A stretch of DNA of 64,000 nucleotides from Candidatus Thermosaccharophagus yellowstonensis (GTDB taxonomy: Bacteria; Armatimonadota; Fervidibacteria; Fervidibacterales; Thermosaccharophagaceae). Within the stretch, counting starts at the first letter, position 1. The number at the start of each line of letters is the position of its first letter. Both the position numbers and the translations under genes were made by a program. This document shows positions 1-64,000 of this stretch, piece after piece. The DNA lies in assembly GCA_041537945.1 (NCBI GenBank), contig JBGOEK010000002.1, forward strand, positions 46,005-110,004. Reading direction: 5' to 3'. The notes under the pieces were generated by a model. That model ran no database searches. It was not told where the DNA came from and saw only the letters and a program-made list of their open reading frames with translations.

Positions 1-309
1 TTTGCCAGAGCCCTCTGGTCCAAATATCTCGGTTATGCGTCCCCTCGGTATGCCACCAACTCCCACAGCAATATCAAGCCATATTGAGCCAGTCGGTATC
101 ACTTCAACTGTGAGCTTTGTCGGTTGATCGCTGAGACGCATTATGCTTCCCTTGCCGAACTTCTTTTCGATATGGCTTATAGCGCTCTCAAGCGCCCTCA
201 GCTTTTCACTGCTTATGTTCACTTGTGGCGTCGGTGGAACTTCAGACGCCTCAACGACATCGTTTTGCAAGGGCAATGCCTGCTCATCTTCCTTTGGGCG
301 TTTTGGCAT
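1..309 (-). CDS. recA: Recombinase RecA, N-terminal part (gene continues beyond the left edge)
   Basis: Absent from the ORF track because it is truncated. Reverse-complement translation from the ATG (complement of 307-309) reads [103 protein letters not shown]. This covers the RecA FGKGSIM motif, GGIPRGRI, and the start of the Walker A loop. Confidence 0.93.
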
Positions 310-412
310 AAACGATTTCACCTCCTGCCGTTCAAACGCATGTAAAAATAACACACCAAAGAAGGCTCACCGAGAGAGCACCACAAGTCATTGTAGCACA
401 TGTCATGTGGCG

Positions 413-441
413 CTGTAGTCGGATGTGCAATGATATATAAT
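413..441 (+). promoter_or_regulatory. Putative sigma-70-type promoter for the 512 gene (perfect TATAAT at 436-441, weak -35)
   Basis: TATAAT at 436-441 lies 70 nt upstream of the 512 start. The -35 region (CTGTAG, 413-418) is poor and abuts the palindrome at 397-409. Confidence 0.35.
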
Positions 442-511
442 AGCCATGCAGAGGGAGAATGCGTTTCGTGCATTGCTATGTTTTAGCACTGCTCTCAAGG
501 GGTGACGAAAG

Positions 512-1168
512 ATGGACGAGGGAAAGAGGGGCATGTCGCTAAAGGAGTGGATGCGCTATCTGGAGGAGCAAGAGAAGATAGCGAAAGGGGAGGCTGAAAG
601 CAAGGAGAGCAAGGAAGCGGAGCAACAACAGCAACCACGCCAGAGCTTCGTTCGTCCGAGACCGCTCTCTTGGGGTCGCCCCGTTCAGTTTGGTGCTCAT
701 CGGTTGGAGACGACAACCCAACGCCCGTATGCGATCCCAAAAGAACAAACACAGCCAACACAGCAACCTGCAATCACTGAGGATGTGAGCGTGCGTGACG
801 AAGTCAAGAAACAGTTAGAGCGGAGGCGTTCACTTTGGGCGAGCATAAAGAGCCCAAGAAGCCAAAACAGGCTTGATGAACTGTTCAGGCAAACATTGCT
901 TCAGATAGCTAAACTCCAATCGGATGTCAACAGGCACGCCCACGAAAACCCGAGATGGAAATTGCTCAGCAAGCTCCTTGACCCAGACATGTCAATAAGG
1001 GATGTGGCATTCCTGCTTGATGTATGTCAAACAACTGTCAGGCGATATACGAACTCGGGCTTGCTCGAGCACTACAGAACCTCTGGAAACCAAAGGCGCT
1101 TCAAGCTCAGCCATGTGCTCAACTTCTTGATGCGCTTCTTGGATGAAGGACAGGAGCTAAAGGAGTAG
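512..1168 (+). CDS. DNA-binding protein with C-terminal MerR/excisionase-type helix-turn-helix and a charged low-complexity N-terminus
   Basis: 218-aa ORF. The C-terminal segment MSIRDVAFLLDVCQTTVRRYTNSGLLEHYRTSGNQRRFKLSHVLNFL matches the HTH_17/MerR-like pattern. The N-terminus is Glu/Lys/Gln-rich. The gene is divergent from recA. Confidence 0.6.
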   Translation: MDEGKRGMSLKEWMRYLEEQEKIAKGEAESKESKEAEQQQQPRQSFVRPRPLSWGRPVQFGAHRLETTTQRPYAIPKEQTQPTQQPAITEDVSVRDEVKKQLERRRSLWASIKSPRSQNRLDELFRQTLLQIAKLQSDVNRHAHENPRWKLLSKLLDPDMSIRDVAFLLDVCQTTVRRYTNSGLLEHYRTSGNQRRFKLSHVLNFLMRFLDEGQELKE

Positions 1169-1224
1169 CCTTCCACAACAGCGCATGAAGATGAGGTGGA
1201 GAAATTCTGGAAGAAAGAGAATAC

Positions 1225-1944
1225 TTGGAACAGTATCGCCTTGAACGCTCATATTGGTGGTTCGTCGGGCGAAGGAAGATAGTGGCAACGCTCCTCAACG
1301 GCGTTAAGAAGCGTAAAAGCAACATCGTGTTAGATGTCGGATGCGGGACAGGCGGAAACTTGGAGTTGCTATCGTCATATGGGTTGTGCATCGGAATTGA
1401 TATCTCGCCATTAGCACTCTCAATTTGCAGGGAGCATTGGGATGGCGATCTCATATGCGCTGATGCATGCTCGCTCCCGTTCCGCAACTGTAGTGTTGAT
1501 CTCATTGCAGCGCTTGATGTCCTTGAGCACTTGCAAGATGATGTCTCTGCACTTCGCGAGTTTTGGCGGATACTAAAACCTAACGGCATCTTGATCGTTA
1601 CGGCTCCAGCCTTCATGTTCCTTTGGAGTGGGCACGACATAGCGTTAGGGCATTTCAGGAGATACACGATGAGCGAACTCAAACTGAAGCTTAACAAGGT
1701 CGGCTTCGCTATCCAGAAGCTTTCCTATGCCATATGCCCGCTACTACCGTTCGTGTTCGTATTCCGAAAGTTGCAACTAATCGCACAGCACAACATGAAG
1801 AAGCACACAGCTCTAATTGAGCTTCCAAAGCCACTCAACAGAGCGCTGATAGCGATGTTGCAACTTGAGGCAACGCTGTTAAAATACATTGACTTGCCTT
1901 TCGGCGTCTCGCTCGTCTGCAAAGCTATCAAGCCAAGCGTATAA
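1225..1944 (+). CDS. Class I SAM-dependent methyltransferase
   Basis: Motif I is VLDVGCGTGGNLELL, followed by DLIAALDVLEHL and LKPNGILIVTAP (Methyltransf_11/23-like). The TTG start is the first start codon after an in-frame stop at 1192-1194. Confidence 0.8.
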   Translation: MEQYRLERSYWWFVGRRKIVATLLNGVKKRKSNIVLDVGCGTGGNLELLSSYGLCIGIDISPLALSICREHWDGDLICADACSLPFRNCSVDLIAALDVLEHLQDDVSALREFWRILKPNGILIVTAPAFMFLWSGHDIALGHFRRYTMSELKLKLNKVGFAIQKLSYAICPLLPFVFVFRKLQLIAQHNMKKHTALIELPKPLNRALIAMLQLEATLLKYIDLPFGVSLVCKAIKPSV

Positions 1945-1976
1945 GACTGAAATGCACGGCGAGGAGGTGCGAGAGG

Positions 1977-4976
1977 GTGCGGGTTAGATCCGCTTTAGCA
2001 TTACTGGTATTCATAGCCCACAGTTGTTGCTGGGCTATAACAAGGGTTAGCTCAACAAAGGTTGTGGCGAGCTCACCAGCAATCGATGCACAGCCATGTT
2101 TCTCTGGCGACGGTAGCAAGCTCGCATTCGTCTCAGGAAGGGATGGCAAGAACGAGATATGGATGATTGACCTTACAACTGGCGATTTGAAAAAGCTCGT
2201 GCATTGTGAATCTGTGGGCGAGTTCGCCACCAAACCATCGTTGGCACGAGATGCGGAGTTGCTTTCCTTCGTGAGCAATCGTTCGGGCAACATCGATGTT
2301 TGGATGCTTGAGCTGACAACTGGCAAGCTATACCAACTCACAGATTCGCCGGGCATCGACTGGATGCCCGCCATATCACCAGATGGCAAGAGGGTGGCTT
2401 TCGTCTCCGACAGGGACGGTGTGGATGCCATATGGATGCTTGAACTCGGCGATGAGAAGAGGCTTTTTAAGCTCCGAAACAACGCTTGGGATCCAGCATG
2501 GTCTCCAGATGGGAAGCGTTTGGCGTTCGTCTCTGGCGATGGTGATGAAAGGGGCATATGGGTCATGGACATATCCGAACGAACCGAGAAACTCATATTG
2601 CAAGGTGGTAGTTCTCCATCTTGGTCTCCAGACGGTGAATGGCTTTGCGCTGTCAGGCGAAAGGGAAAGGCTTACGAATTGGTCATAGTCAGTGCTGATG
2701 GGAGCGTATGCAGGACGCTCCCCATCCCCTTTGAGGAGCCATCATCACCATGTTGGTCACCGAAGGGCGATCTGATAGCTTGCGATGCACTTGTCGGTGG
2801 CAACAGAGAGGTAATCCTCATACAGCTTGAGAGGCTTTTGCCATACGCAAAGATAACATCGCCAAAGGAGGGCGAGCGCGTTGAAGGCGTAGTCAGTGTT
2901 AGGGCAACTCTCAAAGTCCACCATGGGAATGTGAAACGCATATCGCTTGAGTATGGGCTCGGTCTGAAGCCGAGCGATTGGACACCATTGGATGTTAAAG
3001 TGTCAGAGAGATTCAGCGAGTTGAGCGATGAGCCGATAGCTTCTTTGGATACAACCCAGATAAGCGGTGCGCTCACCTTGCGCTTACGCGTTTACGATGA
3101 GGAGGACGATGTTGGTGAAGACAGGGTGACAGTGTTTTCGGAGAGAGTTTATGGTGTCCAGTATGTTGAGCACACAGTGCCAGAGGAGATGGTCACCTCA
3201 GACTCAGTCCAAGTCATATTGAAGCTACGCAACATCGGGAAGCTCACATGGCAACCGTCTGGTAGATTTGCAGTTACGCTCTCCTATCGCTGGAGGGATG
3301 CGGAAGGCAATGTTGTGCTTCGTGGTGGTCACTTCAACATCCCGAAGGTCGTGAACGAGTCCGAGGAAGTTCAAGTTGTAGCTACAGTTGTTGCGCCTGC
3401 TGAGGCTGGTAGCTACACGCTTGAGTGGGACTTGTGTCATGGTGGCGCCATATGGTTTTCAGAAGAGGGTTGCCAAACGCTTATGATCCCGGTGCGCGTT
3501 GTGAGGCGCTATGCTGCACAAGTCATATGGCATAACACACCTCGTGATATGGTTCCAAGCCAAACATACACAATCAGGGTGAAGCTACGCAACACTGGTG
3601 CAATGCCATGGAACACAAAGGATGCGAAGGAGAAGGTCTTCCTCTCATATCACTGGCTTGATCAGCAGGGCGCAAAGCTTGATGAGCAACCGATAATGAA
3701 CTTGATTGAGGAACAGGTGAAAGCGGGCGATACAGTTGAAGTTGTAGCGAGAGTGCGTTCGCCATCTGTTGTGGGTGAGTATAAGCTTGTGTGGGATATG
3801 CTCATTCAAGGTCAAGGGAACACGCAAAGCTGGTTCTCCGATATGGGGAGTAAGTTTGAAGCCCATCAGGTGAGCGTCAAAGCGCCTTACTCGGTATCAT
3901 ACCTTTGGCACAACACACCAACGACGATGCTACCTGGTCAAATTTACCTTGTGAACTTGCGCCTCAAGAACGAGGGGGCACTCGTCTGGGAGAGCAAGGG
4001 GATAAGAAGGGTTTGCGTGATCTATCGGTGGGTTGACGAGAGCGGAAAGAGCATTTCAGTGCCGACGATTGAGACACCGATGCCATACGATGTCATGCCC
4101 GGAGAAACAGTTGAAGTTGCCGCGAGAATCCAAGCACCGCCTGTAGCTGGAAACTATACACTACACTGGGATTTGCTTAAGGGAGGGAACGCGCTTTTCT
4201 CCAACATGGGTTCTCCGACGCTTAAAGTCGATGTGATGGTTCAGCGCCAAACATGCGTTGCTGAGTTCCAAGTGCTTTCGCACCCCACAACGATGGTAGC
4301 AGGATACGAGTATGAGGTTGAGATCACGATTTTAAATCGCGGCACAATGACATGGCTCGCTAACGGTGAGCGACCAGTGACATTAAGCTACTGCTGGCTC
4401 GATGAGAACGGGAACGAACTTAAAGATGTAGTGCAACTTAGGACACCTCTACCGAGGGATGTGAGGTTTGGTGAATCAGTGAAGGTCAAAGCGAGGGTTT
4501 GCGCCCCAAGGCTCACTGGCAAGTGGACATTGCGTTGGGATCTGTATATGGAAGGGATGGGTTGGTTCGGGAAGGTCGGCTCTCCAACGCTGAATGTCCC
4601 AGTGAATGTCACCGCTGAATATGACTACGAAGTTATATCGCATGATATTCCGAGCGAGTTCATCAGCGGGCAAGTCTACACCTTGAGGATACGGCTGTGC
4701 AACAGAAGCGCATTCACATGGCGTGCAACTGGCGATGAGATAACGCAACTCGGATGCAAGTGGCTTGATGAGAAAGGGTTCGTTGTTGAGAGCTCCATCA
4801 TTGCCAGCGTGCCAAAAGACATTCAGCCAAACGAAACGGTTGAGTTTGAAGTCACGCTACACTCGCCTAAGAAGGCTGGAACTTACACGCTCAAGTTGGA
4901 CATGGTGTATATGCGCAAAATATGGTTTGAGGAAAAAGGCGCTCAACCGCTATCCTTGCAAGTCCGCGTCAAATAA
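1977..4976 (+). CDS. Secreted TolB-like (PD40/WD40-like) beta-propeller protein fused to an Ig-like domain and five tandem Trp-rich FW/NBR1-like domains
   Basis: Signal-peptide-like N-terminus (MRVRSALALLVFIAHSCCWA). Six PD40-type blades are visible (e.g. SGDGSKLAFVSGRDGKNEIWMIDL, SPDGKRVAFVSDRDGVDAIWMLEL, SPDGKRLAFVSGDGDERGIWVMDI). These are followed by five repeats of about 120 aa. Confidence 0.8.
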   Translation: MRVRSALALLVFIAHSCCWAITRVSSTKVVASSPAIDAQPCFSGDGSKLAFVSGRDGKNEIWMIDLTTGDLKKLVHCESVGEFATKPSLARDAELLSFVSNRSGNIDVWMLELTTGKLYQLTDSPGIDWMPAISPDGKRVAFVSDRDGVDAIWMLELGDEKRLFKLRNNAWDPAWSPDGKRLAFVSGDGDERGIWVMDISERTEKLILQGGSSPSWSPDGEWLCAVRRKGKAYELVIVSADGSVCRTLPIPFEEPSSPCWSPKGDLIACDALVGGNREVILIQLERLLPYAKITSPKEGERVEGVVSVRATLKVHHGNVKRISLEYGLGLKPSDWTPLDVKVSERFSELSDEPIASLDTTQISGALTLRLRVYDEEDDVGEDRVTVFSERVYGVQYVEHTVPEEMVTSDSVQVILKLRNIGKLTWQPSGRFAVTLSYRWRDAEGNVVLRGGHFNIPKVVNESEEVQVVATVVAPAEAGSYTLEWDLCHGGAIWFSEEGCQTLMIPVRVVRRYAAQVIWHNTPRDMVPSQTYTIRVKLRNTGAMPWNTKDAKEKVFLSYHWLDQQGAKLDEQPIMNLIEEQVKAGDTVEVVARVRSPSVVGEYKLVWDMLIQGQGNTQSWFSDMGSKFEAHQVSVKAPYSVSYLWHNTPTTMLPGQIYLVNLRLKNEGALVWESKGIRRVCVIYRWVDESGKSISVPTIETPMPYDVMPGETVEVAARIQAPPVAGNYTLHWDLLKGGNALFSNMGSPTLKVDVMVQRQTCVAEFQVLSHPTTMVAGYEYEVEITILNRGTMTWLANGERPVTLSYCWLDENGNELKDVVQLRTPLPRDVRFGESVKVKARVCAPRLTGKWTLRWDLYMEGMGWFGKVGSPTLNVPVNVTAEYDYEVISHDIPSEFISGQVYTLRIRLCNRSAFTWRATGDEITQLGCKWLDEKGFVVESSIIASVPKDIQPNETVEFEVTLHSPKKAGTYTLKLDMVYMRKIWFEEKGAQPLSLQVRVK
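3151..4973 (+). repeat. Five tandem protein-level domain repeats (units start at 3151, 3510, 3888, 4254, 4620)
   Basis: Each unit follows Y.....WH.TP..M..G..Y.V.L.L.N.G...W.......V.LSY.W.D..G.........P..V.PGETVEV.A.V.AP...G.Y.L.WD....G..WF...G...L...V.V. The units are divergent at the nucleotide level. Confidence 0.8.
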
Positions 4977-5018
4977 TGCATGAGCAACGGAAGACCTCAT
5001 GAACGAGGTGGGAGGATC

Positions 5019-6149
5019 ATGAAGCGAGTGCTCATAATACTTGCAGTGTTTTCCGTTGCGCTCCTGTGTGGCTATAAGCTCGGCAAGCATAGCGCCAACA
5101 GGAGCGTTGAGAGCAACCCTTCAACACCGTCTAAGGTGCTTCCCGATAGTGTGAATGCTCGGGCGGAAGTGTCCTCGTGGCAGAAGGCGTTTGCGAACAT
5201 AGCTAAGAGAGCCGAGCCTGCGGTTGTGCACATAAGAGTTACGAGGGTTGTGGCTGACCCTTTTGAGCAGTTGCTACATGAGTTCTTTGGGGAGCCACTG
5301 CCACGAAGCGAGGGAATCGGCTCTGGCTTCATATTCAGAAGCGATGGCTACATCCTCACAAACTTTCATGTGATTGAGGAAGCGAGAAACATACGCGTCG
5401 GGTTGTATGACAAGACGGAGTTACCAGCAAAAGCTGTAGGTGTTGACCCTTGGCTTGACCTCGCCGTTTTGAAAGTGAACGCAAACAAGCCCTTACCAAA
5501 ACTTGAGTTTGGCGACTCAGACACGGTTGAAGTTGGCGATTGGGCGATAGCTATAGGCAACCCATTTGGGCTCGGACAAACTGTCACAATCGGTTTCATC
5601 AACGCAAAGGAAAGGGAGTTTGAATCGGTTGAAGGCAGGAGAAGCGTTCACTCATACATCCAGACGAGCGCCCTCATCAACCCAGGTAACAGCGGAGGTC
5701 CATTGCTTGACCTAAACGGCAAGGTCATCGGCATCAACACATTCATCTACAACCCTGCAGGGGAGAGGTTCGGAATAGGTATTGGTTTTGCGATCCCGAT
5801 CAACACCGTGAAGGCGTTGCTTGACAGGTTGATGAAAGGTGGAATAGTTGAGCACGCTTACCTCGGTGTGGTCGTTGAAAGCGCTGACAAGCCAGAAGTG
5901 ACACGCTATGGCATAAAGCCAAGAGAAGGTGCACTCATATTGAAGGTCCATCCGCAAAGCCCAGCAGCGAACGCCGGGATACAAGCTGGCGATATAATCG
6001 TCCGCTTCAACGGCAAACCGATACACTCAGGGATAAACCTGATACGGGAAGTGTGGATTGCCGAACCATACTCCGAAGCGGTGATTGAGCTTCTGCGCAA
6101 CGAGCAACCGCTCAAAATAAAGGTGCGATTGGGGAGGGCACAAATGTGA
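5019..6149 (+). CDS. htrA: HtrA/DegP-family periplasmic serine protease with PDZ domain
   Basis: Catalytic triad contexts are TNFHVI, DLAVLKV and GNSGGPLLDLNGKVIGINT. PDZ-like segment: GALILKVHPQSPAANAGIQAGDIIVRFNGKPI. The ATG at 5019 follows the RBS GGGAGG; the track ORF starts at 4980. Confidence 0.92.
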   Translation: MKRVLIILAVFSVALLCGYKLGKHSANRSVESNPSTPSKVLPDSVNARAEVSSWQKAFANIAKRAEPAVVHIRVTRVVADPFEQLLHEFFGEPLPRSEGIGSGFIFRSDGYILTNFHVIEEARNIRVGLYDKTELPAKAVGVDPWLDLAVLKVNANKPLPKLEFGDSDTVEVGDWAIAIGNPFGLGQTVTIGFINAKEREFESVEGRRSVHSYIQTSALINPGNSGGPLLDLNGKVIGINTFIYNPAGERFGIGIGFAIPINTVKALLDRLMKGGIVEHAYLGVVVESADKPEVTRYGIKPREGALILKVHPQSPAANAGIQAGDIIVRFNGKPIHSGINLIREVWIAEPYSEAVIELLRNEQPLKIKVRLGRAQM

Positions 6150-7156
6150 TGAGGCATGAGGTTAGCAAGGTTGGGCGGGATGTGGGCAAGAGGATGGCTT
6201 TAACATTGCTCGTTGTCTTGCTGTCCTTCTCACAGGCTATCAAAGCTGACCAGAGGCAAGCGCTTGCAAAGAGGGCGATCATTATCACAGTTGATGGGCT
6301 TGGCTCATGGGTGCTTAAAGAGGCGGATGCACCAAACCTTCGTTGGCTCATGAACAACGGTTGCTACTCACTCAAAGCTGAAACTGTTGACCCACCTGCA
6401 ACATTGCCTGCACATGTCTCGCTCTTTACAGCCGTCCCACCATCCGTTCATGGCTTTGACTTTGATACCTACATCCCTGAGAGGGGATATGTGCAACGCC
6501 GAACGCTCTTTGCGTATGCGAAGGCTGTGGGAATGAAAACAGCGATGGTGGTTGGCAAAAAGAAACTCATGCACCTCGCTAACCCGAAGTGGGTTGACTA
6601 TGCGCCACAGATCAAAGAAGCGAACGCTACCAAAGTAACATCTGTTGCGCTTGATTACCTGAGGCGTGCTCAACCGCAACTGCTCTTCATTCACATGCCA
6701 GACCCAGATTGGCTCGGACACAAATACGGTTGGGGAAGCAAAGCACAGCTTGCTTCCGTTACGGAGTGCGATAAGAACATTGGCACGATCATAAAGGCGC
6801 TGAGCGAAATGAAGATGTGGGAAGATTTGTTGCTCGTAGTGACGGCAGACCATGGTGGTGAAGGCAGATGGCACTACGGCAACAGCGAAAAGGTCAAGCT
6901 GATACCGTTCATTGCATCTGGTGGCGCAATGAAGTTGCGAGGTGAGCTGAACTGCCTAATCTCGATTTGCGATATCGCTCCTATAGTCGCTTTAGCGCTT
7001 TCCTTGCCCGTCCCAAAAGAATGGGAAGAGAGAGCGATAAAGGTGATGCCCGCACTTCGTGATGTTAGAGCTTCAAACCTGCCACGCAAACCCCTTAAGG
7101 CATCGCTTCAGATGCCGAAGCGGGCAACCGCGCATTTCACAGTGTCATCAAAATGA
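6146..7156 (+). CDS. Alkaline-phosphatase-superfamily protein (type I phosphodiesterase/nucleotide pyrophosphatase-like), secreted
   Basis: IIITVDGLGSWVL, TLPAHVSLFTAVPPSVHG, IHMPDPDWLGHKYGWGS and VTADHGG match the metal-ligand blocks of the Phosphodiest family. The N-terminus is hydrophobic. The start overlaps the htrA stop (ATGA-type junction). Confidence 0.75.
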   Translation: MMRHEVSKVGRDVGKRMALTLLVVLLSFSQAIKADQRQALAKRAIIITVDGLGSWVLKEADAPNLRWLMNNGCYSLKAETVDPPATLPAHVSLFTAVPPSVHGFDFDTYIPERGYVQRRTLFAYAKAVGMKTAMVVGKKKLMHLANPKWVDYAPQIKEANATKVTSVALDYLRRAQPQLLFIHMPDPDWLGHKYGWGSKAQLASVTECDKNIGTIIKALSEMKMWEDLLLVVTADHGGEGRWHYGNSEKVKLIPFIASGGAMKLRGELNCLISICDIAPIVALALSLPVPKEWEERAIKVMPALRDVRASNLPRKPLKASLQMPKRATAHFTVSSK

Positions 7157-7219
7157 TGTGTCAAAGTGCGTTCATCTTGCTCTCGCCAAATCTCGCGTCC
7201 ACAGAGCTTTTAGAAAGGT

Positions 7220-8596
7220 GTGATGCGAATGATTCGGACGATGATGCTCAGCGCCTTCCTTCTCTTCGCTACGATTGTGAGCTTCAATGTATGTGTAGCA
7301 GTCTCAGTGCGTCAAGGTGTTTTACAACGAAGCGAAGTTTGGGGGAGCAAGGACAGCCCTATACGAATTGATGGCGAGTTGCGCATACCGAAGGGTATCA
7401 CGCTAACTATAGAGCCAGATGTCACTGTTGAGTTTGGTGAGAGGGGTAGCATAGTCGTCATGGGCGAGCTGAGAGCCATCGGAACAGCTACAAAGCCAAT
7501 TTTGTTCAAAGGTGCAAGCGAGGACTTGTGGAAGAGGGGCGCTGTCACAGGCATAATCGTTTCTGGCACGGCGAGACCAGCCGATGAACTCGGAAAGAAA
7601 GGGACCTCGTTCAAATACTGCGTGTTCAGGCATTTGAGACAGCCTTTGAACGCTGAGGCGAAAGTTTATGTTGGCTACTGCTGGTTTGAAGATGTTGGCT
7701 CACTTAACAAGCTCGAGTTCGCTGTCACGCTACGCTCTGGTGTGATTGAATTCTCGCGCATAAGGAGATGCGGTATGGGCGCTCTCATGCTTGGTGAAGA
7801 TGCCGTTGGACGCTATTGCCTTATTGAAGATGGGCTTGCAGATGCCATTGGTGGCGATGCATACCTTGAGCACTGCACGATACGCAACTTCAAGCGATTT
7901 GCGCTATCCGAGGTGGGCAAATCGTTTGAGCTCTTCTGGTGTCATGTGAGCAAGTGCGGAACATTAGCAGGCTTGCCAAACGCTGAAGGGCGTTTCCCGA
8001 GGATCGTGCTTGAGGATGTGACGATAACGGACATGGGTGAAGAACAAGGTTGGGGCGCAATACATATCCGTAAAAGCCCAGCGCCTAACGAAAGACTCCT
8101 CAAGATAAACACACGGAGCAACTGCAACAGAGTTATCTCGAAAGTGTTGATAAGCGACTCCGTTGGCGGAATTGAAATAGTTGCCCAACAGATATGGTGG
8201 GGGAAGAGCAATCCCGACACCAGTGATGAGAGCTTGTTTCAAGGTGCAGGGAGCAAGTTCAACATCTTCCCAGTCATACCCGCCGATCCATACCTGCAAC
8301 GCATGTCGCACGAAGGGGTTGTGGTTGATGCGGAGGGAAACCTCGTAGCTGATGCGATGGTGTGGGTTCTTGATTCACGCACATCTCCGTCATCAACAAA
8401 TGAAGACGGTATCTTCAGGATAGATGGTTCTGTGCCGGGCGTTTACACGCTCTGCGCGTATCGCCCTTGGGTTGGTGAGGGGTGCGCAACAGCGGACTGG
8501 GCGTTTGCTGGCGAAGTATGTCGCACAATGGGGTTTGCAAAGGGCAAACAAGAAGCACTGGTCATAAGGCTTTCAGGTAAATCACAAAGGCAATAG
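7220..8596 (+). CDS. Secreted protein with right-handed beta-helix-like region and C-terminal carboxypeptidase-regulatory-like domain
   Basis: Signal peptide (MMRMIRTMMLSAFLLFATIVSFNVCVA). GITLTIEPDVTVEFGERGSIVVMGELRAIGTATKPILFKG is typical of the entry to PbH1-type beta-helices. C-terminal GVVVDAEGNLVADAMVWVL...NEDGIFRIDGSVPGVYTLCAY matches the CarboxypepD_reg pattern. Confidence 0.55.
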   Translation: MMRMIRTMMLSAFLLFATIVSFNVCVAVSVRQGVLQRSEVWGSKDSPIRIDGELRIPKGITLTIEPDVTVEFGERGSIVVMGELRAIGTATKPILFKGASEDLWKRGAVTGIIVSGTARPADELGKKGTSFKYCVFRHLRQPLNAEAKVYVGYCWFEDVGSLNKLEFAVTLRSGVIEFSRIRRCGMGALMLGEDAVGRYCLIEDGLADAIGGDAYLEHCTIRNFKRFALSEVGKSFELFWCHVSKCGTLAGLPNAEGRFPRIVLEDVTITDMGEEQGWGAIHIRKSPAPNERLLKINTRSNCNRVISKVLISDSVGGIEIVAQQIWWGKSNPDTSDESLFQGAGSKFNIFPVIPADPYLQRMSHEGVVVDAEGNLVADAMVWVLDSRTSPSSTNEDGIFRIDGSVPGVYTLCAYRPWVGEGCATADWAFAGEVCRTMGFAKGKQEALVIRLSGKSQRQ

Positions 8597-8598
8597 CA

Positions 8599-8621
8599 GG
8601 CGAGGGCGCAACCCCGCCTTT
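8599..8621 (+). terminator. Possible intrinsic terminator after the 7220-8596 gene
   Basis: GC-rich hairpin GGCG(A)GGG-cgcaa-CCCCGCC followed by only TTT. It starts 3 nt after the stop codon. Confidence 0.3.
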
Positions 8622-8678
8622 GAAAGGGTTGTCAGTTTAGGTTGAACTAAACCACAAGATGGAGGGTGAGAAAGAAAG

Positions 8679-11393
8679 GTGATGAGGCTTCGTTGCCTAA
8701 GCGGTAAAGGCATCGCATTATTTGTCTTCATCTCCCTTGCCTTAAACATGGTGTTGCTTCATGGCGTTGCAATCGCTGGGACTGCTGATGAGGATTTCGC
8801 CTTCGCCGTTCGGTTGTATCAGAAGGAGGAGTTAGAGCTCGCAATCGAGGAGTTTGAAAAATTCGTGAAACAACACAGAGACGATGAGCGCATACCAGAA
8901 GCTCTTATCGTTCTTGGGGACTGCTACTTCAGGTTGAAACGCTATGAGCAAGCGTTGAAAGCTTTTCAGAGCGCTGCAAAGGAAGCCTCGGTCAGAGGCA
9001 GAGCTGATGTTGAGGCAAGGGCAACATACTGGGTCGGAGAATCTTACTACCAGATGCGCAAGTATGATGAGGCGATAAATTGGTATGAGATGGTGCTTAA
9101 GAAGTTCCCCAAAGGCGTTGAAGCACCTTATGCGCTCTATTCGCTTGGCTTGGCTATGCGTGAACTCGGGAAGAAGGAGGAGGCGCTCTCATATTTCAAG
9201 CGCTGTGTGGAGGCTTTCCCAGAGAGCGATGTTGCACCGCAATGTCAATGGCTTATTGGTGAATGCCTTCTTGACCTGAAGCGCTATGAGGAGGCTAAGA
9301 GGGCATACGAGGAAGTGTTGAAGCGCTACCCGAAGTCAAAGGAAGTCGCAGACGCCCTCTTGGGGCTTGGGTGGGTCAGCTTCGAACAAGGGAATTACGA
9401 GGAGGCTGCAAAGCTTTTCAACGATGTCGCCAGACATCACCCTGATACTCAGGCTGGCAAAGAAGCTGTTGTCAGGGAAGCCGATTGCTATTTCAACCTC
9501 AAGCGCTACGAACAGGCTCTTGAGCTCTACAGGAAGGTAGCCGACAGCAGGGAAAACCCATTTGCCGACCATGCCATCTACTGGAGTGGGCAATGCCTTC
9601 TGCGCATGAAGCAACCGCAAGCTGCAGCAACCCAGTTCTTGCTCCTCATAAGAGCTATGCCCAATTCGCCATATGTTGCGAGGGCATACTCAGCACTCGG
9701 AGAAGCATACATGGCGATGGAAAGGTTTCAAGAAGCCGAAGAAGCGTTCAAGGTGGCTCTCAAGCATGTTAAGGAGCAAAAGGAAGCCTCACTCATAACT
9801 GCCACCCTCGCCGACTGCCTGCTTAAGCAAGGAAAGTTTGATGAAGCCTCAAAACTCGTTGTTGAACTGCTCAAAGGGATGCCCGAAGATAAAAACATCA
9901 AAGCGCTTGTTGCCACCTTGATGAGACAGCTGGCTCAGGTTGGCGATATCAACATGCTCGCAAAGCTGATTGAGGGCGTGAAACCCACAGAAGAGGTGCT
10001 GGAAGAAGTGGCGTTAGCTTTGTTTGAGAGGGGCAAGAAGGCTTACGAGAACAAGGACTATGAGACTGCCGAACGCATTTACAAACTTTTGCTTGAGCGC
10101 TTCCAGAAGACGAGTGTCACTTCGGCAGTTCTCTTTGCGCTCGGTGCTGTGCATTATGTCCGTGAACGATATGGCGATGCTGAAGCAATCTATGCGGAGC
10201 TCTTAAAGCGCTTCCCCGATGACAAATTCGCACCCGAGGCACACTACTGGCGTGCAAATTCTCTCTGGATGCTTAAGCGCTTCGCCGAAGCACATGATGA
10301 GTTCTCCGCTTTCATCAAATCTGGATCAAAGGACGAGGCTAAAATCGTAACAGCGCTCTACAGGGACGGGCTTTGCCTTTATGAGTTGAAGCGGTTTGAA
10401 GAGGCTATATCGAGGTTTGAGCTACTGCTGAAGGAGCATCCAAATTCTGAACTTTGCGATGATGCACTCTACCAACTGAGCTGGGTCTATATAGACGCAG
10501 ACAAACGAGATAGCGCGATGAACGCGCTCAAGAGGCTGATAGAACAGCACAAGCAAAGCCAATATGTGCCAGAGGCTCATTTCCTCATAGGCGAGTTATT
10601 GCTGATGCGAAAGCAAGCTGATGAAGCCGTTGCACATTACGAGGAATGCATCAAGCTCTCGTCAGGCAAGGACGAGGAGTTATGCGGTAAGGCGTATTAC
10701 AGGTATGGCTGGGCGCTCTTGACGCTGAAGCGAAAAGCCGAAGCGCTCAAAGCGTTTGAGGAGGCTCTAAAAAGACAGCTACCCGACGATGTAAAGGCTG
10801 ACGCCATTTTGCAGGTTGGTTACCTGCAGTTTAATGAGCGCAAGTTCAACGAGGCATTGTCTTCATTTGAGCGTTTGCTCAAAGAGCATCCACAATCCCC
10901 TCTTTCCAAATTCGCTCTCCTATACAAAGGCAAATGCTTGAACGAGCTTAACAAGTTCGCCGAAGCTGAAGCTGTGCTACAGCAGTTGATTGAGAAGTAT
11001 CCGAACGAAGCGTTCATACCGAGTGCGAAGTTTGAGCTTGCATGGGCTAAGCAGAACAGGAAGCAATATGACACAGCCATTGAGCTATACAAAAGCGTTG
11101 CATCATCTGAGGGGGCTGGCGAGTTAGCCGTTGAGGCACAGTTTAGGGTGGGCGAATGCATGCTATCAAAGGGCGACACGAAAGAAGCGCTGAGGGAGTT
11201 TTTGAGGGTAGCCCTGCTTTACGAAGATTTGCCAGAGTGGGCTGCTGCTTCGCATTTCTATGCGGGGCTGTGTTATGAGCAACTCGGTGAAAATGAGAAA
11301 GCCGAAAAGGCTTACAGGACAGTGCTTGAGAAGTATCCACAAACGAAGTGGGCGGAGAAGGCTAAGGAGTGCCTGAAGAAGCTTAACAGGTGA
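8679..11393 (+). CDS. Large tetratricopeptide-repeat protein with YbgF/CpoB-like TPR units, N-terminal signal/anchor
   Basis: 904 aa. The N-terminus is hydrophobic (GIALFVFISLALNMVLLHGVAIAG). More than 15 TPR-like units follow, of the form A.Y..GECY...K.Y.EA...F......P.S..A..A.Y..G. Confidence 0.85.
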   Translation: MMRLRCLSGKGIALFVFISLALNMVLLHGVAIAGTADEDFAFAVRLYQKEELELAIEEFEKFVKQHRDDERIPEALIVLGDCYFRLKRYEQALKAFQSAAKEASVRGRADVEARATYWVGESYYQMRKYDEAINWYEMVLKKFPKGVEAPYALYSLGLAMRELGKKEEALSYFKRCVEAFPESDVAPQCQWLIGECLLDLKRYEEAKRAYEEVLKRYPKSKEVADALLGLGWVSFEQGNYEEAAKLFNDVARHHPDTQAGKEAVVREADCYFNLKRYEQALELYRKVADSRENPFADHAIYWSGQCLLRMKQPQAAATQFLLLIRAMPNSPYVARAYSALGEAYMAMERFQEAEEAFKVALKHVKEQKEASLITATLADCLLKQGKFDEASKLVVELLKGMPEDKNIKALVATLMRQLAQVGDINMLAKLIEGVKPTEEVLEEVALALFERGKKAYENKDYETAERIYKLLLERFQKTSVTSAVLFALGAVHYVRERYGDAEAIYAELLKRFPDDKFAPEAHYWRANSLWMLKRFAEAHDEFSAFIKSGSKDEAKIVTALYRDGLCLYELKRFEEAISRFELLLKEHPNSELCDDALYQLSWVYIDADKRDSAMNALKRLIEQHKQSQYVPEAHFLIGELLLMRKQADEAVAHYEECIKLSSGKDEELCGKAYYRYGWALLTLKRKAEALKAFEEALKRQLPDDVKADAILQVGYLQFNERKFNEALSSFERLLKEHPQSPLSKFALLYKGKCLNELNKFAEAEAVLQQLIEKYPNEAFIPSAKFELAWAKQNRKQYDTAIELYKSVASSEGAGELAVEAQFRVGECMLSKGDTKEALREFLRVALLYEDLPEWAAASHFYAGLCYEQLGENEKAEKAYRTVLEKYPQTKWAEKAKECLKKLNR

Positions 11394-11427
11394 TGTTTGC
11401 ACATCACTCTAAGAAGGGGGCGATAGG

Positions 11428-12081
11428 ATGAGCAGTGTGATTGAATTCATCATGAGGGGAGGACCGTTTGAGCTTGTGCTCTTGGTTTGCTCAATAGTCA
11501 TGGTCGCTCTCTTCCTTGAGCGCCTATGGACATACCACATCATCGCACGCAAAAATCGCATCGTCAAGAAGGAAGTCGAAGAGGCACTGAAGCGTGGCAT
11601 GGTGAACGATGTGCTGAGGGCTTGCGAAGCCAATATTAGCACTGTAGGGGCAGTGGTAGCAGCTGGATTGCGTAGGATGCACATGGGAGTTGAGGTCATG
11701 CAGGATGCGATGAACTTTGCGATTGCCTCAGCACAGTCGTTCCTTGAGAAGTATCTTGTCTGGCTTTCAACGATTGCGACTATAGCGCCACTCCTCGGTT
11801 TCCTTGGGACTGTCTCAGGGTTATACAAGGCTTTCGTCCAAGTCACTGTCTATGGGCTTGGAGACCCAACGAAGTTCGCAGCAGGTGTCGCTGAGGCTTT
11901 AATAACGACTCTCACAGGACTTGTGATAGCCATACCAGCAAACCTCGCTTACAATTACTTCATCAACAAAGTTGATGCCTTCGCAATTGAGATGGAAGCT
12001 GTAGCGAGGGAACTGATAGAACTGCAACAGGCTACGGCTCTTCAAGGGGCAGGTGACAAAAGTGCGGTTGCAACGAAGTAG
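11428..12081 (+). CDS. MotA/TolQ/ExbB-family proton channel protein
   Basis: 217 aa with three predicted TM segments. The C-terminal half, LSTIATIAPLLGFLGTVSGLYKAF...GVAEALITTLTGLVIAIPANLAYNYF, is the conserved MotA_ExbB core. Confidence 0.9.
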   Translation: MSSVIEFIMRGGPFELVLLVCSIVMVALFLERLWTYHIIARKNRIVKKEVEEALKRGMVNDVLRACEANISTVGAVVAAGLRRMHMGVEVMQDAMNFAIASAQSFLEKYLVWLSTIATIAPLLGFLGTVSGLYKAFVQVTVYGLGDPTKFAAGVAEALITTLTGLVIAIPANLAYNYFINKVDAFAIEMEAVARELIELQQATALQGAGDKSAVATK

Positions 12082-12499
12082 TAGGAGGATTACGCCAACG
12101 ATACCGATGGTGACGATGTCCGACGTAGCTTTCTTGCTCATCATATTCTTCCTGCTGACAACCACATTCTCGCGAGATACAGGCTTGAAGCTGAAGCTTC
12201 CTGGCGCACTGTCGCCACAGCCGATAAAGCCACAGGAAATAACAATCCGCATAACCGCAGACAGGCAAATCTATGTGGATGACCAACCTGTCCTACCTTC
12301 GCAACTTGAAGGTGTGCTGAGAAAAAGGATAAGCGAGACTGGCGTGAGGGAAGTGACAATCCGTGGTGACGCTGAAATACCATACTGGGTAGCCGTCGCC
12401 GTCATGGATACGGTGAAGAGGGTCGGGGCGAGAGTTGCAGCAATAGCTGCAGAACCTGTCCCAAGGATTGAATGGGAACGATGGGAGAGAAAGAGATAG
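12053..12499 (+). CDS. ExbD/TolR-family biopolymer transport protein
   Basis: The basic N-terminus is followed by ITPTIPMVTMSDVAFLLIIFFLLTTTF (ExbD TM signature with the conserved Asp), then a periplasmic domain (ITIRITADRQIYVDDQPV...). It overlaps the exbB-like gene by 29 nt. The exact start is uncertain (GTG 12053 or 12062). Confidence 0.88.
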   Translation: MTKVRLQRSSRRITPTIPMVTMSDVAFLLIIFFLLTTTFSRDTGLKLKLPGALSPQPIKPQEITIRITADRQIYVDDQPVLPSQLEGVLRKRISETGVREVTIRGDAEIPYWVAVAVMDTVKRVGARVAAIAAEPVPRIEWERWERKR

Positions 12500-12615
12500 C
12501 ACTGCTCCATGTGTGTTGGAACAGCTAAGAACACTCGCTGAAGAACACGCAACCACAAAGACAGCAAAAGCCTCTTAATGGGTGAAGCGCAAAGCCTCGG
12601 CAAAAGGGTGATGGA

Positions 12616-15150
12616 TTGGCTATGAGCAAACTGCAACTTATAAACGGCTTAAGTTACACATCAACGCTTTCTCGACAGGCTGATATACGCCTGCTCAAAT
12701 GCGTTTTGCTTTCCATGTTCTTACACACGGCGCTATTACCACTTGGCGCAATTCAGTTTGGTGGTGTGCAGTTCCGACAAAGGGAATCAGTCATAAGGGT
12801 TGAGATTGAGCAACTGGAAAGCGAGCCGATATACAAGCAACCAGTGGAAAGCAAGCGGGAAGTTGAAAAGAAGGCAATTGCTCAAGAGCCAATTAAAGCG
12901 CCCCAAGTGGCTTCGAGAAGAGTTGTGCAACCAAGACATGCGATCGCACCAGTAAGCAGTAGGAAACCACCAGTCGTTCAGCAGGCGTTTAAGGAAGCTG
13001 TGCCACACCACTTTAGACAGCCTGCTCAACAACCAGAGGAAGGCATCGTTGAGCATGAACAAAAGCGTGTTGCAGTCCGCCCGCGAGTTGAGCCTGCATT
13101 ACCCGAACAGCCAAGCTTTGAAGTGCCAGCTCAAAAACCTGAGAGGACGGAAGAGCAATTGGTGGCGCAAAGGTTGCGTGAGCAACCAACAAGCAAACTC
13201 ATGCCGTCTTTTGGGCAAGAGCACTTGACGATGCGCCAAGACATCATACCAACGCAGGCAGAGTTACCATCATCCAAGCAAACTACATCAAGAGTTGTTG
13301 AGGTTGCCCGCTCGCTGACGAAGATGACTGCCAAGCCTGAGGCAACCATTTCTTCACCGATGACGCTACCAAATGTTTCAGGCATAGGCGTTGAGAGGAG
13401 ACCCGGAGTTACAGCACCAGCACCGCAAGAGGATGAGCTTGTGCGCATCGCTGAAGCTCCATCTGGGAAGCTTGGCTACCCAGCGCAGAAAGAACTGCCG
13501 AAGGCGATGAGGGCGCCAATCGCGATGGATGTAGTCCCACCTGGCAAAGGCGGAGCAAAGCAGGCAGGAGAGTTTGATGTAGGTGGTGGCTCTGGTGCTC
13601 ACGGTCCTCAAAAGATGATGATAGGGAGACCGACAGGAAGCGGGGTGGGCTTATCGCAACCGCGTCCGATGGCGTTTGGCTCTGGAACTGCAACAGAGGG
13701 TGGTGGGCGTATCGGGAGCACTTTGCTTGACCAATTGATTGGCGCGTTGCGTCCTTCGGAAAGCGTCTCTGGAGTTGGTGAAGGATATGGAGGCAGAGGT
13801 GGCGATAAACTTCGTCCGGGCAGGTTCGTTGGTGCGGGCGAGTTGCTACAAGGGCGTGGGAAGCCAACAGTTGGTGGCTTTGGTGGCATAGGCGGTGGTG
13901 GCGCGGGAATAGGTGAAGGCGCAGGTGCAGGCACTGGCGCAGGCGCTGGTCCGGGCGCATTCGGTATGCCTCGCTCGCCATCGCGAGGTAGTGGCACTGG
14001 AATTGGTGGCGAAGGCGTTGGCGCACCGCAACTCATCGGTCAGCCAGAACAAGGTGGCGGTGGAACTGGCACTGGCACATCAGGCAAAGGCTATGGGAGT
14101 GGTGGCGGATATGTTTCTGGCACAGGTCCGTTTGCTGGTGGAGGTGGAGTCGGCTCAGTAGGGCGCGGTGGTGGCGGTGGCATGAAAGCCACCCCGGGCG
14201 CACCAGCGATAGGCTTTGGTGGTGATGTATCTGGCTATCGCAAAGGCGTTAAGGCAGGAGGTGGTAGTGGGCTTGGCGAGCCACCGCAAGGGACTTCACC
14301 GAAAGGGCTCTTGGAACACCCCGCAGGTAAAGGCACTCGGACAACGCCCTCTACAGGTGAGCGTCCTCAACCAGTTTCAGGTGGCGGTGGAAATGTCTCT
14401 GGCACGAGTAGGATCGGCACTGGAACATACGGGACGCCTATAAAGCGTGAAGATGTGGGAAGGCAAGTCAGGTTTACCACGATACCAGAGTCAACTGAGG
14501 GTGGCTTGTTTACGAACATAGGCGGTGAGTTCATGCGCCAACCAGTCATAGCTATCGTTGATAAGTCAAACTGGGATGTGCATATCAACAGGGTGCACAA
14601 TGTCTTGCGAGAGCTTAACAGGCGCACAAAGATACGCACCCTTGAAGTCGAAAGGAAAATCCCGTTGACACTTGAGGCGATCAAAGATGTGCCGATACTC
14701 TTCTTCTACGGTGAGGAAGCTTTTGAGCTGACAGAAGAAGAGGCGCAAGCGTTGCGTGAATATGTTCGTCTTGGCGGAACAATCTATGGCGACAGCTCAC
14801 ATGGTCCGTTTGATGTGTCTTTCATGCGCCAGATGTGCAAAGTGTTTGGGAAACGGTTGTCCGACTGGGAAGAACTGCCGATATCGCATCCGATCTTCAA
14901 TGCCTTCTACAAGATAAACGCTGTCCCGCCCGGAGACCTCGGTGAAGATTACCCCGTTCTGGGTCTGAACATTGATGGCAGACACGCGGTCATCTACTCA
15001 CGCAACGACTACAGCGATGTGATATGTGACCATCACCCGGGCAAGATCGCCCCACCAATACCGCCACAGGTTAAAGAGCTTGCCATACGCTTCAACATCA
15101 ACATCGTCGTTTACGCACTCAAGCACTGGCAGGAGAAGCGAGCAAGATAA
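12616..15150 (+). CDS. TonB/TolA-like membrane-anchored protein: SxxxH TM helix, Pro/Gln/Glu-rich spacer, long Gly-rich tract, C-terminal DUF4159-like domain
   Basis: There is a single N-terminal TM, LLKCVLLSMFLHTALLPLGAI, containing S-x3-H. A Pro-rich segment follows (QPVESKREVEKKAIAQEPIKAPQVASRRVVQPRH...), then a Gly-rich tract. The C-terminus, IKDVPILFFYGEEAFELTEEEAQALREYVRLGGTIYGDSSHGPFDVSFMRQMCKVF...HPIFNAFY...GRHAVIYSRNDYSD, fits my recollection of the DUF4159 pattern. Confidence 0.75.
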   Translation: MAMSKLQLINGLSYTSTLSRQADIRLLKCVLLSMFLHTALLPLGAIQFGGVQFRQRESVIRVEIEQLESEPIYKQPVESKREVEKKAIAQEPIKAPQVASRRVVQPRHAIAPVSSRKPPVVQQAFKEAVPHHFRQPAQQPEEGIVEHEQKRVAVRPRVEPALPEQPSFEVPAQKPERTEEQLVAQRLREQPTSKLMPSFGQEHLTMRQDIIPTQAELPSSKQTTSRVVEVARSLTKMTAKPEATISSPMTLPNVSGIGVERRPGVTAPAPQEDELVRIAEAPSGKLGYPAQKELPKAMRAPIAMDVVPPGKGGAKQAGEFDVGGGSGAHGPQKMMIGRPTGSGVGLSQPRPMAFGSGTATEGGGRIGSTLLDQLIGALRPSESVSGVGEGYGGRGGDKLRPGRFVGAGELLQGRGKPTVGGFGGIGGGGAGIGEGAGAGTGAGAGPGAFGMPRSPSRGSGTGIGGEGVGAPQLIGQPEQGGGGTGTGTSGKGYGSGGGYVSGTGPFAGGGGVGSVGRGGGGGMKATPGAPAIGFGGDVSGYRKGVKAGGGSGLGEPPQGTSPKGLLEHPAGKGTRTTPSTGERPQPVSGGGGNVSGTSRIGTGTYGTPIKREDVGRQVRFTTIPESTEGGLFTNIGGEFMRQPVIAIVDKSNWDVHINRVHNVLRELNRRTKIRTLEVERKIPLTLEAIKDVPILFFYGEEAFELTEEEAQALREYVRLGGTIYGDSSHGPFDVSFMRQMCKVFGKRLSDWEELPISHPIFNAFYKINAVPPGDLGEDYPVLGLNIDGRHAVIYSRNDYSDVICDHHPGKIAPPIPPQVKELAIRFNINIVVYALKHWQEKRAR
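13581..14400 (+). repeat. Glycine-rich low-complexity coding tract (GGN-codon rich) inside the 12616-15150 gene
   Basis: Translated text includes GGFGGIGGGGAGIGEGAGAGTGAGAGPGAFG, GGGGTGTGTSGKGYGSGGGYVSGTGPFAGGGGVGSVGRGGGGG and similar runs. It produces long Pro-rich shadow ORFs on the minus strand. Confidence 0.85.
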
Positions 15151-15222
15151 GGAACAGCTATGGCATGCCAGAATGAGCAACCCCAATTGCACTCCCATGT
15201 GGACGAATTTTCATGCTCGTCT

Positions 15223-15951
15223 TCAAATTTGCAAAAGCTTGCGGGCGTTCCCTCCGAGTATCAGCGCCTCATCCTGTGGCGATAACGACAATAGCTTTAT
15301 TTTCTGCAGTTCGAGCGCCGGATGAAGCAAAGGACCGTCAGAGCCAAAGAGAATCTTTGTTGGACCTGCATGCATAACCGCTTCGTAGAGGTAATCAAAG
15401 AAGCGGACGCCAGAGGTGTCGGCATAGATGTTTTCATACCGTGAGAGCAAATACGGCATGAATTGAAACACGCGCCAGTCATCGGAGAAACTCCCAAGAT
15501 GAGCTACGACAAATGTCACATCGCTAAACTCGGATGCAAGTAAAGGTAGCACTTCAACTTTGCCAGCTACATCCACAAGTATTGGCAAACCCATCGCGGA
15601 AGCAACCTCACACAGCTCCCTCGTTGGTAGAGACTCTGAGGCATGAACCTTAATCCCTTTAAAGCCATACTCTTCAACGGCTTTCCTGAGCATGCGCTCA
15701 ATCTTGCCAGCGTCCCTTCTCGGATGTATCCGTGCGAAGCCGATGAGCCTACCCTCATGCTTTGAAACCACTTGCGCGACTTCGGCATTTGCACGCTCGT
15801 AGTTCTCGCTCGTTATCGCGAAGACGACCGTCCTATCAATTCCAGCTTGCTCGGCTCTCTCAAGGTATAGCTCAATGCTCGCCCTCGTCGTCCAAGGAGC
15901 TTGCAACTCTTCTCCACTCCCAACATGGCAGTGGAAGTCAATGACCATCAT
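15223..15951 (-). CDS. Amidohydrolase-family metal-dependent hydrolase (TIM-barrel, Amidohydro_2-like)
   Basis: MMVIDFHCHVGSG (HxH metal motif), GIKVHA, VAHLG and LFGSDGP. I prefer the internal ATG at 15951, which is preceded by GGAGGTGAG and lies 20 nt after the upstream gene stop. The track ORF extends to 16047 and would overlap that gene. Confidence 0.75.
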   Translation of the reverse strand: MMVIDFHCHVGSGEELQAPWTTRASIELYLERAEQAGIDRTVVFAITSENYERANAEVAQVVSKHEGRLIGFARIHPRRDAGKIERMLRKAVEEYGFKGIKVHASESLPTRELCEVASAMGLPILVDVAGKVEVLPLLASEFSDVTFVVAHLGSFSDDWRVFQFMPYLLSRYENIYADTSGVRFFDYLYEAVMHAGPTKILFGSDGPLLHPALELQKIKLLSLSPQDEALILGGNARKLLQI

Positions 15952-15970
15952 TGGCTCACCTCCGAGTCTT

Positions 15971-16978
15971 TCATTGCGTTTCGAACTCGCGTTCAACCCA
16001 CTTGAAAATGGCTTCGTAAAGTGAAACGACACAGAAGACGATGCCAACTGCTATGGCGATATGCGCTATGGCAAGCTGAAGCACAATTGATAGCCAAAGG
16101 ATGCTTTGCATCCGCTTCTTCCTCTCGTTTGCTATGTGCATCAGTGTGCTGGATATCGTTCCCGTCTTCTCACCCGTGTGAAGCGATGACCTTTCCGATG
16201 GACTGAAAAGGGTTGAGAGCGCCTCGGACAAGCTTCTTCCAGATTGGACAGCCCTGACTGCAGCAACTGCCCTCGCCTTCAACATCGGCACATCAATAGC
16301 TTCAGAACTTACCTCTAACGCCTGATGCGCACTCATGCCCGCCTCAAGCGCTTGAGCAAGCACGAGTGAGAAGTTGGCAATCGCCCTGTGAACTATCGCA
16401 CCACCGAAGATCGGGATAGTTGAGGTGAGTTGCCTGATGAGAGAGCTAACCTTTGGCACTCGTGAAAGCGAGCGCAGAAAACACATCAGCAACCAGATTG
16501 AAAGCAAAGCTGGCAGGATACGCTTTAGCGCCAAAGAGAGATACCACTGAAAACCCTCAAGCAAAGCGTTTGGCAGTGGTAGGACGAAAACCAGAGCCAA
16601 TATGCACACGCTCAAATAAAGCCTGCTCCACCTCCATTTGCGTTGCCATGCAGATTCAAACTCATACTGCTCGGCAGTGAATGAGAGCATCCTTGCAAGC
16701 CCTCCTGTGAGTTCGCCAACCTTCACCATACCGATGAGCCAATCATCGATGAAGAGGCGTGAGCTTAACATTGCTTCCGAAAGCCCCTTGCCAGAAGCGC
16801 ACTCATTTGCAAGCAACCTATAGATGTTGCGCATCCTCCTGCTTGACGATGTTTCTTGAAGCATCTTCAATGCCTCGTATGGTGTCATGCCAGAATGCAA
16901 AGCTGCGCTTAGCTGGCGAAGCATCATGGCTATATCATCTTTGCGGAGATGCCCTCGTAGCATTAGCGCCATACTCAT
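15971..16978 (-). CDS. Type II secretion / type IV pilus platform protein F family (GspF/PilC-like), isolated from other secretion genes
   Basis: Two T2SSF-like repeats are present: LRQLSAALHSGMTPYEALKMLQE...GKGLSEAM...MVKVGELTGGLARML and ANFSLVLAQALEAGMSAHQALEVSSEAI...VQSGRSLSEAL...LHTGEKTGTISSTL. TM segments lie between and after them. The ATG at 16978 follows AAGGTGAGG; the track ORF starts with GTG at 17008. Confidence 0.7.
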   Translation of the reverse strand: MSMALMLRGHLRKDDIAMMLRQLSAALHSGMTPYEALKMLQETSSSRRMRNIYRLLANECASGKGLSEAMLSSRLFIDDWLIGMVKVGELTGGLARMLSFTAEQYEFESAWQRKWRWSRLYLSVCILALVFVLPLPNALLEGFQWYLSLALKRILPALLSIWLLMCFLRSLSRVPKVSSLIRQLTSTIPIFGGAIVHRAIANFSLVLAQALEAGMSAHQALEVSSEAIDVPMLKARAVAAVRAVQSGRSLSEALSTLFSPSERSSLHTGEKTGTISSTLMHIANERKKRMQSILWLSIVLQLAIAHIAIAVGIVFCVVSLYEAIFKWVEREFETQ

Positions 16979-17130
16979 TACCTCACCTTGCCTTAGCCGT
17001 ATCGGCACAGTTGATAGACATTGAACTGGCGCATCAGCGTTTGCAAAATGTTAGTGTGCTTCACCGTGCGCTCGCAAACTATCATGAGGCTATCTTGTTC
17101 GGACTCAAAAGCTTGCGAGGTGAATAGGAA

Positions 17131-18123
17131 ATGCTTGATGTGCAATATCTTGGACATGGCAAGGTGGCTGTGCGTGAGTATCCAGAGCCGAAGCCGAGAG
17201 AGGGCGAAGTCATCGTTAAGGTCGAAGTAGCTGCCATATGCGGTAGTGACTTGCATTCCCTTCTATCCGATGCCCCTTTAGAATCGAACACAGGGCATGA
17301 AGCTGTTGGGATCATCGTTGATGCTTCGAGGTCGGCGCTTTGGAAAGAAGGAGATAGGGTGGGAATTTATGCGGTGTGGGGATGTGGCAAGTGCGCTTGG
17401 TGCAACCGTGGCATCTACACATTCTGTGATGAACGAAGAGGCTGTTGTGGATTGCAAACTCAGCTTGTATCAGTCCCAGAGCATGTCCCGTTGCCATTGC
17501 CCGAAGATGTTGACTTCAAAGCTGGCGTTCTCTTAACTGGCGATGGATTTGGCACTCCTTACCATGCGTGTAAACGCATGAACATAGAGGCTGGCGACTT
17601 CGTCTCTGTTGTGGGCTGTGGTCCAATTGGGCTTGGGTGCACGCTATTCCTCGCATATAGCGGTGCACGAGTCATAGCAATTGATGTGCGAGATGAGAGG
17701 TTGAGATACGCAAAAGAGCTTGGTGCTGAATTCACCATCAATGCGGTATCACAAGATGTTGTCAGCATCGTGAGGGATATAACTTCTGGCGCTATGTCTG
17801 ATGGCGTAGTGGAAGCGTCGGGGCGTCCCGAGGGCTTCAAATTGGCTATGCAACTTGTGGGTAAAGGCGGTAAGGTGGCTTGCATAGGCGAGAACAGGGA
17901 AGTGACGGTGAACATAGGTCAGCTCATCCGAGGCGACATAACTGTCTTCGGAAGCTGGTATTACCACAGATACGAATACTGGGAGATGCTCAGGCTATAC
18001 AGAAGGGGCTTGGATGTGCGCAAGCTCATATCGCACGAGTTCAAGCTCCAAGAGGCGCAAAAGGCTTTTGATGAGTTCGTCGAAGGCAGAACTGCGAAAG
18101 TCATCCTGAAGCTGTGGGAGTAG
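17131..18123 (+). CDS. Zinc-dependent medium-chain alcohol/polyol dehydrogenase (threonine/sorbitol dehydrogenase-like)
   Basis: CGSDLH, GHEAVGIIVD, the structural-zinc Cys cluster GCGKCAWCNRGIYTFC, and the Rossmann motif VVGCGPIGLG. Confidence 0.88.
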   Translation: MLDVQYLGHGKVAVREYPEPKPREGEVIVKVEVAAICGSDLHSLLSDAPLESNTGHEAVGIIVDASRSALWKEGDRVGIYAVWGCGKCAWCNRGIYTFCDERRGCCGLQTQLVSVPEHVPLPLPEDVDFKAGVLLTGDGFGTPYHACKRMNIEAGDFVSVVGCGPIGLGCTLFLAYSGARVIAIDVRDERLRYAKELGAEFTINAVSQDVVSIVRDITSGAMSDGVVEASGRPEGFKLAMQLVGKGGKVACIGENREVTVNIGQLIRGDITVFGSWYYHRYEYWEMLRLYRRGLDVRKLISHEFKLQEAQKAFDEFVEGRTAKVILKLWE

Positions 18124-18131
18124 AGAGCCTC

Positions 18132-20399
18132 CTAACGCCCTATGGCGACATTCCATCCTTCAAGCAATTCCTTGTGCCTTATGCTTATCCGAGGCTTGCC
18201 TTCCGAAGGACGCAACTCAATCGAAGGTATCCTCTTTGAAGCCCAGTCGGAAAACTGTGGCAAAGGTATAACCACATTCTCGAACAGAGGTTGGATAACG
18301 ATTTTCCTCTCCAAGGCGTTGAAAGAGATGCCACCGATGGCGAGGATGTAGCAGACGACAGCCATGCCCCTTGGGTAGTAACGCAAACTGCTGTAGCCAG
18401 TATCGTAATTGTATGAATCCACGAAAGCGCCTCCAGTCGTCCTATTGAGCGTCCATTGCAAGCTCCAATATGAGCGTGCGTTCTTGACCATATCCATGCC
18501 AAGGTATGCTGCAATGCAATCACGCCATATGTTCTGGCTAATGAATGTCGTCACATCAACGCTTGTGTGAGTTGAGCTATAGCCCCTCCATGTCGCTTTG
18601 GTTGAGTTGATGATGTCGATACGCATGCGTTGCACATCCACCTGAGGGCTAACGCCAACGATGAGCGGTAACAGCCAGCCGTTTGCTGTGTAGATTGAAT
18701 AAGCGTCCCAACCAGGGATTGCCCTGTCAATGCTGACTGGGTAATGGTCTCCGAGCCATGCCTTCTTCATCGTTGCCGTTATCTTCTCCAAGGCGCTCTG
18801 GCACTCCTTTGCTGTTTTGAAGTCGCCGACAAAGCGAGCCATCTGCCAGACAGCCTGATATGTCGCTGCCATCTTCATGGCAAGGTATGTTTGCTCAGGG
18901 GCATGTTGCGTCACATAGACAGCTTGGTCGATTGTGTTGCTCGTGCCAATGTTTGGGAAACCGTTGCCATCGGTGTCGGTTGAGAGGAGGTATTTAACGA
19001 GCTCTACGACAACATCCCACCACCCTTTCAGCAAACCATGCTTTGCGGTGCTCGCCCAGAGTGAGAAAAGCATGAGCAAGAAATTGGTGTTCTCTTCGAC
19101 TGGCATATCGTGGTAGTAGCTCATCCCATTTGCGACGAAGCCCATACCCATGTCGTGCCTTATGATGCCACCCCTACGGTAGGCACTCCACTCATCGAGC
19201 AACATCTCGAGCAGTTCGTTCCAATAGAGCAAGTAAAAGGGCGAGATGTTGTATTCAACATCAACTGTTGAGTTAAACAAGCCTCCACCACCCTCAAGCA
19301 CGGAGAACCATTGCTTAAATGGTGGCTCCCTCTTCAAGCCCATCGAGGTGGCAACATCCTCAGCGGGCAAAAGCCATAGCGCGTTTGAGGCGTAGCTTTG
19401 GAAGGCAAGCGAGATGAGCATCTTGAGCGCGTCATCTTCAACTGGATCAAGCAATGTCCTTTCAAACAGCTCCGTGCGTGAGCACAGCTCCTCAGCGTTC
19501 ACGAGCGCATAGTTCATCACTTCGTTAACATCGCCAAATAGGTGAGCATACTTGAACCTGTATGGATAGCCTTTGGCTTTGAAGAAGGCATCTCTTGAAT
19601 AGCATGCGAGCACCAGCATGCTTCTCTCATCGCTGTTGGGTTGCAGTTTAAAAGTGCGTCTGAATGTGAGCATCGTTTTACCGCCGAGACGCATGAGCTC
19701 AACATCCCAACCTTTGCCTTTCACTCCCTCATGTGCTTTGAACACACCCTGCGTCTCAAACACTGCCACGCCGTCACCCATGTGAAGCGTTGCGAGCTGT
19801 CTCGCATTCAACTCCCTGCCATATACGAGCTCACCGTGCAGAGGTTCTTCTGAGCAATTCTCAACGACGAACTCAACGATGAATGCGGGTAGTAGCGTTG
19901 TCCTTTCATCCTTCGGATAGAATGGCGATACGAATTTCAGGTTGAGTCTCATGGGGGGTGATTTCAAGCTTGCCCTCCAAATCAATTTGCACGGTGTGAT
20001 AGTCTGGTTGACCGCATCGAAGTTGGAGAACTCAAGTCGCGAGAACGGGAGCGAGTATAGTTTCCCAGCCACCCTCACACCGATGATGACATCGATGCGC
20101 TCATCATAGAAGCGCCCGCATGGCGACTGATACCAGCTGTTCTCCTGCGGACGCATATTTATGCAGTAGCGCGAGCCGAAGCGGGAAATGAGCGTCTCAA
20201 ATGTGTTCCCGATGGGCTGAGGTAGCCCAGCACAAACTGCAACTTGCTTTTGGCATGCAAAGAACACGACAAAGAGATACACGAGCAGTTTAACGGACAT
20301 AAGTTCAAGCGTTCCCTTCAACACTTTGAGAACATCATTAGGCAGGTAGACGAGCGTAGCAAGAGATACTTTGTTCACCGAGAAGTTCACCCTCCTCAA
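18132..20399 (-). CDS. Putative (alpha/alpha)6-barrel glycoside-hydrolase-like protein (GH52/GH116/glutaminase-A-like), N-terminal signal/anchor
   Basis: 755 aa. TVDVEYNISPFYLLYWNELLEMLLDEW and NTNFLLMLFSLW...DTDGNGFPNIGTSNTIDQA resemble conserved blocks of (alpha/alpha)6 glycosidases. Family assignment is from memory only. The start is uncertain (TTG 20399, GTG 20378 or ATG 20300). Confidence 0.45.
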   Translation of the reverse strand: MRRVNFSVNKVSLATLVYLPNDVLKVLKGTLELMSVKLLVYLFVVFFACQKQVAVCAGLPQPIGNTFETLISRFGSRYCINMRPQENSWYQSPCGRFYDERIDVIIGVRVAGKLYSLPFSRLEFSNFDAVNQTITPCKLIWRASLKSPPMRLNLKFVSPFYPKDERTTLLPAFIVEFVVENCSEEPLHGELVYGRELNARQLATLHMGDGVAVFETQGVFKAHEGVKGKGWDVELMRLGGKTMLTFRRTFKLQPNSDERSMLVLACYSRDAFFKAKGYPYRFKYAHLFGDVNEVMNYALVNAEELCSRTELFERTLLDPVEDDALKMLISLAFQSYASNALWLLPAEDVATSMGLKREPPFKQWFSVLEGGGGLFNSTVDVEYNISPFYLLYWNELLEMLLDEWSAYRRGGIIRHDMGMGFVANGMSYYHDMPVEENTNFLLMLFSLWASTAKHGLLKGWWDVVVELVKYLLSTDTDGNGFPNIGTSNTIDQAVYVTQHAPEQTYLAMKMAATYQAVWQMARFVGDFKTAKECQSALEKITATMKKAWLGDHYPVSIDRAIPGWDAYSIYTANGWLLPLIVGVSPQVDVQRMRIDIINSTKATWRGYSSTHTSVDVTTFISQNIWRDCIAAYLGMDMVKNARSYWSLQWTLNRTTGGAFVDSYNYDTGYSSLRYYPRGMAVVCYILAIGGISFNALERKIVIQPLFENVVIPLPQFSDWASKRIPSIELRPSEGKPRISIRHKELLEGWNVAIGR

Positions 20400-20606
20400 G
20401 CGCCAAACGGTTTTGACGCTTGAAAGCTTTTCATCAAACCCATCTCACTTGTCCCATGTCACTTGTCCCCATCGGCTAAAGCAAATGGCGCCTCTCATTT
20501 CAAAGCGAGCGCTTTCTCAACATAAGATAACTCACCAGCATGGTTTCATGGAAGTCGGCTTGCGCCACAATTTCAATCAGGTTGGCATGAGCAAAATATA
20601 CAATTT

Positions 20607-21590
20607 GTGGTGATGCCGATGGGTAGCGCATACAAACTCCCGTTTGAAGCCGAGCTTGATGCGATTGAGGAAGAGCTGAACAAGTTGCTATCTGGGCAAA
20701 GCCCGCCAGATGAAAAAGCAGTTGAAGAGCTCAAGAGGAAGATGCAAGAGATCATTTCAAGCCTAAGCCCATACGACAGGGTTCTCCTCGCACGCCACCC
20801 AGATAGACCATACGCACTTGATTACATCAACGAAATCTTTGACGACTTCATTGAGCTTCACGGCGACAGGTGTTATGGAGACGATAAAGCCATAGTGGCG
20901 GGATTGGCGTGGCTTGATGGACAACCTGTTGCCGTCATAGGACAGCAGAAAGGAAGAGACGCAAAGGAAAGGCAGGAACGCAATTTCGGGATGGCTCACC
21001 CAGAGGGCTATAGGAAGGCGATAAGGGTGATGAAGCTCGCCGACAAGCTAAATCGCCCCATCATTACGCTCATTGATACATCTGGAGCAGCGTGCCTTGA
21101 TGAAGCTGAGGCTCGCGGGATATGTTGGGCTATAGCTGAGTCGCAGATGGTCATGTCAATGCTCGGCGTACCCACGATAGCTGTCATAATTGGCGAGGGT
21201 GGAAGCGGTGGGGCGATAGCCATAGGCGTTGGAAACAAAGTGCTGATGATGGAATACGCGATGTATTCGGTCATACAGCCTGAGAGTTGTGCTGCGATCA
21301 TATGGCGTGATGAGAGCAGAGCTCCAGAGGCTGCAAAGGCTCTTTGGCTTACAGCGCCAGAAGCTCTTAAGTTGGGCGTGATAGACGAGATAGTCAAAGA
21401 ACCTCTCGGGGGCGCACACCGCAACTTGAAGGAAGCTGCTCAGAACCTCAAAGAAGCGCTCGTAAGAGCTCTGGACGAATTCTCAAACATGCCGCCAGAT
21501 GAGCTACGCAAGCACCGCTACGAGAAATTCCGCTCAATGGGCGTTTACTGGGACGGCGAGAGGTTCGTAAGCTGTATGATCAGCGATTGA
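20607..21590 (+). CDS. accA: Acetyl-CoA carboxylase carboxyltransferase subunit alpha
   Basis: LARHPDRPYALDYINEIFDDFIELHGDRCYGDDKAIVAGLAWLDGQPVAVIGQQKG...NFGMAHPEGYRKAIRVMKLADKLNRPIITLIDTSGA...GEGGSGGA. Confidence 0.93.
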   Translation: MVMPMGSAYKLPFEAELDAIEEELNKLLSGQSPPDEKAVEELKRKMQEIISSLSPYDRVLLARHPDRPYALDYINEIFDDFIELHGDRCYGDDKAIVAGLAWLDGQPVAVIGQQKGRDAKERQERNFGMAHPEGYRKAIRVMKLADKLNRPIITLIDTSGAACLDEAEARGICWAIAESQMVMSMLGVPTIAVIIGEGGSGGAIAIGVGNKVLMMEYAMYSVIQPESCAAIIWRDESRAPEAAKALWLTAPEALKLGVIDEIVKEPLGGAHRNLKEAAQNLKEALVRALDEFSNMPPDELRKHRYEKFRSMGVYWDGERFVSCMISD

Positions 21591-22296
21591 AACGCGTTGT
21601 GCGTTTGCTTTGCCGTTTCAACCTCCAATAGAGACAGTATCGCCTCAACGAGCAAAGATGACAAAGTGGTTCCCTTGCCCTGCATACCTTACGCCCATGC
21701 TCTATCAAGTTGAGGTGCAGTTGATATTTGAGCTTGCTTGGTATAACCTCGTCAAGGTAAGCTTGGGCTTCTGTGGCGTCCTTTTCCTCGCCAACTATCC
21801 CGAGGCGCTTCGTTATCCTCAAGATGTGCGTGTCCACAGGGAACACGGGTTTGCCGAAAGCAAACAACAAAACACATGCAGCTGTCTTAACGCCAACCCC
21901 GTGTAACGATGTGAGGTATGACATGGCGCTTTCAACATCCATACCTTCAAGTTGATCAAGCGATAGCTTTCCGAAGTCATTCATGATGCGCTTGAGGCAT
22001 GATTTTATGCATCGTGCTTTCTGCCTGCTAAGCCCAGCAGGGCGTATCGCCGCCTCAACTTCTTCGTCCGAAGCAGTCATCACATTTTCAAAGCTACCAA
22101 ATCGCTCGAGCAACCTTCTATAGGCTACTTCCGATGCTTTATCGTTCGTCTGTTGAGAGAGGATTGTGCGGATGAGTATCTCAACTGCTCCCCCACATCT
22201 GCGCCATCTCTTTCGACCGTAGCTTATGGAAAGCAACCTGTCCAACTCGCTCATCAGCGTCTTCATCTTGCCACTACGCTTTTGAAGCCTTGCCAT
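21580..22296 (-). CDS. nth: Endonuclease III family DNA glycosylase (HhH-GPD with C-terminal 4Fe-4S cluster loop)
   Basis: ILIRTILSQQTNDK, the HhH motif LTSLHGVGVKTAACVLLFAFGKPVFPVDTHILRI, and the Cys cluster CRAREPLCHLCSLRRYC. The gene converges on accA and overlaps it by 11 nt. Confidence 0.85.
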   Translation of the reverse strand: MARLQKRSGKMKTLMSELDRLLSISYGRKRWRRCGGAVEILIRTILSQQTNDKASEVAYRRLLERFGSFENVMTASDEEVEAAIRPAGLSRQKARCIKSCLKRIMNDFGKLSLDQLEGMDVESAMSYLTSLHGVGVKTAACVLLFAFGKPVFPVDTHILRITKRLGIVGEEKDATEAQAYLDEVIPSKLKYQLHLNLIEHGRKVCRAREPLCHLCSLRRYCLYWRLKRQSKRTTRFNR

Positions 22297-22406
22297 CCTG
22301 AGGCGCTCCCCCTTAAGCTATCGGGACATGATGGCTATCGCTATGATAGTATCGTGAGAGCTTGCCGAAATGCAAGTTTCATCCACCCAACAGGGAAGGG
22401 GTAAAG

Positions 22407-23216
22407 ATGGGCAACAAAACAGCGATGGAATATTCGCGGATGCCTGTCGTGATACTGTGCGGTGGCAAGGGGATGCGTCTTCAGGAGAGGACTTCGTCCA
22501 TCCCGAAAGCTTTGATCGAGATAGGTGGTCGCCCAATACTTTGGCATGTCATGAAGATATTCGCACATCATGGGTTTAACCGCTTCATCCTTTGTCTTGG
22601 ACACCTTGGACACAAGATAAAGGAATTTTTCGCAGAGGGTTACCTATGGCAAGTTGGCGATGTCAGGCTAATGCTTCGTCCACCTCAGGCGAAGCTTGAA
22701 TGGCTAAGCCAAAGCGAAGCTTGGGACATAACATTCGCCCACACTGGCGAGGAAACAAACACTGGTGGACGCATAAAGAGGATTGAGAAGTATGTTGACA
22801 CCGAGAACTTCTTCGCAACATATGCTGATGGTCTCTCCGATATCAACTTGCATGAACTTTTGCGCTTCCATGTCTCGCACGGGCGCATAGCCACCGTTAC
22901 AACTGTCCGCCCGATATCACCTTTTGGCATTCTAACACTCGCCGACGATGGGAGGGTGGTTGAGTTTAGGGAAAAACCGAGGCTTGACCTGTGGATAAAC
23001 GCTGGCTTCTTCGTCTTCAAAAGGGATGTCTTCAAATACTTGGGAGAGAACGACGACCTTGAGAGGGAGACGCTCGTCAAGCTCACCGAGGTCGGTGAAC
23101 TGATGGCATACAAGCATGAGGGCTTTTGGGCTTGCATGGACACATACAAGGACACTCTCATCTTGAACCAGCTCTGGGAAGATGGTAAAGCGCCTTGGAA
23201 GGTTTGGGAGGACTGA
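22407..23216 (+). CDS. rfbF: Glucose-1-phosphate cytidylyltransferase
   Basis: PVVILCGGKGMRLQERTSSIPKALIEIGGRPILWHVMKIFAHHGFNRFILCLGHLGHKIKEFF, then WINAGFFVF and HEGFWACMDTYKD. The ATG at 22407 follows GGAAGGGG. Confidence 0.9.
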   Translation: MGNKTAMEYSRMPVVILCGGKGMRLQERTSSIPKALIEIGGRPILWHVMKIFAHHGFNRFILCLGHLGHKIKEFFAEGYLWQVGDVRLMLRPPQAKLEWLSQSEAWDITFAHTGEETNTGGRIKRIEKYVDTENFFATYADGLSDINLHELLRFHVSHGRIATVTTVRPISPFGILTLADDGRVVEFREKPRLDLWINAGFFVFKRDVFKYLGENDDLERETLVKLTEVGELMAYKHEGFWACMDTYKDTLILNQLWEDGKAPWKVWED

Positions 23217-23230
23217 GGGAAGTGAGCGAG

Positions 23231-24244
23231 ATGGGAAGTTACGAAAGCTTCTGGCACGGGAGATGCGTGTTTGTGACTGGCGCCTCTGGCTTCATAGGCT
23301 CTTGGCTCACAAAAAAGCTTGTGGAACTTGGGGCGCTCGTCATAGCCCTCGTCAGGGAAGTCAACCCTTTTTCACTTTTCAAAAAGTGGCACCTCGACGA
23401 GCATACGATGCTCGTCGTCGGAGATGTTCGTGATGGCGATCTGCTCGAGCGAATTATCACCTCCTACGATGTGAGCGTTTGCTTCCATCTGGCTGCTCAA
23501 TCGCTTGTCGGTGCTGCCAAGGCAACACCATCGGTGGCATTTGATGTGAATGTGCGTGGCACTTGGACACTCCTTGAGGCGTGCAGGAAGGCAAAGAGTG
23601 TTGATTGCATAGTCGTTGCCTCAAGCGACAAAGCTTATGGCGAGCAAGAGACGCTCCCATACACAGAGGGCATGTCACTGCGCCCGACATTCCCATACGA
23701 AACTTCAAAGGCATGCGCAGACCTCATCTCCCAATGCTTCGCCATAACATACGAGATGCCCATCTCAATCATAAGGTGCTCAAATGTTTACGGTGGTGGT
23801 GACCTTAATTTCTCGCGCATCATCCCTGGGACAATAAAGGCTGTTTTGCATGGACAGCGTCCCGTCATAAGGAGTGATGGGACTCCGATGCGGGACTACA
23901 TCTACATTGAAGATGTTGTGAGCGCCTACATATCCTTAGCTCAAGCAACCTGCAAAAGTGGGCTTTGTGGCGAAGCCTTCAACATAGGTCTTGGGAAACC
24001 GATAAGCGTCCTTGAGCTCACGAAGTTGATACTTGACCTATGCGGCGCAAGCGAGCTTGAACCGATAATTGAAGGTGTTGGGAAGCCAATGAAGGAGATA
24101 CGATGCCAATATGTGTCAATTGAGAAGGCGAGGAGCATCTTAGGGTGGTATCCAAAACATGACCTAAAGGAAGGCTTGATCAAGACAATCGATTGGTATC
24201 GTTCCTTCTTCGGCATCCAGAGGGGCACGGGGACATGGGCATAG
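23231..24244 (+). CDS. rfbG: CDP-glucose 4,6-dehydratase (NAD-dependent epimerase/dehydratase family)
   Basis: FWHGRCVFVTGASGFIGSWL, SSDKAYG, and YETSKACADL (YxxxK). It sits immediately downstream of rfbF. Confidence 0.8.
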   Translation: MGSYESFWHGRCVFVTGASGFIGSWLTKKLVELGALVIALVREVNPFSLFKKWHLDEHTMLVVGDVRDGDLLERIITSYDVSVCFHLAAQSLVGAAKATPSVAFDVNVRGTWTLLEACRKAKSVDCIVVASSDKAYGEQETLPYTEGMSLRPTFPYETSKACADLISQCFAITYEMPISIIRCSNVYGGGDLNFSRIIPGTIKAVLHGQRPVIRSDGTPMRDYIYIEDVVSAYISLAQATCKSGLCGEAFNIGLGKPISVLELTKLILDLCGASELEPIIEGVGKPMKEIRCQYVSIEKARSILGWYPKHDLKEGLIKTIDWYRSFFGIQRGTGTWA

Positions 24245-25008
24245 CGCGCGAATGCTCCGATGAACTCAAACAGCTCTCCCCGAAGTTAACCATCGTTGTC
24301 CCAGTTTACAATGAACGCAAGACGGTCTTGAGCATCCTTGAGGAACTGATTCGCTTGCCAGTGCTCAAAGAGATTATCGTCGTGGATAATTGCTCAACCG
24401 ATGGGACGAAGGAGTTGCTCAAGGAGTTTGCTGAGCGCTGGCGTCCAGACAGCATGACAGTCCGCCTTGAGGTTGTCTTCCAACCAACGAACATGCTCAA
24501 GGGAACTTCTGTTAAGCTCGGGATAAAGAAGGCGAGGGGTGAGTATGTGATCGTTCAAGATGCCGATCTGGAATACGACCCGAAGGATATAATCCGCTTG
24601 CTTGAACATGCTGAAAGAACAAATTCGGTCGCTGTCTTCGGGTCACGAATCCTCGGGCGCAGGCTGATGGGCGGTTACAACTGGTTGAACATTTATGAAG
24701 TGGGAAGGAGATTGCTAACACTGTTCTTCCGTCTCCTGTATGGGGCTAAGATCACCGATGTCGCAACATGCTACAAGCTGATGAGGAGCGACGTGGCTAA
24801 GCGTCTGAGGCTTCGTTCCAGAGGCTTTGAACTTGACTTTGAGATACCAGCCCAACTCAGGTTGCTTGGCGTCAAGATAGACGAGCTTCCGATCTCGTAT
24901 AACCCGAGGGGCATCCTTGAAGGTAAGAAGCTACGCCCTTGGGATGGAATAAAAGCGCTCTATGTCATGCTCTCATGTCGCTTCAGGGATAGCCAAAGTT
25001 TGAGGTGA
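24235..25008 (+). CDS. Family 2 glycosyltransferase (dolichyl/polyprenyl-phosphate hexosyltransferase-like)
   Basis: LTIVVPVYNERKTV, VVDNCSTDGT, and VQDADLEYDP (DxD region). The ATG at 24235 overlaps the rfbG end by 10 nt; the track ORF starts at 24193. Confidence 0.85.
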   Translation: MGIARECSDELKQLSPKLTIVVPVYNERKTVLSILEELIRLPVLKEIIVVDNCSTDGTKELLKEFAERWRPDSMTVRLEVVFQPTNMLKGTSVKLGIKKARGEYVIVQDADLEYDPKDIIRLLEHAERTNSVAVFGSRILGRRLMGGYNWLNIYEVGRRLLTLFFRLLYGAKITDVATCYKLMRSDVAKRLRLRSRGFELDFEIPAQLRLLGVKIDELPISYNPRGILEGKKLRPWDGIKALYVMLSCRFRDSQSLR

Positions 25009-25634
25009 AGCTTCCCATGAGGCGCTACATAAGCTTTGTAGCATCGTTGTTTGGCTTGGCACTGCTCATCTCCGTCATAGCCGTCGGGCTGTTCGCGAAA
25101 AGATTTGCTCAAGAAGAGGGGGAGCTCGGCACAGCGAGAGAGACAAAAAGCATGCCATCAATCTCGTGGGAACAACTACTCTCGCAGATTGGTGAACTTA
25201 GGCTGTCTGGCGATAAAATCACTGGTGTGGAAGCCTCCACTGGGAGGAAGTTTGAGATCGGTTTTGAAGAGCTCCTGCATCGCGACGGCATCATCATGCT
25301 CATAAAACCAAAGTGCAGTGTCTTGGGCAAGTGCGGTGTCGATGCAACTATTGAGAGCGGACAAGCATTGCTTTTCCCTCAACAGCGGGTGCTTGAGTTC
25401 GTCGGCGATGTGACATTAAAGTCACTTGCACATGCTGTAACACTCAGATCGGGAAAGGTTAAGTGGTGGTGGGAGAAGGGCAAGGTGATCGCAACAGGCA
25501 ATGTCTTCGTTTCAGCATCTGAAGGGTTGAGCGGTGGCGGTGGGATGGCAACTGCGGATATAGCGCTCGGTGAGATTGAACTCGCAAACAAGCCATACTT
25601 GCAACTAAGCACACGCAGGTTGATCACACGATGA
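25005..25634 (+). CDS. Membrane-anchored LptC-like (OstA-fold) protein
   Basis: An N-terminal TM (ISFVASLFGLALLISVIAVGLF) is followed by a beta-rich region with LEFVGDVTLKS and VIATGNVFV, as in LptC/OstA-like jellyrolls. It lies directly upstream of the lptA-like gene and lptB. Confidence 0.45.
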   Translation: MKLPMRRYISFVASLFGLALLISVIAVGLFAKRFAQEEGELGTARETKSMPSISWEQLLSQIGELRLSGDKITGVEASTGRKFEIGFEELLHRDGIIMLIKPKCSVLGKCGVDATIESGQALLFPQQRVLEFVGDVTLKSLAHAVTLRSGKVKWWWEKGKVIATGNVFVSASEGLSGGGGMATADIALGEIELANKPYLQLSTRRLITR

Positions 25635-26278
25635 GGAAAGGTGAAGCGAAGATGAGGCACACCTATCGTAAACTGTATGCCACAGCATTTGCGGTGTCAT
25701 GGTTGCTTTTCGCCCTGACGATGGGAGCCGTTGAGCTACAAGGTGGCAAGGGAACTAAGCTTGAGCTGATCAAAATCTATTGTCAAGCGAAGAAGGATTC
25801 TTCAATCAAGCTGATGCTCCGCAAGGAGCCGATTGAGGTCATAGCGAAAGGGCAGGCAGTCCTTGAATGGTCACAGGGCAAGATATGGAGTGAGATGATA
25901 ACCGCAAGGCTCTTGAGGAAGGAAGTGAAGGCAAAGGAGACGCTTGGGACGGTTGTGGACGCTGAAGCAGTTGGCAATGTGAGGCTTGAGATGGATCTGG
26001 AAACTGAGGAAGGACAGAAGGCTCATGTCACTGGCTCTTGCAAGCGATTGCAAATTGACCCAAAGGAATCGTTGCTCATCATGACTGGCTCCCCGCAGAT
26101 AACGGTGCGTGGCATATCGCCAGAAATATCACAGGCGCTTGGGAAGGCTGGAAAAATAGTGATGTGGCTTGAGACTGGTGAGCTGTTGTTTGAGCCGGGC
26201 GACGAAGATGTTTTCCCAGAGGTCAATGTGCAAGTTGAGCGCAAGCCTGCTACAAGAGAGGGCGCTGAGAAAAAGTAA
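25631..26278 (+). CDS. Periplasmic LptA/OstA-like protein
   Basis: Signal-like N-terminus (YATAFAVSWLLFALTMGAV). The beta-rich body includes AVGNVRLEMD and LLIMTGSPQITVRG, consistent with OstA_N. It is positioned between the lptC-like gene and lptB. Confidence 0.45.
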   Translation: MRKGEAKMRHTYRKLYATAFAVSWLLFALTMGAVELQGGKGTKLELIKIYCQAKKDSSIKLMLRKEPIEVIAKGQAVLEWSQGKIWSEMITARLLRKEVKAKETLGTVVDAEAVGNVRLEMDLETEEGQKAHVTGSCKRLQIDPKESLLIMTGSPQITVRGISPEISQALGKAGKIVMWLETGELLFEPGDEDVFPEVNVQVERKPATREGAEKK

Positions 26279-26334
26279 CGCTCAAAACAAAGTGATTGAG
26301 TGGCGCCCAGTTCAATTTGAACTGGTGAAAGCCT

Positions 26335-27114
26335 ATGCCGATCTTAGCAGTGTATGATCACCATCCGAGGGCAAATCCTGATGGCACTGATAAGAAGTGC
26401 CTTGAAGGGCACAGGTTGATCAAGCGCTATGGCAGACGCACAGTCGTTGATGGCGTAGATATACATGTCTCACTTGGCGAGATAGTTGGATTGCTCGGAC
26501 CAAACGGTGCTGGCAAGACGACCACATTCTACATGCTTGTTGGATTCGTCAAACCAAACGGTGGTAAGGTCTTCCTGAACGGGCGTGACATAACCAACAT
26601 GCCGATGTATATGCGGGCACGCCTCGGCATAGGCTACCTGCCACAAGAGCCTTCAATATTTCGCAAGTTGACTGTTGAGCAAAACCTTCATGCGGTCTTG
26701 GAGCTTCGTGGCTACGGCAGGCGTGAGAGAAAAGAAATAGTTGAGCAACTGCTTGAGGAGTTCAACTTGAAGGAACTGCGCCATCAACATGGGCAAGACC
26801 TTTCAGGTGGCGAACAGAGAAGGGTTGAAGTTGCGAGGGCATTGGCGCTCTCGCCATCTTTCCTGCTCCTTGATGAGCCGTTCACTGGCGTTGATCCGAT
26901 AGCCGTTGAGGAACTTCAGAGCATAATCCTGAAGCTGCGCGAGAAAGGCATCGGCATACTCATAACAGACCACAATGTCTATCAAACGCTTCGCATCATC
27001 GATAGAGGCTACATAATCCACAAGGGCAAGATACTGACATCGGGGAGCGCAAAGCAACTCTACGAAGACCCAATAGCAAGGCAGTTCTATTTGGGTGAGA
27101 GCTTTAGGATGTGA
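26335..27114 (+). CDS. lptB: LPS export ABC transporter ATP-binding protein LptB
   Basis: Walker A LLGPNGAGKTTTFYMLVGFVKPNGGKVFLNGRDIT, then RARLGIGYLPQEPSIFRKLTVEQNL, the signature LSGGEQRRVEVARAL, and Walker B LLLDEPF. Confidence 0.9.
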   Translation: MPILAVYDHHPRANPDGTDKKCLEGHRLIKRYGRRTVVDGVDIHVSLGEIVGLLGPNGAGKTTTFYMLVGFVKPNGGKVFLNGRDITNMPMYMRARLGIGYLPQEPSIFRKLTVEQNLHAVLELRGYGRRERKEIVEQLLEEFNLKELRHQHGQDLSGGEQRRVEVARALALSPSFLLLDEPFTGVDPIAVEELQSIILKLREKGIGILITDHNVYQTLRIIDRGYIIHKGKILTSGSAKQLYEDPIARQFYLGESFRM

Positions 27115-27123
27115 AGGGGAGAG

Positions 27124-28254
27124 GTGCTCAGTGAATTGACCACTTGGGATAGATACATCCTTAGGTTGGGCACATTCTCATTTCTCGTAGGCGTGGGCAT
27201 ATTCTCTGCCTTCCTCATAGCTGGTGAACTCCTGCGCCGCTCACTTGAGTTGATCATGGAGCAAGGTGCTCCAGTTGAAGATGCACTGCAATTCTTCGTC
27301 CTGCGCTTGCCGAACATCGTAACAATGAGCCTTCCAATGGCTATGTTGCTTGCATCCGTCATTGTCATCGGACAGCTCAGCCACGATAACGAGATACTCG
27401 CCCTCTTCAGCAGTGGCATAAGCTTTGCACGCATATGTTCAGCATTGCTTTTCATCGGCGTGATGGCATCGCTTCTGGCTTTCTTCTTGCGCAACTACTT
27501 GATGCCACAAAGCGACAGGGCTGCGGAAAGGGTGATAAGACGCATCTTGGGAAAACCAGCCCCCACATCAACCATCGTCCTTCGCCAACCACCGTGTGGC
27601 GAGCTAAGACAGCTTGCAATCGTTCAAAGGTTTGAGCCATCAAAAGGCATCATGCACGGAATCCAAATCATCTTTTACGACAGCGGTCAGCCGATTGGCA
27701 TGCTCTCAGCGAAGCAAGCGAGGTGGGAAGGAAATGGGTGGGTCTTCATTGATGGCTTTTGGCAGGTTCTCTACCCAGGGAAGATAGCGATAGCCAATAA
27801 GTTCAAAGAGATGCGCTCACAAGACTGGCAGGGCTTGCCACAACCCCCACTGCAGAAGAACATCGAAGATGTGAGGATTGAGGCGATGCAACTCGATCCA
27901 GATAAAATGACCATAGGCGAGCTGAAGGAGAAGATTGAGCACATGCGACGCCACAATGTAAGCAAGCTCCAACAACTCCTTTACCTAACTGAACTGCACA
28001 ACAGGTTTGCGTTTGCGTGGGCATGCTTCCTTATGGCATTGCTCGGTGCACCACTCGGGTTGCGCACAAGGCAAGCTGGCTTGGGGTTGGCACTCGGCTT
28101 GAGCATCCTCATCGTGCTCATTTACTACTTCGCATGGTATTATGGGACAATTCTCGCAAGGCAAGCCAAAATACCAATCTTGGTTGGGTGCTGGCTACCA
28201 AACGCAATCTCGTTCGCACTCGGTGTAGCTATGCTATACCGTAGCGTCCGATGA
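27124..28254 (+). CDS. LptF/LptG-family (YjgP/YjgQ) LPS export permease
   Basis: 376 aa. TM helices lie at both ends with a central periplasmic beta-jellyroll-like insert. LDRYILR-like N-terminus (WDRYILRLGTFSFLVGV) and C-terminus LLGAPLGL...LGLSILIVLIYY. Only one such permease gene is present here. Confidence 0.8.
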   Translation: MLSELTTWDRYILRLGTFSFLVGVGIFSAFLIAGELLRRSLELIMEQGAPVEDALQFFVLRLPNIVTMSLPMAMLLASVIVIGQLSHDNEILALFSSGISFARICSALLFIGVMASLLAFFLRNYLMPQSDRAAERVIRRILGKPAPTSTIVLRQPPCGELRQLAIVQRFEPSKGIMHGIQIIFYDSGQPIGMLSAKQARWEGNGWVFIDGFWQVLYPGKIAIANKFKEMRSQDWQGLPQPPLQKNIEDVRIEAMQLDPDKMTIGELKEKIEHMRRHNVSKLQQLLYLTELHNRFAFAWACFLMALLGAPLGLRTRQAGLGLALGLSILIVLIYYFAWYYGTILARQAKIPILVGCWLPNAISFALGVAMLYRSVR

Positions 28255-28338
28255 ATGGGAGACGAAAGATTTGGCTCACCGATTGCTCACTCTCTCAAAG
28301 CCAATGGCTTGGATAGGTTAGAACTCACTCCAACGAGG

Positions 28339-28369
28339 TTGACGGTTGACTTTTTTTTTGCGCTATACT
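28339..28369 (+). promoter_or_regulatory. Putative promoter upstream of the prepilin-like gene (TTGACG/TTGACT ... TGCGCTATACT)
   Basis: TTGACG lies at 28339-28344 and TTGACT at 28346-28351, followed by a T9 run and then TATACT at 28364-28369. Spacers are 19 or 12 nt, so the geometry is non-canonical. Confidence 0.3.
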
Positions 28370-28498
28370 CAATTGTGAGATTGGGTGCAAGTTAAGTTGA
28401 GAGGGAGGTGATGGAAAAGGGAAGGCGTTAGTTAGGCGAGTTGAAGGGATAGCAAGCTAAGTGCGAAGAACAAAACTCGCATGAAGGAGGGATGTGAG

Positions 28499-29233
28499 AT
28501 GAAAGCGACGAAGGGAAAGAGAGTTGGCTTCACGCTGATAGAGCTGCTGGTGGTGATTGCCATAATCGCCATCTTGGCAGCGATTCTGTTCCCAGTGTTT
28601 GCGAAGGCGAGGGAGAAGGCAAGGACTGCAAGCTGTCAGAGCAACTTGAAGCAAATCGGGCTGGCTATCTTGCAGTATTGCCAGGACTACGACGAACTCT
28701 TCCCGGTTGTGCGTGGCTATGACCCGACGATCGGGAGGCTTTGGACATGGAAGTCGGAGATCTGGCCTTATGTGAAGAATGACAAAGTGTTCACATGCCC
28801 ATCAAGCCCGTATATCAATCAGCCATATTGCGGTGATTGTATAAACTGCGCTGCCCAGAGCATTGAACAGCCCTATCTTGACCGCTCATATGCATGGGCT
28901 ACCGCGAGCGGTGATAACCCCGCAACAGATAACTTCTCATATGGCTGGGGCGCTCGCCCACCATCACAAGCTACGATAAAAGCCCCGTCAATGACTTTGA
29001 TGATCGTTGAAACGCATACAACATGCATAGACCATTGCGCTTGGTGCAGTGGCGGCGCGCGCTGTGACCATAATGCCTATGGTAACTTCCTTTTCGTTGA
29101 TGGGCATGTGAAGATAATGAAGTGGACACAGACATACCAACCAGTTTGCATGTGGGAATTTAGCAGGGCAGCAGCGGGAACAACCTGTAGAGACCCAAAC
29201 TGGGTTAACACTGTGAGGGCTGAATGCCGTTGA
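28499..29233 (+). CDS. Prepilin-type N-terminal cleavage/methylation domain protein with HX9DG (DUF1559-like) C-terminal motif
   Basis: [51 protein letters not shown] (type IV pilin-like leader plus helix). The C-terminus [13 protein letters not shown] gives H-x9-DG. The ATG at 28499 follows GGAGGG. Confidence 0.9.
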
Positions 29234-29481
29234 TGCGCCACCGTTAATTCCTCTTTGGGCTAAATCACGGGGCAGGGGACACGGGAAAGGATTCACTTCC
29301 AATGCAGTTTTGGTGCTGAGCAAATTTGGCAGTTCGTAATCTGCCTTCAAATCCCGTGTCACTTGCCCTATGGCTTTTATCCCTCACCAAATGGAGTGCG
29401 CCATACTTCTGCATTGGGTATCCCTTGAGGTAATCACCTCGCTATCATTCACTGCTCGTCGTGCCGAGGGGGTGAGAGGAC

Positions 29482-30117
29482 TTGATTGAGGATGGATATG
29501 TTGTTAGCGTTTTTTGCCAGCCTATTGAAAGTGGCGTTTGCGCAGGCGCAAGGATGCGTGTTGATGTGCTTACAACTCGCCTCGAGTTGTTCAAGGAGTG
29601 GCTTGAGGATGTTTTGAACAGCGTTGGCGTTACGAAGGTTTTGAATGTGGCTCGCAAGAACTCGCTTTGGTATATGACATTTGGTCTTGCGTGCTGTGCG
29701 ATTGAGATGATGCACACAATCGGACCAAAGTATGACTTTGACAGGTATGGCATCATCCCGAGGGCGACACCGAGGCAAGCTGACTTGATGATCGTTGCTG
29801 GAACCGTAACTTACAAGATGGCTCCGAGGATAAAACTGCTCTACGAGCAAATGGCTGAGCCGAAGTATGTGATTGCCATGGGTGCATGCGCAACGAGTGG
29901 CGGTCCATTTTACGACTCGTATAGCGTGCTTAACGGTGTGGATAAAGTCATACCTGTTGATGTCTATGTTCCGGGGTGTCCACCGACACCTGAGCAACTC
30001 CTTTGGGGTGTTAAGATGCTTCAGGATAAGATACTTCGCCACGAGGTAAGACGCATGCCGAGAGATAAGAAAGAAGCGCTGACCTCATTTGCTGAGAAGC
30101 ATTTGAAGGGGCGGTGA
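29482..30117 (+). CDS. nuoB: NuoB-like [4Fe-4S] protein (NADH-quinone oxidoreductase subunit B / hydrogenase small-subunit-like family)
   Basis: [67 protein letters not shown], and [11 protein letters not shown]; all four N2-cluster Cys contexts are present. The start is uncertain (TTG 29482 or ATG 29554). Confidence 0.85.
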
Positions 30118-30124
30118 GCTTGAT

Positions 30125-30685
30125 GTGTCTTTAAGCAGGCTGATTGAAGTCACTGGCGGATTGGTGAAGGGCTTATGCGTCACTGGGAAGAACTTTTACC
30201 GAACGGTCATCCTAAGGCAAGCTATGACGATAACGGAGAAGTGGGGCTCAAGGAAGATAGCTGACAGATACCGTGGCATAATCTCGCTAACAACGGATAT
30301 GAAAGTTGGTAGGGAAAACTGCATTGGTTGCATGGCTTGCATGCGCATATGCCCAGACCACTGCATCTACATTGAGACTGAAAGGCGCGAGGGGCACAGG
30401 GGGCGTTACCCTGTTAAGTTCATTTTTGACCTCAGCCTATGTAGCTTCTGTGGGCTTTGCGTTGAAGCCTGCCCAACACCGTCGCTCATCCACAGTCACA
30501 TCTGGCAATTCGCTGGCTACTCAAGGTCTGATTTAATCCTGAGCAAAGAGCAACTGTTAAAGTGGGGAGATGAAGAACAACTGAGGCGCGGGGATGCGGA
30601 AGTCATAACAGGTAAGCGCTCACAGCAACGCCAGTTGAAAGGGGAGGCTGAAAGCCAAAGTGAAAGCAAGGGTGATTCCTTATGA
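30125..30685 (+). CDS. nuoI: NuoI-like 2x[4Fe-4S] ferredoxin-type protein
   Basis: RYRGIISL...CIGCMACMRICPDHCIYIE and FDLSLCSFCGLCVEACPTPSLIHS match the two CxxCxxCxxxCP motifs and spacing of NuoI/EchF-type subunits. A charged C-terminal tail follows. Confidence 0.7.
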   Translation: MSLSRLIEVTGGLVKGLCVTGKNFYRTVILRQAMTITEKWGSRKIADRYRGIISLTTDMKVGRENCIGCMACMRICPDHCIYIETERREGHRGRYPVKFIFDLSLCSFCGLCVEACPTPSLIHSHIWQFAGYSRSDLILSKEQLLKWGDEEQLRRGDAEVITGKRSQQRQLKGEAESQSESKGDSL

Positions 30686-32043
30686 CGCAACTTGAAGCAG
30701 CCAAGAAGGGGATAATCACGGAGCAAATGAAGTTTGTGGCTGAAGAAGAGGGTGTTGATGTTAACTGGCTATTGCAAAAGGTTGCCGAAGGCAAGGTGGT
30801 CATACCTTGCAACAAAGTTCGCAAGCCTGAGCCAGTGGGCATAGGAGAGGGGCTACGCACAAAGGTTAACGCAAACATAGGCACATCCCCGATGCGTGTC
30901 GACATAAACGAGGAACTGAAAAAGGTCGAGATGTGCATTAGATACGGCGCAGACACGATCATGGACTTGAGCACGGGTGGCAACTTGGACGAGATAAGGA
31001 TGGAAATCCTGAAGCGCTGGAGGAAACCGCTTGGCACCGTCCCGATTTATCAGGTTGCTCAGGAACTCTTGAAAGCGCGCAAGCCGATAACGGAGATGAC
31101 TGTTGAACATTTGTTTGAAGTGATTGAGAGGCAGGCTGAACAAGGCGTTGATTTCATGACAGTCCATTGTGGCGTGACAAAACATGCTCTTGAACTGCTA
31201 AGGCGCTCAAGGAGAATTGGGGGGATTGTGAGCAGGGGAGGAAGCCTGTTAGCTGTGTGGATGGTGGCAAACGATGCGGAGAACCCTCTCTATGAGCATT
31301 TTGATAGACTGCTTGAGATAGCCAAGAAATACGATGTGACATTGAGCTTAGGCGATGGCATGCGTCCTGGGGCAATCGCTGATGCTGGCGATGCTGTGCA
31401 GTGGTATGAGACATCAATCCTCGGCGAATTGACATTGCGTGCTTGGGAAGCTGGTGTTCAGGTGATGATTGAAGGTCCAGGGCATGTCCCAATACACCAC
31501 ATTGAAGCGCATGTGAAGATGATGAAATCGCTCTGCCACGGTGCCCCGATATACTTGCTTGGTCCTATCACATGCGATGTTGCAGCAGGTTACGACCATA
31601 TCGCTGCAGCGATTGGTGGGGCAATAGCAGCAGTAGCAGGTGCTGACTTCCTATGCTATGTCACTCCAGCAGAACACCTCGGCTTACCATCCCCTGAGGA
31701 TGTCAGGGTTGGGATAATAGCAAGCAGGATAGCTGCGCACTCAGCCGACATTGCTAAAGGGATAAAGGGAGCATATGAGTGGGATGAGCGGATGTCAAAG
31801 GCGAGGAAGGAGCTGAACTGGAAAGCCATGTTTGAACTCGCCATGGATAGCGACAGGGCGATGGAGTATAGGGCTGACATGAAGGAAGTCAGCAAAGGCG
31901 TGTGTAGCATGTGCGGGAGCTTCTGCGCTGTTGCCACATCCACTTTCATTGAACGCGTGCTCCGCGAGGGCGCAAAGGGTGATCTCGTCAAAGCTCCCCC
32001 AGAGGGGTGTCCCCTGATGACGGTGGAACAAAATGACGAGTGA
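30682..32043 (+). CDS. thiC: Phosphomethylpyrimidine synthase ThiC
   Basis: MTQLEAAKKGIITEQMKFVAEEEGVD, TKVNANIGTS, DTIMDLSTGG, TVPIYQ, VDFMTVHCG, GIVSRGGS and HVPIHHIEAHV, plus the C-terminal CSMCGSFC cluster motif. The start overlaps the nuoI-like stop (ATGA). Confidence 0.95.
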   Translation: MTQLEAAKKGIITEQMKFVAEEEGVDVNWLLQKVAEGKVVIPCNKVRKPEPVGIGEGLRTKVNANIGTSPMRVDINEELKKVEMCIRYGADTIMDLSTGGNLDEIRMEILKRWRKPLGTVPIYQVAQELLKARKPITEMTVEHLFEVIERQAEQGVDFMTVHCGVTKHALELLRRSRRIGGIVSRGGSLLAVWMVANDAENPLYEHFDRLLEIAKKYDVTLSLGDGMRPGAIADAGDAVQWYETSILGELTLRAWEAGVQVMIEGPGHVPIHHIEAHVKMMKSLCHGAPIYLLGPITCDVAAGYDHIAAAIGGAIAAVAGADFLCYVTPAEHLGLPSPEDVRVGIIASRIAAHSADIAKGIKGAYEWDERMSKARKELNWKAMFELAMDSDRAMEYRADMKEVSKGVCSMCGSFCAVATSTFIERVLREGAKGDLVKAPPEGCPLMTVEQNDE

Positions 32044-33052
32044 GGAACGGCTCATGAAAGAAGCTGAGCAAATACTTGAGCGCTTTAACAGGGTAAGCGT
32101 GCTCGTCATTGGCGACCTGATGCTTGACGAGTATATCATTGGCGATGCCGAACGCATATCACCAGAAGCACCAGTGCCAGTGCTCCTGCGCCGTGAAAGG
32201 AGGATCGGACCTGGTGGAGCTGCAAATGTGGTTTACAACTTGATCTCAATGGGCGCAAGGACAATCGTCGGAGGCGTCATAGGCAAAGACAGCGCTGGCG
32301 AAGAACTCAAAAGCCTGCTACGCGAGATCGGCGCTGATACAAGCGCAATTATCGTTGATGAATCGCGTCCGACAACGCTCAAGACGCGCATAATCGCTCA
32401 CAAGCAACAGCTCGTCCGAATTGACCATGAGGTGAGAAAGACGATAGATGACAAGACATGCGATGCGCTCATCGAGCGAGTAGCTTCAATGCTCGCTCAA
32501 GTTGATGCCGTCATAATCTCGGACTACGCAAAGGGCGTCGTCACAAGCAGGCTGACAGATTCGCTGCGGAGCGCTCAAGAGCGATATGGCTTTTTGCTCT
32601 GCGGTGGTCCGAAGCCGAAGAACATAGCCTCGTTCGTGGGCTTTGACCTGCTAAGCTTCAACATGTCGGAGGCAAGGGAATCAGCGATGTTGAATGGCGA
32701 GCTGTCGGACGATTACAAGCTCATCGGGAAGACGCTCGCGAGCCGTCTGCAAATCCGTTGGCTCGTCATAACTCGTGGCGAGGAGGGCGCAAGCCTTTTT
32801 GATACGAGGGGTTGGCTTTGCGATATACCGTCGTATCGTGTGACTGTTTACGATGTTGCTGGTGCTGGCGATACATTTCTTGCAGCGATAGTCCTTGCGC
32901 TATGTTGTGGTGCTGACTTTGTGACCGCAGCAAAAATCGCGTGCGCAGCTGGAGCAGTAGCCGTGTGCAAAAGCGGAGTAGCACCAGCCACAGTTGATGA
33001 GATAAAGCGAATAATGAGCTACGGCTCGATAGCCGTCAAAGGTGAGGTGTGA
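32033..33052 (+). CDS. hldA: D-glycero-beta-D-manno-heptose-7-phosphate kinase-like PfkB-family kinase (RfaE/HldE domain I type)
   Basis: VLVIGDLMLDEYIIGDAERISPEAPVPVLLRRERRIGPGGAANVVYNLISMGA and C-terminal DVAGAGDTFLAA. It overlaps the thiC end by 11 nt. Its TGA (33050-33052) sits 1 nt before the likely thiD ATG. Confidence 0.8.
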   Translation: MTSEERLMKEAEQILERFNRVSVLVIGDLMLDEYIIGDAERISPEAPVPVLLRRERRIGPGGAANVVYNLISMGARTIVGGVIGKDSAGEELKSLLREIGADTSAIIVDESRPTTLKTRIIAHKQQLVRIDHEVRKTIDDKTCDALIERVASMLAQVDAVIISDYAKGVVTSRLTDSLRSAQERYGFLLCGGPKPKNIASFVGFDLLSFNMSEARESAMLNGELSDDYKLIGKTLASRLQIRWLVITRGEEGASLFDTRGWLCDIPSYRVTVYDVAGAGDTFLAAIVLALCCGADFVTAAKIACAAGAVAVCKSGVAPATVDEIKRIMSYGSIAVKGEV

Positions 33053-33053
33053 A

Positions 33054-33839
33054 ATGCCACCCTTGCCTTGTGCGCTGACCATAGCAGGCTCAGATTCATG
33101 TGGAGGCGCTGGCATACAGGCTGATTTGAAAACTTTTACAGCACTCGGCGTTTACGGCGCCTGCGTCATAACAGCGCTCACGGCACAAAACACCTTGGGG
33201 ATAAACGCAATACACAAAGTGCCACCAGAATTTGTGGCTACGCAGATTGATTCGGTTGCAAGCGATTTGAAAATAAATGCAACGAAGGTTGGGATGCTGT
33301 TGGATGCTGATATCATTGAGGTCGTTGCAATGAAGGTGAAACAATACGGCTTGCAACCGCTAATAGTTGATCCAGTGATGGTTGCTGGGACTGGTGCGAG
33401 GTTGTTAATGGAAGAGGCAATCGAAGCCCTCAAACGCCTGCTCATTCCGCTGACAACGATACTGACGCCAAACGCATTTGAAGCTGAGGCTTTGACTGGA
33501 ATCAAAGTGAGTTCACTTTCGGACGCAAGGAAGGCAGCCATAATATTGCATCAACTTGGTGCATCCACAGTTGTCGTAAAGGGAGGACATGTAGAAGGCG
33601 ATGACGCCGTCGATTTGATTTACGATGGCGTTCGATTCATTGAGACACGCTCACGCCGAATCATGAAAGGGAAGCTCCATGGCGCTGGATGTGTCTTCTC
33701 CTCAGCTATAACAGCCAACCTCGCAAAGGGCATGGATCAGATTGAAGCCATACAAAGAGCGAAACGCTTTGTTCACCACTCAATCAAGGCGTCCCAACCC
33801 GTCGGCAAAGGATTGATACCAGTTCAACCTCTGTTCTAA
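33054..33839 (+). CDS. thiD: Hydroxymethylpyrimidine/phosphomethylpyrimidine kinase ThiD
   Basis: ALTIAGSDSCGGAGIQADLKTFTALGVYGACVITALTAQNTLG, DPVMVA and GAGCVFSSAITANLAKG. The ATG at 33054 follows AGGTGAGG; the track ORF starts with GTG at 33042. Confidence 0.92.
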   Translation: MPPLPCALTIAGSDSCGGAGIQADLKTFTALGVYGACVITALTAQNTLGINAIHKVPPEFVATQIDSVASDLKINATKVGMLLDADIIEVVAMKVKQYGLQPLIVDPVMVAGTGARLLMEEAIEALKRLLIPLTTILTPNAFEAEALTGIKVSSLSDARKAAIILHQLGASTVVVKGGHVEGDDAVDLIYDGVRFIETRSRRIMKGKLHGAGCVFSSAITANLAKGMDQIEAIQRAKRFVHHSIKASQPVGKGLIPVQPLF

Positions 33840-33851
33840 CTTGCTCAAACG

Positions 33852-34127
33852 CTACTTAGGCTTACCATACTTGGCTTCGAACTCCTCATCTGAGAGCTCG
33901 AAGAAGTCGCGGTTCATCTGTATGTAGTGTCTCAAGTCTGGTGGGACATCGTCTTCGTGTTGTGGGACTGGCGGATCTTGTGGGCATACCTCATTGCATG
34001 TCCCGCACTCGGTGCACTCATCTGGGTTGATGTAAACCATATCCGAGCCCTCTTGGATGCAGCTCACAGGGCATTCCTCCACACATGTCATGCACTTCGT
34101 GCACCCCTCAGTTATGACATACGCCAT
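33852..34127 (-). CDS. 2x[4Fe-4S] ferredoxin
   Basis: MAYVITEGCTKCMTCVEECPVSCI and YINPDECTECGTCNEVCP. Confidence 0.88.
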   Translation of the reverse strand: MAYVITEGCTKCMTCVEECPVSCIQEGSDMVYINPDECTECGTCNEVCPQDPPVPQHEDDVPPDLRHYIQMNRDFFELSDEEFEAKYGKPK

Positions 34128-34341
34128 CTTTTACTCCCTCCCCCACTCTCAGTGTTTTGATGCGCCTCATCCCTTGCATCGTTAACCTCACGCAAGTATA
34201 ACACATCAACATTGCCACTGCCTCACGCTACGCCAACCGTTATAAAGGTTGCACCTGTAGGTGCGCTATATTAAGTTTAGCTTGCAGTGGTAGTGTGACG
34301 GCGAAAGAACGGAAGGACACAAGTGAGAAGGTGATAAACTC

Positions 34342-35274
34342 ATGCATCACTTGAAGCGCAAGCGCAGAAGGAAACTGCTCGCACTATTTGCAGTGCTCTT
34401 GGGGAGTTGTGCTGTTGCAATCTGCTTGCTTTTGTTGCCTCGCGTTTCCCTTCGGGAGCGAGGAGTTTTGCAACCCGCGCCGAAGACACCGCAACTCGCT
34501 AAGAGAAGCAAACCACCTAAAGAGGAATCAACGACCACTTTCAAACCGCCTGTGGGTTATGCCATACCCATACTTTGCTACCACGACTTCCGCGAGGGAG
34601 GCAAACATGCTTATTGGGCGATACCGCCAAAGCGCTTTGAAACGCACCTTCAGATGCTTACAGCGATGGGCTTCACATTCCTGAAGATGAGCGAAGCCGT
34701 TGAACTCATGCAGGGTAGATGGAATAAACCCATACCACGCCGTCCTATAGTGATCACGATTGACGATGGTTTTCGCTCGGCATACACCGTTGCATATCCG
34801 CTCCTGCGCAAGTATAAGGCGAAGGCTACCCTTTTCGTTTACACGAATGCAATCGGCAAGTTCGGGCTCTCGTGGGATCAGTTGCGCGAAATGATTCAAT
34901 CGGGCATCGTAGAGGTTGCATCACACACCGTTTCGCACATGCACCCGAAGCGCCTGAGGAAGCTAAGCAGAGATGCCTACAGAGAGCGCCTCGCATATGA
35001 ATTCACCGCCTCAAAGAAGATACTTGAAGAAAACCTCGGCATCACCGTGAACGGTCTTGCGTATACCGGAGGGGTAGCCGATGCAGTAGCTGTTGAGATG
35101 GCTCGAGAGGCTGGGTATCGCTGGGCAGTGAAGATAGCGCCGTTGCCAATGACAGCTCAAACAAACCCCTACCTCATACCGAGATATGGTATCAGCAGGC
35201 AAACCACAACGATGGTTTTGAAGGCATGGCTTTCTCAACCACGCTATGGCGCAGTTTGTAGCAGTTTGCCTTGA
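34342..35274 (+). CDS. Polysaccharide deacetylase (NodB-homology) family protein, membrane-anchored
   Basis: N-terminal TM, then IPILCYHDF, VITIDDGFRSAYTVAYPLLRKYKAKATLFVYT and EVASHTVSH. Confidence 0.82.
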   Translation: MHHLKRKRRRKLLALFAVLLGSCAVAICLLLLPRVSLRERGVLQPAPKTPQLAKRSKPPKEESTTTFKPPVGYAIPILCYHDFREGGKHAYWAIPPKRFETHLQMLTAMGFTFLKMSEAVELMQGRWNKPIPRRPIVITIDDGFRSAYTVAYPLLRKYKAKATLFVYTNAIGKFGLSWDQLREMIQSGIVEVASHTVSHMHPKRLRKLSRDAYRERLAYEFTASKKILEENLGITVNGLAYTGGVADAVAVEMAREAGYRWAVKIAPLPMTAQTNPYLIPRYGISRQTTTMVLKAWLSQPRYGAVCSSLP

Positions 35275-37238
35275 CACTTCCTGAGCTTGCACCAGATGAG
35301 GTTTTCATCAACCTGCCAATGAGTGTCAAAGAAGCCGCCACATACAATTTCGTTTGCACCATCTGTTTCATGGTCTTCGGTGAAGATGACGAAATCTGGT
35401 AGCGTATCAAATTTGTGGTTGATCGGCAAGCCACTCCCCCAAAGCACGCCATCGTAGATGACGACATAACGGCTTTGGTTGAGAGGGTTTGGATAGACCA
35501 AGACGATGCCGACTTCCTTACCGAGCGTTTTCCTTGTCACCTCGTGCTTGCCTACGCGATAACCTCCGTCAAGGAATTGCACTGGTAGTTTGTCTGCGAT
35601 GAGCCTCACGAAGCTGTTTTCGTTTGGTCCACCGACTGCGATTATGTTGTAGCGCTTGATTTGTTCCTCGGTGACATCACGATCTCTTATGACCTTCGCA
35701 ACGCCGTCGGAGAACTCAACCCATTCATCGGCAAGCTGTTTCGCTTTCGCCTCACACTCGCCTGCCCCATCGTTCGTGCCGTAGGCTATGATGAAATTGC
35801 TCATGTAGGCATGCCAGACAGGTCCGCAGAGGTTGTGCACTTTTGCTAACTCACCCGCCTGTTGGCTTCCACCGTAGGTTACGATGGTCGGCTTCTCCAA
35901 ATCGCCTTTCATGATGGACGCACCGTTGACGATGACATTCACCTTCTTTGCTGGGGCTACAAGCTCGGGACGAATATCGAGTGTAAGCCTTGCCACATTG
36001 CTTGTGTTCACGAACACCCTCCCATCAGCAAGCACAGATGCTCGGACGGTTGCACGCTTGCACCACTCTTTGAGCTGATGGATTGTTATCCAGTAGGCTT
36101 GATTGTAAGCCGTTGTGAATGTGTGATACACAACCCTCTTGGGGAACGGTTGGCGTCTCTTCCCCTCAAACCAACTGAACACCTTCTCAAAGAGCGCGCT
36201 GTCAAAGTAGATCCAGTGCGACTCCTTCCTCAGTATCTCAACTCTAACAGGGCAACCGAAGCTTGCGAGGCGCTTCGACATAAGGAAAGCGTTGGCGACG
36301 GGAACAAGCAAATCCTCCTCGCCGTGCATTATGAGTATCGGCAGGTTGATTGCGTTCTCGGCGAGCATGTATGGGTTCTCAGCCATGAGCACGAAAGCCC
36401 TCGGTGGCACGAGCGTCGTTTGATCAAGTTCGCCCCAAAGGAAGTGGTAGCGCCTCGCAGCTATCGCAGCTACGGCTGCAAATTTGTGCGGGTGATGCAA
36501 AGCTATGATGTATGCTCCATACCCTCCCATCGAGACACCAAGTAGGAACACCCTATCCTCATCGACGCTGTAATGCGCCATCGTCCTCTCAAGCGCTATG
36601 AGCACATCCTGTTCGCCTATGTTGATGAAGTCCGTGTTCTTTCTCCCGTGAGGTTGGAGGATGATGAAGTTGTGCTTGTCAGCGATGCGGTAGACATCCT
36701 CGGTGAGAAGCCAAGGGTTAGCCTTGTTTATCGATGGGTCATAGCCGTGAAGGAAAACGACGAGCGGGTGTTTTGAAGTCGGCTTATACCCCTTTGGCAC
36801 ATAGACCCAGTATGGCTGAGCCGAGCAGTCAGCGGGTGAGAAGTAAGCCCTCTCAACCAAGCCAGAAGCATCCTTCAATATGTCCCTCTTAGCTTCCCAT
36901 GCATTTAAAGTGAGCTCTGCTTCGTCAAGCGCTTTTGATATCTCGCCTTCGCTCCACCACCATGAGCGTGACTCGAGCATCAACCTCGCCTTGTCAAGCT
37001 TCAAGCGTGCGAGCGCACCCATCTCAATGAGATTCTCGTCACCAGTGAATGCCCGCTCAAGTTTCTCATATCTCGCTTCTAACATCTGCAAGCGCTCTTT
37101 CAATGTCACAGGAGATAGCATAACCCTTCTCGGGGATAGCGCATGGACGATACACATGGCGCAAGACAGCGCTACGAAGATGCATCCCAGAATCACTCCG
37201 AGCATCCTCAGCCTTTTAGCATTAGCATGATCAGCCAT
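35244..37238 (-). CDS. Membrane-anchored alpha/beta-hydrolase (esterase/S9-peptidase-like) with coiled-coil N-region and extra C-terminal domain
   Basis: TM segment (LGVILGCIFVALSCAMCIV), HPLVVFLHGY, the nucleophile elbow LLGVSMGGYGAY, and PILIMHGEEDLLVP. About 270 further residues have no recognised family. It overlaps the convergent deacetylase gene by 31 nt. Confidence 0.7.
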   Translation of the reverse strand: MADHANAKRLRMLGVILGCIFVALSCAMCIVHALSPRRVMLSPVTLKERLQMLEARYEKLERAFTGDENLIEMGALARLKLDKARLMLESRSWWWSEGEISKALDEAELTLNAWEAKRDILKDASGLVERAYFSPADCSAQPYWVYVPKGYKPTSKHPLVVFLHGYDPSINKANPWLLTEDVYRIADKHNFIILQPHGRKNTDFINIGEQDVLIALERTMAHYSVDEDRVFLLGVSMGGYGAYIIALHHPHKFAAVAAIAARRYHFLWGELDQTTLVPPRAFVLMAENPYMLAENAINLPILIMHGEEDLLVPVANAFLMSKRLASFGCPVRVEILRKESHWIYFDSALFEKVFSWFEGKRRQPFPKRVVYHTFTTAYNQAYWITIHQLKEWCKRATVRASVLADGRVFVNTSNVARLTLDIRPELVAPAKKVNVIVNGASIMKGDLEKPTIVTYGGSQQAGELAKVHNLCGPVWHAYMSNFIIAYGTNDGAGECEAKAKQLADEWVEFSDGVAKVIRDRDVTEEQIKRYNIIAVGGPNENSFVRLIADKLPVQFLDGGYRVGKHEVTRKTLGKEVGIVLVYPNPLNQSRYVVIYDGVLWGSGLPINHKFDTLPDFVIFTEDHETDGANEIVCGGFFDTHWQVDENLIWCKLRKCQGKLLQTAP

Positions 37239-37263
37239 GCGCCAAACACCTCTCCAACTCCGT

Positions 37264-38013
37264 TCACATATTCAAACCACCGTCAATGACGAACACCTGC
37301 CCTGTGATGTAACCAGCGAGTTCGGAACATAGGAAGGCAACCAAGTGAGCAACTTCTTCTGGGCGTGCGAAGCGCCTCATCGGAATGAGTTCAAGCATGG
37401 CTTTCTTTTTCTCCTCAGGGAGATGAGCTATCATTTCGGTTTCAACAACTCCCGGGGCAACTGCGTTTACAGTTATGCCAGACCTTGCCACTTCTCTCGC
37501 CACAGCCTTTGTGAAGCCTATGATGCCCGCCTTCGCTGCACAGTAATGAGCGCGCAGTGTGTCACCCATCAAACCAGCATCCGAGGAGATGTTTATTATG
37601 CGTCCCCACCTGTTCTTCACCATGTTTTTTATGACGGCTTTCGTGCAAATGAAAGCTCCCTTGAGCGATGTATCAACGACCTCATCCCACTCTCTCTCAC
37701 TTATCAGCGCCAAAAGGTTCTCCCTGAGGATGCCAGCGTTGTTGACGAGTATGTCGATCCTGCCCCACCTATCAACAACTCTTGAAACCATGTCTTTGAC
37801 CTGATTGGCATCTCTCACATCAGCTTGAACAGCAATGGCTTGTCCACCAATCGCCTCAATCCTCTCGACAACCTTCATAGCGCCATCCGCATCCTGCCTG
37901 TAGTTGACAGCAACTGAAGCGCCTTCACTCGCCAAGCGCATCGCTATGGCAGCCCCGATGCCTCTTGAAGCACCCGTAACAAGAGCAACCTTCCCATGAA
38001 GCTCGCCTCGCAT
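37264..38013 (-). CDS. fabG: 3-oxoacyl-[acyl-carrier-protein] reductase (SDR family)
   Basis: GKVALVTGASRGIGAAIAMRLASEGASV, NNAG, and YCAAKAGIIGFTKAVAREVA. It is adjacent to acpS. Confidence 0.88.
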   Translation of the reverse strand: MRGELHGKVALVTGASRGIGAAIAMRLASEGASVAVNYRQDADGAMKVVERIEAIGGQAIAVQADVRDANQVKDMVSRVVDRWGRIDILVNNAGILRENLLALISEREWDEVVDTSLKGAFICTKAVIKNMVKNRWGRIINISSDAGLMGDTLRAHYCAAKAGIIGFTKAVAREVARSGITVNAVAPGVVETEMIAHLPEEKKKAMLELIPMRRFARPEEVAHLVAFLCSELAGYITGQVFVIDGGLNM

Positions 38014-38034
38014 CCTTCACCTTCACCTCCAACT

Positions 38035-38415
38035 TCAACCTTCAAGCACAGCTACAGCTACAGCGATATTTTGAGTGTGCGAAAGCGATATCCATACTCT
38101 CTCGACACCCTTCTCGAAAGCCAACTTGGCAGCCATCCCTTGCAACCTCACCTTCGGAACACCGTTCGCCTCACGAACTACATAAATGTCGCTCCACCTA
38201 ACTCCCATGCCGAAACCTGTCCCTAACGCCTTTGCCACTGCCTCTCTCACTGCGTAGCGCACAGCGAGATGTTGCTCTGGATTTGGTTGCCTCATGCAGT
38301 ATCCAATCTCTTCTGGTTGGAAAACCTTGCTAAGGAAACGGTTGCCATAGCGCTCAAGCAAAACCTTTATTCGTTCAACTTCAACTGCATCAATGCCGAT
38401 ACCGAGTATCGGCAT
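38035..38415 (-). CDS. acpS: Holo-[acyl-carrier-protein] synthase
   Basis: MPILGIGIDAVEVERIK...RFLSKVFQPEEI...FAVREAVAKALG...ISLSH. The ATG at 38415 follows GGAGGTGA; the track ORF extends to 38466. Confidence 0.88.
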   Translation of the reverse strand: MPILGIGIDAVEVERIKVLLERYGNRFLSKVFQPEEIGYCMRQPNPEQHLAVRYAVREAVAKALGTGFGMGVRWSDIYVVREANGVPKVRLQGMAAKLAFEKGVERVWISLSHTQNIAVAVAVLEG

Positions 38416-38476
38416 GAAGATCACCTCCGCAACTTGGCTTGATGTAGGGCTTGCAGAGGCACACAAGTTGGCGCTT

Positions 38477-39766
38477 CTACGACACCGAGGTGAGTATGTC
38501 CGCTATTGCTTCGGCGTTCCTCTCCTCAAGCGGACCAACGATGCTAACTGCCATCCTGTCACGCGTGAACAATTCGTTTGCGATAGCCATCACATCATCA
38601 ACCGCCACTGAGTTAACCTGCGAGAGCAGGTCTTCCATCGCCAAGAGCCTGTCAAAGTATATGAGCTGTCTGCCAGCTTGAAGCATTAGCCCTGTAACGC
38701 TCTCAAGCGACATTAGCATTGATGAACGCAACTGTCTCTTCGCCCTCTCAAGCTCCTTCTCACCTACACCATGCTTGAGCAACTTGTTGATTTCTTTGTT
38801 CAACTCCTCGGCAGCTCTCTTCACATTCTTGCTTGCGCAGTTGAAAGAGATCGCAAGGAAGCCAGCGTTCTTCATCCCAACGCTCATCGTCCCGATGGAA
38901 TAAGTCAATCCGAGCTTTTCCCTGATTGATTGGAAGAGCCTTGAGCTCGCGTTGCCTCCAAGCATGAGGTCAAGCAGGACCATACAAATGAACTGCTTCC
39001 TCTCCCTCTGCGAGAACCCATGTGAACCAACGCACACATAAGCCTGCCCTATATCCCTCATCACAGCCTTCAAGTTTGGTTTAGGCTTAGGTGGTTTGAG
39101 CTTCACGCGCATCGCCTTCCCGTTAAATGCCTTGAAAGCCTTTTGCAACTCATCAACGAAACGCTCGTGTTCCAAGCAACCAGAGGCAGTCACAACTGCA
39201 TTGTCTGGAGCGTAGAAACGCTTCATGAATGACTTAACCGATTTTGTCGTGAACGACTTAACTGTCTCTGGCTTCCCGAGGACCGGTCTTGCAAGAGGGT
39301 GAGCATCCCAAAGCGCTTCCAAGAGCAACTCTTGAACGAGTTCCTCTGGCGTATCATTCACCTCTGTTATCTCAGAGAGCACTACCTCCTGCTCAACCTT
39401 CACCTCTTTCGGGTTTATAGCGGGTTCGGTGACAAGCTCAGCCATAAGCGAAAGTATCTTGCTCAAGCCCTCAGGCAACACCCGTGCGTAATAGCATGTC
39501 ATCTCCTTCTCAGTGAACGCTTCAAGGTATGCTCCGAGTTCGTCCACAACTTGAGCGATCCTCCTGCCAGTGTGCTTTTTTGTGCCTTTGAAAAGGAGGT
39601 GCTCCGTAAAATGCGCAATACCAAGCTCATCCTCGTTCTCGTGAGCAGTTCCAACTTTAAACCACAGCCCAACAGCAATGCTCTTAGCCCAAGGCAGTCC
39701 TACGGTCACAACTTTCATGCCGTTGCTCAGCGTGCAAGATGCAACCTTCATGGCATGCACCACCAC
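38477..39766 (-). CDS. M16-family (pitrilysin-like) zinc peptidase
   Basis: HxxEH inverted zincin motif in GIAHFTEHLLFKGT. N-terminal LSNGMKVVTV and the length of about 425 aa are typical. The start is ambiguous within 39751-39766 (three GTGs and an ATG after GAAGGAG). Confidence 0.85.
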   Translation of the reverse strand: MVVHAMKVASCTLSNGMKVVTVGLPWAKSIAVGLWFKVGTAHENEDELGIAHFTEHLLFKGTKKHTGRRIAQVVDELGAYLEAFTEKEMTCYYARVLPEGLSKILSLMAELVTEPAINPKEVKVEQEVVLSEITEVNDTPEELVQELLLEALWDAHPLARPVLGKPETVKSFTTKSVKSFMKRFYAPDNAVVTASGCLEHERFVDELQKAFKAFNGKAMRVKLKPPKPKPNLKAVMRDIGQAYVCVGSHGFSQRERKQFICMVLLDLMLGGNASSRLFQSIREKLGLTYSIGTMSVGMKNAGFLAISFNCASKNVKRAAEELNKEINKLLKHGVGEKELERAKRQLRSSMLMSLESVTGLMLQAGRQLIYFDRLLAMEDLLSQVNSVAVDDVMAIANELFTRDRMAVSIVGPLEERNAEAIADILTSVS

Positions 39767-39961
39767 TCCTTCACTTCATCTAAAAGCGCAAAGCCAAAAA
39801 TGCATTATACCTGAGGCAGACTCACATGCTAAAGCGTCGGCTCCCATGTTTTTAATCATGCAGGCAGTCGGTGAGTGGTTATGCGCTAAAATGTTGACGC
39901 AGAGGTTTAACAGTCCCAACCTGCAAAGACCTCATCGTCATCCCGAGGGGCGTGAAAGGAC

Positions 39962-41401
39962 ATGGAGGAATTTGCCAAGAGGGTGCTCTCACTGTGCTCG
40001 GTTGACGGTGTGACATACGCTGATGTGCGAATCGTTGAGACATATACCGAGGAACTCTTCGTGAAGAACGGACAGCCAGAGACTGTCGTATCAAATCACA
40101 GCATGGGTTTTGGTGTGCGCCTCATATGCAACGGTGCATGGGGATTTGCGAGTAGCTCGGTTTTGAGCGATGAGGAAGCCGAGAGGGTCGCCAAAAACGC
40201 GGTTGAGATAGCACGCACAAGCGCCATGCATAAAATGAGAGAAGTTTCCCTTGCGCCTGTAGAGCCAGTGAGGGCGAGTTGGAAGACCACTTGCCGTATA
40301 AACCCGTTTGATGTGCCAATTGATGAGCGTCTCCGTTTGCTCATGCGCGCAGATGAGCTGATGCGCTCTGTTGATGGGATACAGTTGAGCGAAGCAAGCA
40401 TGACCATTTGGAGACAATGGAAACTCTTCGCAAGCACTGAGGGCTCAATCATTGAACAAGAGCGCATAGAGGTTGGAGCTGGCATAAGCGCAACCGCCGT
40501 TAGAGGTGAAGATGTCCAGCGCCGTTCATATCCAGCTGCACATGGCGGTAACTTCTCCGCTTCTGGCTATGAGTTCATTCTCTCACTCAACCTCGAAGAG
40601 CATGCGAGACGAATAGCGCTTGAAGCAGTTCAGCTACTTGATGCCGAGCCATGTCCGTCAACGGTCACAACGGTCATCTTGGGCTCAAATCAAATGGCAC
40701 TGCAAATCCACGAGTCATGTGGGCATCCGACGGAGCTTGATAGAGTTCTTGGGACGGAGGCAAGCTTCGCTGGCACGAGCTTCCTAACCCCAGATAAGCT
40801 TGGAAATTTCGAATACGGCTCACCGCTTGTCAACATAGTCGCAGATGCAACAATTGAAGGGGCGCTCGGAAGCTTCGCATACGATGACGAAGGAGTTGAA
40901 GCACAACGCTTCCATTTGGTCAAGGACGGCATATTCGTAGGCTATCTCACATCCAGAGAGAGCGCTCCGCTCATAGGCATGGAGAGGAGCAACGGCACTA
41001 TGCGAGCCGAGAACTACAACGCCATCCCGCTCATCAGGATGACGAACATCAACTTGGAGCCGGGCGACTGTAGCCTTGAGGAAATGATAAATGATGTTAC
41101 GGAGGGCATCTTCATGGACACCAACAAAAGTTGGAGCATTGATGACAAGCGCCTTAACTTCCAGTTCGGATGCGAGATCGGTTGGTTGATAGAAAGAGGT
41201 AAGCTCACCAAGATGGTCAAGAACCCGACATACACAGGGATCACATATGAGTTCTGGAGGAACTGCGATGCTATCGGGAAAGAGTGGGAGTTGTGGGGAT
41301 TGCCAAACTGCGGCAAGGGTGAGCCAATGCAAACTATGCATGTCGGACATGGAGTCCCGCCGGCGCGTTTCCGCAATGTGCGTGTGGGCTTGATGAGGTA
41401 A
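39962..41401 (+). CDS. tldD: TldD/PmbA-family metallopeptidase
   Basis: GFGVRLICNGAWGFASS, HESCGHPTELD (HExxxH-like metal site of TldD), and the C-terminal GxC...GKG region LPNCGKGEP. No pmbA partner lies adjacent. Confidence 0.85.
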   Translation: MEEFAKRVLSLCSVDGVTYADVRIVETYTEELFVKNGQPETVVSNHSMGFGVRLICNGAWGFASSSVLSDEEAERVAKNAVEIARTSAMHKMREVSLAPVEPVRASWKTTCRINPFDVPIDERLRLLMRADELMRSVDGIQLSEASMTIWRQWKLFASTEGSIIEQERIEVGAGISATAVRGEDVQRRSYPAAHGGNFSASGYEFILSLNLEEHARRIALEAVQLLDAEPCPSTVTTVILGSNQMALQIHESCGHPTELDRVLGTEASFAGTSFLTPDKLGNFEYGSPLVNIVADATIEGALGSFAYDDEGVEAQRFHLVKDGIFVGYLTSRESAPLIGMERSNGTMRAENYNAIPLIRMTNINLEPGDCSLEEMINDVTEGIFMDTNKSWSIDDKRLNFQFGCEIGWLIERGKLTKMVKNPTYTGITYEFWRNCDAIGKEWELWGLPNCGKGEPMQTMHVGHGVPPARFRNVRVGLMR

Positions 41402-41414
41402 GTAGGGATGGGCG

Positions 41415-42737
41415 ATGTTGCAAACAAAGGTCGGCAATGCAAGCGGTGCATCGGATAGCTTACTTAAGCTCTCTGACGATGAGTTTGAGCTACTCCTTGA
41501 TTGTGTTCGTTGTGGCTTCTGCTTGGTTTCATGCCCTGTGTTCACCCAAACATTTGATGAGGTTGACTCACCGAGGGGAAGAATACACATCTTGCGAGCG
41601 CTCGCCGAGGGAAGAGTTAGCGTAACGCAAACACTGCTAAACCATCTTTACTCATGCTTGGCATGCAGAGCTTGTCAGGCAACATGCCCATCTGGTGTCA
41701 GATACGGTTTCATAAATGATATCGCAAGAGCGAAGCTCGAGCGCAAAGGCTTTGGGGTAACCAAACGGAACAAACTGCTGAGGCTACTCATAAGGCATGT
41801 CTTCCCGCACAGGAAGCGCTTTGAACTGCTCGTCAGGTTCATTGAGGCATGCAGGGGGGTCGGTCTCATCAGCATCGCAAAGCGCTTTGAAAATTTTTCT
41901 CAAGGATTGCGCCGATGGCTCCAGCTCGAAGAGATGCTCCCAAACACTCGTGTGAGGAGAGCCTTCTACGATGGTCGCACTGCAATAAAGCCGAAGCAAA
42001 AAACGAGGATGAGAGTTGGCTTTCATCTTGGCTGTGCCTCAGAAGTCCTGTTGAAGGATGTCAATGAAGCGAGCATAAAAGTGCTCTTGGAATTGGGGTG
42101 CGAGGTCATCATACCTGAAGGACAAACCTGTTGTGGTGCGATAGCTATGCACACCGGCTTTGACGAAGATGCAAAGTGGTTTGCCAAGCGCAACATCGAA
42201 GCGTTTGAGCGCTACGATGTCGATGTTATCGTCTCAAACGCTGCTGGATGCAGTGCTGCGTTGAAGGAGTATGCGCAATGGCTAAATGACGACGAAGCAT
42301 TCAGAGAGCGCGCAGTAAAGTTTTCACGGCTTGTGCGTGACTGGACTGAGGTTGTTGCTCAACTTCCATTTCGTGAGCACATGAAGCCATTGCAGTTGCG
42401 CGTTACATACGATGATCCATGCCACCTGCTCCATGCGCAAGGGATAAGAGAGCAACCTCGGAAATTGATAAGGGCGATACCGTCAATCGATTTCGTAGAA
42501 CTTCGTGAAGCTGAGATGTGTTGCGGTGGGGCTGGCGTTCATGGCATGCTTTTTACAGAGCTGTCAACGGAGCTACTTGAGCGCAAGCTCAAAAACATCA
42601 AAGAGACATGTGCACAAGTCGTTGTGACAGCAAACACAGGTTGCAAGCTACAGCTTCAATACGGCATCAAAAAGCAGGGTCTCGATGTGAAGGTGATGCA
42701 CATAGCTGAGTTGATCGCTTTATCCTTCGGAGTCTGA
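41415..42737 (+). CDS. (Fe-S)-binding protein with two CCG domains (GlcF / heterodisulfide-reductase-D-like)
   Basis: CVRCGFCLVSCPVF and CLACRACQATCPSGV, followed by two Cys-rich CCG motifs (GQTCCGAIAMH, AEMCCGGAGVHG). Confidence 0.8.
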   Translation: MLQTKVGNASGASDSLLKLSDDEFELLLDCVRCGFCLVSCPVFTQTFDEVDSPRGRIHILRALAEGRVSVTQTLLNHLYSCLACRACQATCPSGVRYGFINDIARAKLERKGFGVTKRNKLLRLLIRHVFPHRKRFELLVRFIEACRGVGLISIAKRFENFSQGLRRWLQLEEMLPNTRVRRAFYDGRTAIKPKQKTRMRVGFHLGCASEVLLKDVNEASIKVLLELGCEVIIPEGQTCCGAIAMHTGFDEDAKWFAKRNIEAFERYDVDVIVSNAAGCSAALKEYAQWLNDDEAFRERAVKFSRLVRDWTEVVAQLPFREHMKPLQLRVTYDDPCHLLHAQGIREQPRKLIRAIPSIDFVELREAEMCCGGAGVHGMLFTELSTELLERKLKNIKETCAQVVVTANTGCKLQLQYGIKKQGLDVKVMHIAELIALSFGV

Positions 42738-42746
42738 AGGCGGTGG

Positions 42747-44417
42747 TTGTTTGTGATTTATGAGCGGAAGCCTTGGCTCAAGAAGTATCCGAAGGGTGTG
42801 CCGGCATCTTTGGAATATCCCGAAGTCGCGCTTGACTCAATCCTGAGCGATGCCTCAAAGCGTTTCCCAAAGAGAGCTTCGACTGTCTTCTACGGTGCGA
42901 GGATAGATTACGAAGAGCTTGATAAGCTGGTTACAAGTTTTTCGGTTGCGATTCAAAAGCTTGAGGGCTGTGTTGGTGAGCGGATCGCTTTGATGCTACC
43001 CAATTGCCCACAGTTCATCATAGCCTACTACGGCATAGTGAGGGCTGGATGCTCGGCTGTCCTCCTAAATCCGCTCATGACCGAGTTCGAGCTCTCCGAA
43101 CTCCTAAAAGATTCAGGCGCATATGTGCTCATAACGCTTGATGCGCTTATGGAGAAAGCGAGCAAGGCGTTGAGTGGCACACGGATAAAACATGTCATCT
43201 TCACATCGCTTGCTGGCTATGTGCCGATATGGATGAGCCTACCAGTATGGCTGAAGACGCGCCCGAAGGGTAGAGTTGAACTGCCAAGCGACATCGCTGT
43301 TCACTCGTTTGAGCAGATGCTGAAAGTGAGTGGCAAACCGACGGCACACGCTGTTAACCCGCGTGAGGATGTGGCTGTATTTCAATACACTGGCGGAACG
43401 ACTGGTTTGCCGAAAGCAGCGATGTTAACGCATTTCAACCTTATCGCAAACGCACACCAATGCAACGCATGGGCTACGGAACTCAAAGATGGCGAAGAGA
43501 TCTTCCTCTGCGTCTTGCCCTTCTTCCACTCATACGGCATGACGGCGTGCATGAACTTTGGGATACTCAAGGGCGCAACTTTGATTCTAACGCCGAGGTT
43601 CGATGTTGCGGAGGTCGTAAAACTCATCTCAAGGTATCGTGTCACCGTCTTCATAGGTGTCCCAAGCATGTATGGTGTGGTCAGTTACTATGCTCAGAAG
43701 AGCAAGATTGACATCACATCGATAAAAGCGTGCGTAAGCGGTGGCGCACCGTTGCCAGAGCGCGTCGCCACCGAGTTTGAGCGCATCACAGGTGGCAGGT
43801 TGGTTGAGGGCTACGGGTTAACCGAGGCTTCGCCCATAACTCACATCAATCCAATCTGGGGAGGGGAAGCGAAGGTTGGTAGCATAGGCTTGCCCATACC
43901 TGACACAGAGTGCAGGATTGTCGACTTGGAGGCTGGCACAAAGGATGTGGATGTGAATGAGGTTGGCGAGCTCGTCGTAAAGGGTCCGCAAGTGATGAAG
44001 GGTTATTGGAACAGACCCGAAGAGACAGCTCAAGCCCTTCGTGGCGGGTGGCTTTATACTGGCGACATAGCGAAGATGGATGAGGATGGCTACTTCTACA
44101 TCGTTGACCGAAAGAAAGACCTCATCATCGTCGATGGGTTCAATGTCTACCCGAGGGAAGTTGAAGAGGTTCTATACAGCCACCCGAAAGTGAAGGAAGC
44201 TGCAGTTGTCGGCGAACGCCACCCAGTTCGTGGTGAGATTGTGAAGGCTTATGTTGTTTTGCGTGAGGGTTGCGAAGCATCAAGCGTTGAGATAATCGAG
44301 TTCTGCCGTGAGAGGCTCTCACCTCATAAGGTTCCGAGAGCTGTTGAGTTCGTGAGCGAACTGCCGAAGTCAAGCATCGGGAAAGTGCTTCGTAGAAAGC
44401 TAAAGGAAGCATCCTGA
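42747..44417 (+). CDS. fadD: Long-chain-fatty-acid--CoA ligase (AMP-binding enzyme family)
   Basis: FQYTGGTTGLPKAAMLTHFNL, EGYGLTEASP, WLYTGDIAKMDEDGYFYIVDRKKDLII and LPKSSIGKVLRRKL. Confidence 0.85.
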   Translation: MFVIYERKPWLKKYPKGVPASLEYPEVALDSILSDASKRFPKRASTVFYGARIDYEELDKLVTSFSVAIQKLEGCVGERIALMLPNCPQFIIAYYGIVRAGCSAVLLNPLMTEFELSELLKDSGAYVLITLDALMEKASKALSGTRIKHVIFTSLAGYVPIWMSLPVWLKTRPKGRVELPSDIAVHSFEQMLKVSGKPTAHAVNPREDVAVFQYTGGTTGLPKAAMLTHFNLIANAHQCNAWATELKDGEEIFLCVLPFFHSYGMTACMNFGILKGATLILTPRFDVAEVVKLISRYRVTVFIGVPSMYGVVSYYAQKSKIDITSIKACVSGGAPLPERVATEFERITGGRLVEGYGLTEASPITHINPIWGGEAKVGSIGLPIPDTECRIVDLEAGTKDVDVNEVGELVVKGPQVMKGYWNRPEETAQALRGGWLYTGDIAKMDEDGYFYIVDRKKDLIIVDGFNVYPREVEEVLYSHPKVKEAAVVGERHPVRGEIVKAYVVLREGCEASSVEIIEFCRERLSPHKVPRAVEFVSELPKSSIGKVLRRKLKEAS

Positions 44418-44418
44418 G

Positions 44419-45336
44419 TTGCATGTTTATAGCGATCATGGTATAGCGGTGGTTACAGTGCGAAGGTTGAAAGTGCTTGTGACTGGAGCATCTGGGCAAC
44501 TTGGGAGTGACCTCGTCGAGAAGCTTTCAAAGCGCTCGCACGATGTTGTCGCGATGAACCGCTCACAACTCGATATCACAAACAGTGAAGCTGTCTCAGA
44601 GGCGATAAAACATCATCGCCCCGATGTGCTCATAAACTGTGCCGCGATGGTGAATGTGGATTCGTGCGAGATTGATATTGAAGCTGCGTTTAAAGTGAAC
44701 GCCCTCCCGCTCTGGCAAATGGCGCTCGTATGTAACAGGGTCAAAACGAAGCTCGTGCAGATAAGCACCGACTATGTGTTTGATGGTCGCAAAGGCTCTC
44801 CTTACAACGAGCTTGATCAACCGAACCCGATAAACATTTACGGCATGACGAAGTTGATCGGCGAGCTGTTTGTGCGAAACTATTGCGAGAGGCACATTAT
44901 CGTGCGCACAGCAGGTCTTTATGGAGTTCATGGCAGTAGGGCGAAGAGAGGCAACTTCGTTGAGTTTGTCATCACCGCTGCGATGCGAGGCGAACCATTG
45001 CATGTTGTGACGGACATAGTCACAAGCCCAACATTCACCGCTGATCTGGCGGAGAAGCTATGCGAGCTTATAGAGGCGGATGCTGAGGGAGTCATCCATG
45101 TGGTAAATTCGGGCAAGTGCAGTTGGCATGAGTTCGCCACCTATGTGCTTCAGCTCGCTGGCTTGAGCGCTGAGGTTATGCCAATCTCATCTGAAGAGCT
45201 TAGCAGACCAGCGAGGCGTCCAAAATTTACAGCGCTTGAAAGCGTGAGATTAAGCGAGTTCAATGTCAAGCCACTAAGATGGTGGGGCGAAGCGATCCGT
45301 GACTACTTGATGATGAAAGGGATCTTGAAAAGCTGA
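44419..45336 (+). CDS. rmlD: dTDP-4-dehydrorhamnose reductase
   Basis: LKVLVTGASGQLGSDL, DITNSEAVSEAIKHHRPDVLINCAAMVNVDSCE, ISTDYVFDG and YGMTKLIGE. The true start is more likely GTG 44458 or TTG 44467 (RmlD proteins usually begin just before the GxxGxxG) than TTG 44419. Confidence 0.85.
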   Translation: MHVYSDHGIAVVTVRRLKVLVTGASGQLGSDLVEKLSKRSHDVVAMNRSQLDITNSEAVSEAIKHHRPDVLINCAAMVNVDSCEIDIEAAFKVNALPLWQMALVCNRVKTKLVQISTDYVFDGRKGSPYNELDQPNPINIYGMTKLIGELFVRNYCERHIIVRTAGLYGVHGSRAKRGNFVEFVITAAMRGEPLHVVTDIVTSPTFTADLAEKLCELIEADAEGVIHVVNSGKCSWHEFATYVLQLAGLSAEVMPISSEELSRPARRPKFTALESVRLSEFNVKPLRWWGEAIRDYLMMKGILKS

Positions 45337-45353
45337 CGAAGAGGTGAACTGCG

Positions 45354-46133
45354 ATGGCATCGTTCACGGTATGCTCGTTCTTCTTGTTGGTCGCTCTAAC
45401 AGAGGCTTTAGCACAGGATTATGTTGTCCATGCGGTCATAACGAGGGGCGGGAAGGAAGAGAAGCCAAGCAGTGAAGTGACTTACTTCAAAGGCGAAAAG
45501 TTGCGCTATGAACTCGGAGACATCGTTGTCGTCGTCAACACCAAGAGGAACGAGGCTATGCTCATATCAAATTCAAGGCGGGAATACACCGTCGTCAAGA
45601 TTGAGCGCTTGCAACAACTCGCTGATGGGTGGCGTAAGAAGCTCGAGGAACAGCTCAAAGCACTTGAGGAGCAAGTGAAGAAAGCGAAGCCAGAGGAAAA
45701 ACAGAAGATGATGCAAGCGCTGATGATGCTCTCCTTCCTCAACCAGCGCTTCAAGTCGGTAAAGGTTGAAGAAGGCGGGTTTGATGAAATCGCAGGATAC
45801 AAGAGCAAAGGGTTCCGCGTTTACGGTGATGGGAAACTTGTGGCTGAACTTTGGTTTTGCGACTCACTGAAGGTTGGCGTGGATGTAAACAAGCTGATTG
45901 ATGTTGCGTTCTCGATCACGCTCACGCCAACTATGGTTCGTCAGGTGTATGAGGCTGTTGTGAAGAGAGCCAATGGGTTGCCGATGAGGCAAGAGCTATA
46001 TGTGCCTATGCGCATAAGCCGAAAAGTTACGAAGGTTGAAAAGAGAGCGCTTCCCGAGAGCCTTTTTGAGCCACCGAAGGGCTTCACGAAGGTTGAATTT
46101 GAGAAGCTCGGTCAAAGCGCCATCGTCAAGTGA
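45354..46133 (+). CDS. Hypothetical secreted protein (possibly DUF4412-like), central Lys/Glu-rich helix
   Basis: Signal-peptide-like N-terminus (MASFTVCSFFLLVALTEALAQ). Beta-rich flanks surround KKLEEQLKALEEQVKKAKPEEKQKMMQ. The family call is weak. Confidence 0.4.
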   Translation: MASFTVCSFFLLVALTEALAQDYVVHAVITRGGKEEKPSSEVTYFKGEKLRYELGDIVVVVNTKRNEAMLISNSRREYTVVKIERLQQLADGWRKKLEEQLKALEEQVKKAKPEEKQKMMQALMMLSFLNQRFKSVKVEEGGFDEIAGYKSKGFRVYGDGKLVAELWFCDSLKVGVDVNKLIDVAFSITLTPTMVRQVYEAVVKRANGLPMRQELYVPMRISRKVTKVEKRALPESLFEPPKGFTKVEFEKLGQSAIVK

Positions 46134-46153
46134 ATGGCTTTGTGTTGTCGCTC

Positions 46154-46182
46154 TTTACGATGTTGCGGATGAGTGTTAAAAT
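46154..46182 (+). promoter_or_regulatory. Putative sigma-70 promoter of the tRNA cluster (TTTACG-N17-TAAAAT with TGT extended -10)
   Basis: TTTACG lies at 46154-46159, followed by a 17-nt spacer, TGT at 46174-46176 and TAAAAT at 46177-46182. The first tRNA begins at 46197. Confidence 0.5.
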
Positions 46183-46196
46183 TGAAATTGGCATGC

Positions 46197-46291
46197 GGAG
46201 GGATGCGCCGAGTGGCTAAGGCGGCGGCCTGCTAAGCCGTAGGGGGGTTATGAAGCCTCCCTCCCGGGTTCGAATCCCGGTCCCTCCGCCA
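46197..46291 (+). tRNA. tRNA-Ser (anticodon GCU), CCA encoded
   Basis: Acceptor GGAGGGA/TCCCTCC. Anticodon stem-loop GCGGC-CUGCUAA-GCCGU. Long variable arm. T-arm CCGGG-TTCGAAT-CCCGG. The 3' end is GCCA. Confidence 0.9.
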
Positions 46292-46317
46292 CTAACTTTG
46301 AAAACGAATTTCAAGGC

Positions 46318-46395
46318 GCGCCCGTAGCTCAGCTGGAATAGAGCACGGGACTACGGATCCCGGGGTCGGGGGTTCGAATCCCTCCGGGCGCGCCA
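46318..46395 (+). tRNA. tRNA-Arg (anticodon ACG), CCA encoded
   Basis: Acceptor GCGCCCG/CGGGCGC. D-arm GCTC-AGCTGGAATA-GAGC. Anticodon stem-loop CGGGA-CUACGGA-UCCCG. T-loop TTCGAAT. Confidence 0.9.
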
Positions 46396-46405
46396 AATGA
46401 ATTAT

Positions 46406-46479
46406 GCGCCCGTAGCTCAGCAGGACAGAGCGCTGGCCTCCGGAGCCAGATGTCGCGCGTTCGAATCGCGCCGGGCGCA
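46406..46479 (+). tRNA. tRNA-Arg (anticodon CCG), no encoded CCA
   Basis: Acceptor GCGCCCG/CGGGCGC. Anticodon stem-loop CUGGC-CUCCGGA-GCCAG. T-arm GCGCG-TTCGAAT-CGCGC. Confidence 0.9.
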
Positions 46480-46509
46480 CTGATGCAAGTTAAGAAGGTG
46501 ATCAATAGC

Positions 46510-46582
46510 GCCCCTGTAGCTCAAGAGGACAGAGCGGCGGCCTCCTAAGCCGCAAGTCCCGGTTCGAGTCCGGGCAGGGGCA
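46510..46582 (+). tRNA. tRNA-Arg (anticodon CCU), no encoded CCA
   Basis: Acceptor GCCCCTG/CAGGGGC. Anticodon stem-loop GCGGC-CUCCUAA-GCCGC. T-arm CCCGG-TTCGAGT-CCGGG. Confidence 0.9.
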
Positions 46583-46629
46583 CTTTGTGAAATCAACTCT
46601 CGCATCGGCTTTCCCATCGGTGAGACTCC

Positions 46630-47100
46630 ATGAGCGCTCATCCCCTCTTCTCCGATGAAGATGTGACATTTATGCTCATCGCACTTGAAGAGGCAAAGAA
46701 AGCCTTTGAAGTTGGTGAGGTCCCGGTAGGCGCTGTTGCAGTCCGCAACGGTGAAGTCATCGCCAGAGCACACAACATGCGTGAGCACCTCAAATCCCCT
46801 ATAGCCCACGCGGAGATGCTCGCTATTGAAGCATCTGCAAAGGTAGTTGGCGATTGGCGCCTCAACGATGTAACACTCTATGTGACGCTCGAACCATGCA
46901 TAATGTGTGCTGGCGCAATCATACAGGCGAGGATAAAGAGGGTTGTGTTCGGTGCATTTGATCAAAAGGCAGGCGCTGCAGGCTCGGTCATTAACATCTT
47001 TGATATGCATCCGTTCGAAGGCGCGGTCGCTGTGGTCGGTGGTTTGTTGGAGGAAGAATGTGCCACGCTATTGAAACGCTTCTTTGAAGAGAGGCGATAA
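46630..47100 (+). CDS. tadA: tRNA-specific adenosine(34) deaminase TadA
   Basis: CMP/dCMP-type zinc motifs HAEMLAIE and PCIMCAGAI. ALEEAKKAFEVGEVPVGAVAVRNGEVIARAHN and the 156-aa length are typical. Confidence 0.92.
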   Translation: MSAHPLFSDEDVTFMLIALEEAKKAFEVGEVPVGAVAVRNGEVIARAHNMREHLKSPIAHAEMLAIEASAKVVGDWRLNDVTLYVTLEPCIMCAGAIIQARIKRVVFGAFDQKAGAAGSVINIFDMHPFEGAVAVVGGLLEEECATLLKRFFEERR

Positions 47101-47279
47101 GCGGGTTCGGTGAGGCTTTCATCAAACCTTTCGGGAAAGGGGCAGGCTGACCTTAAGGTTCATCTTCACGAACGCGAATGGGCTTGGCGCTCAAGAAAAA
47201 TCCGTCGTCAACCACTGGCTCGAAGCCGGTGGCATGGAGAGGACACTCCATCAATCTTTGAGAAGATTGGTGATAGAGC

Positions 47280-48350
47280 ATGCGCATGACCTCACGAGAA
47301 CGCCTCTTATGCGCTTTCTCCTGCGGGACCCCAGATAGGGTGCCAGTCTCACCACAGAACCTCGGGAAGTTGAACAGAGAAAGCGAGCTGGCAAGACTGC
47401 TGATTGAGCGCACCGACATCATCATCTACGCTGGGAGCGCTTGCAATTGTTTCATCGGGAGCGCAATTAAGTTTGATGTTGAAACAGACGGCGCCTTAAC
47501 CATCATTACCTACCACACGAAAAAGGGGAAGCTGAGGCGTGTGATAAAATCAACAGGCGTAACAAGGGCAACAGTTGAGTTCCCATGCAAGTCCCCCGAA
47601 GATGTTGAGAAGCTCCTTTCGATACCTTATGAGCCTCCAACAGATGAGGAGCTTAAGTCGGCACTGGCTGATTACAACTGGTGGAAGGATTACATCGGCG
47701 AGAACGGGATAGTGCTCTTTGGGTTGCCTAACGCAATCTGCTTCCCCGCCGAATGGTTTTCACCATACGACTTTTGCCTCCTTTGGGCTGATGCACCTGA
47801 TGCAATGCTTGAGCTTGTGAAAGTAGCAAACGAACGCCTCTTGATGTTCGTTGAAAGAGTTTGTAAAGCTGGCTCGGCGGATGGCTTCAGGATAGTCGGC
47901 GGCGAATATGCGTCAGTTCAACTTGGTCCAAAAGCTTTCGATATACTCGTCCGCCAGTTCGACAAACAGCTTGTGAAGTTGATCCATGACTACGGAGCTA
48001 TCGCATACTACCACAATCACGGTCCGATAATGCGCTACCTTGAAGCAATCATTGACATAGGCGTTGATGCTCTTGATCCGCTTGAAGCGCCACCGTGGGG
48101 CGATTGCAACATGGCTGAGGCAAAGAAGATACTGAAAGGGAAAGTCTGCATCGTAGGTAACTTGGATGACATGGAGGTGCTCAACAAGAAAGAACCAGAA
48201 GAAGTGCTTGCCATAGGTAAGGAGCTGATCAGCGTTGCAGGTTCAGACGGATTTGTGTTGAGTGGGACTGCCTCTGGAACATACGGCGAGAAGGCTGCCA
48301 TGAACTTCCTCAAGCTCGTTGAGCTCGCTGAACGAATGGCATCATCTTAA
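47280..48350 (+). CDS. Uroporphyrinogen decarboxylase (URO-D) family protein, function unassigned
   Basis: MTSRERLLCAFSCGTPDRVPVSP is the typical N-terminus of URO-D/MtaA-like proteins. The C-terminal half has YHNHG, DALDPLE and CIVGNLD. Confidence 0.7.
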   Translation: MRMTSRERLLCAFSCGTPDRVPVSPQNLGKLNRESELARLLIERTDIIIYAGSACNCFIGSAIKFDVETDGALTIITYHTKKGKLRRVIKSTGVTRATVEFPCKSPEDVEKLLSIPYEPPTDEELKSALADYNWWKDYIGENGIVLFGLPNAICFPAEWFSPYDFCLLWADAPDAMLELVKVANERLLMFVERVCKAGSADGFRIVGGEYASVQLGPKAFDILVRQFDKQLVKLIHDYGAIAYYHNHGPIMRYLEAIIDIGVDALDPLEAPPWGDCNMAEAKKILKGKVCIVGNLDDMEVLNKKEPEEVLAIGKELISVAGSDGFVLSGTASGTYGEKAAMNFLKLVELAERMASS

Positions 48351-48584
48351 ACTATCGCCTGCCGTATCTTCTTCCCGCCCTACGGCGTGAGTAAAGATAC
48401 ACCCAAAGTAGCGATGCATCTATGGGCGGTTGTAAAACAATGTTCCTTATCCGTCTCCTCCAATCTCTGGAGTGGAAAGAGCGTAAAGATGGCAACGCCT
48501 TGCGCAGTAGCTCCCACCTGTAACGCTCGATGCGCATCCTCATGCACTTCCTCAACATGACCGAGTGCCTATAGTCGCCACGCA

Positions 48585-49331
48585 TCAACCTGCCCTCCTC
48601 AGGTAGATCCAAAGTAGCAGTATAATGCCGAGGATGCAAGCTACTTGAGCTTGTGTCAAACCAGCCACAGCAACTTTTGCCGAAACGCCTTTGCGCAGGA
48701 ACTCATTGAAGAAGCGTATGAGCAAATGAAAGATCAAACCGATGAGCATCTCCTTGCCCGAGAAGCTTTTACCTTTTCGAACCCACCTCAGCAAGGCGAA
48801 AATGACAAGCGCACCAAACGCCTCATACAGTGGCACTGGATGAGAGGGTGGCATGAGCACACCTTGTTCGTTGTAATAGCGAACTCCGATCGGGAGTCTC
48901 GTGGGCGAGCCAAAACAACATCCGTTTAGAAAGCACCCAACTCGCCCTATGGCATAAGCCAACATGTAGCCTTGCGAGAGCGCATCCCCAACACGCCAGA
49001 ACTCAACATTGTAAACCCTGCAAATCAAAGCCAAGCTGGATATGCCGCCACCAAGCGCCCCAAAAAGAGATAAGCCACCGCTACGCAAATTCAAAGCACC
49101 CAATGGATTGGAAGAAAACTCATCCAAGTTGAGCACAACATAAAGCAGGCGTGCACAGACAACTCCTATTGGCACAACTAAAAGGGCAGCCGTGCTCAAA
49201 AGGTCAGGTGGTAGCCCACGATCCTTGAACTCGCGCTCCGACCATATTAAACCGACGAGCAGACCGAGAGCTATGCAAACACCATAAGTGCGAAGCTCGA
49301 ACGAGCCGATGCGAATTAGCACTGGATGCAT
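48585..49331 (-). CDS. lgt: Prolipoprotein diacylglyceryl transferase
   Basis: MHPVLIRIGSFELRTYGVCIALGLLVG, GGLSLFGALGG, AIGRVGCFLNGCCFG and HPVPLYEA. Confidence 0.9.
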   Translation of the reverse strand: MHPVLIRIGSFELRTYGVCIALGLLVGLIWSEREFKDRGLPPDLLSTAALLVVPIGVVCARLLYVVLNLDEFSSNPLGALNLRSGGLSLFGALGGGISSLALICRVYNVEFWRVGDALSQGYMLAYAIGRVGCFLNGCCFGSPTRLPIGVRYYNEQGVLMPPSHPVPLYEAFGALVIFALLRWVRKGKSFSGKEMLIGLIFHLLIRFFNEFLRKGVSAKVAVAGLTQAQVACILGIILLLWIYLRRAG

Positions 49332-49423
49332 TTGACACCACTTCGCATGTTAGCTTTCCAGTAGAACGATTATATCATCGTAGGGTTGGACGATGAAATC
49401 ATCAACTCGTGCGGTGGTGATGT

Positions 49424-50779
49424 TTGATGGAGCAACTTGATCTGCTGGGCAGAAGCTTCGAATGCGTTTGCGGTAAAACACATTCCGTTCCAACAAGAGA
49501 GGTGCTGATAGCTGAGGGCGCAATTGATGCGGTTTACGAACTATGCGAGAGAAACGGAATGAGGGAAAGATGTAACTTGGTCGCTGACAGCATCACATAC
49601 GATGTGTGTGGCAAGGATGTGGCGCAACTGCTACGCTCTCGTGGGATATCTTTGCACGAGATCATACTCGAAGCCGATACGGAAGCCGATGAGAAGGTAT
49701 GTGACGAAGTCCTCTCGTCCGCAGACCCGCATGGAAACTTCTGGGTCGCAGTCGGCTCTGGAACAATCAACGACATAACAAAGCTCGTGAGCACGAGGGT
49801 GAACCAACCTTATGGTGTTGTAGCAACAGCTCCATCAATGAACGGCTACACATCCTCAATAGTTGCGATCATGCTCAACGGATTGAAGGCAACGCTTCCG
49901 GGCAACCCACCGCTTTTCGTGCTTGCCGACTTGAATGTTTTGTGTAATGTCCCTTACGAATTGATAACGGCTGGGCTTGGTGATGCGCTCTCAAAACCTG
50001 TCTCAAATGCTGACTGGATGCTTTCGCATGTCTTGTTTGGAGAGCACTTCTGTAACTTCTGCATCGACCTGCTGTCTCAATCGGAACAGCTTTGTGCGAG
50101 TGCTGCAAGCTCGCTCAAATCACGAGAACCAAATGCGATCAAGATGCTCATGGAAGCACTATGCATCTCTGGCATAGTCATGACCATAGCAGGTAGCTCA
50201 ACCCCAGTCTCAGGTGGTGAACACCTCATCTCACACGCCCTCGATATGCACTCACACATCACAGGTAGAAAGAAACAGCTTCATGGCGCTCAAGTTGGTG
50301 TTGCGACGCTCTTTTCAGCATCGCTTTATGAGAGACTGCTCGAGATTGACCCATCTGAGCTGGATGTAGCTCAGCTCGCAAATCGCTATAAGAGCATCGA
50401 GGAGTGGATGCAACCTCTGCAACGCTTCTTTGGGGACGCAAGCAAAGTAGTAACCGAGCAGTTTGCCAAGAAGTATCCGAAGTCAAAAGACGAGCTTGAG
50501 GTGAGGTTGGAGAAGATCGTAAAAATGTGGGATGAGCTTTCCCTCAAGTTACGCCCATTGCTGCGCAGTCAAGATGAACTGCGCAGATTGTTATACAATG
50601 CCGATGCCCCCACGACAGTCTGGGAACTCAAAATCGACATTGAGGAATTCAAGGAGGCAATCAAGCTTGCGCACACAATTCGCTCAAGATACACTGTCTT
50701 AGACATCGCAAACGAACTTTGCATCCTCCCCGATGAACTGGAAAGCTTACTCAAGCGCTCCCAAATAGCGAGATGGTGA
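49424..50779 (+). CDS. Iron-containing alcohol dehydrogenase / dehydroquinate-synthase-like superfamily protein, sn-glycerol-1-phosphate dehydrogenase (AraM/EgsA)-like
   Basis: VAVGSGTINDITK (GGGxxxDxxK-type NAD site), APSMNGYTSS, GLGDALSKPVS and SGGEHLISHALD (metal His pair). The subfamily call is from memory and uncertain. Confidence 0.6.
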   Translation: MMEQLDLLGRSFECVCGKTHSVPTREVLIAEGAIDAVYELCERNGMRERCNLVADSITYDVCGKDVAQLLRSRGISLHEIILEADTEADEKVCDEVLSSADPHGNFWVAVGSGTINDITKLVSTRVNQPYGVVATAPSMNGYTSSIVAIMLNGLKATLPGNPPLFVLADLNVLCNVPYELITAGLGDALSKPVSNADWMLSHVLFGEHFCNFCIDLLSQSEQLCASAASSLKSREPNAIKMLMEALCISGIVMTIAGSSTPVSGGEHLISHALDMHSHITGRKKQLHGAQVGVATLFSASLYERLLEIDPSELDVAQLANRYKSIEEWMQPLQRFFGDASKVVTEQFAKKYPKSKDELEVRLEKIVKMWDELSLKLRPLLRSQDELRRLLYNADAPTTVWELKIDIEEFKEAIKLAHTIRSRYTVLDIANELCILPDELESLLKRSQIARW

Positions 50780-51050
50780 AATGAATGGACAACACATGCT
50801 CATGTCAGCTCATCATGCCGATGCAAGCTCTACACCCGCATCGTTTGGGTGCTGTTGCGCATTTGCATGCTCGCACATCGGCTGAGGTCAACGATAAGGT
50901 TGGTTTTTGAAAACGCTTGTCTTTTAGGTTGGGTCACCGTAGTGAGCGCCCCATCTTTGAGCGAGTTCCTTGCCGATGGAAGCGAGTTTTTGCAACTCAA
51001 ACTTCGTGAGCGACTTTCGGCTTTTCGCAATAGCGACATTTTGTTTGAGT

Positions 51051-51866
51051 TCATCGGCGGAAAAAAACGCCAACGACGGCACAAGCGACTTCAGGCAAAC
51101 TGAGGGAGTAGCGGATAGCGAGGTCAGCGTAATCGGCGAGCCTGCCGGGATTGGGTTGCCCGTAACCCTTTTGAGGCGCTGCCATCACCTTCATCGCCAC
51201 TACCCCGACATTGTGCTTGCGAGCGATAGGGAGAACTTTGCCCTCAAAGTCGTAAGTGAACCTGTCAACGAAATTGAGCACACACATGACCACATCAAAT
51301 TCGCCGCTGTCCAAAACTTTCGCCATCACCGACGGTCTGTAATGACCGCTGATGCCGATGAATCTGACCCAGCCACGCTTTTGAGCCCCGCGCAAACCCT
51401 CAAGGACACCGCCTTTGCCCAAAACTCGGTCAGGGTTGAAATCACCGACATTGTGGACATGAACCAAGTCAATGCAATCGGTTTTCATCGTCCGAAGCGA
51501 CCCCTCAATTATCTCAAGTGCCCGCTTGGCGTCATCGGTTGCGACCTTGCTGACCAAGAAAACTTTGTCCCGAACCTTGGGCAGGATTTTGCCGATGTAT
51601 TCTTGGGCTCGGGCGTAGGTTGGGGCTGAGTCCCAGTAAGTTACGCCCAACTCCAGCGCCTGCTCCATCAACTCAATCGCCTGACTTTCCGTCAAGCCCG
51701 TCCCAATCGGACCGAACCCAAGCCCTAAGACCGGAACCTTGACTTCTGTCCGACCAAGCACTCGTGTCGGCAAAGGTTCTTTGGGCACAAGTGCCTGCCT
51801 TGTGAACCCGGTTAAAGCAACTCCACCCAACAGACTCAAAAACTGCCTCCGATTGCAAACTCCCAT
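51051..51866 (-). CDS. Aldo/keto reductase with twin-arginine (Tat) signal; reading frame broken near the 3' end by a homopolymer frameshift (C-terminal remainder at 50924-51062 in another frame)
   Basis: NRRQFLSLLGGVALTG (Tat motif), GVTYWDSAPTYARAQEYIG, DLVHVHN and GISGH. The ORF stops after VVGVFFRR. Removing one T from the T7 run (A7 at 51061-51067 on the plus strand) continues into SADELKQNVAIAKSRKSLTKFELQKLASIGKELAQRWGAHYGDPT-stop, a typical AKR C-terminus. Confidence 0.8.
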   Translation of the reverse strand: MGVCNRRQFLSLLGGVALTGFTRQALVPKEPLPTRVLGRTEVKVPVLGLGFGPIGTGLTESQAIELMEQALELGVTYWDSAPTYARAQEYIGKILPKVRDKVFLVSKVATDDAKRALEIIEGSLRTMKTDCIDLVHVHNVGDFNPDRVLGKGGVLEGLRGAQKRGWVRFIGISGHYRPSVMAKVLDSGEFDVVMCVLNFVDRFTYDFEGKVLPIARKHNVGVVAMKVMAAPQKGYGQPNPGRLADYADLAIRYSLSLPEVACAVVGVFFRR

Positions 51867-52127
51867 ATCTCGTCACTCCTTTCGCTCATCATGCACTCAC
51901 GCATCACGCATTAAGTTGTGGTGAAGCTACCGATCTCGCTCATTGAAAAACATGTCCCACCTCGTGTGTTAGAATGCCTCTCACCCCTTCCCTACCCCTT
52001 CGTCCAACGAGGCGAACTTCTCACAACATTCCTGCTTCCACCCAAACCTAATTTATGTCGGGCAACGAAGGCTTTACTCCCCTTCCGTTGAACCTTCACA
52101 CTGTTCGTCTCCTTCCACTATAATTGC

Positions 52128-52436
52128 TTGGGCGACAACGCTGAGGCTCAGAGGGGGTGGTTTGAGTTGCATATTGAGCATAGGAAACAGCGCATCATAA
52201 GGCTGTTGCAAGCGATTGAAAACGAGGCAAGGCATATGGGTAAGATGATTGAAGAAGATGACTTCCAAGGGCAACTTGAATGCTTGGTTAAGCTGACGGA
52301 ACACATCGAGACGATAAAGAGGCTGTGCATAAGGACTTATGCGGAAACGCTGTTTTCGCTCTCGAGTCGAATAGACCAAGTTGAAGAAGCAGTTGAGCAA
52401 TTGCTCAATTGGCTTGTTAAGCTGAAGGCGGTGTGA
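52128..52436 (+). CDS. Hypothetical small alpha-helical protein (start uncertain)
   Basis: 102-aa ORF with heptad-like Leu/Ile/Glu pattern (IIRLLQAIENEARHMGKMIEEDD...VEEAVEQLLNWLVKLKA). It ends 4 nt before the next gene. A TATAAT at 52119-52124 would place the transcript start inside the annotated 5' end, so the real start may be further downstream. Confidence 0.35.
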   Translation: MGDNAEAQRGWFELHIEHRKQRIIRLLQAIENEARHMGKMIEEDDFQGQLECLVKLTEHIETIKRLCIRTYAETLFSLSSRIDQVEEAVEQLLNWLVKLKAV

Positions 52437-52440
52437 GAAA

Positions 52441-55410
52441 GTGGTTATGAGAGAGCTTTCGAGGCTTTCAAAGAATGGCTTTCACATCATCCTCGCAACC
52501 TGCCTTGCCTTGATGCTCTGCGATACGCGCTCCATGTGCGCTATGAAGAAGTGGACAGTGATGGTTTACATGTGCGGTGACAATGACCTTGAGAGTGCAC
52601 TCATCAAGGATTTGAACGAGATGGAGAAGGTGGGCTCGAGTGAGCAAGTGAATATCGTTGCACAGCTTTCGCGCTCGCCATTTTACGACACATCAAACGG
52701 GAACTGGGTTGGTGCGAGGCGCTACTTCGTCACGAAAGATCCTTATGAAGATCCATCCCCCGAAGTCCCACCGAATAACACGATACGCTCGCAAATGGTC
52801 GCCGACCTCGGCTGGGTGAACATGGGTGGCAAGCGAGCGCTCGTTGATTTTGTGAAGTGGGCTGTGGATAACTATCCAGCACAACGCTACTTCCTCATAC
52901 TCTCAGATCACGGCTCTGGTGTGCGCCCGTTCAGAAGAAGGCTTGCTAAGAGAGCCATCATCTTCTCCGACAGCTTTGATGATTACCTCTCCAACAGCGA
53001 GTTGAAAGAAGCTCTCTCGGAGATAAAGGAGAAGGTGCTCGGTGGGAAGGAGCTTGAAATCCTCGGTTATGACGCCTCCGAGATGAGCATGATTGAGAAC
53101 GCCTATCAAGTGAGGCATAGTGCGAAGTATCTCATAGCCTCTCAACTCTCGGAGCCAAACGATGGCTACCCATACGATCGCTTCCTTGGGACGCTCGTCT
53201 CAAACCCTGATATGCCAACAGAAGAATTCCTTCGTGAGTTCGTCAAGCACTACATGGAATCATATGAGTCTGGCAGACCAACGAATGGTGCTGGGAGCTC
53301 GGTGACAATAGCTGTGTATCGGTTAGGGTTGCTCAAACCGCTTGTTGACGCCATAGACGAACTTGCAAAGGCACTCTTGGAGAGTCTTCCGAAGCATGCG
53401 CGAACGATTGAGGAGATAAGGCAAGCGACGCAGGTGTTCTCTGAAAGCATCTATCGTGACTTGTATCATTTCTGTGAGCTGTTGCTCCAGCGCTTTCCAG
53501 AGGAGTCAGTCAAGCGCGCAGCGAAAAAAGTGATTGATGCGCATGGTCCAAGCGAGGATGGTGCGTTGCTCGCTGAGGCTCACAGGAGTGGCTTTGACAT
53601 CAATGTGGACAATGCACACGGTATCGCCATTTACTTCCCATCGCCAGAAAACTTTGAAGCAGGTTATCTCACAGACCTTGATTTCAACAGGGATTGCAAG
53701 TGGGGTGCTTTCCTTGCTGCACGCTCAACCGAAGATTTACTCCCGCCAGAGATTCGCTTCCTCTTCCCAGCGAGTGACGGCGAAAAAATAATTTTGCCTC
53801 GCCCGATGTTAGTGGCTGAAGTGAGGGACTATGGCTATGCTGGCTTGAACGAGTCTTCCATATCGGTTGCGATTGATGGCGCAAAGCTGGCAACGAGTGA
53901 ATTCACATTTGAATCGCAATCAGGGCTGTTGAAAGTGAGACCCACATCACAACTAAAAGCCGGGAAGCACAACATCACAATCTCAGCCAGCGATAATGCG
54001 GGAAACAAATCCTCGCTCTCCATCTCTTTTGATATTTCGCCACAGCTGTTGCAAAAGGGTGTGAGGATGTTTTCGCTCCCGATGGGAACGACATCACCAG
54101 ACCCGAGAGTTGTTTTAAATGACAGCTCCGTCATGACAGCTCGCTGGGACAACAGCACAAGCTCGTATTACATCTTCCCTGCTACGGATGAACAAGGATA
54201 TGCGTCATTCAGACCTTTAGGCATCAATGTTTCGGTGCCACCAGCAGGTGTTGGATACTTCCTACGCCTAAAGAACGACCTCACGCTGACACACCCGGGA
54301 GAACCGGTTGACCTAACACAACCATACGATGTCCCACTACAAGCACAGGGAAGTAAGCTCTCTTGGCACATAGTTGGAAACCCATTTCCTGTCCCGATCA
54401 AGTTGAGCTCATTGCTTGTGGTTAGAGATGGCATAACCATGACATTTGAAGAGGCGCTCGCAAACAACCTCATCCTCTCGCCACCGTTCATCTACATCCC
54501 ACCACAAAACCCATTTGCAGTTGGAAGATACGCAACCGTTAGCCTTGATTTTGAGTTACAGCCGTTCGCTGCGTTTTGGGTAGCCATCTCAGGCGATTTG
54601 ATTTTGCGTTTCCCTTCACCACTGCAGGCTGAGCGTGGAAAGAAGTTGGTGAGTTCACCGACAAGCATGCTTAGGTCATCAGGCAACTCTCTTAGCGACG
54701 CAAAGGCATCATGGAGGTTGAGGCTTGTGGCAACATGCAACGGCTACAGCGATTCAATCACACTCGGCGTCTCCCCGCAAGGGCGCTTACAACACGACCA
54801 CCTTGATGTTCTGAAGCCACCGTCACCTCCCGGGGCACAGACGCGAATCTGTGTGCTTCAAGAGCTCTTCAACGGTTACATGGCGCAATATGAGGTGTCC
54901 ATTCAACCTCCTAACTTGAAAGCGTTTTGGGACATCATTGTAGATGCAACGCTTGGTGATGTCGTTCTTTCTTGGGAGGGGATAAACCTTGTGCCATCAT
55001 CAGTCTGCCTAACGCTTACCGATTTGGCTACAGGTAAAGCCCTATCAATGCGCCACCAAAGTTATGTAAGGCTACCACGCCAAGATGAACCATACAGGCT
55101 TAGGCTCTCGGCACAAGCGCGTAGCAGTCATAGAGGGTTCATAGTTGGGCTTTCAGCACTGACGACTAAGGGCAATATCGGAATTAGATTCACACTCCTG
55201 AATGACATGAACATCACCATAAGGTTGCTCACTCTAACAGGGCGCGTCATCCATGTTGCGCTCCAAAGGAAAGAGATGAAGCAAGGTATGCACACGGTCG
55301 GGCTACCGATACCGAAGGGAGTTAACTTGCAAGTAGCCATCGTTGAGGTTATCGGGGAGGACGAACTTGGGAGGGTCTCAAGGGCGTTTCGCATTGTAAG
55401 GCTACAGTGA
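52441..55410 (+). CDS. Secreted clostripain-like (peptidase C11 family-like) protein with Ser at the expected catalytic Cys position, Ig-like middle domains and a FlgD-Ig/T9SS-CTD-like C-terminal beta-sandwich
   Basis: WTVMVYMCGDNDLESALIKDLNEMEKVGSSEQVNIVAQL and RYFLILSDHGSG (His site). LEILGYDASEMSMIENAY sits where C11 enzymes have fDAClM. The C-terminus is IRFTLLNDMNITIRLLTLTGRVIHVALQRKEMKQGMHTVGL. Confidence 0.7.
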   Translation: MVMRELSRLSKNGFHIILATCLALMLCDTRSMCAMKKWTVMVYMCGDNDLESALIKDLNEMEKVGSSEQVNIVAQLSRSPFYDTSNGNWVGARRYFVTKDPYEDPSPEVPPNNTIRSQMVADLGWVNMGGKRALVDFVKWAVDNYPAQRYFLILSDHGSGVRPFRRRLAKRAIIFSDSFDDYLSNSELKEALSEIKEKVLGGKELEILGYDASEMSMIENAYQVRHSAKYLIASQLSEPNDGYPYDRFLGTLVSNPDMPTEEFLREFVKHYMESYESGRPTNGAGSSVTIAVYRLGLLKPLVDAIDELAKALLESLPKHARTIEEIRQATQVFSESIYRDLYHFCELLLQRFPEESVKRAAKKVIDAHGPSEDGALLAEAHRSGFDINVDNAHGIAIYFPSPENFEAGYLTDLDFNRDCKWGAFLAARSTEDLLPPEIRFLFPASDGEKIILPRPMLVAEVRDYGYAGLNESSISVAIDGAKLATSEFTFESQSGLLKVRPTSQLKAGKHNITISASDNAGNKSSLSISFDISPQLLQKGVRMFSLPMGTTSPDPRVVLNDSSVMTARWDNSTSSYYIFPATDEQGYASFRPLGINVSVPPAGVGYFLRLKNDLTLTHPGEPVDLTQPYDVPLQAQGSKLSWHIVGNPFPVPIKLSSLLVVRDGITMTFEEALANNLILSPPFIYIPPQNPFAVGRYATVSLDFELQPFAAFWVAISGDLILRFPSPLQAERGKKLVSSPTSMLRSSGNSLSDAKASWRLRLVATCNGYSDSITLGVSPQGRLQHDHLDVLKPPSPPGAQTRICVLQELFNGYMAQYEVSIQPPNLKAFWDIIVDATLGDVVLSWEGINLVPSSVCLTLTDLATGKALSMRHQSYVRLPRQDEPYRLRLSAQARSSHRGFIVGLSALTTKGNIGIRFTLLNDMNITIRLLTLTGRVIHVALQRKEMKQGMHTVGLPIPKGVNLQVAIVEVIGEDELGRVSRAFRIVRLQ

Positions 55411-55550
55411 GAAGGACAACAAAGAAGCACTATGAAAGCCAAAGCTTTCATGCTGTTACACTTTATGCTGGATGCTCATTCTCGTTTGTGAGATAGCATT
55501 TTGAAGCAGCAACTAACATGACACCGCACGGCACAGGAGATGAAGCAACG

Positions 55551-58500
55551 ATGTATCTGAAACGGCTTGAGATGCACGGCTTCAAAAGCTTCGCCTCAAG
55601 GACAGAGATTGAATTCCTCCCGGGCGTTAACGCGATTGTTGGACCGAATGGCTCGGGTAAAAGCAACATAGCCGAAGCCATACAATGGGTGTTAGGTGAG
55701 CGCAGTTACAAGGCAATCAGAGGGACACGCTCAACCGATGTCATCTTCGCTGGAAGCCAAAAGCTGAACCCGATGAACATAGCTGAGGTTACAGTCGTAT
55801 TCGACAACAGCGATTATGGAACCCCCATAGGCTTCAGCGAGGTCGCTATAACAAGGCGCATATATCGCTCTGGAGAGTGCGATTATTTCATCAACAAGAC
55901 CCCGTGCAGGTTGCGAGACATACAGAAGCTTCTTCTGGACCTCGGTCTCTCAGCCGACTCCTTCGCCATCATAAGTCAGAACGATGTTGAAGCGATACTA
56001 ATGGCTCGCCCCGATGAGATGCGGGCTATCTTCGAACAGGTCGCTGGAGTGGAGAGATATCAAATAAACCGCTCCGAGGCTCTAAGGAAGCTTGAGAAGA
56101 CCGAGATGAACATCGTTAGGCTGAAGGATTTGAGGCGTGAGCTTGAGATGCAACTTGAGCCGATAGCCAAGCAGGCGGAGTTGGCGAGGCAGTATAACGA
56201 GCTCATGCAACGCTATGTAAGTTTGCAAGTGAGCCTCATAGGGTGGGAATGGGGAGTAAGGCAAAAGCGCTTGCAAAAACTTTGTGAGGAGAAGACAGCA
56301 TGGCAACAGAAGCTAAGGCAAATTGAAGAGGACATCGAAGCGATTGAAACAGAGCGCAAAGGGATTGAGAAAGAGTTAAAAGAGCTTGAAGAGCAGTTGG
56401 CTCAGTTGAGGGAGCGCTCTGTGAAAACGGTTGAGATGGCAAAAAGTGTTGAGAGCGAGATAGAGCTTGTAAAGCAAAGCCAGTCACATTTGCGTGAGCG
56501 AATCGAAGCTGAGGAAAACGAACTGAGAAGGAGGCTCGAGAAGCAACAAGCACTTCAAAACAGGCTCGAAAGCGTTCGCAGTAGGATGCAAGAGTTGGAA
56601 AAGCTCATTGAAGAGCATAAGCGCGAACATGAGGAGTTGGAGAGGGCGCTTTCTAACTACAACGCCCAAGTGGAGGACAAGGAAAACGAGATTGAATTAC
56701 TGCGCTCACAACATGTTGAAGCGATGAGGGTCATCATGAACTTGCGTAACAAACTCATTGACTGCGAACGCTCCGAGAGAACGCTACGACATCGCTTGAT
56801 GGAACTTGAAAAGGAGAGAAGCGAAGTTGAAGGTCAGATTGAATCGTTGAGCTCTACAACCGATCAACTTGAAGCCGAGATGAGCGAGATCGCTCACAGC
56901 AAGGATGAACTGCAAAAGAGGCTGAGGGTTGAGAGACAAACATTGGCAACGCTTGAGCGCGAGATTGACGAGTTGCGCCACAGGGCTGGTGCGTTGAGAG
57001 AACTTTTGAGCGGTCTCAAGGCTCGCCTCAGCACCCTTGAAGAAAGTGAAGCGGCACTCGAAGGCGTGAGGGAAGGACCAAAGAGCGTGCTCATGGCTTC
57101 ACGAGCTGGGAAACTGCCATCGGCGTATACACTTGTGGCGCACCTGCTAAATGTTCCAAGGGAGATCGAGCTTGCTATAGCTGCTGCGCTCGGGAGCTCG
57201 CTTGAGTATATCGTGACCGAGACAACGAGGGAGGTTGAGGTGGCGATTGAATACCTGAAGCGTAACAAGTTGGGGAGGGCTACATTCCTGACGCTCGATT
57301 TCATCCGTCCACGCCCACGCAGAAGAGAAGTCGAAGAGCTGTTGAAAGTGGTTGGCGATGATTCAGTGATTGGCTGGGCATGTGAGCTTGTGGACGCTGA
57401 TGAGAAGTATAAAGTTGTGGTTGAATACCTCCTCGGAAATGTGCTTGTCGTCAAGGACATGGGCACGGCGAAGGAAATTGGGAAGAGGGCAAAAGATGGA
57501 ATACGCATAGTCACACTTGATGGCGAACTGGTTATCCCCGGAGGTCCTATCTCTGGTGGCTACGAGATGCATTCACTTCACATCCTTCTCGCCAGAAGGC
57601 GTGAGATAGAGGAGCTGAGGCAACGAATACACGAATTTGAGACGAAGCTACGAAGCTGTGAGCAAGGTTTGCGAGAGAGGTTGAAGGAAGCCGAGCATTG
57701 CCAAAACAAAATCGAGGCAATCAGCGGTGAGCTGTCAGCGTTGGTTGAAAGGGAGGCAAAGGCAAGCGCTGAGATGGAGGCATCAACGCAACGCCTCGTT
57801 CAGCTCAGAACACACCTTGAGCTAATTGAGAGCGAGCGAAACCAAATTGAAGACGAGCTTACGAACATCACCTCTGAGAGGGAAGCAATCACGCTTGAGT
57901 TGCAGTCTGTAGAAGCTCAAGCGAACATGCTTGAGGGGAGCGTAGCGGAAGCGATATCAAGCTTAAACGAGTTGCGCACCAGAAGGGACGAGCTAAATTC
58001 CCGTCTCTCAGAAGTCCACGCGAAGCTTGCACAACTCGCTGAGAAATTTAACGCAACTCGCTCTGAGGAAAGCGACATCGCAAATCAGCTTGAGGAAGAA
58101 AAGCAAAGGGCTCGCATGTGTGAGGAAGCGCTCCAATCCTATGAAACACAGCTTCAGAACCTTCAGAGGCTGTTACCAGAGCTGGAGGAGAAGCGTAGGC
58201 TGTTGCTCCTCTCGCGTGAGGAGACGGAAAGGGAATTTGAAGGGTGGCTGGAGCGTCGTAGGGAACTATTGGAAAGGCTTGAAATGGTTGATAAGCAGGC
58301 GAAGGAGAAGATGCAAGAGAAAAGCAGTGTTGAGGGCGAACTCAACAAAGTAGAGGTGCGGATGGCTGAGGTTAGGTCGGAGGGCGAAGAACTCGCAAGG
58401 CGCTTGGTCGAAGAGTTTGGCATCCAACCTCTCGATGCCCTAAAGAGGGCAGAGGCTGTCGGTCAGAAGCAAACCATAACAGCTGAGCTTAACGAGTTGA

Positions 58501-59132
58501 AGATGAAGATTGAGCAAATGGGAGCAGTGAATGTCGGTGCAATTGAAGAGTATGAGCGCTTGAAGGCAAGGATTGATTACTTGGCGAAGCAACAGGAAGA
58601 CTTAGAAACCGCGAGGGAAGATTTGAAGTCCATCATTCGGCAGATTGATGAGGAGGCGATGAACCAACTCATCAAAACTATAGCCGATGTGGAAAGCCAC
58701 TTCCAGATGCTGTTTGCGAATGTCTTCGGTGGTGGGGAAGCTCATATTCATCTCACTGGCGACGATTTCACAGAATCTGGCGTTGAAGTGAAGGTGCGTT
58801 TGCCAGGGAAGGCTACACAAAATCTTATGTCGCTCTCTGGTGGCGAGAAAGCGATGACTGCGATATGCCTCCTCTTTGCTATGCTAAGTGTTCGCCCAGT
58901 GCCGTTCTGCATCCTTGATGAGGTTGATGCAGCGCTCGATGATGTTAACATAAGCAAGTTCGCCGACATGCTGCGCCAGTTCAGCAAGGGCTCGCAATTC
59001 ATCGTCATAACGCATAACTATGGGACGCTTGAAGCGGTTGACCACATCTATGGCGTTACAATGGGTGATGATGGTGTCTCAAGAGTCTTCTCGCTCTCCC
59101 TTGAGGAAGCAGTTATGAGGCTGTCGAGTTAA
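55551..59132 (+). CDS. smc: Chromosome segregation protein SMC
   Basis: MYLKRLEMHGFKSFASRTEIEFLPGVNAIVGPNGSGKSNI, long coiled-coil arms, a hinge (GRATFLTLD...), the signature LSGGEKAMTAICLLFA, and Walker B FCILDEVDAALD. The ATG at 55551 follows AGGAGA. Confidence 0.95.
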   Translation: MYLKRLEMHGFKSFASRTEIEFLPGVNAIVGPNGSGKSNIAEAIQWVLGERSYKAIRGTRSTDVIFAGSQKLNPMNIAEVTVVFDNSDYGTPIGFSEVAITRRIYRSGECDYFINKTPCRLRDIQKLLLDLGLSADSFAIISQNDVEAILMARPDEMRAIFEQVAGVERYQINRSEALRKLEKTEMNIVRLKDLRRELEMQLEPIAKQAELARQYNELMQRYVSLQVSLIGWEWGVRQKRLQKLCEEKTAWQQKLRQIEEDIEAIETERKGIEKELKELEEQLAQLRERSVKTVEMAKSVESEIELVKQSQSHLRERIEAEENELRRRLEKQQALQNRLESVRSRMQELEKLIEEHKREHEELERALSNYNAQVEDKENEIELLRSQHVEAMRVIMNLRNKLIDCERSERTLRHRLMELEKERSEVEGQIESLSSTTDQLEAEMSEIAHSKDELQKRLRVERQTLATLEREIDELRHRAGALRELLSGLKARLSTLEESEAALEGVREGPKSVLMASRAGKLPSAYTLVAHLLNVPREIELAIAAALGSSLEYIVTETTREVEVAIEYLKRNKLGRATFLTLDFIRPRPRRREVEELLKVVGDDSVIGWACELVDADEKYKVVVEYLLGNVLVVKDMGTAKEIGKRAKDGIRIVTLDGELVIPGGPISGGYEMHSLHILLARRREIEELRQRIHEFETKLRSCEQGLRERLKEAEHCQNKIEAISGELSALVEREAKASAEMEASTQRLVQLRTHLELIESERNQIEDELTNITSEREAITLELQSVEAQANMLEGSVAEAISSLNELRTRRDELNSRLSEVHAKLAQLAEKFNATRSEESDIANQLEEEKQRARMCEEALQSYETQLQNLQRLLPELEEKRRLLLLSREETEREFEGWLERRRELLERLEMVDKQAKEKMQEKSSVEGELNKVEVRMAEVRSEGEELARRLVEEFGIQPLDALKRAEAVGQKQTITAELNELKMKIEQMGAVNVGAIEEYERLKARIDYLAKQQEDLETAREDLKSIIRQIDEEAMNQLIKTIADVESHFQMLFANVFGGGEAHIHLTGDDFTESGVEVKVRLPGKATQNLMSLSGGEKAMTAICLLFAMLSVRPVPFCILDEVDAALDDVNISKFADMLRQFSKGSQFIVITHNYGTLEAVDHIYGVTMGDDGVSRVFSLSLEEAVMRLSS

Positions 59133-59160
59133 GCACATCATGCAGTGTGCGTGATGACTC

Positions 59161-60366
59161 ATGGTCAATGTCACGAGGCTTTATTGTGGCGTGCGATGTA
59201 AAAGCGACAGCTTGAGATACAAGGGGAAGGAAGAGAGGACTTTGCCAGTGGTGGTGTGGAACATAACGCGCACTTGCAATTTGCGTTGCATGCACTGCTA
59301 TAGCGCTTCGGAAGCGCTTCAATACGAGGGCGAGCTAAGGAGCGACGAATGCAAAGCTGTCATTGACGAGCTCTCACAGCTACATATACCTCGTCTCCTC
59401 ATCTCTGGTGGAGAGCCGTTGATGCGTGACGATTTGATAGAGCTGGCGCAATATGCTCACTTGCGTGGGCTAAACATAGCGCTCTCAACGAACGGGACAT
59501 TGATCGATGACTTGACCGCCAAGGAGTTGAGGTCAGCAGGTGTTGAATATGTTGGGATAAGCTTGGACGGGATAGGCGCTGTAAATGACCGCATTCGTGG
59601 CGTAAGCGGTGCATTCAACAAAGCTGTTGATGGGCTTAGGAACTGCAAGGCAGTCGGGTTGCGCGTCGGGATACGCATGACGCTCACAAAACTGAACATG
59701 GATCAAATTGACCCCGTATTTGATTTCGCCATGCATGAAGGTGTGGATAGGCTTTGCTTCTATCATTTCATACCTGTCGGAAGAGGGGAAGACTACAAAA
59801 GCCTTCTACCTGACACTGCACAGACGAGGCATGCTGTTGAACGCATATTGCATCGCACGCTGAAGGCGATTGAGCAAGGCTTTTTCATTGAGGTGCTTAC
59901 CGTAGGTAGCCCTGCCGACAGCGTTTTCATCTACATCAAGTTGCTGGAGAACGGGAGCGAAAACACTGATGAGGTTTACGAGTTGATGCGACTGAAAAGT
60001 GGTTCAGCAAGTAGTTCTGGAGTGGGGATAGCGTGCATTGACCCATTTGGCAATGTCCACCCAGACCAATTTTGGTGGCATCATAGTCTTGGGAACATTC
60101 GTGAAACGCCCTTCAGCAAGATATGGTTTGAGAGCAACGATGAGCTCCTGAGAAAACTGAGGGAACAAAAGAAGCACATCTATGGCAGATGCAAACTATG
60201 TCAATTCTTTGAGCTGTGTGGTGGGATGCGCGTCAAAGCCGATACAATTGTTGGTGACGCTTTCGCATCAGACCCGACTTGCTACTTAACCGATGAAGAG
60301 ATAGGATTGAAAAGTGGTTCCGACCGATCTCATGCATCCTTTCGTGTCGGCAAAAATGAAAGCTGA
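59161..60366 (+). CDS. Radical SAM protein with C-terminal SPASM-type domain (NirJ/AhbC/AhbD-like)
   Basis: VVVWNITRTCNLRCMHCY (CX3CX2C), GGEPLMRDD, and the C-terminal Cys cluster CIDPFGNVHPDQ...GRCKLCQFFELCGG. Confidence 0.78.
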   Translation: MVNVTRLYCGVRCKSDSLRYKGKEERTLPVVVWNITRTCNLRCMHCYSASEALQYEGELRSDECKAVIDELSQLHIPRLLISGGEPLMRDDLIELAQYAHLRGLNIALSTNGTLIDDLTAKELRSAGVEYVGISLDGIGAVNDRIRGVSGAFNKAVDGLRNCKAVGLRVGIRMTLTKLNMDQIDPVFDFAMHEGVDRLCFYHFIPVGRGEDYKSLLPDTAQTRHAVERILHRTLKAIEQGFFIEVLTVGSPADSVFIYIKLLENGSENTDEVYELMRLKSGSASSSGVGIACIDPFGNVHPDQFWWHHSLGNIRETPFSKIWFESNDELLRKLREQKKHIYGRCKLCQFFELCGGMRVKADTIVGDAFASDPTCYLTDEEIGLKSGSDRSHASFRVGKNES

Positions 60367-60380
60367 AGCGCAAACAGCGC

Positions 60381-60409
60381 TTGACAGGAGCTGACTAAGC
60401 GACTAAATT
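60381..60409 (+). promoter_or_regulatory. Putative sigma-70 promoter (TTGACA-N17-TAAATT) for the 60446 gene
   Basis: TTGACA lies at 60381-60386, followed by a 17-nt spacer and TAAATT at 60404-60409. The RBS AAGGGGGGTGAAGG lies before the ATG at 60446. Confidence 0.5.
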
Positions 60410-60445
60410 ATAGAAGGTGCACCCAGCAAGGGGGGTGAAGGATTT

Positions 60446-61438
60446 ATGAACGCGAAGGCAAGTTCACACCGAAGTCTTGTCGCAATCCTTTTGCTCTGCA
60501 TCACTGCATACACATTCGTGTCACTCGGCGGGCTCGCAAATGCTCAGGAGGGGAAGAAGCGTCTTTTGCCAGAGATTCAGCTTGCTGGCATAAGGCTTGG
60601 TTCGCTCGCTATTGAGCGAGACGAAGACGGACACCTATCGCCGTCATGTCTGTTGCGTGTTTGGGGTCCCCCAGATTACATCATCGCTCAAGGTGCGCTA
60701 CCAATGCTTGCGCCCAGTGCTGCACCCGGGGCACCCGGAGCGCCTACAGCACCGGGCGTCGGAATGCCCGGGGCAGAAGGAGCTATGCCCGGGATGCCGT
60801 ATGCACCTGGAGCAGTTGGCATGAGCGCACCACTTGCAGGTCCAATTCAACCATTTGCAGGTGGCACAACACCAATTCAAGCTCCAGGTGTGCTTGCCCA
60901 AACGATGCCCCCACTGATGACGAGTGTAACTGCACCAGGTGCAGCTGGAGTTTTCGGAGGACCTCCAGAGGGTGCTATGCCCACTTTTCCCGGCACACCA
61001 GTTACTCCCGGTGCACCAACTGCTCCAACTGCGCCAACCGCGCCTGCGTTATTGCCAGAGCTTTCATGGGCAATCCCTGTCATCATGCCACTGCGAGGCA
61101 ACCAAAGCGAATGGGTTTACAAGCGTGACGATACCGCACTCGGCTTCATCATAGATGATGATGGAACGGTTGTCGGGATAGTCGTTGCTGGAACAAAGTT
61201 TGACGCTGCGAGAACGGCACTCGGAAACCCATTCAAGACAATCATGCTCGGAGATACACTACAGCGAGTCCTTTCACGCTACGGCTGGCCAGACGAAATA
61301 CGCTCCGCTGGTGGCAGCTTGCTCAGTAGAGACATTGAACTGCGCTACCATAAGCGCAGTAACATCGTCTTCACGCTTCATGATTACCGCGTGACACGCA
61401 TCTTCATTTTCATTCCCGAACGAGCTGGACCTGATTAG
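60446..61438 (+). CDS. Hypothetical secreted protein with central Pro/Ala/Gly-rich low-complexity region
   Basis: Signal peptide (SLVAILLLCITAYTFVSLGGLANAQE). A PGAPGAPTAPGVGMPGAEGAMPGMPYAPGAVG...PGAPTAPTAPTAP tract follows, then a folded-looking C-terminal region. Confidence 0.6.
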   Translation: MNAKASSHRSLVAILLLCITAYTFVSLGGLANAQEGKKRLLPEIQLAGIRLGSLAIERDEDGHLSPSCLLRVWGPPDYIIAQGALPMLAPSAAPGAPGAPTAPGVGMPGAEGAMPGMPYAPGAVGMSAPLAGPIQPFAGGTTPIQAPGVLAQTMPPLMTSVTAPGAAGVFGGPPEGAMPTFPGTPVTPGAPTAPTAPTAPALLPELSWAIPVIMPLRGNQSEWVYKRDDTALGFIIDDDGTVVGIVVAGTKFDAARTALGNPFKTIMLGDTLQRVLSRYGWPDEIRSAGGSLLSRDIELRYHKRSNIVFTLHDYRVTRIFIFIPERAGPD

Positions 61439-61491
61439 AATTGGTTAAGTGCCGAAGCAAAGCCATAGGACTGATGGGCGAGGAGAGCCCT

Positions 61492-63300
61492 ATGGATAGC
61501 GAAGTGATAAGAGAAGTTAGAGAACGCAACGACATTGTTGAAGTCATCTCGTCATACATTACGCTTAAACGAGTTGGTAAGAACTATGTTGCCCTATGCC
61601 CATTCCACCAAGAGAAGACGCCCTCATTCACTGTCAGCCCCGATAAACAACTTTGGCATTGTTTTGGTTGCAAGCTCGGTGGAGATGTGATCGGGTTCGT
61701 TCAGCGCATCGAGAACATTTCATTCGGTGAGGCTTTGCGTAAACTCGCCGAGCGAGTCGGCATAAGGATCCACGGGGAGAGGAGTAAAGAGGAAGCGCTT
61801 CGCTCAAGGTTGATTGAAATAAACCAACTGGCAATGCACTTCTATGAACGCATGCTTTGGTCAAGCGCTGGTGAAGTTGCAAGGTCTTATCTCAAGGCAA
61901 GAGGCGTAAGTTGGGAGATCGCAAGGAAGTTTCACTTGGGTTATGCGCCTGCGGAGTGGGAAGCATTGTCACATTACTTGCGCGAGCATTCCGTCTCACC
62001 TGAAGAAGCAGTCAGCGCTGGGTTGCTCGTGAAAACTGAAACTGGGGATAAGTATTACGACCGCTTCAGAGACAGGCTTATGTTCCCAATCATGTCCAGA
62101 AGCGGTGAAGTGATTGGCTTTGGTGGGAGGGCGCTCAGCGACAACACAGCGAAATACATCAACACTCCAGAGACACCCATCTTCCAAAAGCGCAATGTGC
62201 TTTACGCGCTCCACATAGCCAGCACTGCTATAAGGGAAAGCGGTTCTGCGATAGTTGTTGAAGGATACATGGATGCTATAGCCCTCCACCAGTTCGGGTT
62301 CGCAAACACAGTTGCGACTATGGGAACTGCCCTCACACCCCAAATGCTTTCGCAGTTACGCAGGTATGCACAGACGATTTACCTCGCCTTCGATGCCGAT
62401 TCGGCTGGCATGAATGCAATGCTTCGCTCCTCACTCTTGTTCAGGCAAGAGGGGATAAAGGTTAAAGTTGTCGCGTTGCCGAAGGGCATAGACCCAGACG
62501 AGTGCGTAAGGAAGCATGGAGTTGATGCGTTCAGGAGCTTGCTTGAGAGGAGCTTAGAAATGCTTGATTACAAGGTTGAGTGTTTTCTCTCCTCGCCCGA
62601 TGGAGGGAAACCAAGCAGTAATGCGTTGCGCCAACTCACAGCCTTGCTAATGGAACTGGATGACCCGCTCGAAAGGGAGAGGGTGATGCAGCGGGTAGCG
62701 AGACATTGGGCTGAGGGGGATGGTGGGCGGGTCATCCAGTTTGTCGAAGCGATAAGAAGCGCCTTGAAGAGAGCTGAGGCAATGAGGCAGACGGCTCGGG
62801 GAGAAACATACGGGACAGGAGACATAGTTGAGCAAACAATCATTGACCACACTAAGAGCCATCTCCCAAAAGGTGTTGAGCAAGCTGAGAGGGAGCTAAT
62901 AGCTGCAATGCTACAGGATGAAAGTGTTGCAAGGATGGTGCTTAAGCAACTACCGCCACAGGAATTCATCACTGAGCTTGGGAGGCAAATCGCATCAATC
63001 GTTACAGTGTGCATTGAGAACAACGAGTTCCATAACATCTCACATTACATCTCGGAGTTGCAAGATGAGAGGTTGCGTTCGGAAGCATGTGGCTTAATGA
63101 TGGTTGAGTTGAACTTCTTGAACTCCGAGGAAGCTATCGAAGGGAGAGTGCGAACGATCCAACGCTTCAAGTGCAAACAGCAACTCAAAGTGTTGCGCGA
63201 AACCATCCTCCAGAAGGTTGCAAGCGGTGACATTAATATCTCTTCACAGGAAGTTGAAAAGTTGCTAAAACTTGAAAAGGAGTTCAGGAGCACCGCATGA
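61492..63300 (+). CDS. dnaG: DNA primase DnaG
   Basis: Zinc ribbon CPFHQEKTPSFTVSPDKQLWHCFGCKLGGDVIGFV, and the TOPRIM region VVEGYMDAIALHQFG...LAFDADSAG. The ATG at 61492 follows GAGGAGAG; the track ORF starts at 61441. Confidence 0.93.
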   Translation: MDSEVIREVRERNDIVEVISSYITLKRVGKNYVALCPFHQEKTPSFTVSPDKQLWHCFGCKLGGDVIGFVQRIENISFGEALRKLAERVGIRIHGERSKEEALRSRLIEINQLAMHFYERMLWSSAGEVARSYLKARGVSWEIARKFHLGYAPAEWEALSHYLREHSVSPEEAVSAGLLVKTETGDKYYDRFRDRLMFPIMSRSGEVIGFGGRALSDNTAKYINTPETPIFQKRNVLYALHIASTAIRESGSAIVVEGYMDAIALHQFGFANTVATMGTALTPQMLSQLRRYAQTIYLAFDADSAGMNAMLRSSLLFRQEGIKVKVVALPKGIDPDECVRKHGVDAFRSLLERSLEMLDYKVECFLSSPDGGKPSSNALRQLTALLMELDDPLERERVMQRVARHWAEGDGGRVIQFVEAIRSALKRAEAMRQTARGETYGTGDIVEQTIIDHTKSHLPKGVEQAERELIAAMLQDESVARMVLKQLPPQEFITELGRQIASIVTVCIENNEFHNISHYISELQDERLRSEACGLMMVELNFLNSEEAIEGRVRTIQRFKCKQQLKVLRETILQKVASGDINISSQEVEKLLKLEKEFRSTA

Positions 63301-63334
63301 AACATACGATTGTGGAGGAGGGAAGCGTTTGGAG

Positions 63335-64000
63335 ATGTTTCACGAGGAGATGGGAGACGAGGAAGAAAGGCTCTTCGAAGAGGATGCTTTTTTCTCGCCT
63401 CCCTACGATGCAAGCGATGAGGAGAGCGCCTGCATGGACATGGATACGCTTGAAGAGGAACACACAGAGACAGCCGAAGTTGATGACCCTATGGAAAGCT
63501 TCCTGCGCTTTGTATCGAGCACGCCGATGCTCACAGAGGAAGAGGAGTTAGAACTCTTGAAGCGCCTAAGCAACGGCGATTTGGAGGCACGCCATAGGAT
63601 AGCGGAGGCGAACTTGAGATTAGTCCTTCATGTGGCTAAGCAGTTCGCTAATCAAACCACCCTACCACTCCCCGACATCGTTCAAGAAGGTAGCATAGGA
63701 CTGCTGAAGGCGATCGATAAATTTGACTGGCGTAGAGGGTGTCGTTTTTCAACCTACGCAACTTGGTGGATAAGGCAATCGATAAGGAAGGCGATAGCGG
63801 AGCAAAGCGGAAGCATCAAGATACCTTTACACATAGCGAACACGCTGAGCAAGGTGGCGAGGGCAACAAGCAAACTGATGCAGAAGCTTGGGCGTAAACC
63901 AACTCTGGAAGAGATAGCGAAGGAAGTGAAGATGCCCGTAAGGAAACTCGAAGAGTTAATGCCACTCATGTCTCAGACACTCTCTCTGGAAAGCAAGTTC
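63335..64000 (+). CDS. rpoD: RNA polymerase sigma-70 family primary-like sigma factor, N-terminal and region 2/3 part (runs off the right edge)
   Basis: Absent from the ORF track because it is truncated. Translation from ATG 63335 gives an acidic N-terminus, then LSNGDLEARHRIAEANLRLVLHVAKQF and DIVQEGSIGLLKAIDKFDWRRGCRFSTYATWWIRQSIRKAI (regions 2.1-2.4). It lies directly downstream of dnaG. Confidence 0.9.
   Translation, partial: MFHEEMGDEEERLFEEDAFFSPPYDASDEESACMDMDTLEEEHTETAEVDDPMESFLRFVSSTPMLTEEEELELLKRLSNGDLEARHRIAEANLRLVLHVAKQFANQTTLPLPDIVQEGSIGLLKAIDKFDWRRGCRFSTYATWWIRQSIRKAIAEQSGSIKIPLHIANTLSKVARATSKLMQKLGRKPTLEEIAKEVKMPVRKLEELMPLMSQTLSLESKF

Follow-up and report, generated by a model that had tools for sequence, protein, structure and literature searches.

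A DUF4159-headed candidate force transducer encoded beside an ExbB/ExbD-type motor in Armatimonadota

Introduction

Proton-driven force transduction through the periplasm was for decades a matter of TonB and TolA only, until a class of transducers headed by a vWA domain was proposed in 2025. In PVC bacteria, the proteins of this class combine a transmembrane helix carrying the SHLS signature, with its His35, a motor box, a linker and a C-terminal vWA domain, and their genes are placed downstream of a TPR-tolQ-tolR-tolR set (PMC12204202, Williams-Jones et al. 2025). The same study found the motor box in 93% of 113 validated TolA sequences, while further analysis suggests that it is present in all TonBs (PMC12204202). 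The vWA-headed transducers of the PVC TPR-tolQ-tolR modules are the closest published case for the gene described here, which belongs to a phylum of diderm Terrabacteria from which no Tol-Pal is known. The C-terminal domain of its product, DUF4159, has a solved structure, and a search of the literature for 'DUF4159' and 'PF13709' found these names only in the Pfam 2016 paper, and no described function for the domain.

Results

The gene and the architecture of its product

The gene lies in a window of 64,000 nucleotides, the whole stretch of DNA that was analysed, from Candidatus Thermosaccharophagus yellowstonensis (Table 1). Its open reading frame, 12616..15150 on the + strand, begins with a TTG that is the earliest possible start; the true start is most likely the ATG at 12622, because orthologues align from that methionine (P0001 begins MSKLQ) and because a Shine-Dalgarno-like motif, GGGTGA, stands about 10 nt upstream. 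The product, 3.5 times longer than E. coli TonB (239 aa), is made, in that order, of a hydrophobic helix, a variable Pro/Gln/Glu/Lys-rich stretch, a Gly tract and a C-terminal DUF4159 domain. A sequence-only reading had described a chimeric architecture, in which a biased spacer and a long Gly-rich segment precede a DUF4159-like end. This layout is recovered both in the composition of the protein (residues 51-300 are enriched in E, R, Q, V, P and K) and by Pfam, but the idea of a one-off chimera has to be given up, as the protein belongs to a conserved family: the uninterrupted architecture recurs in many representatives of clusters at 50% identity, and the independent assemblies that have it number more than 25. 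A word-index search with the full-length protein gave only six close orthologues, the Gly-rich words having saturated the candidates, and the head alone gave one match; the wider family set was obtained by an exhaustive search of representatives, and related loci were found with an alignment of seven head sequences.

Long antisense open reading frames overlap the gene. Scanning for promoters and terminators gave counts at the level of shuffled sequence, with no + strand terminator between exbD and the transducer gene, and the anti-phage defence models of PADLOC gave no relevant match.

Table 1. Positions, in the window, of the transducer-like gene, of the parts of its product (residues of the 842-aa form) and of neighbouring genes
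Feature	Position	Strand	Remarks
999-aa PD40 β-propeller and Ig-like protein	1977..4976	+	TolB-like propeller repeats; heads the same-strand block in Fervidibacteria
904-aa exported TPR protein	8679..11393	+	repeated YbgF/CpoB-like TPR units; co-conserved with motor and transducer
ExbB/TolQ-like gene, 217 aa	11428..12081	+	Pfam MotA_ExbB, 95 bits; 29-nt overlap with exbD
ExbD/TolR-like gene, 148 aa	12053..12499	+	Pfam ExbD, 100 bits; membrane Asp24 at 12122-12124
Transducer-like protein gene	12622..15150	+	842 aa; 844 aa if read from the TTG at 12616
Single transmembrane helix, residues 24-46, with Ser31 and His35	12691..12759	+	predicted by hydropathy; Ser/His invariance
Motor-box-like amphipathic β-strand motif ESVIRVEIEQ, residues 55-64	12784..12813	+	about 20 residues past His35
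Variable Pro/Gln/Glu/Lys/Val-rich part of domain II, residues 67-200	12820..13221	+	14% Pro; orthologue identity 0.34-0.41
Conserved non-Gly linker segment, residues 201-300	13222..13521	+	identity 0.63-0.71
Gly-rich tract, residues 301-556	13522..14289	+	256 residues, 37% Gly; identity 0.78-0.82
Variable Gly/Pro/Thr/Ser junction, residues 557-612	14290..14457	+	identity 0.40-0.51, indels
C-terminal globular domain, residues 613-842	14458..15147	+	Pfam DUF4159 match at 14563-15120

The anchor helix and the motor-box-like motif

The codons of an S-M-F-L-H motif, with Ser at 12712-12714 and His at 12724-12726, are found exactly where the sequence-only reading had placed them, within what is indeed the sole predicted transmembrane helix, no other hydrophobic 19-mer exceeding KD 1.5. 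That reading had proposed to ask whether orthologues retain the pair: it is invariant in the six of them, and it is kept in 19/19 of the Armatimonadota/WS1 genes that have complete N-termini. When the N-termini of 26 divergent members are aligned, with a mean column identity of 29%, the S and H columns are the only invariant ones, and the pair, judging from this alignment, is not due to chance. Remoter DUF4159-anchored proteins sometimes have Ala or Thr in place of the Ser; the His is always kept. It had also been remarked that only the S-x3-H part of the SHLS signature is visible, and this is so: the helix departs from the full register S-x3-H-x6-L-x3-S, since H+7 is Gly42, with Leu41 at +6, and H+11 is Phe46, and there are no conserved L or S columns among the 26 members. 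Set against the sequences of the PDB, the N-terminal profile of the family aligned with S18/H22 of E. coli TolA in the same register, at a non-significant E of 0.4-2, and the helix of a light-harvesting α chain outscored TolA.

Past the helix, the segment VIRVEIEQ (V57-Q64) is invariant in orthologues, and distant members display equivalent alternating hydrophobic motifs at the same distance, such as AVEFVTFV or PIKFVKII. A full-length AF2 model built with the six orthologues (pLDDT 31.8) gives no confident strand in this region and is uninformative on the linker and the Gly tract. As for topology, counting charges around the helix reveals no clear bias (K+R per residue 0.21 on the N side vs 0.19 on the C side). 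Most of the other DUF4159 proteins (103/132) begin with a signal-peptide-like segment, which argues indirectly for an extracytoplasmic location of the domain.

The linker and the Gly-rich tract

The conserved segment that precedes the Gly tract contains the motifs QAELPSS... and LPNV.G.G.ERRPGV..PAPQEDE. In the tract itself the share of Gly, taken per 50-residue block over residues 301-550, is 26-44%, and the G+C content of the Gly-rich coding sequence rises to 0.59-0.62 vs ~0.50. Among orthologues Gly is retained at 88/93 positions, the non-Gly positions are 0.70 identical, there are few or no indels, and some 60% of the conserved residues differ in codon from one orthologue to another. The aligned orthologues thus reveal a strong position-specific constraint, unlike the way a spacer evolves, and because of this constraint a simple rope model does not account for the tract. 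An origin by tandem repetition was considered and rejected, only one 49-nt micro-repeat of the GAGAGT type being found. The sequence-only reading had proposed that a spacer of this length could span a wide periplasm: this fits what is known of a cultured relative, Fervidibacter sacchari, which is diderm with a periplasm of 55.5±3.5 nm by cryo-EM (PMC11535203), if we may extend to the present organism what was measured in its relative.

The C-terminal domain

Pfam DUF4159 (PF13709) matches residues 650-835 of the 844-aa reading with E=1.8e-28 (99.9 bits, cutoff 25.9). The closest structure is PDB 4i66 (phmmer, E=1.7e-16). AF2 models the domain as a well-folded α/β unit (pLDDT 86.8), and a Foldseek search, which had been recommended with the sequence-only reading, also matched 4i66 (E=1.2e-12, TM 0.71/0.80); the following matches are weak (TM ~0.4 for glutaminase domains) and belong mostly to class-I glutaminase, ThuA-like and flavodoxin-like domains. 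The suggestion that DUF4159 adopts a fold of the class I glutamine-amidotransferase type agrees with Pfam, where PF13709 is assigned to clan CL0014 (Glutaminase I) for reasons of structure alone. A catalytic Cys-His-Glu triad was sought in an alignment of 16 transducer heads, which has no invariant Cys, His or Glu; the nucleophile-elbow position is occupied by S, C or T in these heads and by Ala in 4i66. The heads of the transducer clade have motifs of their own, PxGD and a mostly conserved SRNDY, that are not shared by 4i66. Neither TonB_C (PF03544/TIGR01352) nor TonB_2 nor TolA matched the protein at E<=0.01 in Pfam or NCBIfam. Elsewhere DUF4159 is found in secreted giants together with VWA/BatA-like domains and in stand-alone exported proteins.

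A conserved module of five genes

The sequence-only reading made no mention of the ExbB/ExbD-like genes that lie directly upstream. For the ExbB-like protein the best NCBIfam model is TolQ (89 bits, below cutoff), and TolQ chains are its top matches in the PDB (55 bits, as against 49 bits for ExbB); the ExbD-like protein is best matched by TolR, again below cutoff, and its Asp24 aligns with the ExbD Asp of PDB 7ajq. With this membrane Asp, and with the ExbB/TolQ motifs GTVxG and AEALITT kept, the motor looks functional. The YbgF/CpoB model matched the TPR protein ten times. Against the TolB model TIGR02800 the propeller neighbours score 247-272 bits, short of the cutoff (343), and the stretches that match best cover the propeller portion of the model only (from about position 196).

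This arrangement is found well beyond the window. ExbB and ExbD genes stand directly upstream of the transducer gene in 19/19 Armatimonadota/WS1 loci having upstream DNA, a TPR gene of ~900 aa comes ahead of ExbB in the 17/17 loci that could be assessed, and a TolB-like propeller gene adjoins the module in 17 loci; in Armatimonadota outside Fervidibacteria the latter codes for ~345 aa and is directly beside the module. Three more metagenomic loci (L033, L034 and L036) share the gene order with the motor upstream, the TPR gene again preceding ExbB in L033 and L036; L036, although a DUF4159 locus, has two tandem ExbD genes, as in the vWA module. Anchored DUF4159 genes also exist away from any adjoining motor (P0031 and P0158), which is common for tonB too. 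In two Planctomycetota loci ExbB-ExbD genes lie beside DUF4159 proteins devoid of an anchor, so that the association of DUF4159 with the motor may not always run via the SxxxH helix.

Across loci, only the TPR, ExbB, ExbD and PD40 genes are co-conserved with the transducer gene. Outside Fervidibacteria, none of the genes examined ahead of the TPR gene is conserved, those identified coding for variable CAZymes and other enzymes; the module often has genes for glycoside hydrolases or lyases at its flanks, which differ by locus. No gene for a TonB-dependent transporter or other outer-membrane channel is co-conserved in the module neighbourhoods. Searches with single E. coli sequences as queries found no TonB_C in any of the loci and no Pal/OmpA_C-like open reading frame in their 574 kb, the latter search being of low sensitivity. 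The module recurs across the phylum Armatimonadota, and we found no earlier description of it in the literature.

Discussion

A force transducer with another head

We propose to understand the protein, from comparisons made at the level of sequence, as a TonB/TolA-type periplasmic force transducer the output domain of which is DUF4159 instead of TonB_C or TolA_C, and we give this reading a probability of about 0.72. It is favoured by the presence of S-x3-H in the only transmembrane helix, invariant among divergent members; by the synteny with the motor, the TPR gene and the propeller gene; by a motor that looks functional, a motor-box-like motif and a Pro-rich, biased domain II; by a C-terminal domain that is well folded and, judging from most relatives, extracytoplasmic; by the published precedent of the PVC bacteria; and by the wide periplasm of a diderm relative. 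In such a machine the N-terminal helix would dock, by its Ser31/His35 face, against the rim of a proton channel of the ExbB5-ExbD2 type, formed by the products of the two upstream genes, with protons flowing via Asp24 of ExbD. The periplasmic domain of ExbD might then grip the short β-strand motif past the helix, and a pull or a rotation would be carried along a domain II of ~570 residues, Pro-rich then Gly-rich and of a length suited to a periplasm of ~55 nm, up to the DUF4159 domain. The latter may hold a partner at or near the outer membrane, for which the TPR protein of 900 aa and the TolB-like β-propeller are candidates. Several observations go against this proposal: the L and S of SHLS are out of register and the N-terminal profile finds TolA only at non-significant E values; charge bias is not decisive and the full-length model is of very low confidence; the C-terminal domain resembles neither TonB_C nor TolA_C; P0031 and P0158 are away from a motor, and the two Planctomycetota loci have DUF4159 without an anchor; finally, the constraint on the Gly tract is not accounted for by a simple rope.

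What the module might do

It is possible, although we would not wager on it, that Armatimonadota have in this module their counterpart of Tol-Pal, where the protein would act as TolA, with a CpoB-like TPR protein and a TolB-like propeller, in stabilising or constricting the outer membrane and coordinating peptidoglycan remodelling in a phylum without Pal. The gene shows strict linkage to its motor, a property of tolA that tonB mostly lacks (PMC12204202); the motor proteins are best matched by the TolQ and TolR models; and the TolB-like and CpoB-like resemblances of the two other neighbours point the same way. Furthermore, curated Tol-Pal systems are confined to Gracilicutes (PMC12204202), so that a diderm terrabacterium would need another solution. 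However, every score against a Tol model is under its curated cutoff, the N-terminal domain of TolB, which contacts TolA, is apparently missing from the propellers, nothing like Pal came out of a search of limited sensitivity, the C-terminal domain is unrelated to domain III of TolA, and TPR and PD40 domains are generic. An unlikelier role would be that of a TonB-like energiser of uptake or secretion through the outer membrane, of polysaccharide fragments for example, with DUF4159 acting on a channel. The anchor, motor-box-like motif and Pro-rich linker are TonB-like, the Fervidibacteria are polysaccharide specialists (PMC11535203) and glycoside hydrolase or lyase genes are frequent flanking genes. 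Yet these CAZyme genes change from locus to locus and no transporter or channel gene goes with the module; moreover, TonB has been reported in Armatimonadetes, going by a citation in PMC12204202, so that a canonical TonB may already serve. The main text of the Fimbriimonas genome paper makes no mention of TonB.

The helix could also be a mere anchor, holding in the periplasm an enzyme or scaffold of the GATase-I-like or Bat-like kind, with a regulatory or coincidental link to ExbBD. The clan to which DUF4159 belongs, the structural matches that follow 4i66 and the existence of DUF4159 in giants with VWA/BatA-like domains or as a stand-alone exported protein would accommodate this; we nevertheless regard it as improbable, since the heads lack a conserved triad, 4i66 having Ala at the elbow, since, in a passive anchor, a His embedded in the membrane would not have stayed one of the only two residues to be invariant among such divergent members, and since synteny with the motor at 19/19 loci is not coincidental. 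Finally, low-complexity, Gly-rich coding sequence with raised G+C, overlapped by long antisense frames, could raise the suspicion of a mis-called or mis-assembled frame, in which a small membrane protein, low-complexity DNA and a DUF4159 gene have been wrongly joined. This is effectively refuted by conservation, the same architecture being present in independent assemblies and codon-level comparison indicating purifying selection over the whole length, and we hold an artefact to be extremely improbable.

Comparison with known systems

With TonB the putative transducer shares a presumed topology class, an S-x3-H anchor, a β-strand-like motif past the helix, an extended Pro-containing linker and a motor of the ExbB/ExbD type; it differs by the lack of TonB_C, by the L and S of SHLS being off register, by its strict linkage to the motor and by neighbourhoods where no TonB-dependent transporter is seen. 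With TolA the likeness is in the order motor-motor-transducer, in the TolQ and TolR models that best describe the motor and in the TolB-like and CpoB-like TPR genes nearby. E. coli TolA likewise has Gly-rich segments on either side of its domain II. Unlike the TolA system, the one described here has no TolA C-terminal domain, no Pal that we could find and propellers apparently without the TolB N-terminal domain. The head is a clear member of PF13709, as is Hoch_4089 of Haliangium ochraceum (PDB 4i66), but the latter was crystallised as a stand-alone domain of ~200 residues, whereas in the present protein, which is anchored in the membrane and linked to a motor, it forms the tip.

A vWA module locus of the published type (L038) was recovered, and the order TPR, tolQ-like, tolR-like, transducer is the same here; the ExbB of the window is 36% identical (82 bits) to that of a vWA module, while ExbD does not have this closeness. 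Domain II, with its constrained Gly tract, runs to ~570 residues here but to ~100 there, and there is one ExbD gene in place of two; the Tichowtungia transducer has no Pfam match to DUF4159 or VWA, and Armatimonadota (Terrabacteria) are not among the phyla listed in PMC12204202. The two heads are of different families: homology of the DUF4159 head with the vWA head was looked for and not found, the hhalign probability against the Tichowtungia head being 4%, and the 50 PDB matches that Foldseek lists for the DUF4159 head include no vWA domain.

DUF4159 may thus be a further head for such transducers, and the domain, through its place in a conserved five-gene module, is for the first time given a concrete functional setting; this suggests that 5:2 motors power a wider range of envelope processes via interchangeable heads. 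A bolder conjecture, to which we lend somewhat less credence than to a Tol-Pal counterpart as such, would make of TPR-ExbB-ExbD-DUF4159-(TolB-like propeller) an unrecognised, phylum-wide envelope machine of Armatimonadota, a terrabacterial functional analogue of Tol-Pal without Pal, with DUF4159 as a new force-receiving head and a Gly tract that is structured or self-associating (polyglycine-II-like or peptidoglycan-engaging, for example), adapted to the ~55 nm periplasm. Being cultured, Fervidibacter sacchari is a testable system for the transfer of force over an unusually wide periplasm, while the sequence-constrained Gly tract is a biophysical puzzle of its own.

Architecture of the probable transducer and its anchor

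It is probable, at roughly 0.7 in our estimation, that the transducer gene, which closes a block of genes on the same strand (see the table), encodes a PMF-coupled periplasmic force transducer. A helix carrying S31 and H35 would dock onto an ExbB5ExbD2-type motor, ExbD would engage a strand at residues 55-64, and the resulting pull would pass along the long domain II, the linker between helix and head, to the C-terminal DUF4159 head, which may hold a partner at the outer membrane or the wall. The sequence-only reading had proposed an open reading frame at 12616..15150 (+), coding for 844 aa. The frame is real, but its likelier start is ATG 12622, giving 842 aa, since it is where orthologues begin and is preceded at about 10 nt by a GGGTGA motif. 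The codons previously assigned to Ser (12712-12714) and His (12724-12726) are exact, and the one TM helix then predicted is recovered as a single hydrophobic helix, residues ~24-46, containing S31-M-F-L-H35. What had been seen as a P/Q/E/K/V-rich spacer is an E/R/Q/V/P/K-rich region (residues 51-300), the long Gly-rich segment that follows (residues 301-556) contains 37% Gly, and the DUF4159-like end matches Pfam DUF4159 (PF13709) with 99.9 bits (cutoff 25.9). The layout described as chimeric is confirmed, but as that of a conserved family and not of a one-off chimera; the earlier interpretation is supported overall, and to it are added the setting beside motor genes and a constraint on the Gly tract that is stronger than expected.

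Coordinates of the gene block and of the regions of the transducer (identities are mean pairwise values for Fervidibacteria orthologues whose overall identity is ~66%)
Feature	Position	Strand	Remark
PD40 β-propeller/Ig protein, 999 aa	1977-4976	+	
HtrA-like protease	4980-6149	+	
Phosphodiesterase, type I	6146-7156	+	
CarboxypepD_reg protein	7220-8596	+	
TPR protein, 904 aa	8679-11393	+	YbgF/CpoB model matches ten times
MotA_ExbB protein	11428-12081	+	best NCBIfam model TolQ, below cutoff
ExbD protein	12053-12499	+	best NCBIfam model TolR, below cutoff
Transducer gene	12622-15150	+	
Pro/Gln/Glu/Lys stretch	residues 67-200		identity 0.41
Linker segment	residues 201-300		identity 0.71
Gly tract	residues 301-556		identity 0.82
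Post-Gly-tract segment	residues 557-612		identity 0.51
Head	residues 613-842		identity 0.87

Close orthologues (65-99% identity) come from Fervidibacterota/Armatimonadota MAGs. When the head was used as query in an exhaustive HMMER search, 1399 DUF4159 cluster representatives were obtained, many of the closest being proteins of 700-1000 aa in which an N-terminal S-x3-H helix is followed by Pro-rich and Gly-rich regions and a terminal DUF4159; an [STA]xxxH anchor is present in roughly 45 of the best 149 of these 1399. Relatives in named genomes belong to Ca. Thermosaccharophagus (Fervidibacteria), Ca. Zipacnadia, Armatimonadia and WS1.

In the N-terminal alignment of 26 divergent members, where mean column identity is 29%, Ser and His are the sole invariant columns; among remoter anchored DUF4159 proteins of ~400-450 aa (Verrucomicrobiota-type), Ser may be replaced by Ala or Thr while His is always kept. 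Every member displays an alternating hydrophobic motif ~20-30 residues past the His, VIRVEIEQ in the window, where it is invariant among orthologues, and AVEFVTFV, PIKFVKII or similar elsewhere. By position and character this motif would be the equivalent of the β-strand known in TolA and TonB as the "motor box" (PMC12204202). Of the SHLS motif (S-x3-H-x6-L-x3-S), L and S are out of register in the transducer. A search of the PDB with the family profile brings up E. coli TolA in the S18/H22 register, with an E-value (0.4-2) that is non-significant for so short a helix. The charge bias across the helix does not decide topology; indirect support for a head lying outside the cytoplasm comes from the signal-peptide-like segment with which 103 of 132 other DUF4159 proteins start.

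The shorter anchored proteins (~400-450 aa), which combine a TMH with [STA]xxxH, a Pro-rich linker of ~150 residues and DUF4159, include P0065, P0071, P0087-P0090, P0094, P0119 (Chthoniobacterales MEO8206322.1) and P0142, with loci L031/L032. Their helix, with the pattern IS-x3-H-x2-LI-x3-G-[ST]-x-V, is similar to the one found in the Kiritimatiellota vWA transducers of loci L037/L038, and the sole gene of this class that was checked, P0158, has no adjoining motor. Another representative, P0028 (1308 aa; its cluster includes Armatimonadota HET6384125.1), places a presumably cytoplasmic N-terminal extension of ~125 residues (MAQLQEPLVARYLSGQMSSQEMDEFEKRLAAEPALWDE...) before its SxxxH helix; the extension is reminiscent of the zinc-finger region of an anti-sigma factor, but Pfam gave DUF4159 alone.

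A conserved motor module

Homologues of ExbB and ExbD lie immediately 5' of the transducer gene in all 19 loci with upstream DNA, preceded by a TPR gene of ~900 aa in 17 of 17 assessable loci. A propeller gene of ~345 aa adjoins the module in 17 loci; TolB is the model that it fits best (247-272 bits, cutoff 343), and the matches listed cover the propeller part of that model only. Beside these four genes, no other was co-conserved among the loci examined. In the window, ExbD retains its membrane Asp (D24) and ExbB the GTVxG and AEALITT motifs of ExbB/TolQ. An untranslated gap of 122 nt (12500-12621) separates exbD from the transducer gene, and a scan of this interval found no terminator-like site on the + strand. 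Read from its first start codon (GTG 12053), exbD shares 29 nt (12053-12081) with the 3' end of exbB.

The order of the module recurs in three of four further metagenomic loci, one having two tandem ExbD genes: at L036:5338-9610, TPR-ExbB-ExbD-ExbD precede the DUF4159 transducer P0066 (869 aa), the tandem pair being a feature described for the vWA transducer module. In two Planctomycetota MAGs (L029:3890-11242 (+) and L030:2307-5990 (+)), ExbB-ExbD lie directly 5' of giant DUF4159 proteins, one of 2450 aa in L029 that includes BatA-like VWA and choice-of-anchor domains and one of 1227 aa in L030; both start with signal-peptide-like segments, and a search of the first 400 residues of each found no SxxxH in a hydrophobic context. 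As the motor genes stand there beside unanchored giants, the association of DUF4159 with motors may reach beyond anchored transducers.

A constrained glycine tract

The Gly tract is almost as conserved as the folded head. When the gene is compared codon by codon with each of two orthologues, Gly is retained at 88/93 and 89/94 positions, the other positions of the tract are 0.70 identical and indels are few or none, while ~60% of the conserved residues use a different codon, which implies that synonymous sites are near saturation. This combination shows position-specific constraint on the tract, for which a simple spacer model does not account. Residues 301-556 do not form a tandem repeat. Motifs of the G-F-G, G-Y-G and R-G-G types recur along the tract (window 13522-14289), examples being VGGFGGIGGGG, AIGFGGDVSGYRKG, GYGSGGGY and GYGGRGG. 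Distant members do not keep the sequence but stay Gly-rich, with about 18-30% Gly from anchor to head in most long members. For the full-length protein, AF2 gave no informative model. Domain II totals ~570 residues, and its length may be tied to the wide periplasm (55.5±3.5 nm) of the cultured diderm relative F. sacchari (PMC11535203).

The DUF4159 head

Sequence comparison relates the head to PDB 4i66 (Hoch_4089; E=1.7e-16), and its AF2 model from a 16-sequence alignment, a confident one (pLDDT 86.8, pTM 0.87), superposes on the same structure in Foldseek (E=1.2e-12, TM 0.71/0.80). The next matches (E≈2e-3 to 2e-2, TM~0.4) are mostly CTP-synthase/GMP-synthase glutaminase, ThuA-like and flavodoxin-like domains. 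The class I glutamine-amidotransferase-like fold proposed for DUF4159 in the sequence-only reading agrees with its place in the Pfam Glutaminase I clan (CL0014), to which it is assigned by structural similarity alone. The alignment of 16 heads contains no invariant Cys, His or Glu, hence no catalytic triad, and we treat the head as a putative binding module, not as an enzyme. Within the literature that could be searched, the Pfam database paper alone mentions "DUF4159" and "PF13709".

Relation to known transducers and possible roles

The closest known system is that of the vWA force transducers (Williams-Jones et al., 2025), in which a TMH with SHLS/His35 is accompanied by a motor box, a domain II of ~100 residues and a C-terminal domain of vWA fold (PMC12204202). 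They share the logic and the module order of the window genes, but belong to another phylum and differ in linker length and in the family of the head. We recovered two related metagenomic loci of the vWA type, ordered TPR-ExbB-ExbD-ExbD-transducer-transducer. The head of the Tichowtungia vWA transducer (sequence from the supplement of PMC12204202) matches neither DUF4159 nor VWA in Pfam and has no profile similarity to DUF4159 heads (hhalign probability 4%); no vWA entry figures among the 50 listed Foldseek matches of the window head. With the ExbB of the vWA module, the window ExbB shares 36% identity (82 bits), against 55 bits for TolQ and 49 bits for ExbB among PDB chains; this may point to a common motor lineage, but is a trend that ExbD does not share. 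Lacking the C-terminal domains of TonB and TolA, the window protein falls outside both families.

What such a transducer would serve is a matter of graded likelihood. A Tol-like role in envelope maintenance, tentative as it is, fits the synteny best. The co-conserved TPR protein and the TolB-like propeller are the first candidates for the partner of the head. Curated Tol-Pal has been reported in Gracilicutes only (PMC12204202), and no Pal-like or TonB_C-like ORF appeared in 574 kb of related loci, searched with single-sequence queries of low sensitivity. A role in uptake is less supported and appears doubtful; TonB in Armatimonadetes is the subject of earlier reports (cited in PMC12204202). 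That the protein would act passively, as an enzyme or a scaffold, strikes us as quite unlikely, and an active force transducer is the reading that we retain.

Surroundings of the module

The rest of the window that was examined (52441-63300) has ordinary chromosomal content: a clostripain-family (C11) protein of 989 aa, SMC, a radical-SAM/SPASM protein and DnaG primase; neither TonB_C nor a TonB-dependent transporter was found among the ORFs scanned there. At 15223-17008 (-), two genes converge with the transducer gene: an Amidohydro_2 gene and, standing alone, a T2SS protein-F-like gene with two T2SSF domains. The pair is syntenic in the related loci L001-L003; no further secretion or pilus genes were identified among the adjacent ORFs examined. 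In Fervidibacteria (window 1977-8596, L001-L003), the PD40/Ig, HtrA-like, phosphodiesterase and CarboxypepD_reg genes extend the module upstream on the same strand, and a CarboxypepD_reg gene also lies 5' of the TPR gene in an unrelated metagenomic locus, L033.

Follow-up and report, generated by a model that had tools for sequence, protein, structure and literature searches.

Why do two genes that resemble those for iron–sulphur subunits of complex I stand immediately upstream of genes for thiamine biosynthesis, and does their position reveal a source of electrons for ThiC or an accident of gene order? The locus lies within a 64-kb stretch of DNA, analysed as a whole and hereafter called the window, from Candidatus Thermosaccharophagus yellowstonensis, a member of the class Fervidibacteria, a group of hot-spring bacteria in the phylum Armatimonadota. 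Here a plus-strand block of five genes runs in the order nuoB, nuoI-like, thiC, an HldA-like PfkB kinase gene and thiD.

Organisation of the five-gene block

A 248-nt intergenic region on the plus strand (29234–29481) precedes the block and probably holds its promoter. The nuoB gene (29482–30117; Oxidored_q6 family) begins with a TTG codon, with an alternative ATG at 29554, and is followed after a 7-nt spacer by the nuoI-like gene (30125–30685; GTG start), the stop codon of which overlaps the start of thiC (30682–32043) by four nucleotides, in an ATGA at 30682–30685. The overlap between thiC and the kinase gene (32033–33052) is 11 nt, and a single nucleotide separates the kinase stop codon from the ATG of thiD (33054–33839) at 33054, which is also the start chosen by gene callers. 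On the minus strand, convergent on thiD across a 12-nt spacer, lies a gene for an FdxA-type small ferredoxin (33852–34127; Fer4 families). When genes were called independently on identical contigs from metagenomes, the gene boundaries of the block were reproduced, and the head-to-tail packing reported in a preliminary description of this DNA agrees with our re-examination in its open reading frames and at every junction.

Tight packing of the block is thus real, but it is not special for this window, because just as tight a spacing, with a gap of 13 nt or less or an overlap, is found in 16 of its 34 pairs of co-directional neighbours, some of which have unrelated annotations. The overlaps in the block would reflect the general compactness of the genome rather than shared function. 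The five genes are probably carried on one transcript that begins upstream of nuoB. An 8-nt block in this upstream region, GCCATACT (29400–29407), is common to both sister species, L181 and L007, and alignment with these two revealed no wider conserved regulatory element upstream of nuoB. No Rfam family of any kind matched 29234–29481, and a scan for promoter and terminator consensus sequences gave the same counts as in shuffled sequences.

Assignment of the NuoB and NuoI-like proteins

NuoB matches PF01058 (Oxidored_q6) in Pfam at 105 bits and exceeds the curated cutoffs of the NCBIfam NuoB models (240 bits against 116 for the NuoB subfamily model NF005012, and 222 against 143 for TIGR01957), whereas its scores against the NCBIfam hydrogenase models reach at most 33 bits. 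The four cysteines of cluster N2 are present as Cys71–Cys72 (CC), Cys136 (in GACATSGG, a GxCxxxGG motif) and Cys166 (PGCPP). When solved relatives are compared, mitochondrial NDUFS7 scores 200 bits, Nqo6 160, MBS 128, MbhJ 117 and HycG 104. The median identity between Fervidibacteria NuoB and operon-encoded NuoB is 62.6%, against 58.9% for operon-encoded proteins among themselves. The window protein has in common with complex I NuoB (Nqo6/PSST/NDUFS7) its domain family, all Fe–S ligands, and its best profile and structure matches. On these sequence features we assign it as complex I subunit B, of the PSST/Nqo6 type, and as the predicted ligand of Fe–S cluster N2.

The product of the second gene is a 2x[4Fe-4S] subunit of the TYKY/Nqo9 type, with two CxxCxxCxxxCP motifs corresponding to N6a/N6b, CIGCMACMRICP at residues 66–77 and CSFCGLCVEACP at residues 106–117, both of which are invariant in 11 of 11 relatives. 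Its best NCBIfam matches are NuoI models without exception, none of them above cutoff (94.4 bits against 135 for NF004538, and 90.1 against 113 for TIGR01971), and it is because the curated NuoI cutoffs are not reached that we file the protein as NuoI-like, although it is probably an ortholog of complex I NuoI. Its alignment with NDUFS8 (77 bits, compared with 45 for HycF) covers residues 13–152, extending past the ferredoxin core to take in the KGL.VT...F and R(F/Y)RG segments outside it. The nearest homolog outside Fervidibacteria, at 40% identity, is encoded by a gene among nuoH/J/K. Median identity between Fervidibacteria and operon-encoded NuoI is 30.9%, against 33.1% for operon-encoded proteins among themselves. 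Domain family, Fe–S ligands and best profile and structure matches are common to the NuoI-like protein and complex I NuoI (Nqo9/TYKY/NDUFS8); it differs by its sub-cutoff score and by a lineage-specific, charged C-terminal extension of 35–90 aa with an invariant TGK.S.Q motif. Each window protein has diverged to an extent that also occurs between operon-encoded subunits; judged by these comparisons, neither shows altered constraint relative to complex I subunits.

Group 4 [NiFe]-hydrogenases and the related Mbh, Mbs and formate hydrogenlyase systems (HycG–HycF, MbhJ–MbhN, EchC–EchF) likewise combine a NuoB-like small subunit with a NuoI-like 2x[4Fe-4S] subunit, and hyc also places the two genes side by side. 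However, the B protein of the window scores 200 bits to complex I against 104–128 to the hydrogenase-type proteins, and the I protein 77 against 36–45. Furthermore, no gene for a NuoD-like large subunit or a membrane subunit was found beside the pair in the window or in the nine loci at which the pair occurs. We rejected an Ech/Mbh/Hyc module on these bit scores and on the lack of a large-subunit gene. The nuoB and nuoI-like genes would then encode the Fe–S subunits B (N2) and I (N6a/N6b) of a membrane-bound enzyme of the complex I type, and we infer that their products assemble into complex I.

The thiamine genes and the question of a ThiC reductase

The thiC product is a phosphomethylpyrimidine synthase of the radical-SAM type (Pfam ThiC_Rad_SAM, 651 bits; NCBIfam NF009895, 642 bits against a cutoff of 410). 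Its alignment to ThiC of A. thaliana scores 397 bits, and its triad Cys408/411/415 corresponds to the CSMCGPKFC motif of that protein, the spacing being shorter by one residue. The BzaB exception model gave 562 bits, below its cutoff of 700, and a BzaB identity was rejected. ThiD, a hydroxymethylpyrimidine/phosphomethylpyrimidine kinase, scores 325 bits with TIGR00097 (cutoff 205) and 309 bits with PF08543 (Phos_pyr_kin).

The PfkB-family sugar kinase (Pfam PfkB) encoded between thiC and thiD finds its best NCBIfam match, a full-length alignment, in TIGR02198 (rfaE_dom_I), and its sole solved relative is the HldA heptose-7-P kinase 4e84 (166 bits). The TIGR02198 score of 301.7 bits falls below the equivalog cutoff of 345, and no other heptose-pathway gene lies nearby, in which respects the protein differs from HldA and from domain I of HldE. 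From these matches it is probably an HldA-like D-glycero-beta-D-manno-heptose-7-phosphate kinase. L007 and L181 each have a kinase 70–72% identical to it at the corresponding place, flanked by thiC and thiD. The preliminary description had offered two roles for this kinase, in LPS heptose metabolism or, by recruitment, in thiamine metabolism; its likeness to the HldA heptose-7-phosphate kinase stands, while we see no sign of the recruitment. As a separate observation, LPS-transport genes are present in the same window.

The adjacent nuoB–nuoI pair occurs in nine Fervidibacteria-type lineages (the window organism, L007, L181 and six others), with nuoI directly downstream of nuoB in all nine and with the reading frames intact and all cluster ligands retained. 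Downstream of the pair, thiC is found in only three of the nine: the window organism, L007 and L181, three species that make up a genus-level clade. In lineages lacking this adjacency the downstream neighbours are unrelated genes, for LmeA, Ldh and a solute-binding protein, and in L015 the pair is alone, flanked by the oppositely oriented radC and valS. Proximity to thiC, the recurrence of which across genomes had been raised as a check, is thus not unique to this genome, being common to three related species, but six lineages carry the pair without it.

ThiC requires a low-potential reductant, and the preliminary description had suggested that the NuoB/NuoI-like pair might be a dedicated module for reducing the radical-SAM [4Fe-4S] cluster of this enzyme. 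In keeping with such a role, the order nuoB–nuoI–thiC is kept in three species, and in two of them, the window organism and L181, nuoI and thiC overlap by 4 nt, which is compatible with selected co-expression. In L007, however, a gap of 160 nt separates nuoI from thiC, and genes unrelated to each other often overlap just as tightly in the window. Shared regulation of the pair and the thiamine genes by a TPP riboswitch was also not found: neither the window nor any of eight related loci gave an Rfam TPP match at gathering score, and there was none at E≤5 in 28200–34400 or in the L007 cluster. In sequence, both proteins resemble complex I much more than any soluble or hydrogenase relative, and the constraint acting on them matches that on complex I subunits. 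Among the clusters of complex I, moreover, N2 has the highest potential, and it is located at the NuoB/NuoD interface; these features would make it ill suited to reduce a radical-SAM cluster. Given that the adjacency to thiC is limited to one genus-level clade, that constraint on the pair is unaltered and that no TPP riboswitch was detected, we consider a dedicated electron-delivery module very improbable.

The conserved small ferredoxin encoded next door also argues against such a module. It is the most conserved gene product of the block, at 89–90% identity in L007 and L181, and its scores with the NCBIfam FdxA models (64.5–82.6 bits) are all sub-cutoff, the closest being FdxA_fam with 64.5 against 65. 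As a low-potential donor, this FdxA-type ferredoxin would be a more plausible candidate than NuoB/NuoI. A related proposal is that the detached pair has been fused translationally to thiC for a second job, either supplying electrons to ThiC or being co-regulated with it in an Fe–S-protein regulon. If this were true, Fe–S subunits of complex I would work outside the complex, but we give the proposal very little credence. Neither the B–I pairing nor its fusion with thiC–hldA–thiD is reported in the literature we searched.

Dispersal of the complex I genes

Where, then, is the rest of complex I? Rather than taking their places in a nuoA-B-C-D-(E-F-G)-H-I-J-K-L-M-N operon, nuoB and the nuoI-like gene of the window form an isolated adjacent pair. 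That nuoA, C, D, H, J and K are missing from the vicinity of the block, as previously described, was borne out across the 64-kb window by a Pfam search of all open reading frames of at least 130 aa and by tblastn. With canonical subunits as queries, tblastn detected no further nuo genes, whether across the window or in the ∼100 kb of sequence flanking eight related loci.

Contigs from elsewhere in the phylum give an indication of how such genes may be distributed. On Armatimonadota contigs, nuoA-B-C-D follow the atp operon, after which the cluster ends, and nuoI/H/J/K are found mixed with other genes. An Armatimonadota-like contig, L178, which is Logan SRR22388158 contig 211712, carries nuoA-C-D-H without nuoB (tblastn, E≤10); tetranucleotide comparison did not place this contig with Fervidibacteria. 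This contig came from a search with an Armatimonadota NuoD query, of which the best 120 matches were clustered; the two other contexts read there had canonical nuoA-B-C(D). Known dispersed complex I loci are similarly divided into several loci mixed with unrelated genes, as in the Armatimonadota contigs. In cyanobacteria, ndhK (B) is grouped with ndhC–J and ndhI with ndhA–G–E, unlike the B–I pairing of the window. Genome disorganisation with dispersed operons has been documented for the phylum Armatimonadota (PMC4959169), and dispersed nuo clusters have been documented generally (PMC3144371).

There are two further explanations for an isolated pair. The first is that it is an extra, paralogous copy, accessory to a complete nuo operon elsewhere in the genome and with a function of its own. 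The sub-cutoff score and lineage-specific C-terminal tail of the NuoI-like protein could be taken to favour this explanation. A scan of the genome collection with NuoB returned canonical operons from other phyla as 78 of the best 80 loci, the other two being the Fervidibacteria-type loci L015 and L016, and a second copy could be missed when the best-120 and best-80 lists are filled in this way by canonical NuoB. A metagenome scan with an alignment of Fervidibacteria NuoI gave no pair-type locus among the matches listed, which were canonical NuoI of at most 44% identity, matched via the generic pattern CGLCVE[AV]C. Nevertheless, no second nuoB locus from the two Fervidibacteria assemblies is among those best 80 loci, and all five Fervidibacteria-type NuoB whose context was examined are of the pair type. 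The pair has diverged from canonical subunits no further than these have from each other, unlike what is expected of a neofunctionalised paralog, and the nuoB-less cluster on L178 likewise speaks against a paralogous copy. We consider this explanation unlikely, and infer a single copy each of nuoB and nuoI per genome.

The second is that complex I has been lost, leaving nuoB–nuoI as decaying or functionless leftovers, as might be supposed from the lack of any other nuo gene in ∼164 kb of Fervidibacteria-type sequence. Against this, both reading frames are intact in nine lineages with every cluster ligand present, and the proteins are as similar to canonical subunits as these are to one another. 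In addition, aerobic respiration through an electron transport chain is documented for F. sacchari (PMC11535203); in the literature on the respiration of Fervidibacter we found nothing on its nuo gene content. That the pair is a functionless remnant is, in our view, highly doubtful.

Our preferred reading, to which we assign a probability of roughly 0.8, is that nuoB–nuoI is a split complex I locus that lies beside the thiamine cluster by descent. The preliminary description had named a remnant of a split nuo locus as one possibility, and it is this possibility that gains support from the complex I-typical sequences of both proteins, the conservation of the pair across Fervidibacteria whatever its neighbours, and the fragmented state of nuo in Armatimonadota. 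On the split-locus reading, nuoB and nuoI would have left the usual nuoA-B-C-D-H-I order in Fervidibacteria and persisted as a two-gene unit, and the rest of the nuo set would be found at other genomic positions. In a single clade of genus rank, made up of the window organism and its two sisters, the unit would have come to stand directly upstream of thiC, the HldA-like kinase gene and thiD.

The position of nuoB–nuoI beside thiC thus looks like a quirk of gene order and not a new electron supply for ThiC. It carries a caution for lineages with compact, scrambled genomes, such as Armatimonadota, in which genes packed head to tail or overlapping in an ATGA need have no function in common; in the present case, guilt by association would have led to the invention of a ThiC reductase. 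B and I are neighbouring subunits in the electron path of complex I, and their genes appear to have stayed united across a whole class while the operon dispersed, and the persistence of this pairing may be of interest for the study of operon decay, for complex I assembly and for the annotation of respiration in Fervidibacteria.

Organisation of the nuoB-thiD block

Five plus-strand genes lie head to tail: nuoB (29482-30117), a nuoI-like gene after a 7-nt spacer (30125-30685), thiC, joined to the latter by an ATGA overlap (30682-32043), a PfkB kinase gene that overlaps thiC by 11 nt (32033-33052), and thiD (33054-33839), with the kinase stop 1 nt before its ATG at 33054. The ORFs and junctions of the preliminary description are exactly those in the sequence, and independent gene calls agree, with the same boundaries on identical metagenome contigs from JGI and Logan assemblies. 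A minus-strand gene for an FdxA-type small ferredoxin (33852-34127) converges on thiD across a 12-nt spacer. Gaps of 13 nt or less, or overlaps, separate 16 of the 34 co-directional neighbour pairs in the window, including pairs with unrelated annotations (protease/phosphodiesterase, TldD/CCG-Fer4, AMP-ligase/RmlD and unknown/DnaG). We therefore regard tight packing as a habit of this genome, and not as evidence for functional coupling. One unrelated tight string encodes another Fe-S protein, an HdrD/GlpC-like protein with two CCG domains and a 4Fe-4S dicluster domain (41415-42737, plus strand), between TldD and an AMP-dependent ligase at spacings of 9-13 nt. Four tRNA genes (Ser-GCT, Arg-ACG, Arg-CCG, Arg-CCT) are grouped on the plus strand at 46197-46583.

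In many bacteria thiC is under riboswitch control. Neither a TPP (THI-box) riboswitch, before thiC or before the operon, nor any other Rfam element was detected around the block (28200-34400) or in the corresponding cluster of the sister species L007 (6400-12700), even at a permissive E≤5. The sole stretch conserved upstream among the three species with the nuoB-thiD block is the 8-nt GCCATACT (29400-29407), ∼75-100 nt 5' of the nuoB start, which may be a -10-like promoter element.

NuoB, NuoI and the remainder of complex I

The nearest relatives of the block's proteins are labelled Candidatus Fervidibacter, Fervidibacterota or Armatimonadota. NuoB matches its profile at 240 bits (cutoff 116) and carries the N2 ligand set with its tandem cysteines (C71, C72, C136, C166). 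Among solved structures it scores 200 bits with mitochondrial NDUFS7 and 160 with Thermus Nqo6, whereas the MBS, MbhJ and HycG small subunits reach only 128, 117 and 104 bits. The NuoI-like protein is a two-cluster ferredoxin with both CxxCxxCxxxCP motifs, whose best profiles are all NuoI models, although below threshold (94 bits against a cutoff of 135). Its residues 13-152 align with NDUFS8 at 77 bits (HycF, 45 bits), and this alignment goes beyond the ferredoxin core to cover N- and C-terminal segments that are specific to NuoI. Outside Fervidibacteria, the protein most similar to the NuoI-like one (40% identity) is encoded among nuoH, nuoJ and nuoK. Every Fervidibacteria-type NuoI in our alignment A2 has a charged C-terminal extension of ∼35-90 aa (residues ∼150-186 in the window protein), in which T162, G163, K164, S166 and Q168 are invariant; this TGK.S.Q motif is absent from the canonical NuoI compared.

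We compared, over all pairs, NuoB and NuoI from 36 canonical (ordinary) nuo operons with the Fervidibacteria proteins. Median NuoB identity was 62.6% between Fervidibacteria and canonical proteins and 58.9% among canonical proteins; for NuoI the values were 30.9% and 33.1%. Judged by sequence, both are ordinary complex I subunits, with no relaxed or redirected constraint. That the pair is a decaying remnant is most improbable.

The absence of other nuo genes nearby, noted previously, extends to the whole 64-kb window, given a Pfam search of every ORF of at least 130 aa and a search with canonical NuoA, C, D, H, J and K. We also disfavour, if less strongly, the idea that the pair is an extra paralogous copy. 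Split nuo loci occur in other Armatimonadota. In contigs from two such lineages (L014, 1-10253; L175, 1-9659), the F-type ATP synthase (atp) operon, into which unrelated genes are inserted, leads straight into nuoA-B-C-D or, with C and D fused, nuoA-B-CD; beyond this point nuo ends and unrelated genes follow. In an unclassified 34%-GC bacterium (L010, 1005-6878), nuoI, nuoH, nuoJ and nuoK have between them an AAA ATPase gene and nucleotidyltransferase/HEPN-type genes that resemble toxin-antitoxin systems. Genes of mobile or defence-like type have thus invaded this nuo cluster.

A Logan contig (L178, SRR22388158, 60% GC), located via its NuoD, which is deep-branching among Armatimonadota NuoD and ∼63% identical to all others, carries nuoA-nuoC-nuoD-nuoH at 9080-12321, with 42 nt between nuoA and nuoC. 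No NuoB or NuoI homolog was found on its 12.5 kb (tblastn, E≤10), which end 177 nt past nuoH, so that the nuoI position lies outside the contig. At the nuoB position this contig, for which a tetranucleotide comparison gave no link to Fervidibacteria, is by its gene content the complement expected for a detached B-I pair. Fervidibacteria are thermophiles of hot springs, and F. sacchari respires aerobically with an electron transport chain (PMC11535203). The genomes of Armatimonadota are described as 'disorganised', with genes that usually form operons scattered (PMC4959169), and nuo clusters are commonly dispersed across prokaryotes generally (PMC3144371).

Conservation of the pair and of its thiC neighbourhood

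Among the matches listed, nuoB and nuoI are adjacent in nine lineages: the window organism (L001-L006), its two sister species (L007/L008, GCA_025062195.1; L181/L182, GCA_032161105.1), L009 and L015 (both Ca. Fervidibacter sp.), L012 (GCA_032160965.1), L013, L016 and L179. In just three of these, the window organism, L007 and L181, which form one clade (NuoB 80-83% and ThiC 81-82% identical), is the pair followed by thiC, the kinase, thiD and the ferredoxin; L181 retains the overlap of nuoI with thiC, but in L007 160 nt separate the two genes. Elsewhere the downstream gene is LmeA-like (L009, L179), Ldh followed by LmeA (L013) or a solute-binding protein (L012), while L015 has the pair by itself, flanked by radC and valS; as both of these are on the opposite strand, the pair is its own transcription unit. 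Since the pair is found in nine lineages and thiC follows it in three, it is the B-I pair that is conserved, with thiC as a neighbour specific to one clade.

The proposal that NuoB and NuoI form a dedicated electron-delivery module reducing ThiC finds no support, given that the adjacency is not conserved and the constraint on both proteins is unchanged. Furthermore, cluster N2 has a relatively high potential and an interfacial position, and we consider such a reductase very unlikely. A more plausible low-potential donor is the neighbouring ferredoxin. At 89-90% identity to its counterparts in the two sister species, it is better conserved than the block's ThiC, NuoB and ThiD, and it may supply electrons to ThiC, or to a complex I-type enzyme should the latter be without NADH-oxidising NuoEFG.

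ThiC and ThiD match their profiles at 642 (cutoff 410) and 325 bits (cutoff 205); BzaB was rejected as an identity for the thiC product, its model falling below its own cutoff. The ThiC cluster-binding motif CSMCGSFC (CX2CX3C, residues 408-415) is one residue shorter than the aligned A. thaliana CSMCGPKFC. Of the two roles suggested for the kinase, LPS heptose kinase is favoured by its best profile, rfaE domain I (slightly below cutoff, 302 against 345), and by its only solved relative, the heptose-7-phosphate kinase HldA (166 bits), whereas nothing suggests recruitment to thiamine metabolism. Genes for LPS transport are found a few kb upstream, and only the same three species have the kinase gene between thiC and thiD.

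A probable relocated two-gene unit

We assign a probability of about 0.8 to a model in which NuoB and NuoI would join NuoA, C, D, H and J-N, encoded at separate loci, in a complex I-type enzyme, and in which their genes are a relocated two-gene unit. In one genus, an accident of descent would have placed this unit in a common transcript with thiC, the HldA-like kinase gene and thiD. The earlier suggestion of a split nuo locus is supported by the ordinary complex I sequences, by conservation of the pair without thiC and by the split loci of other Armatimonadota. The block is an unusual gene order of ordinary members of known families.
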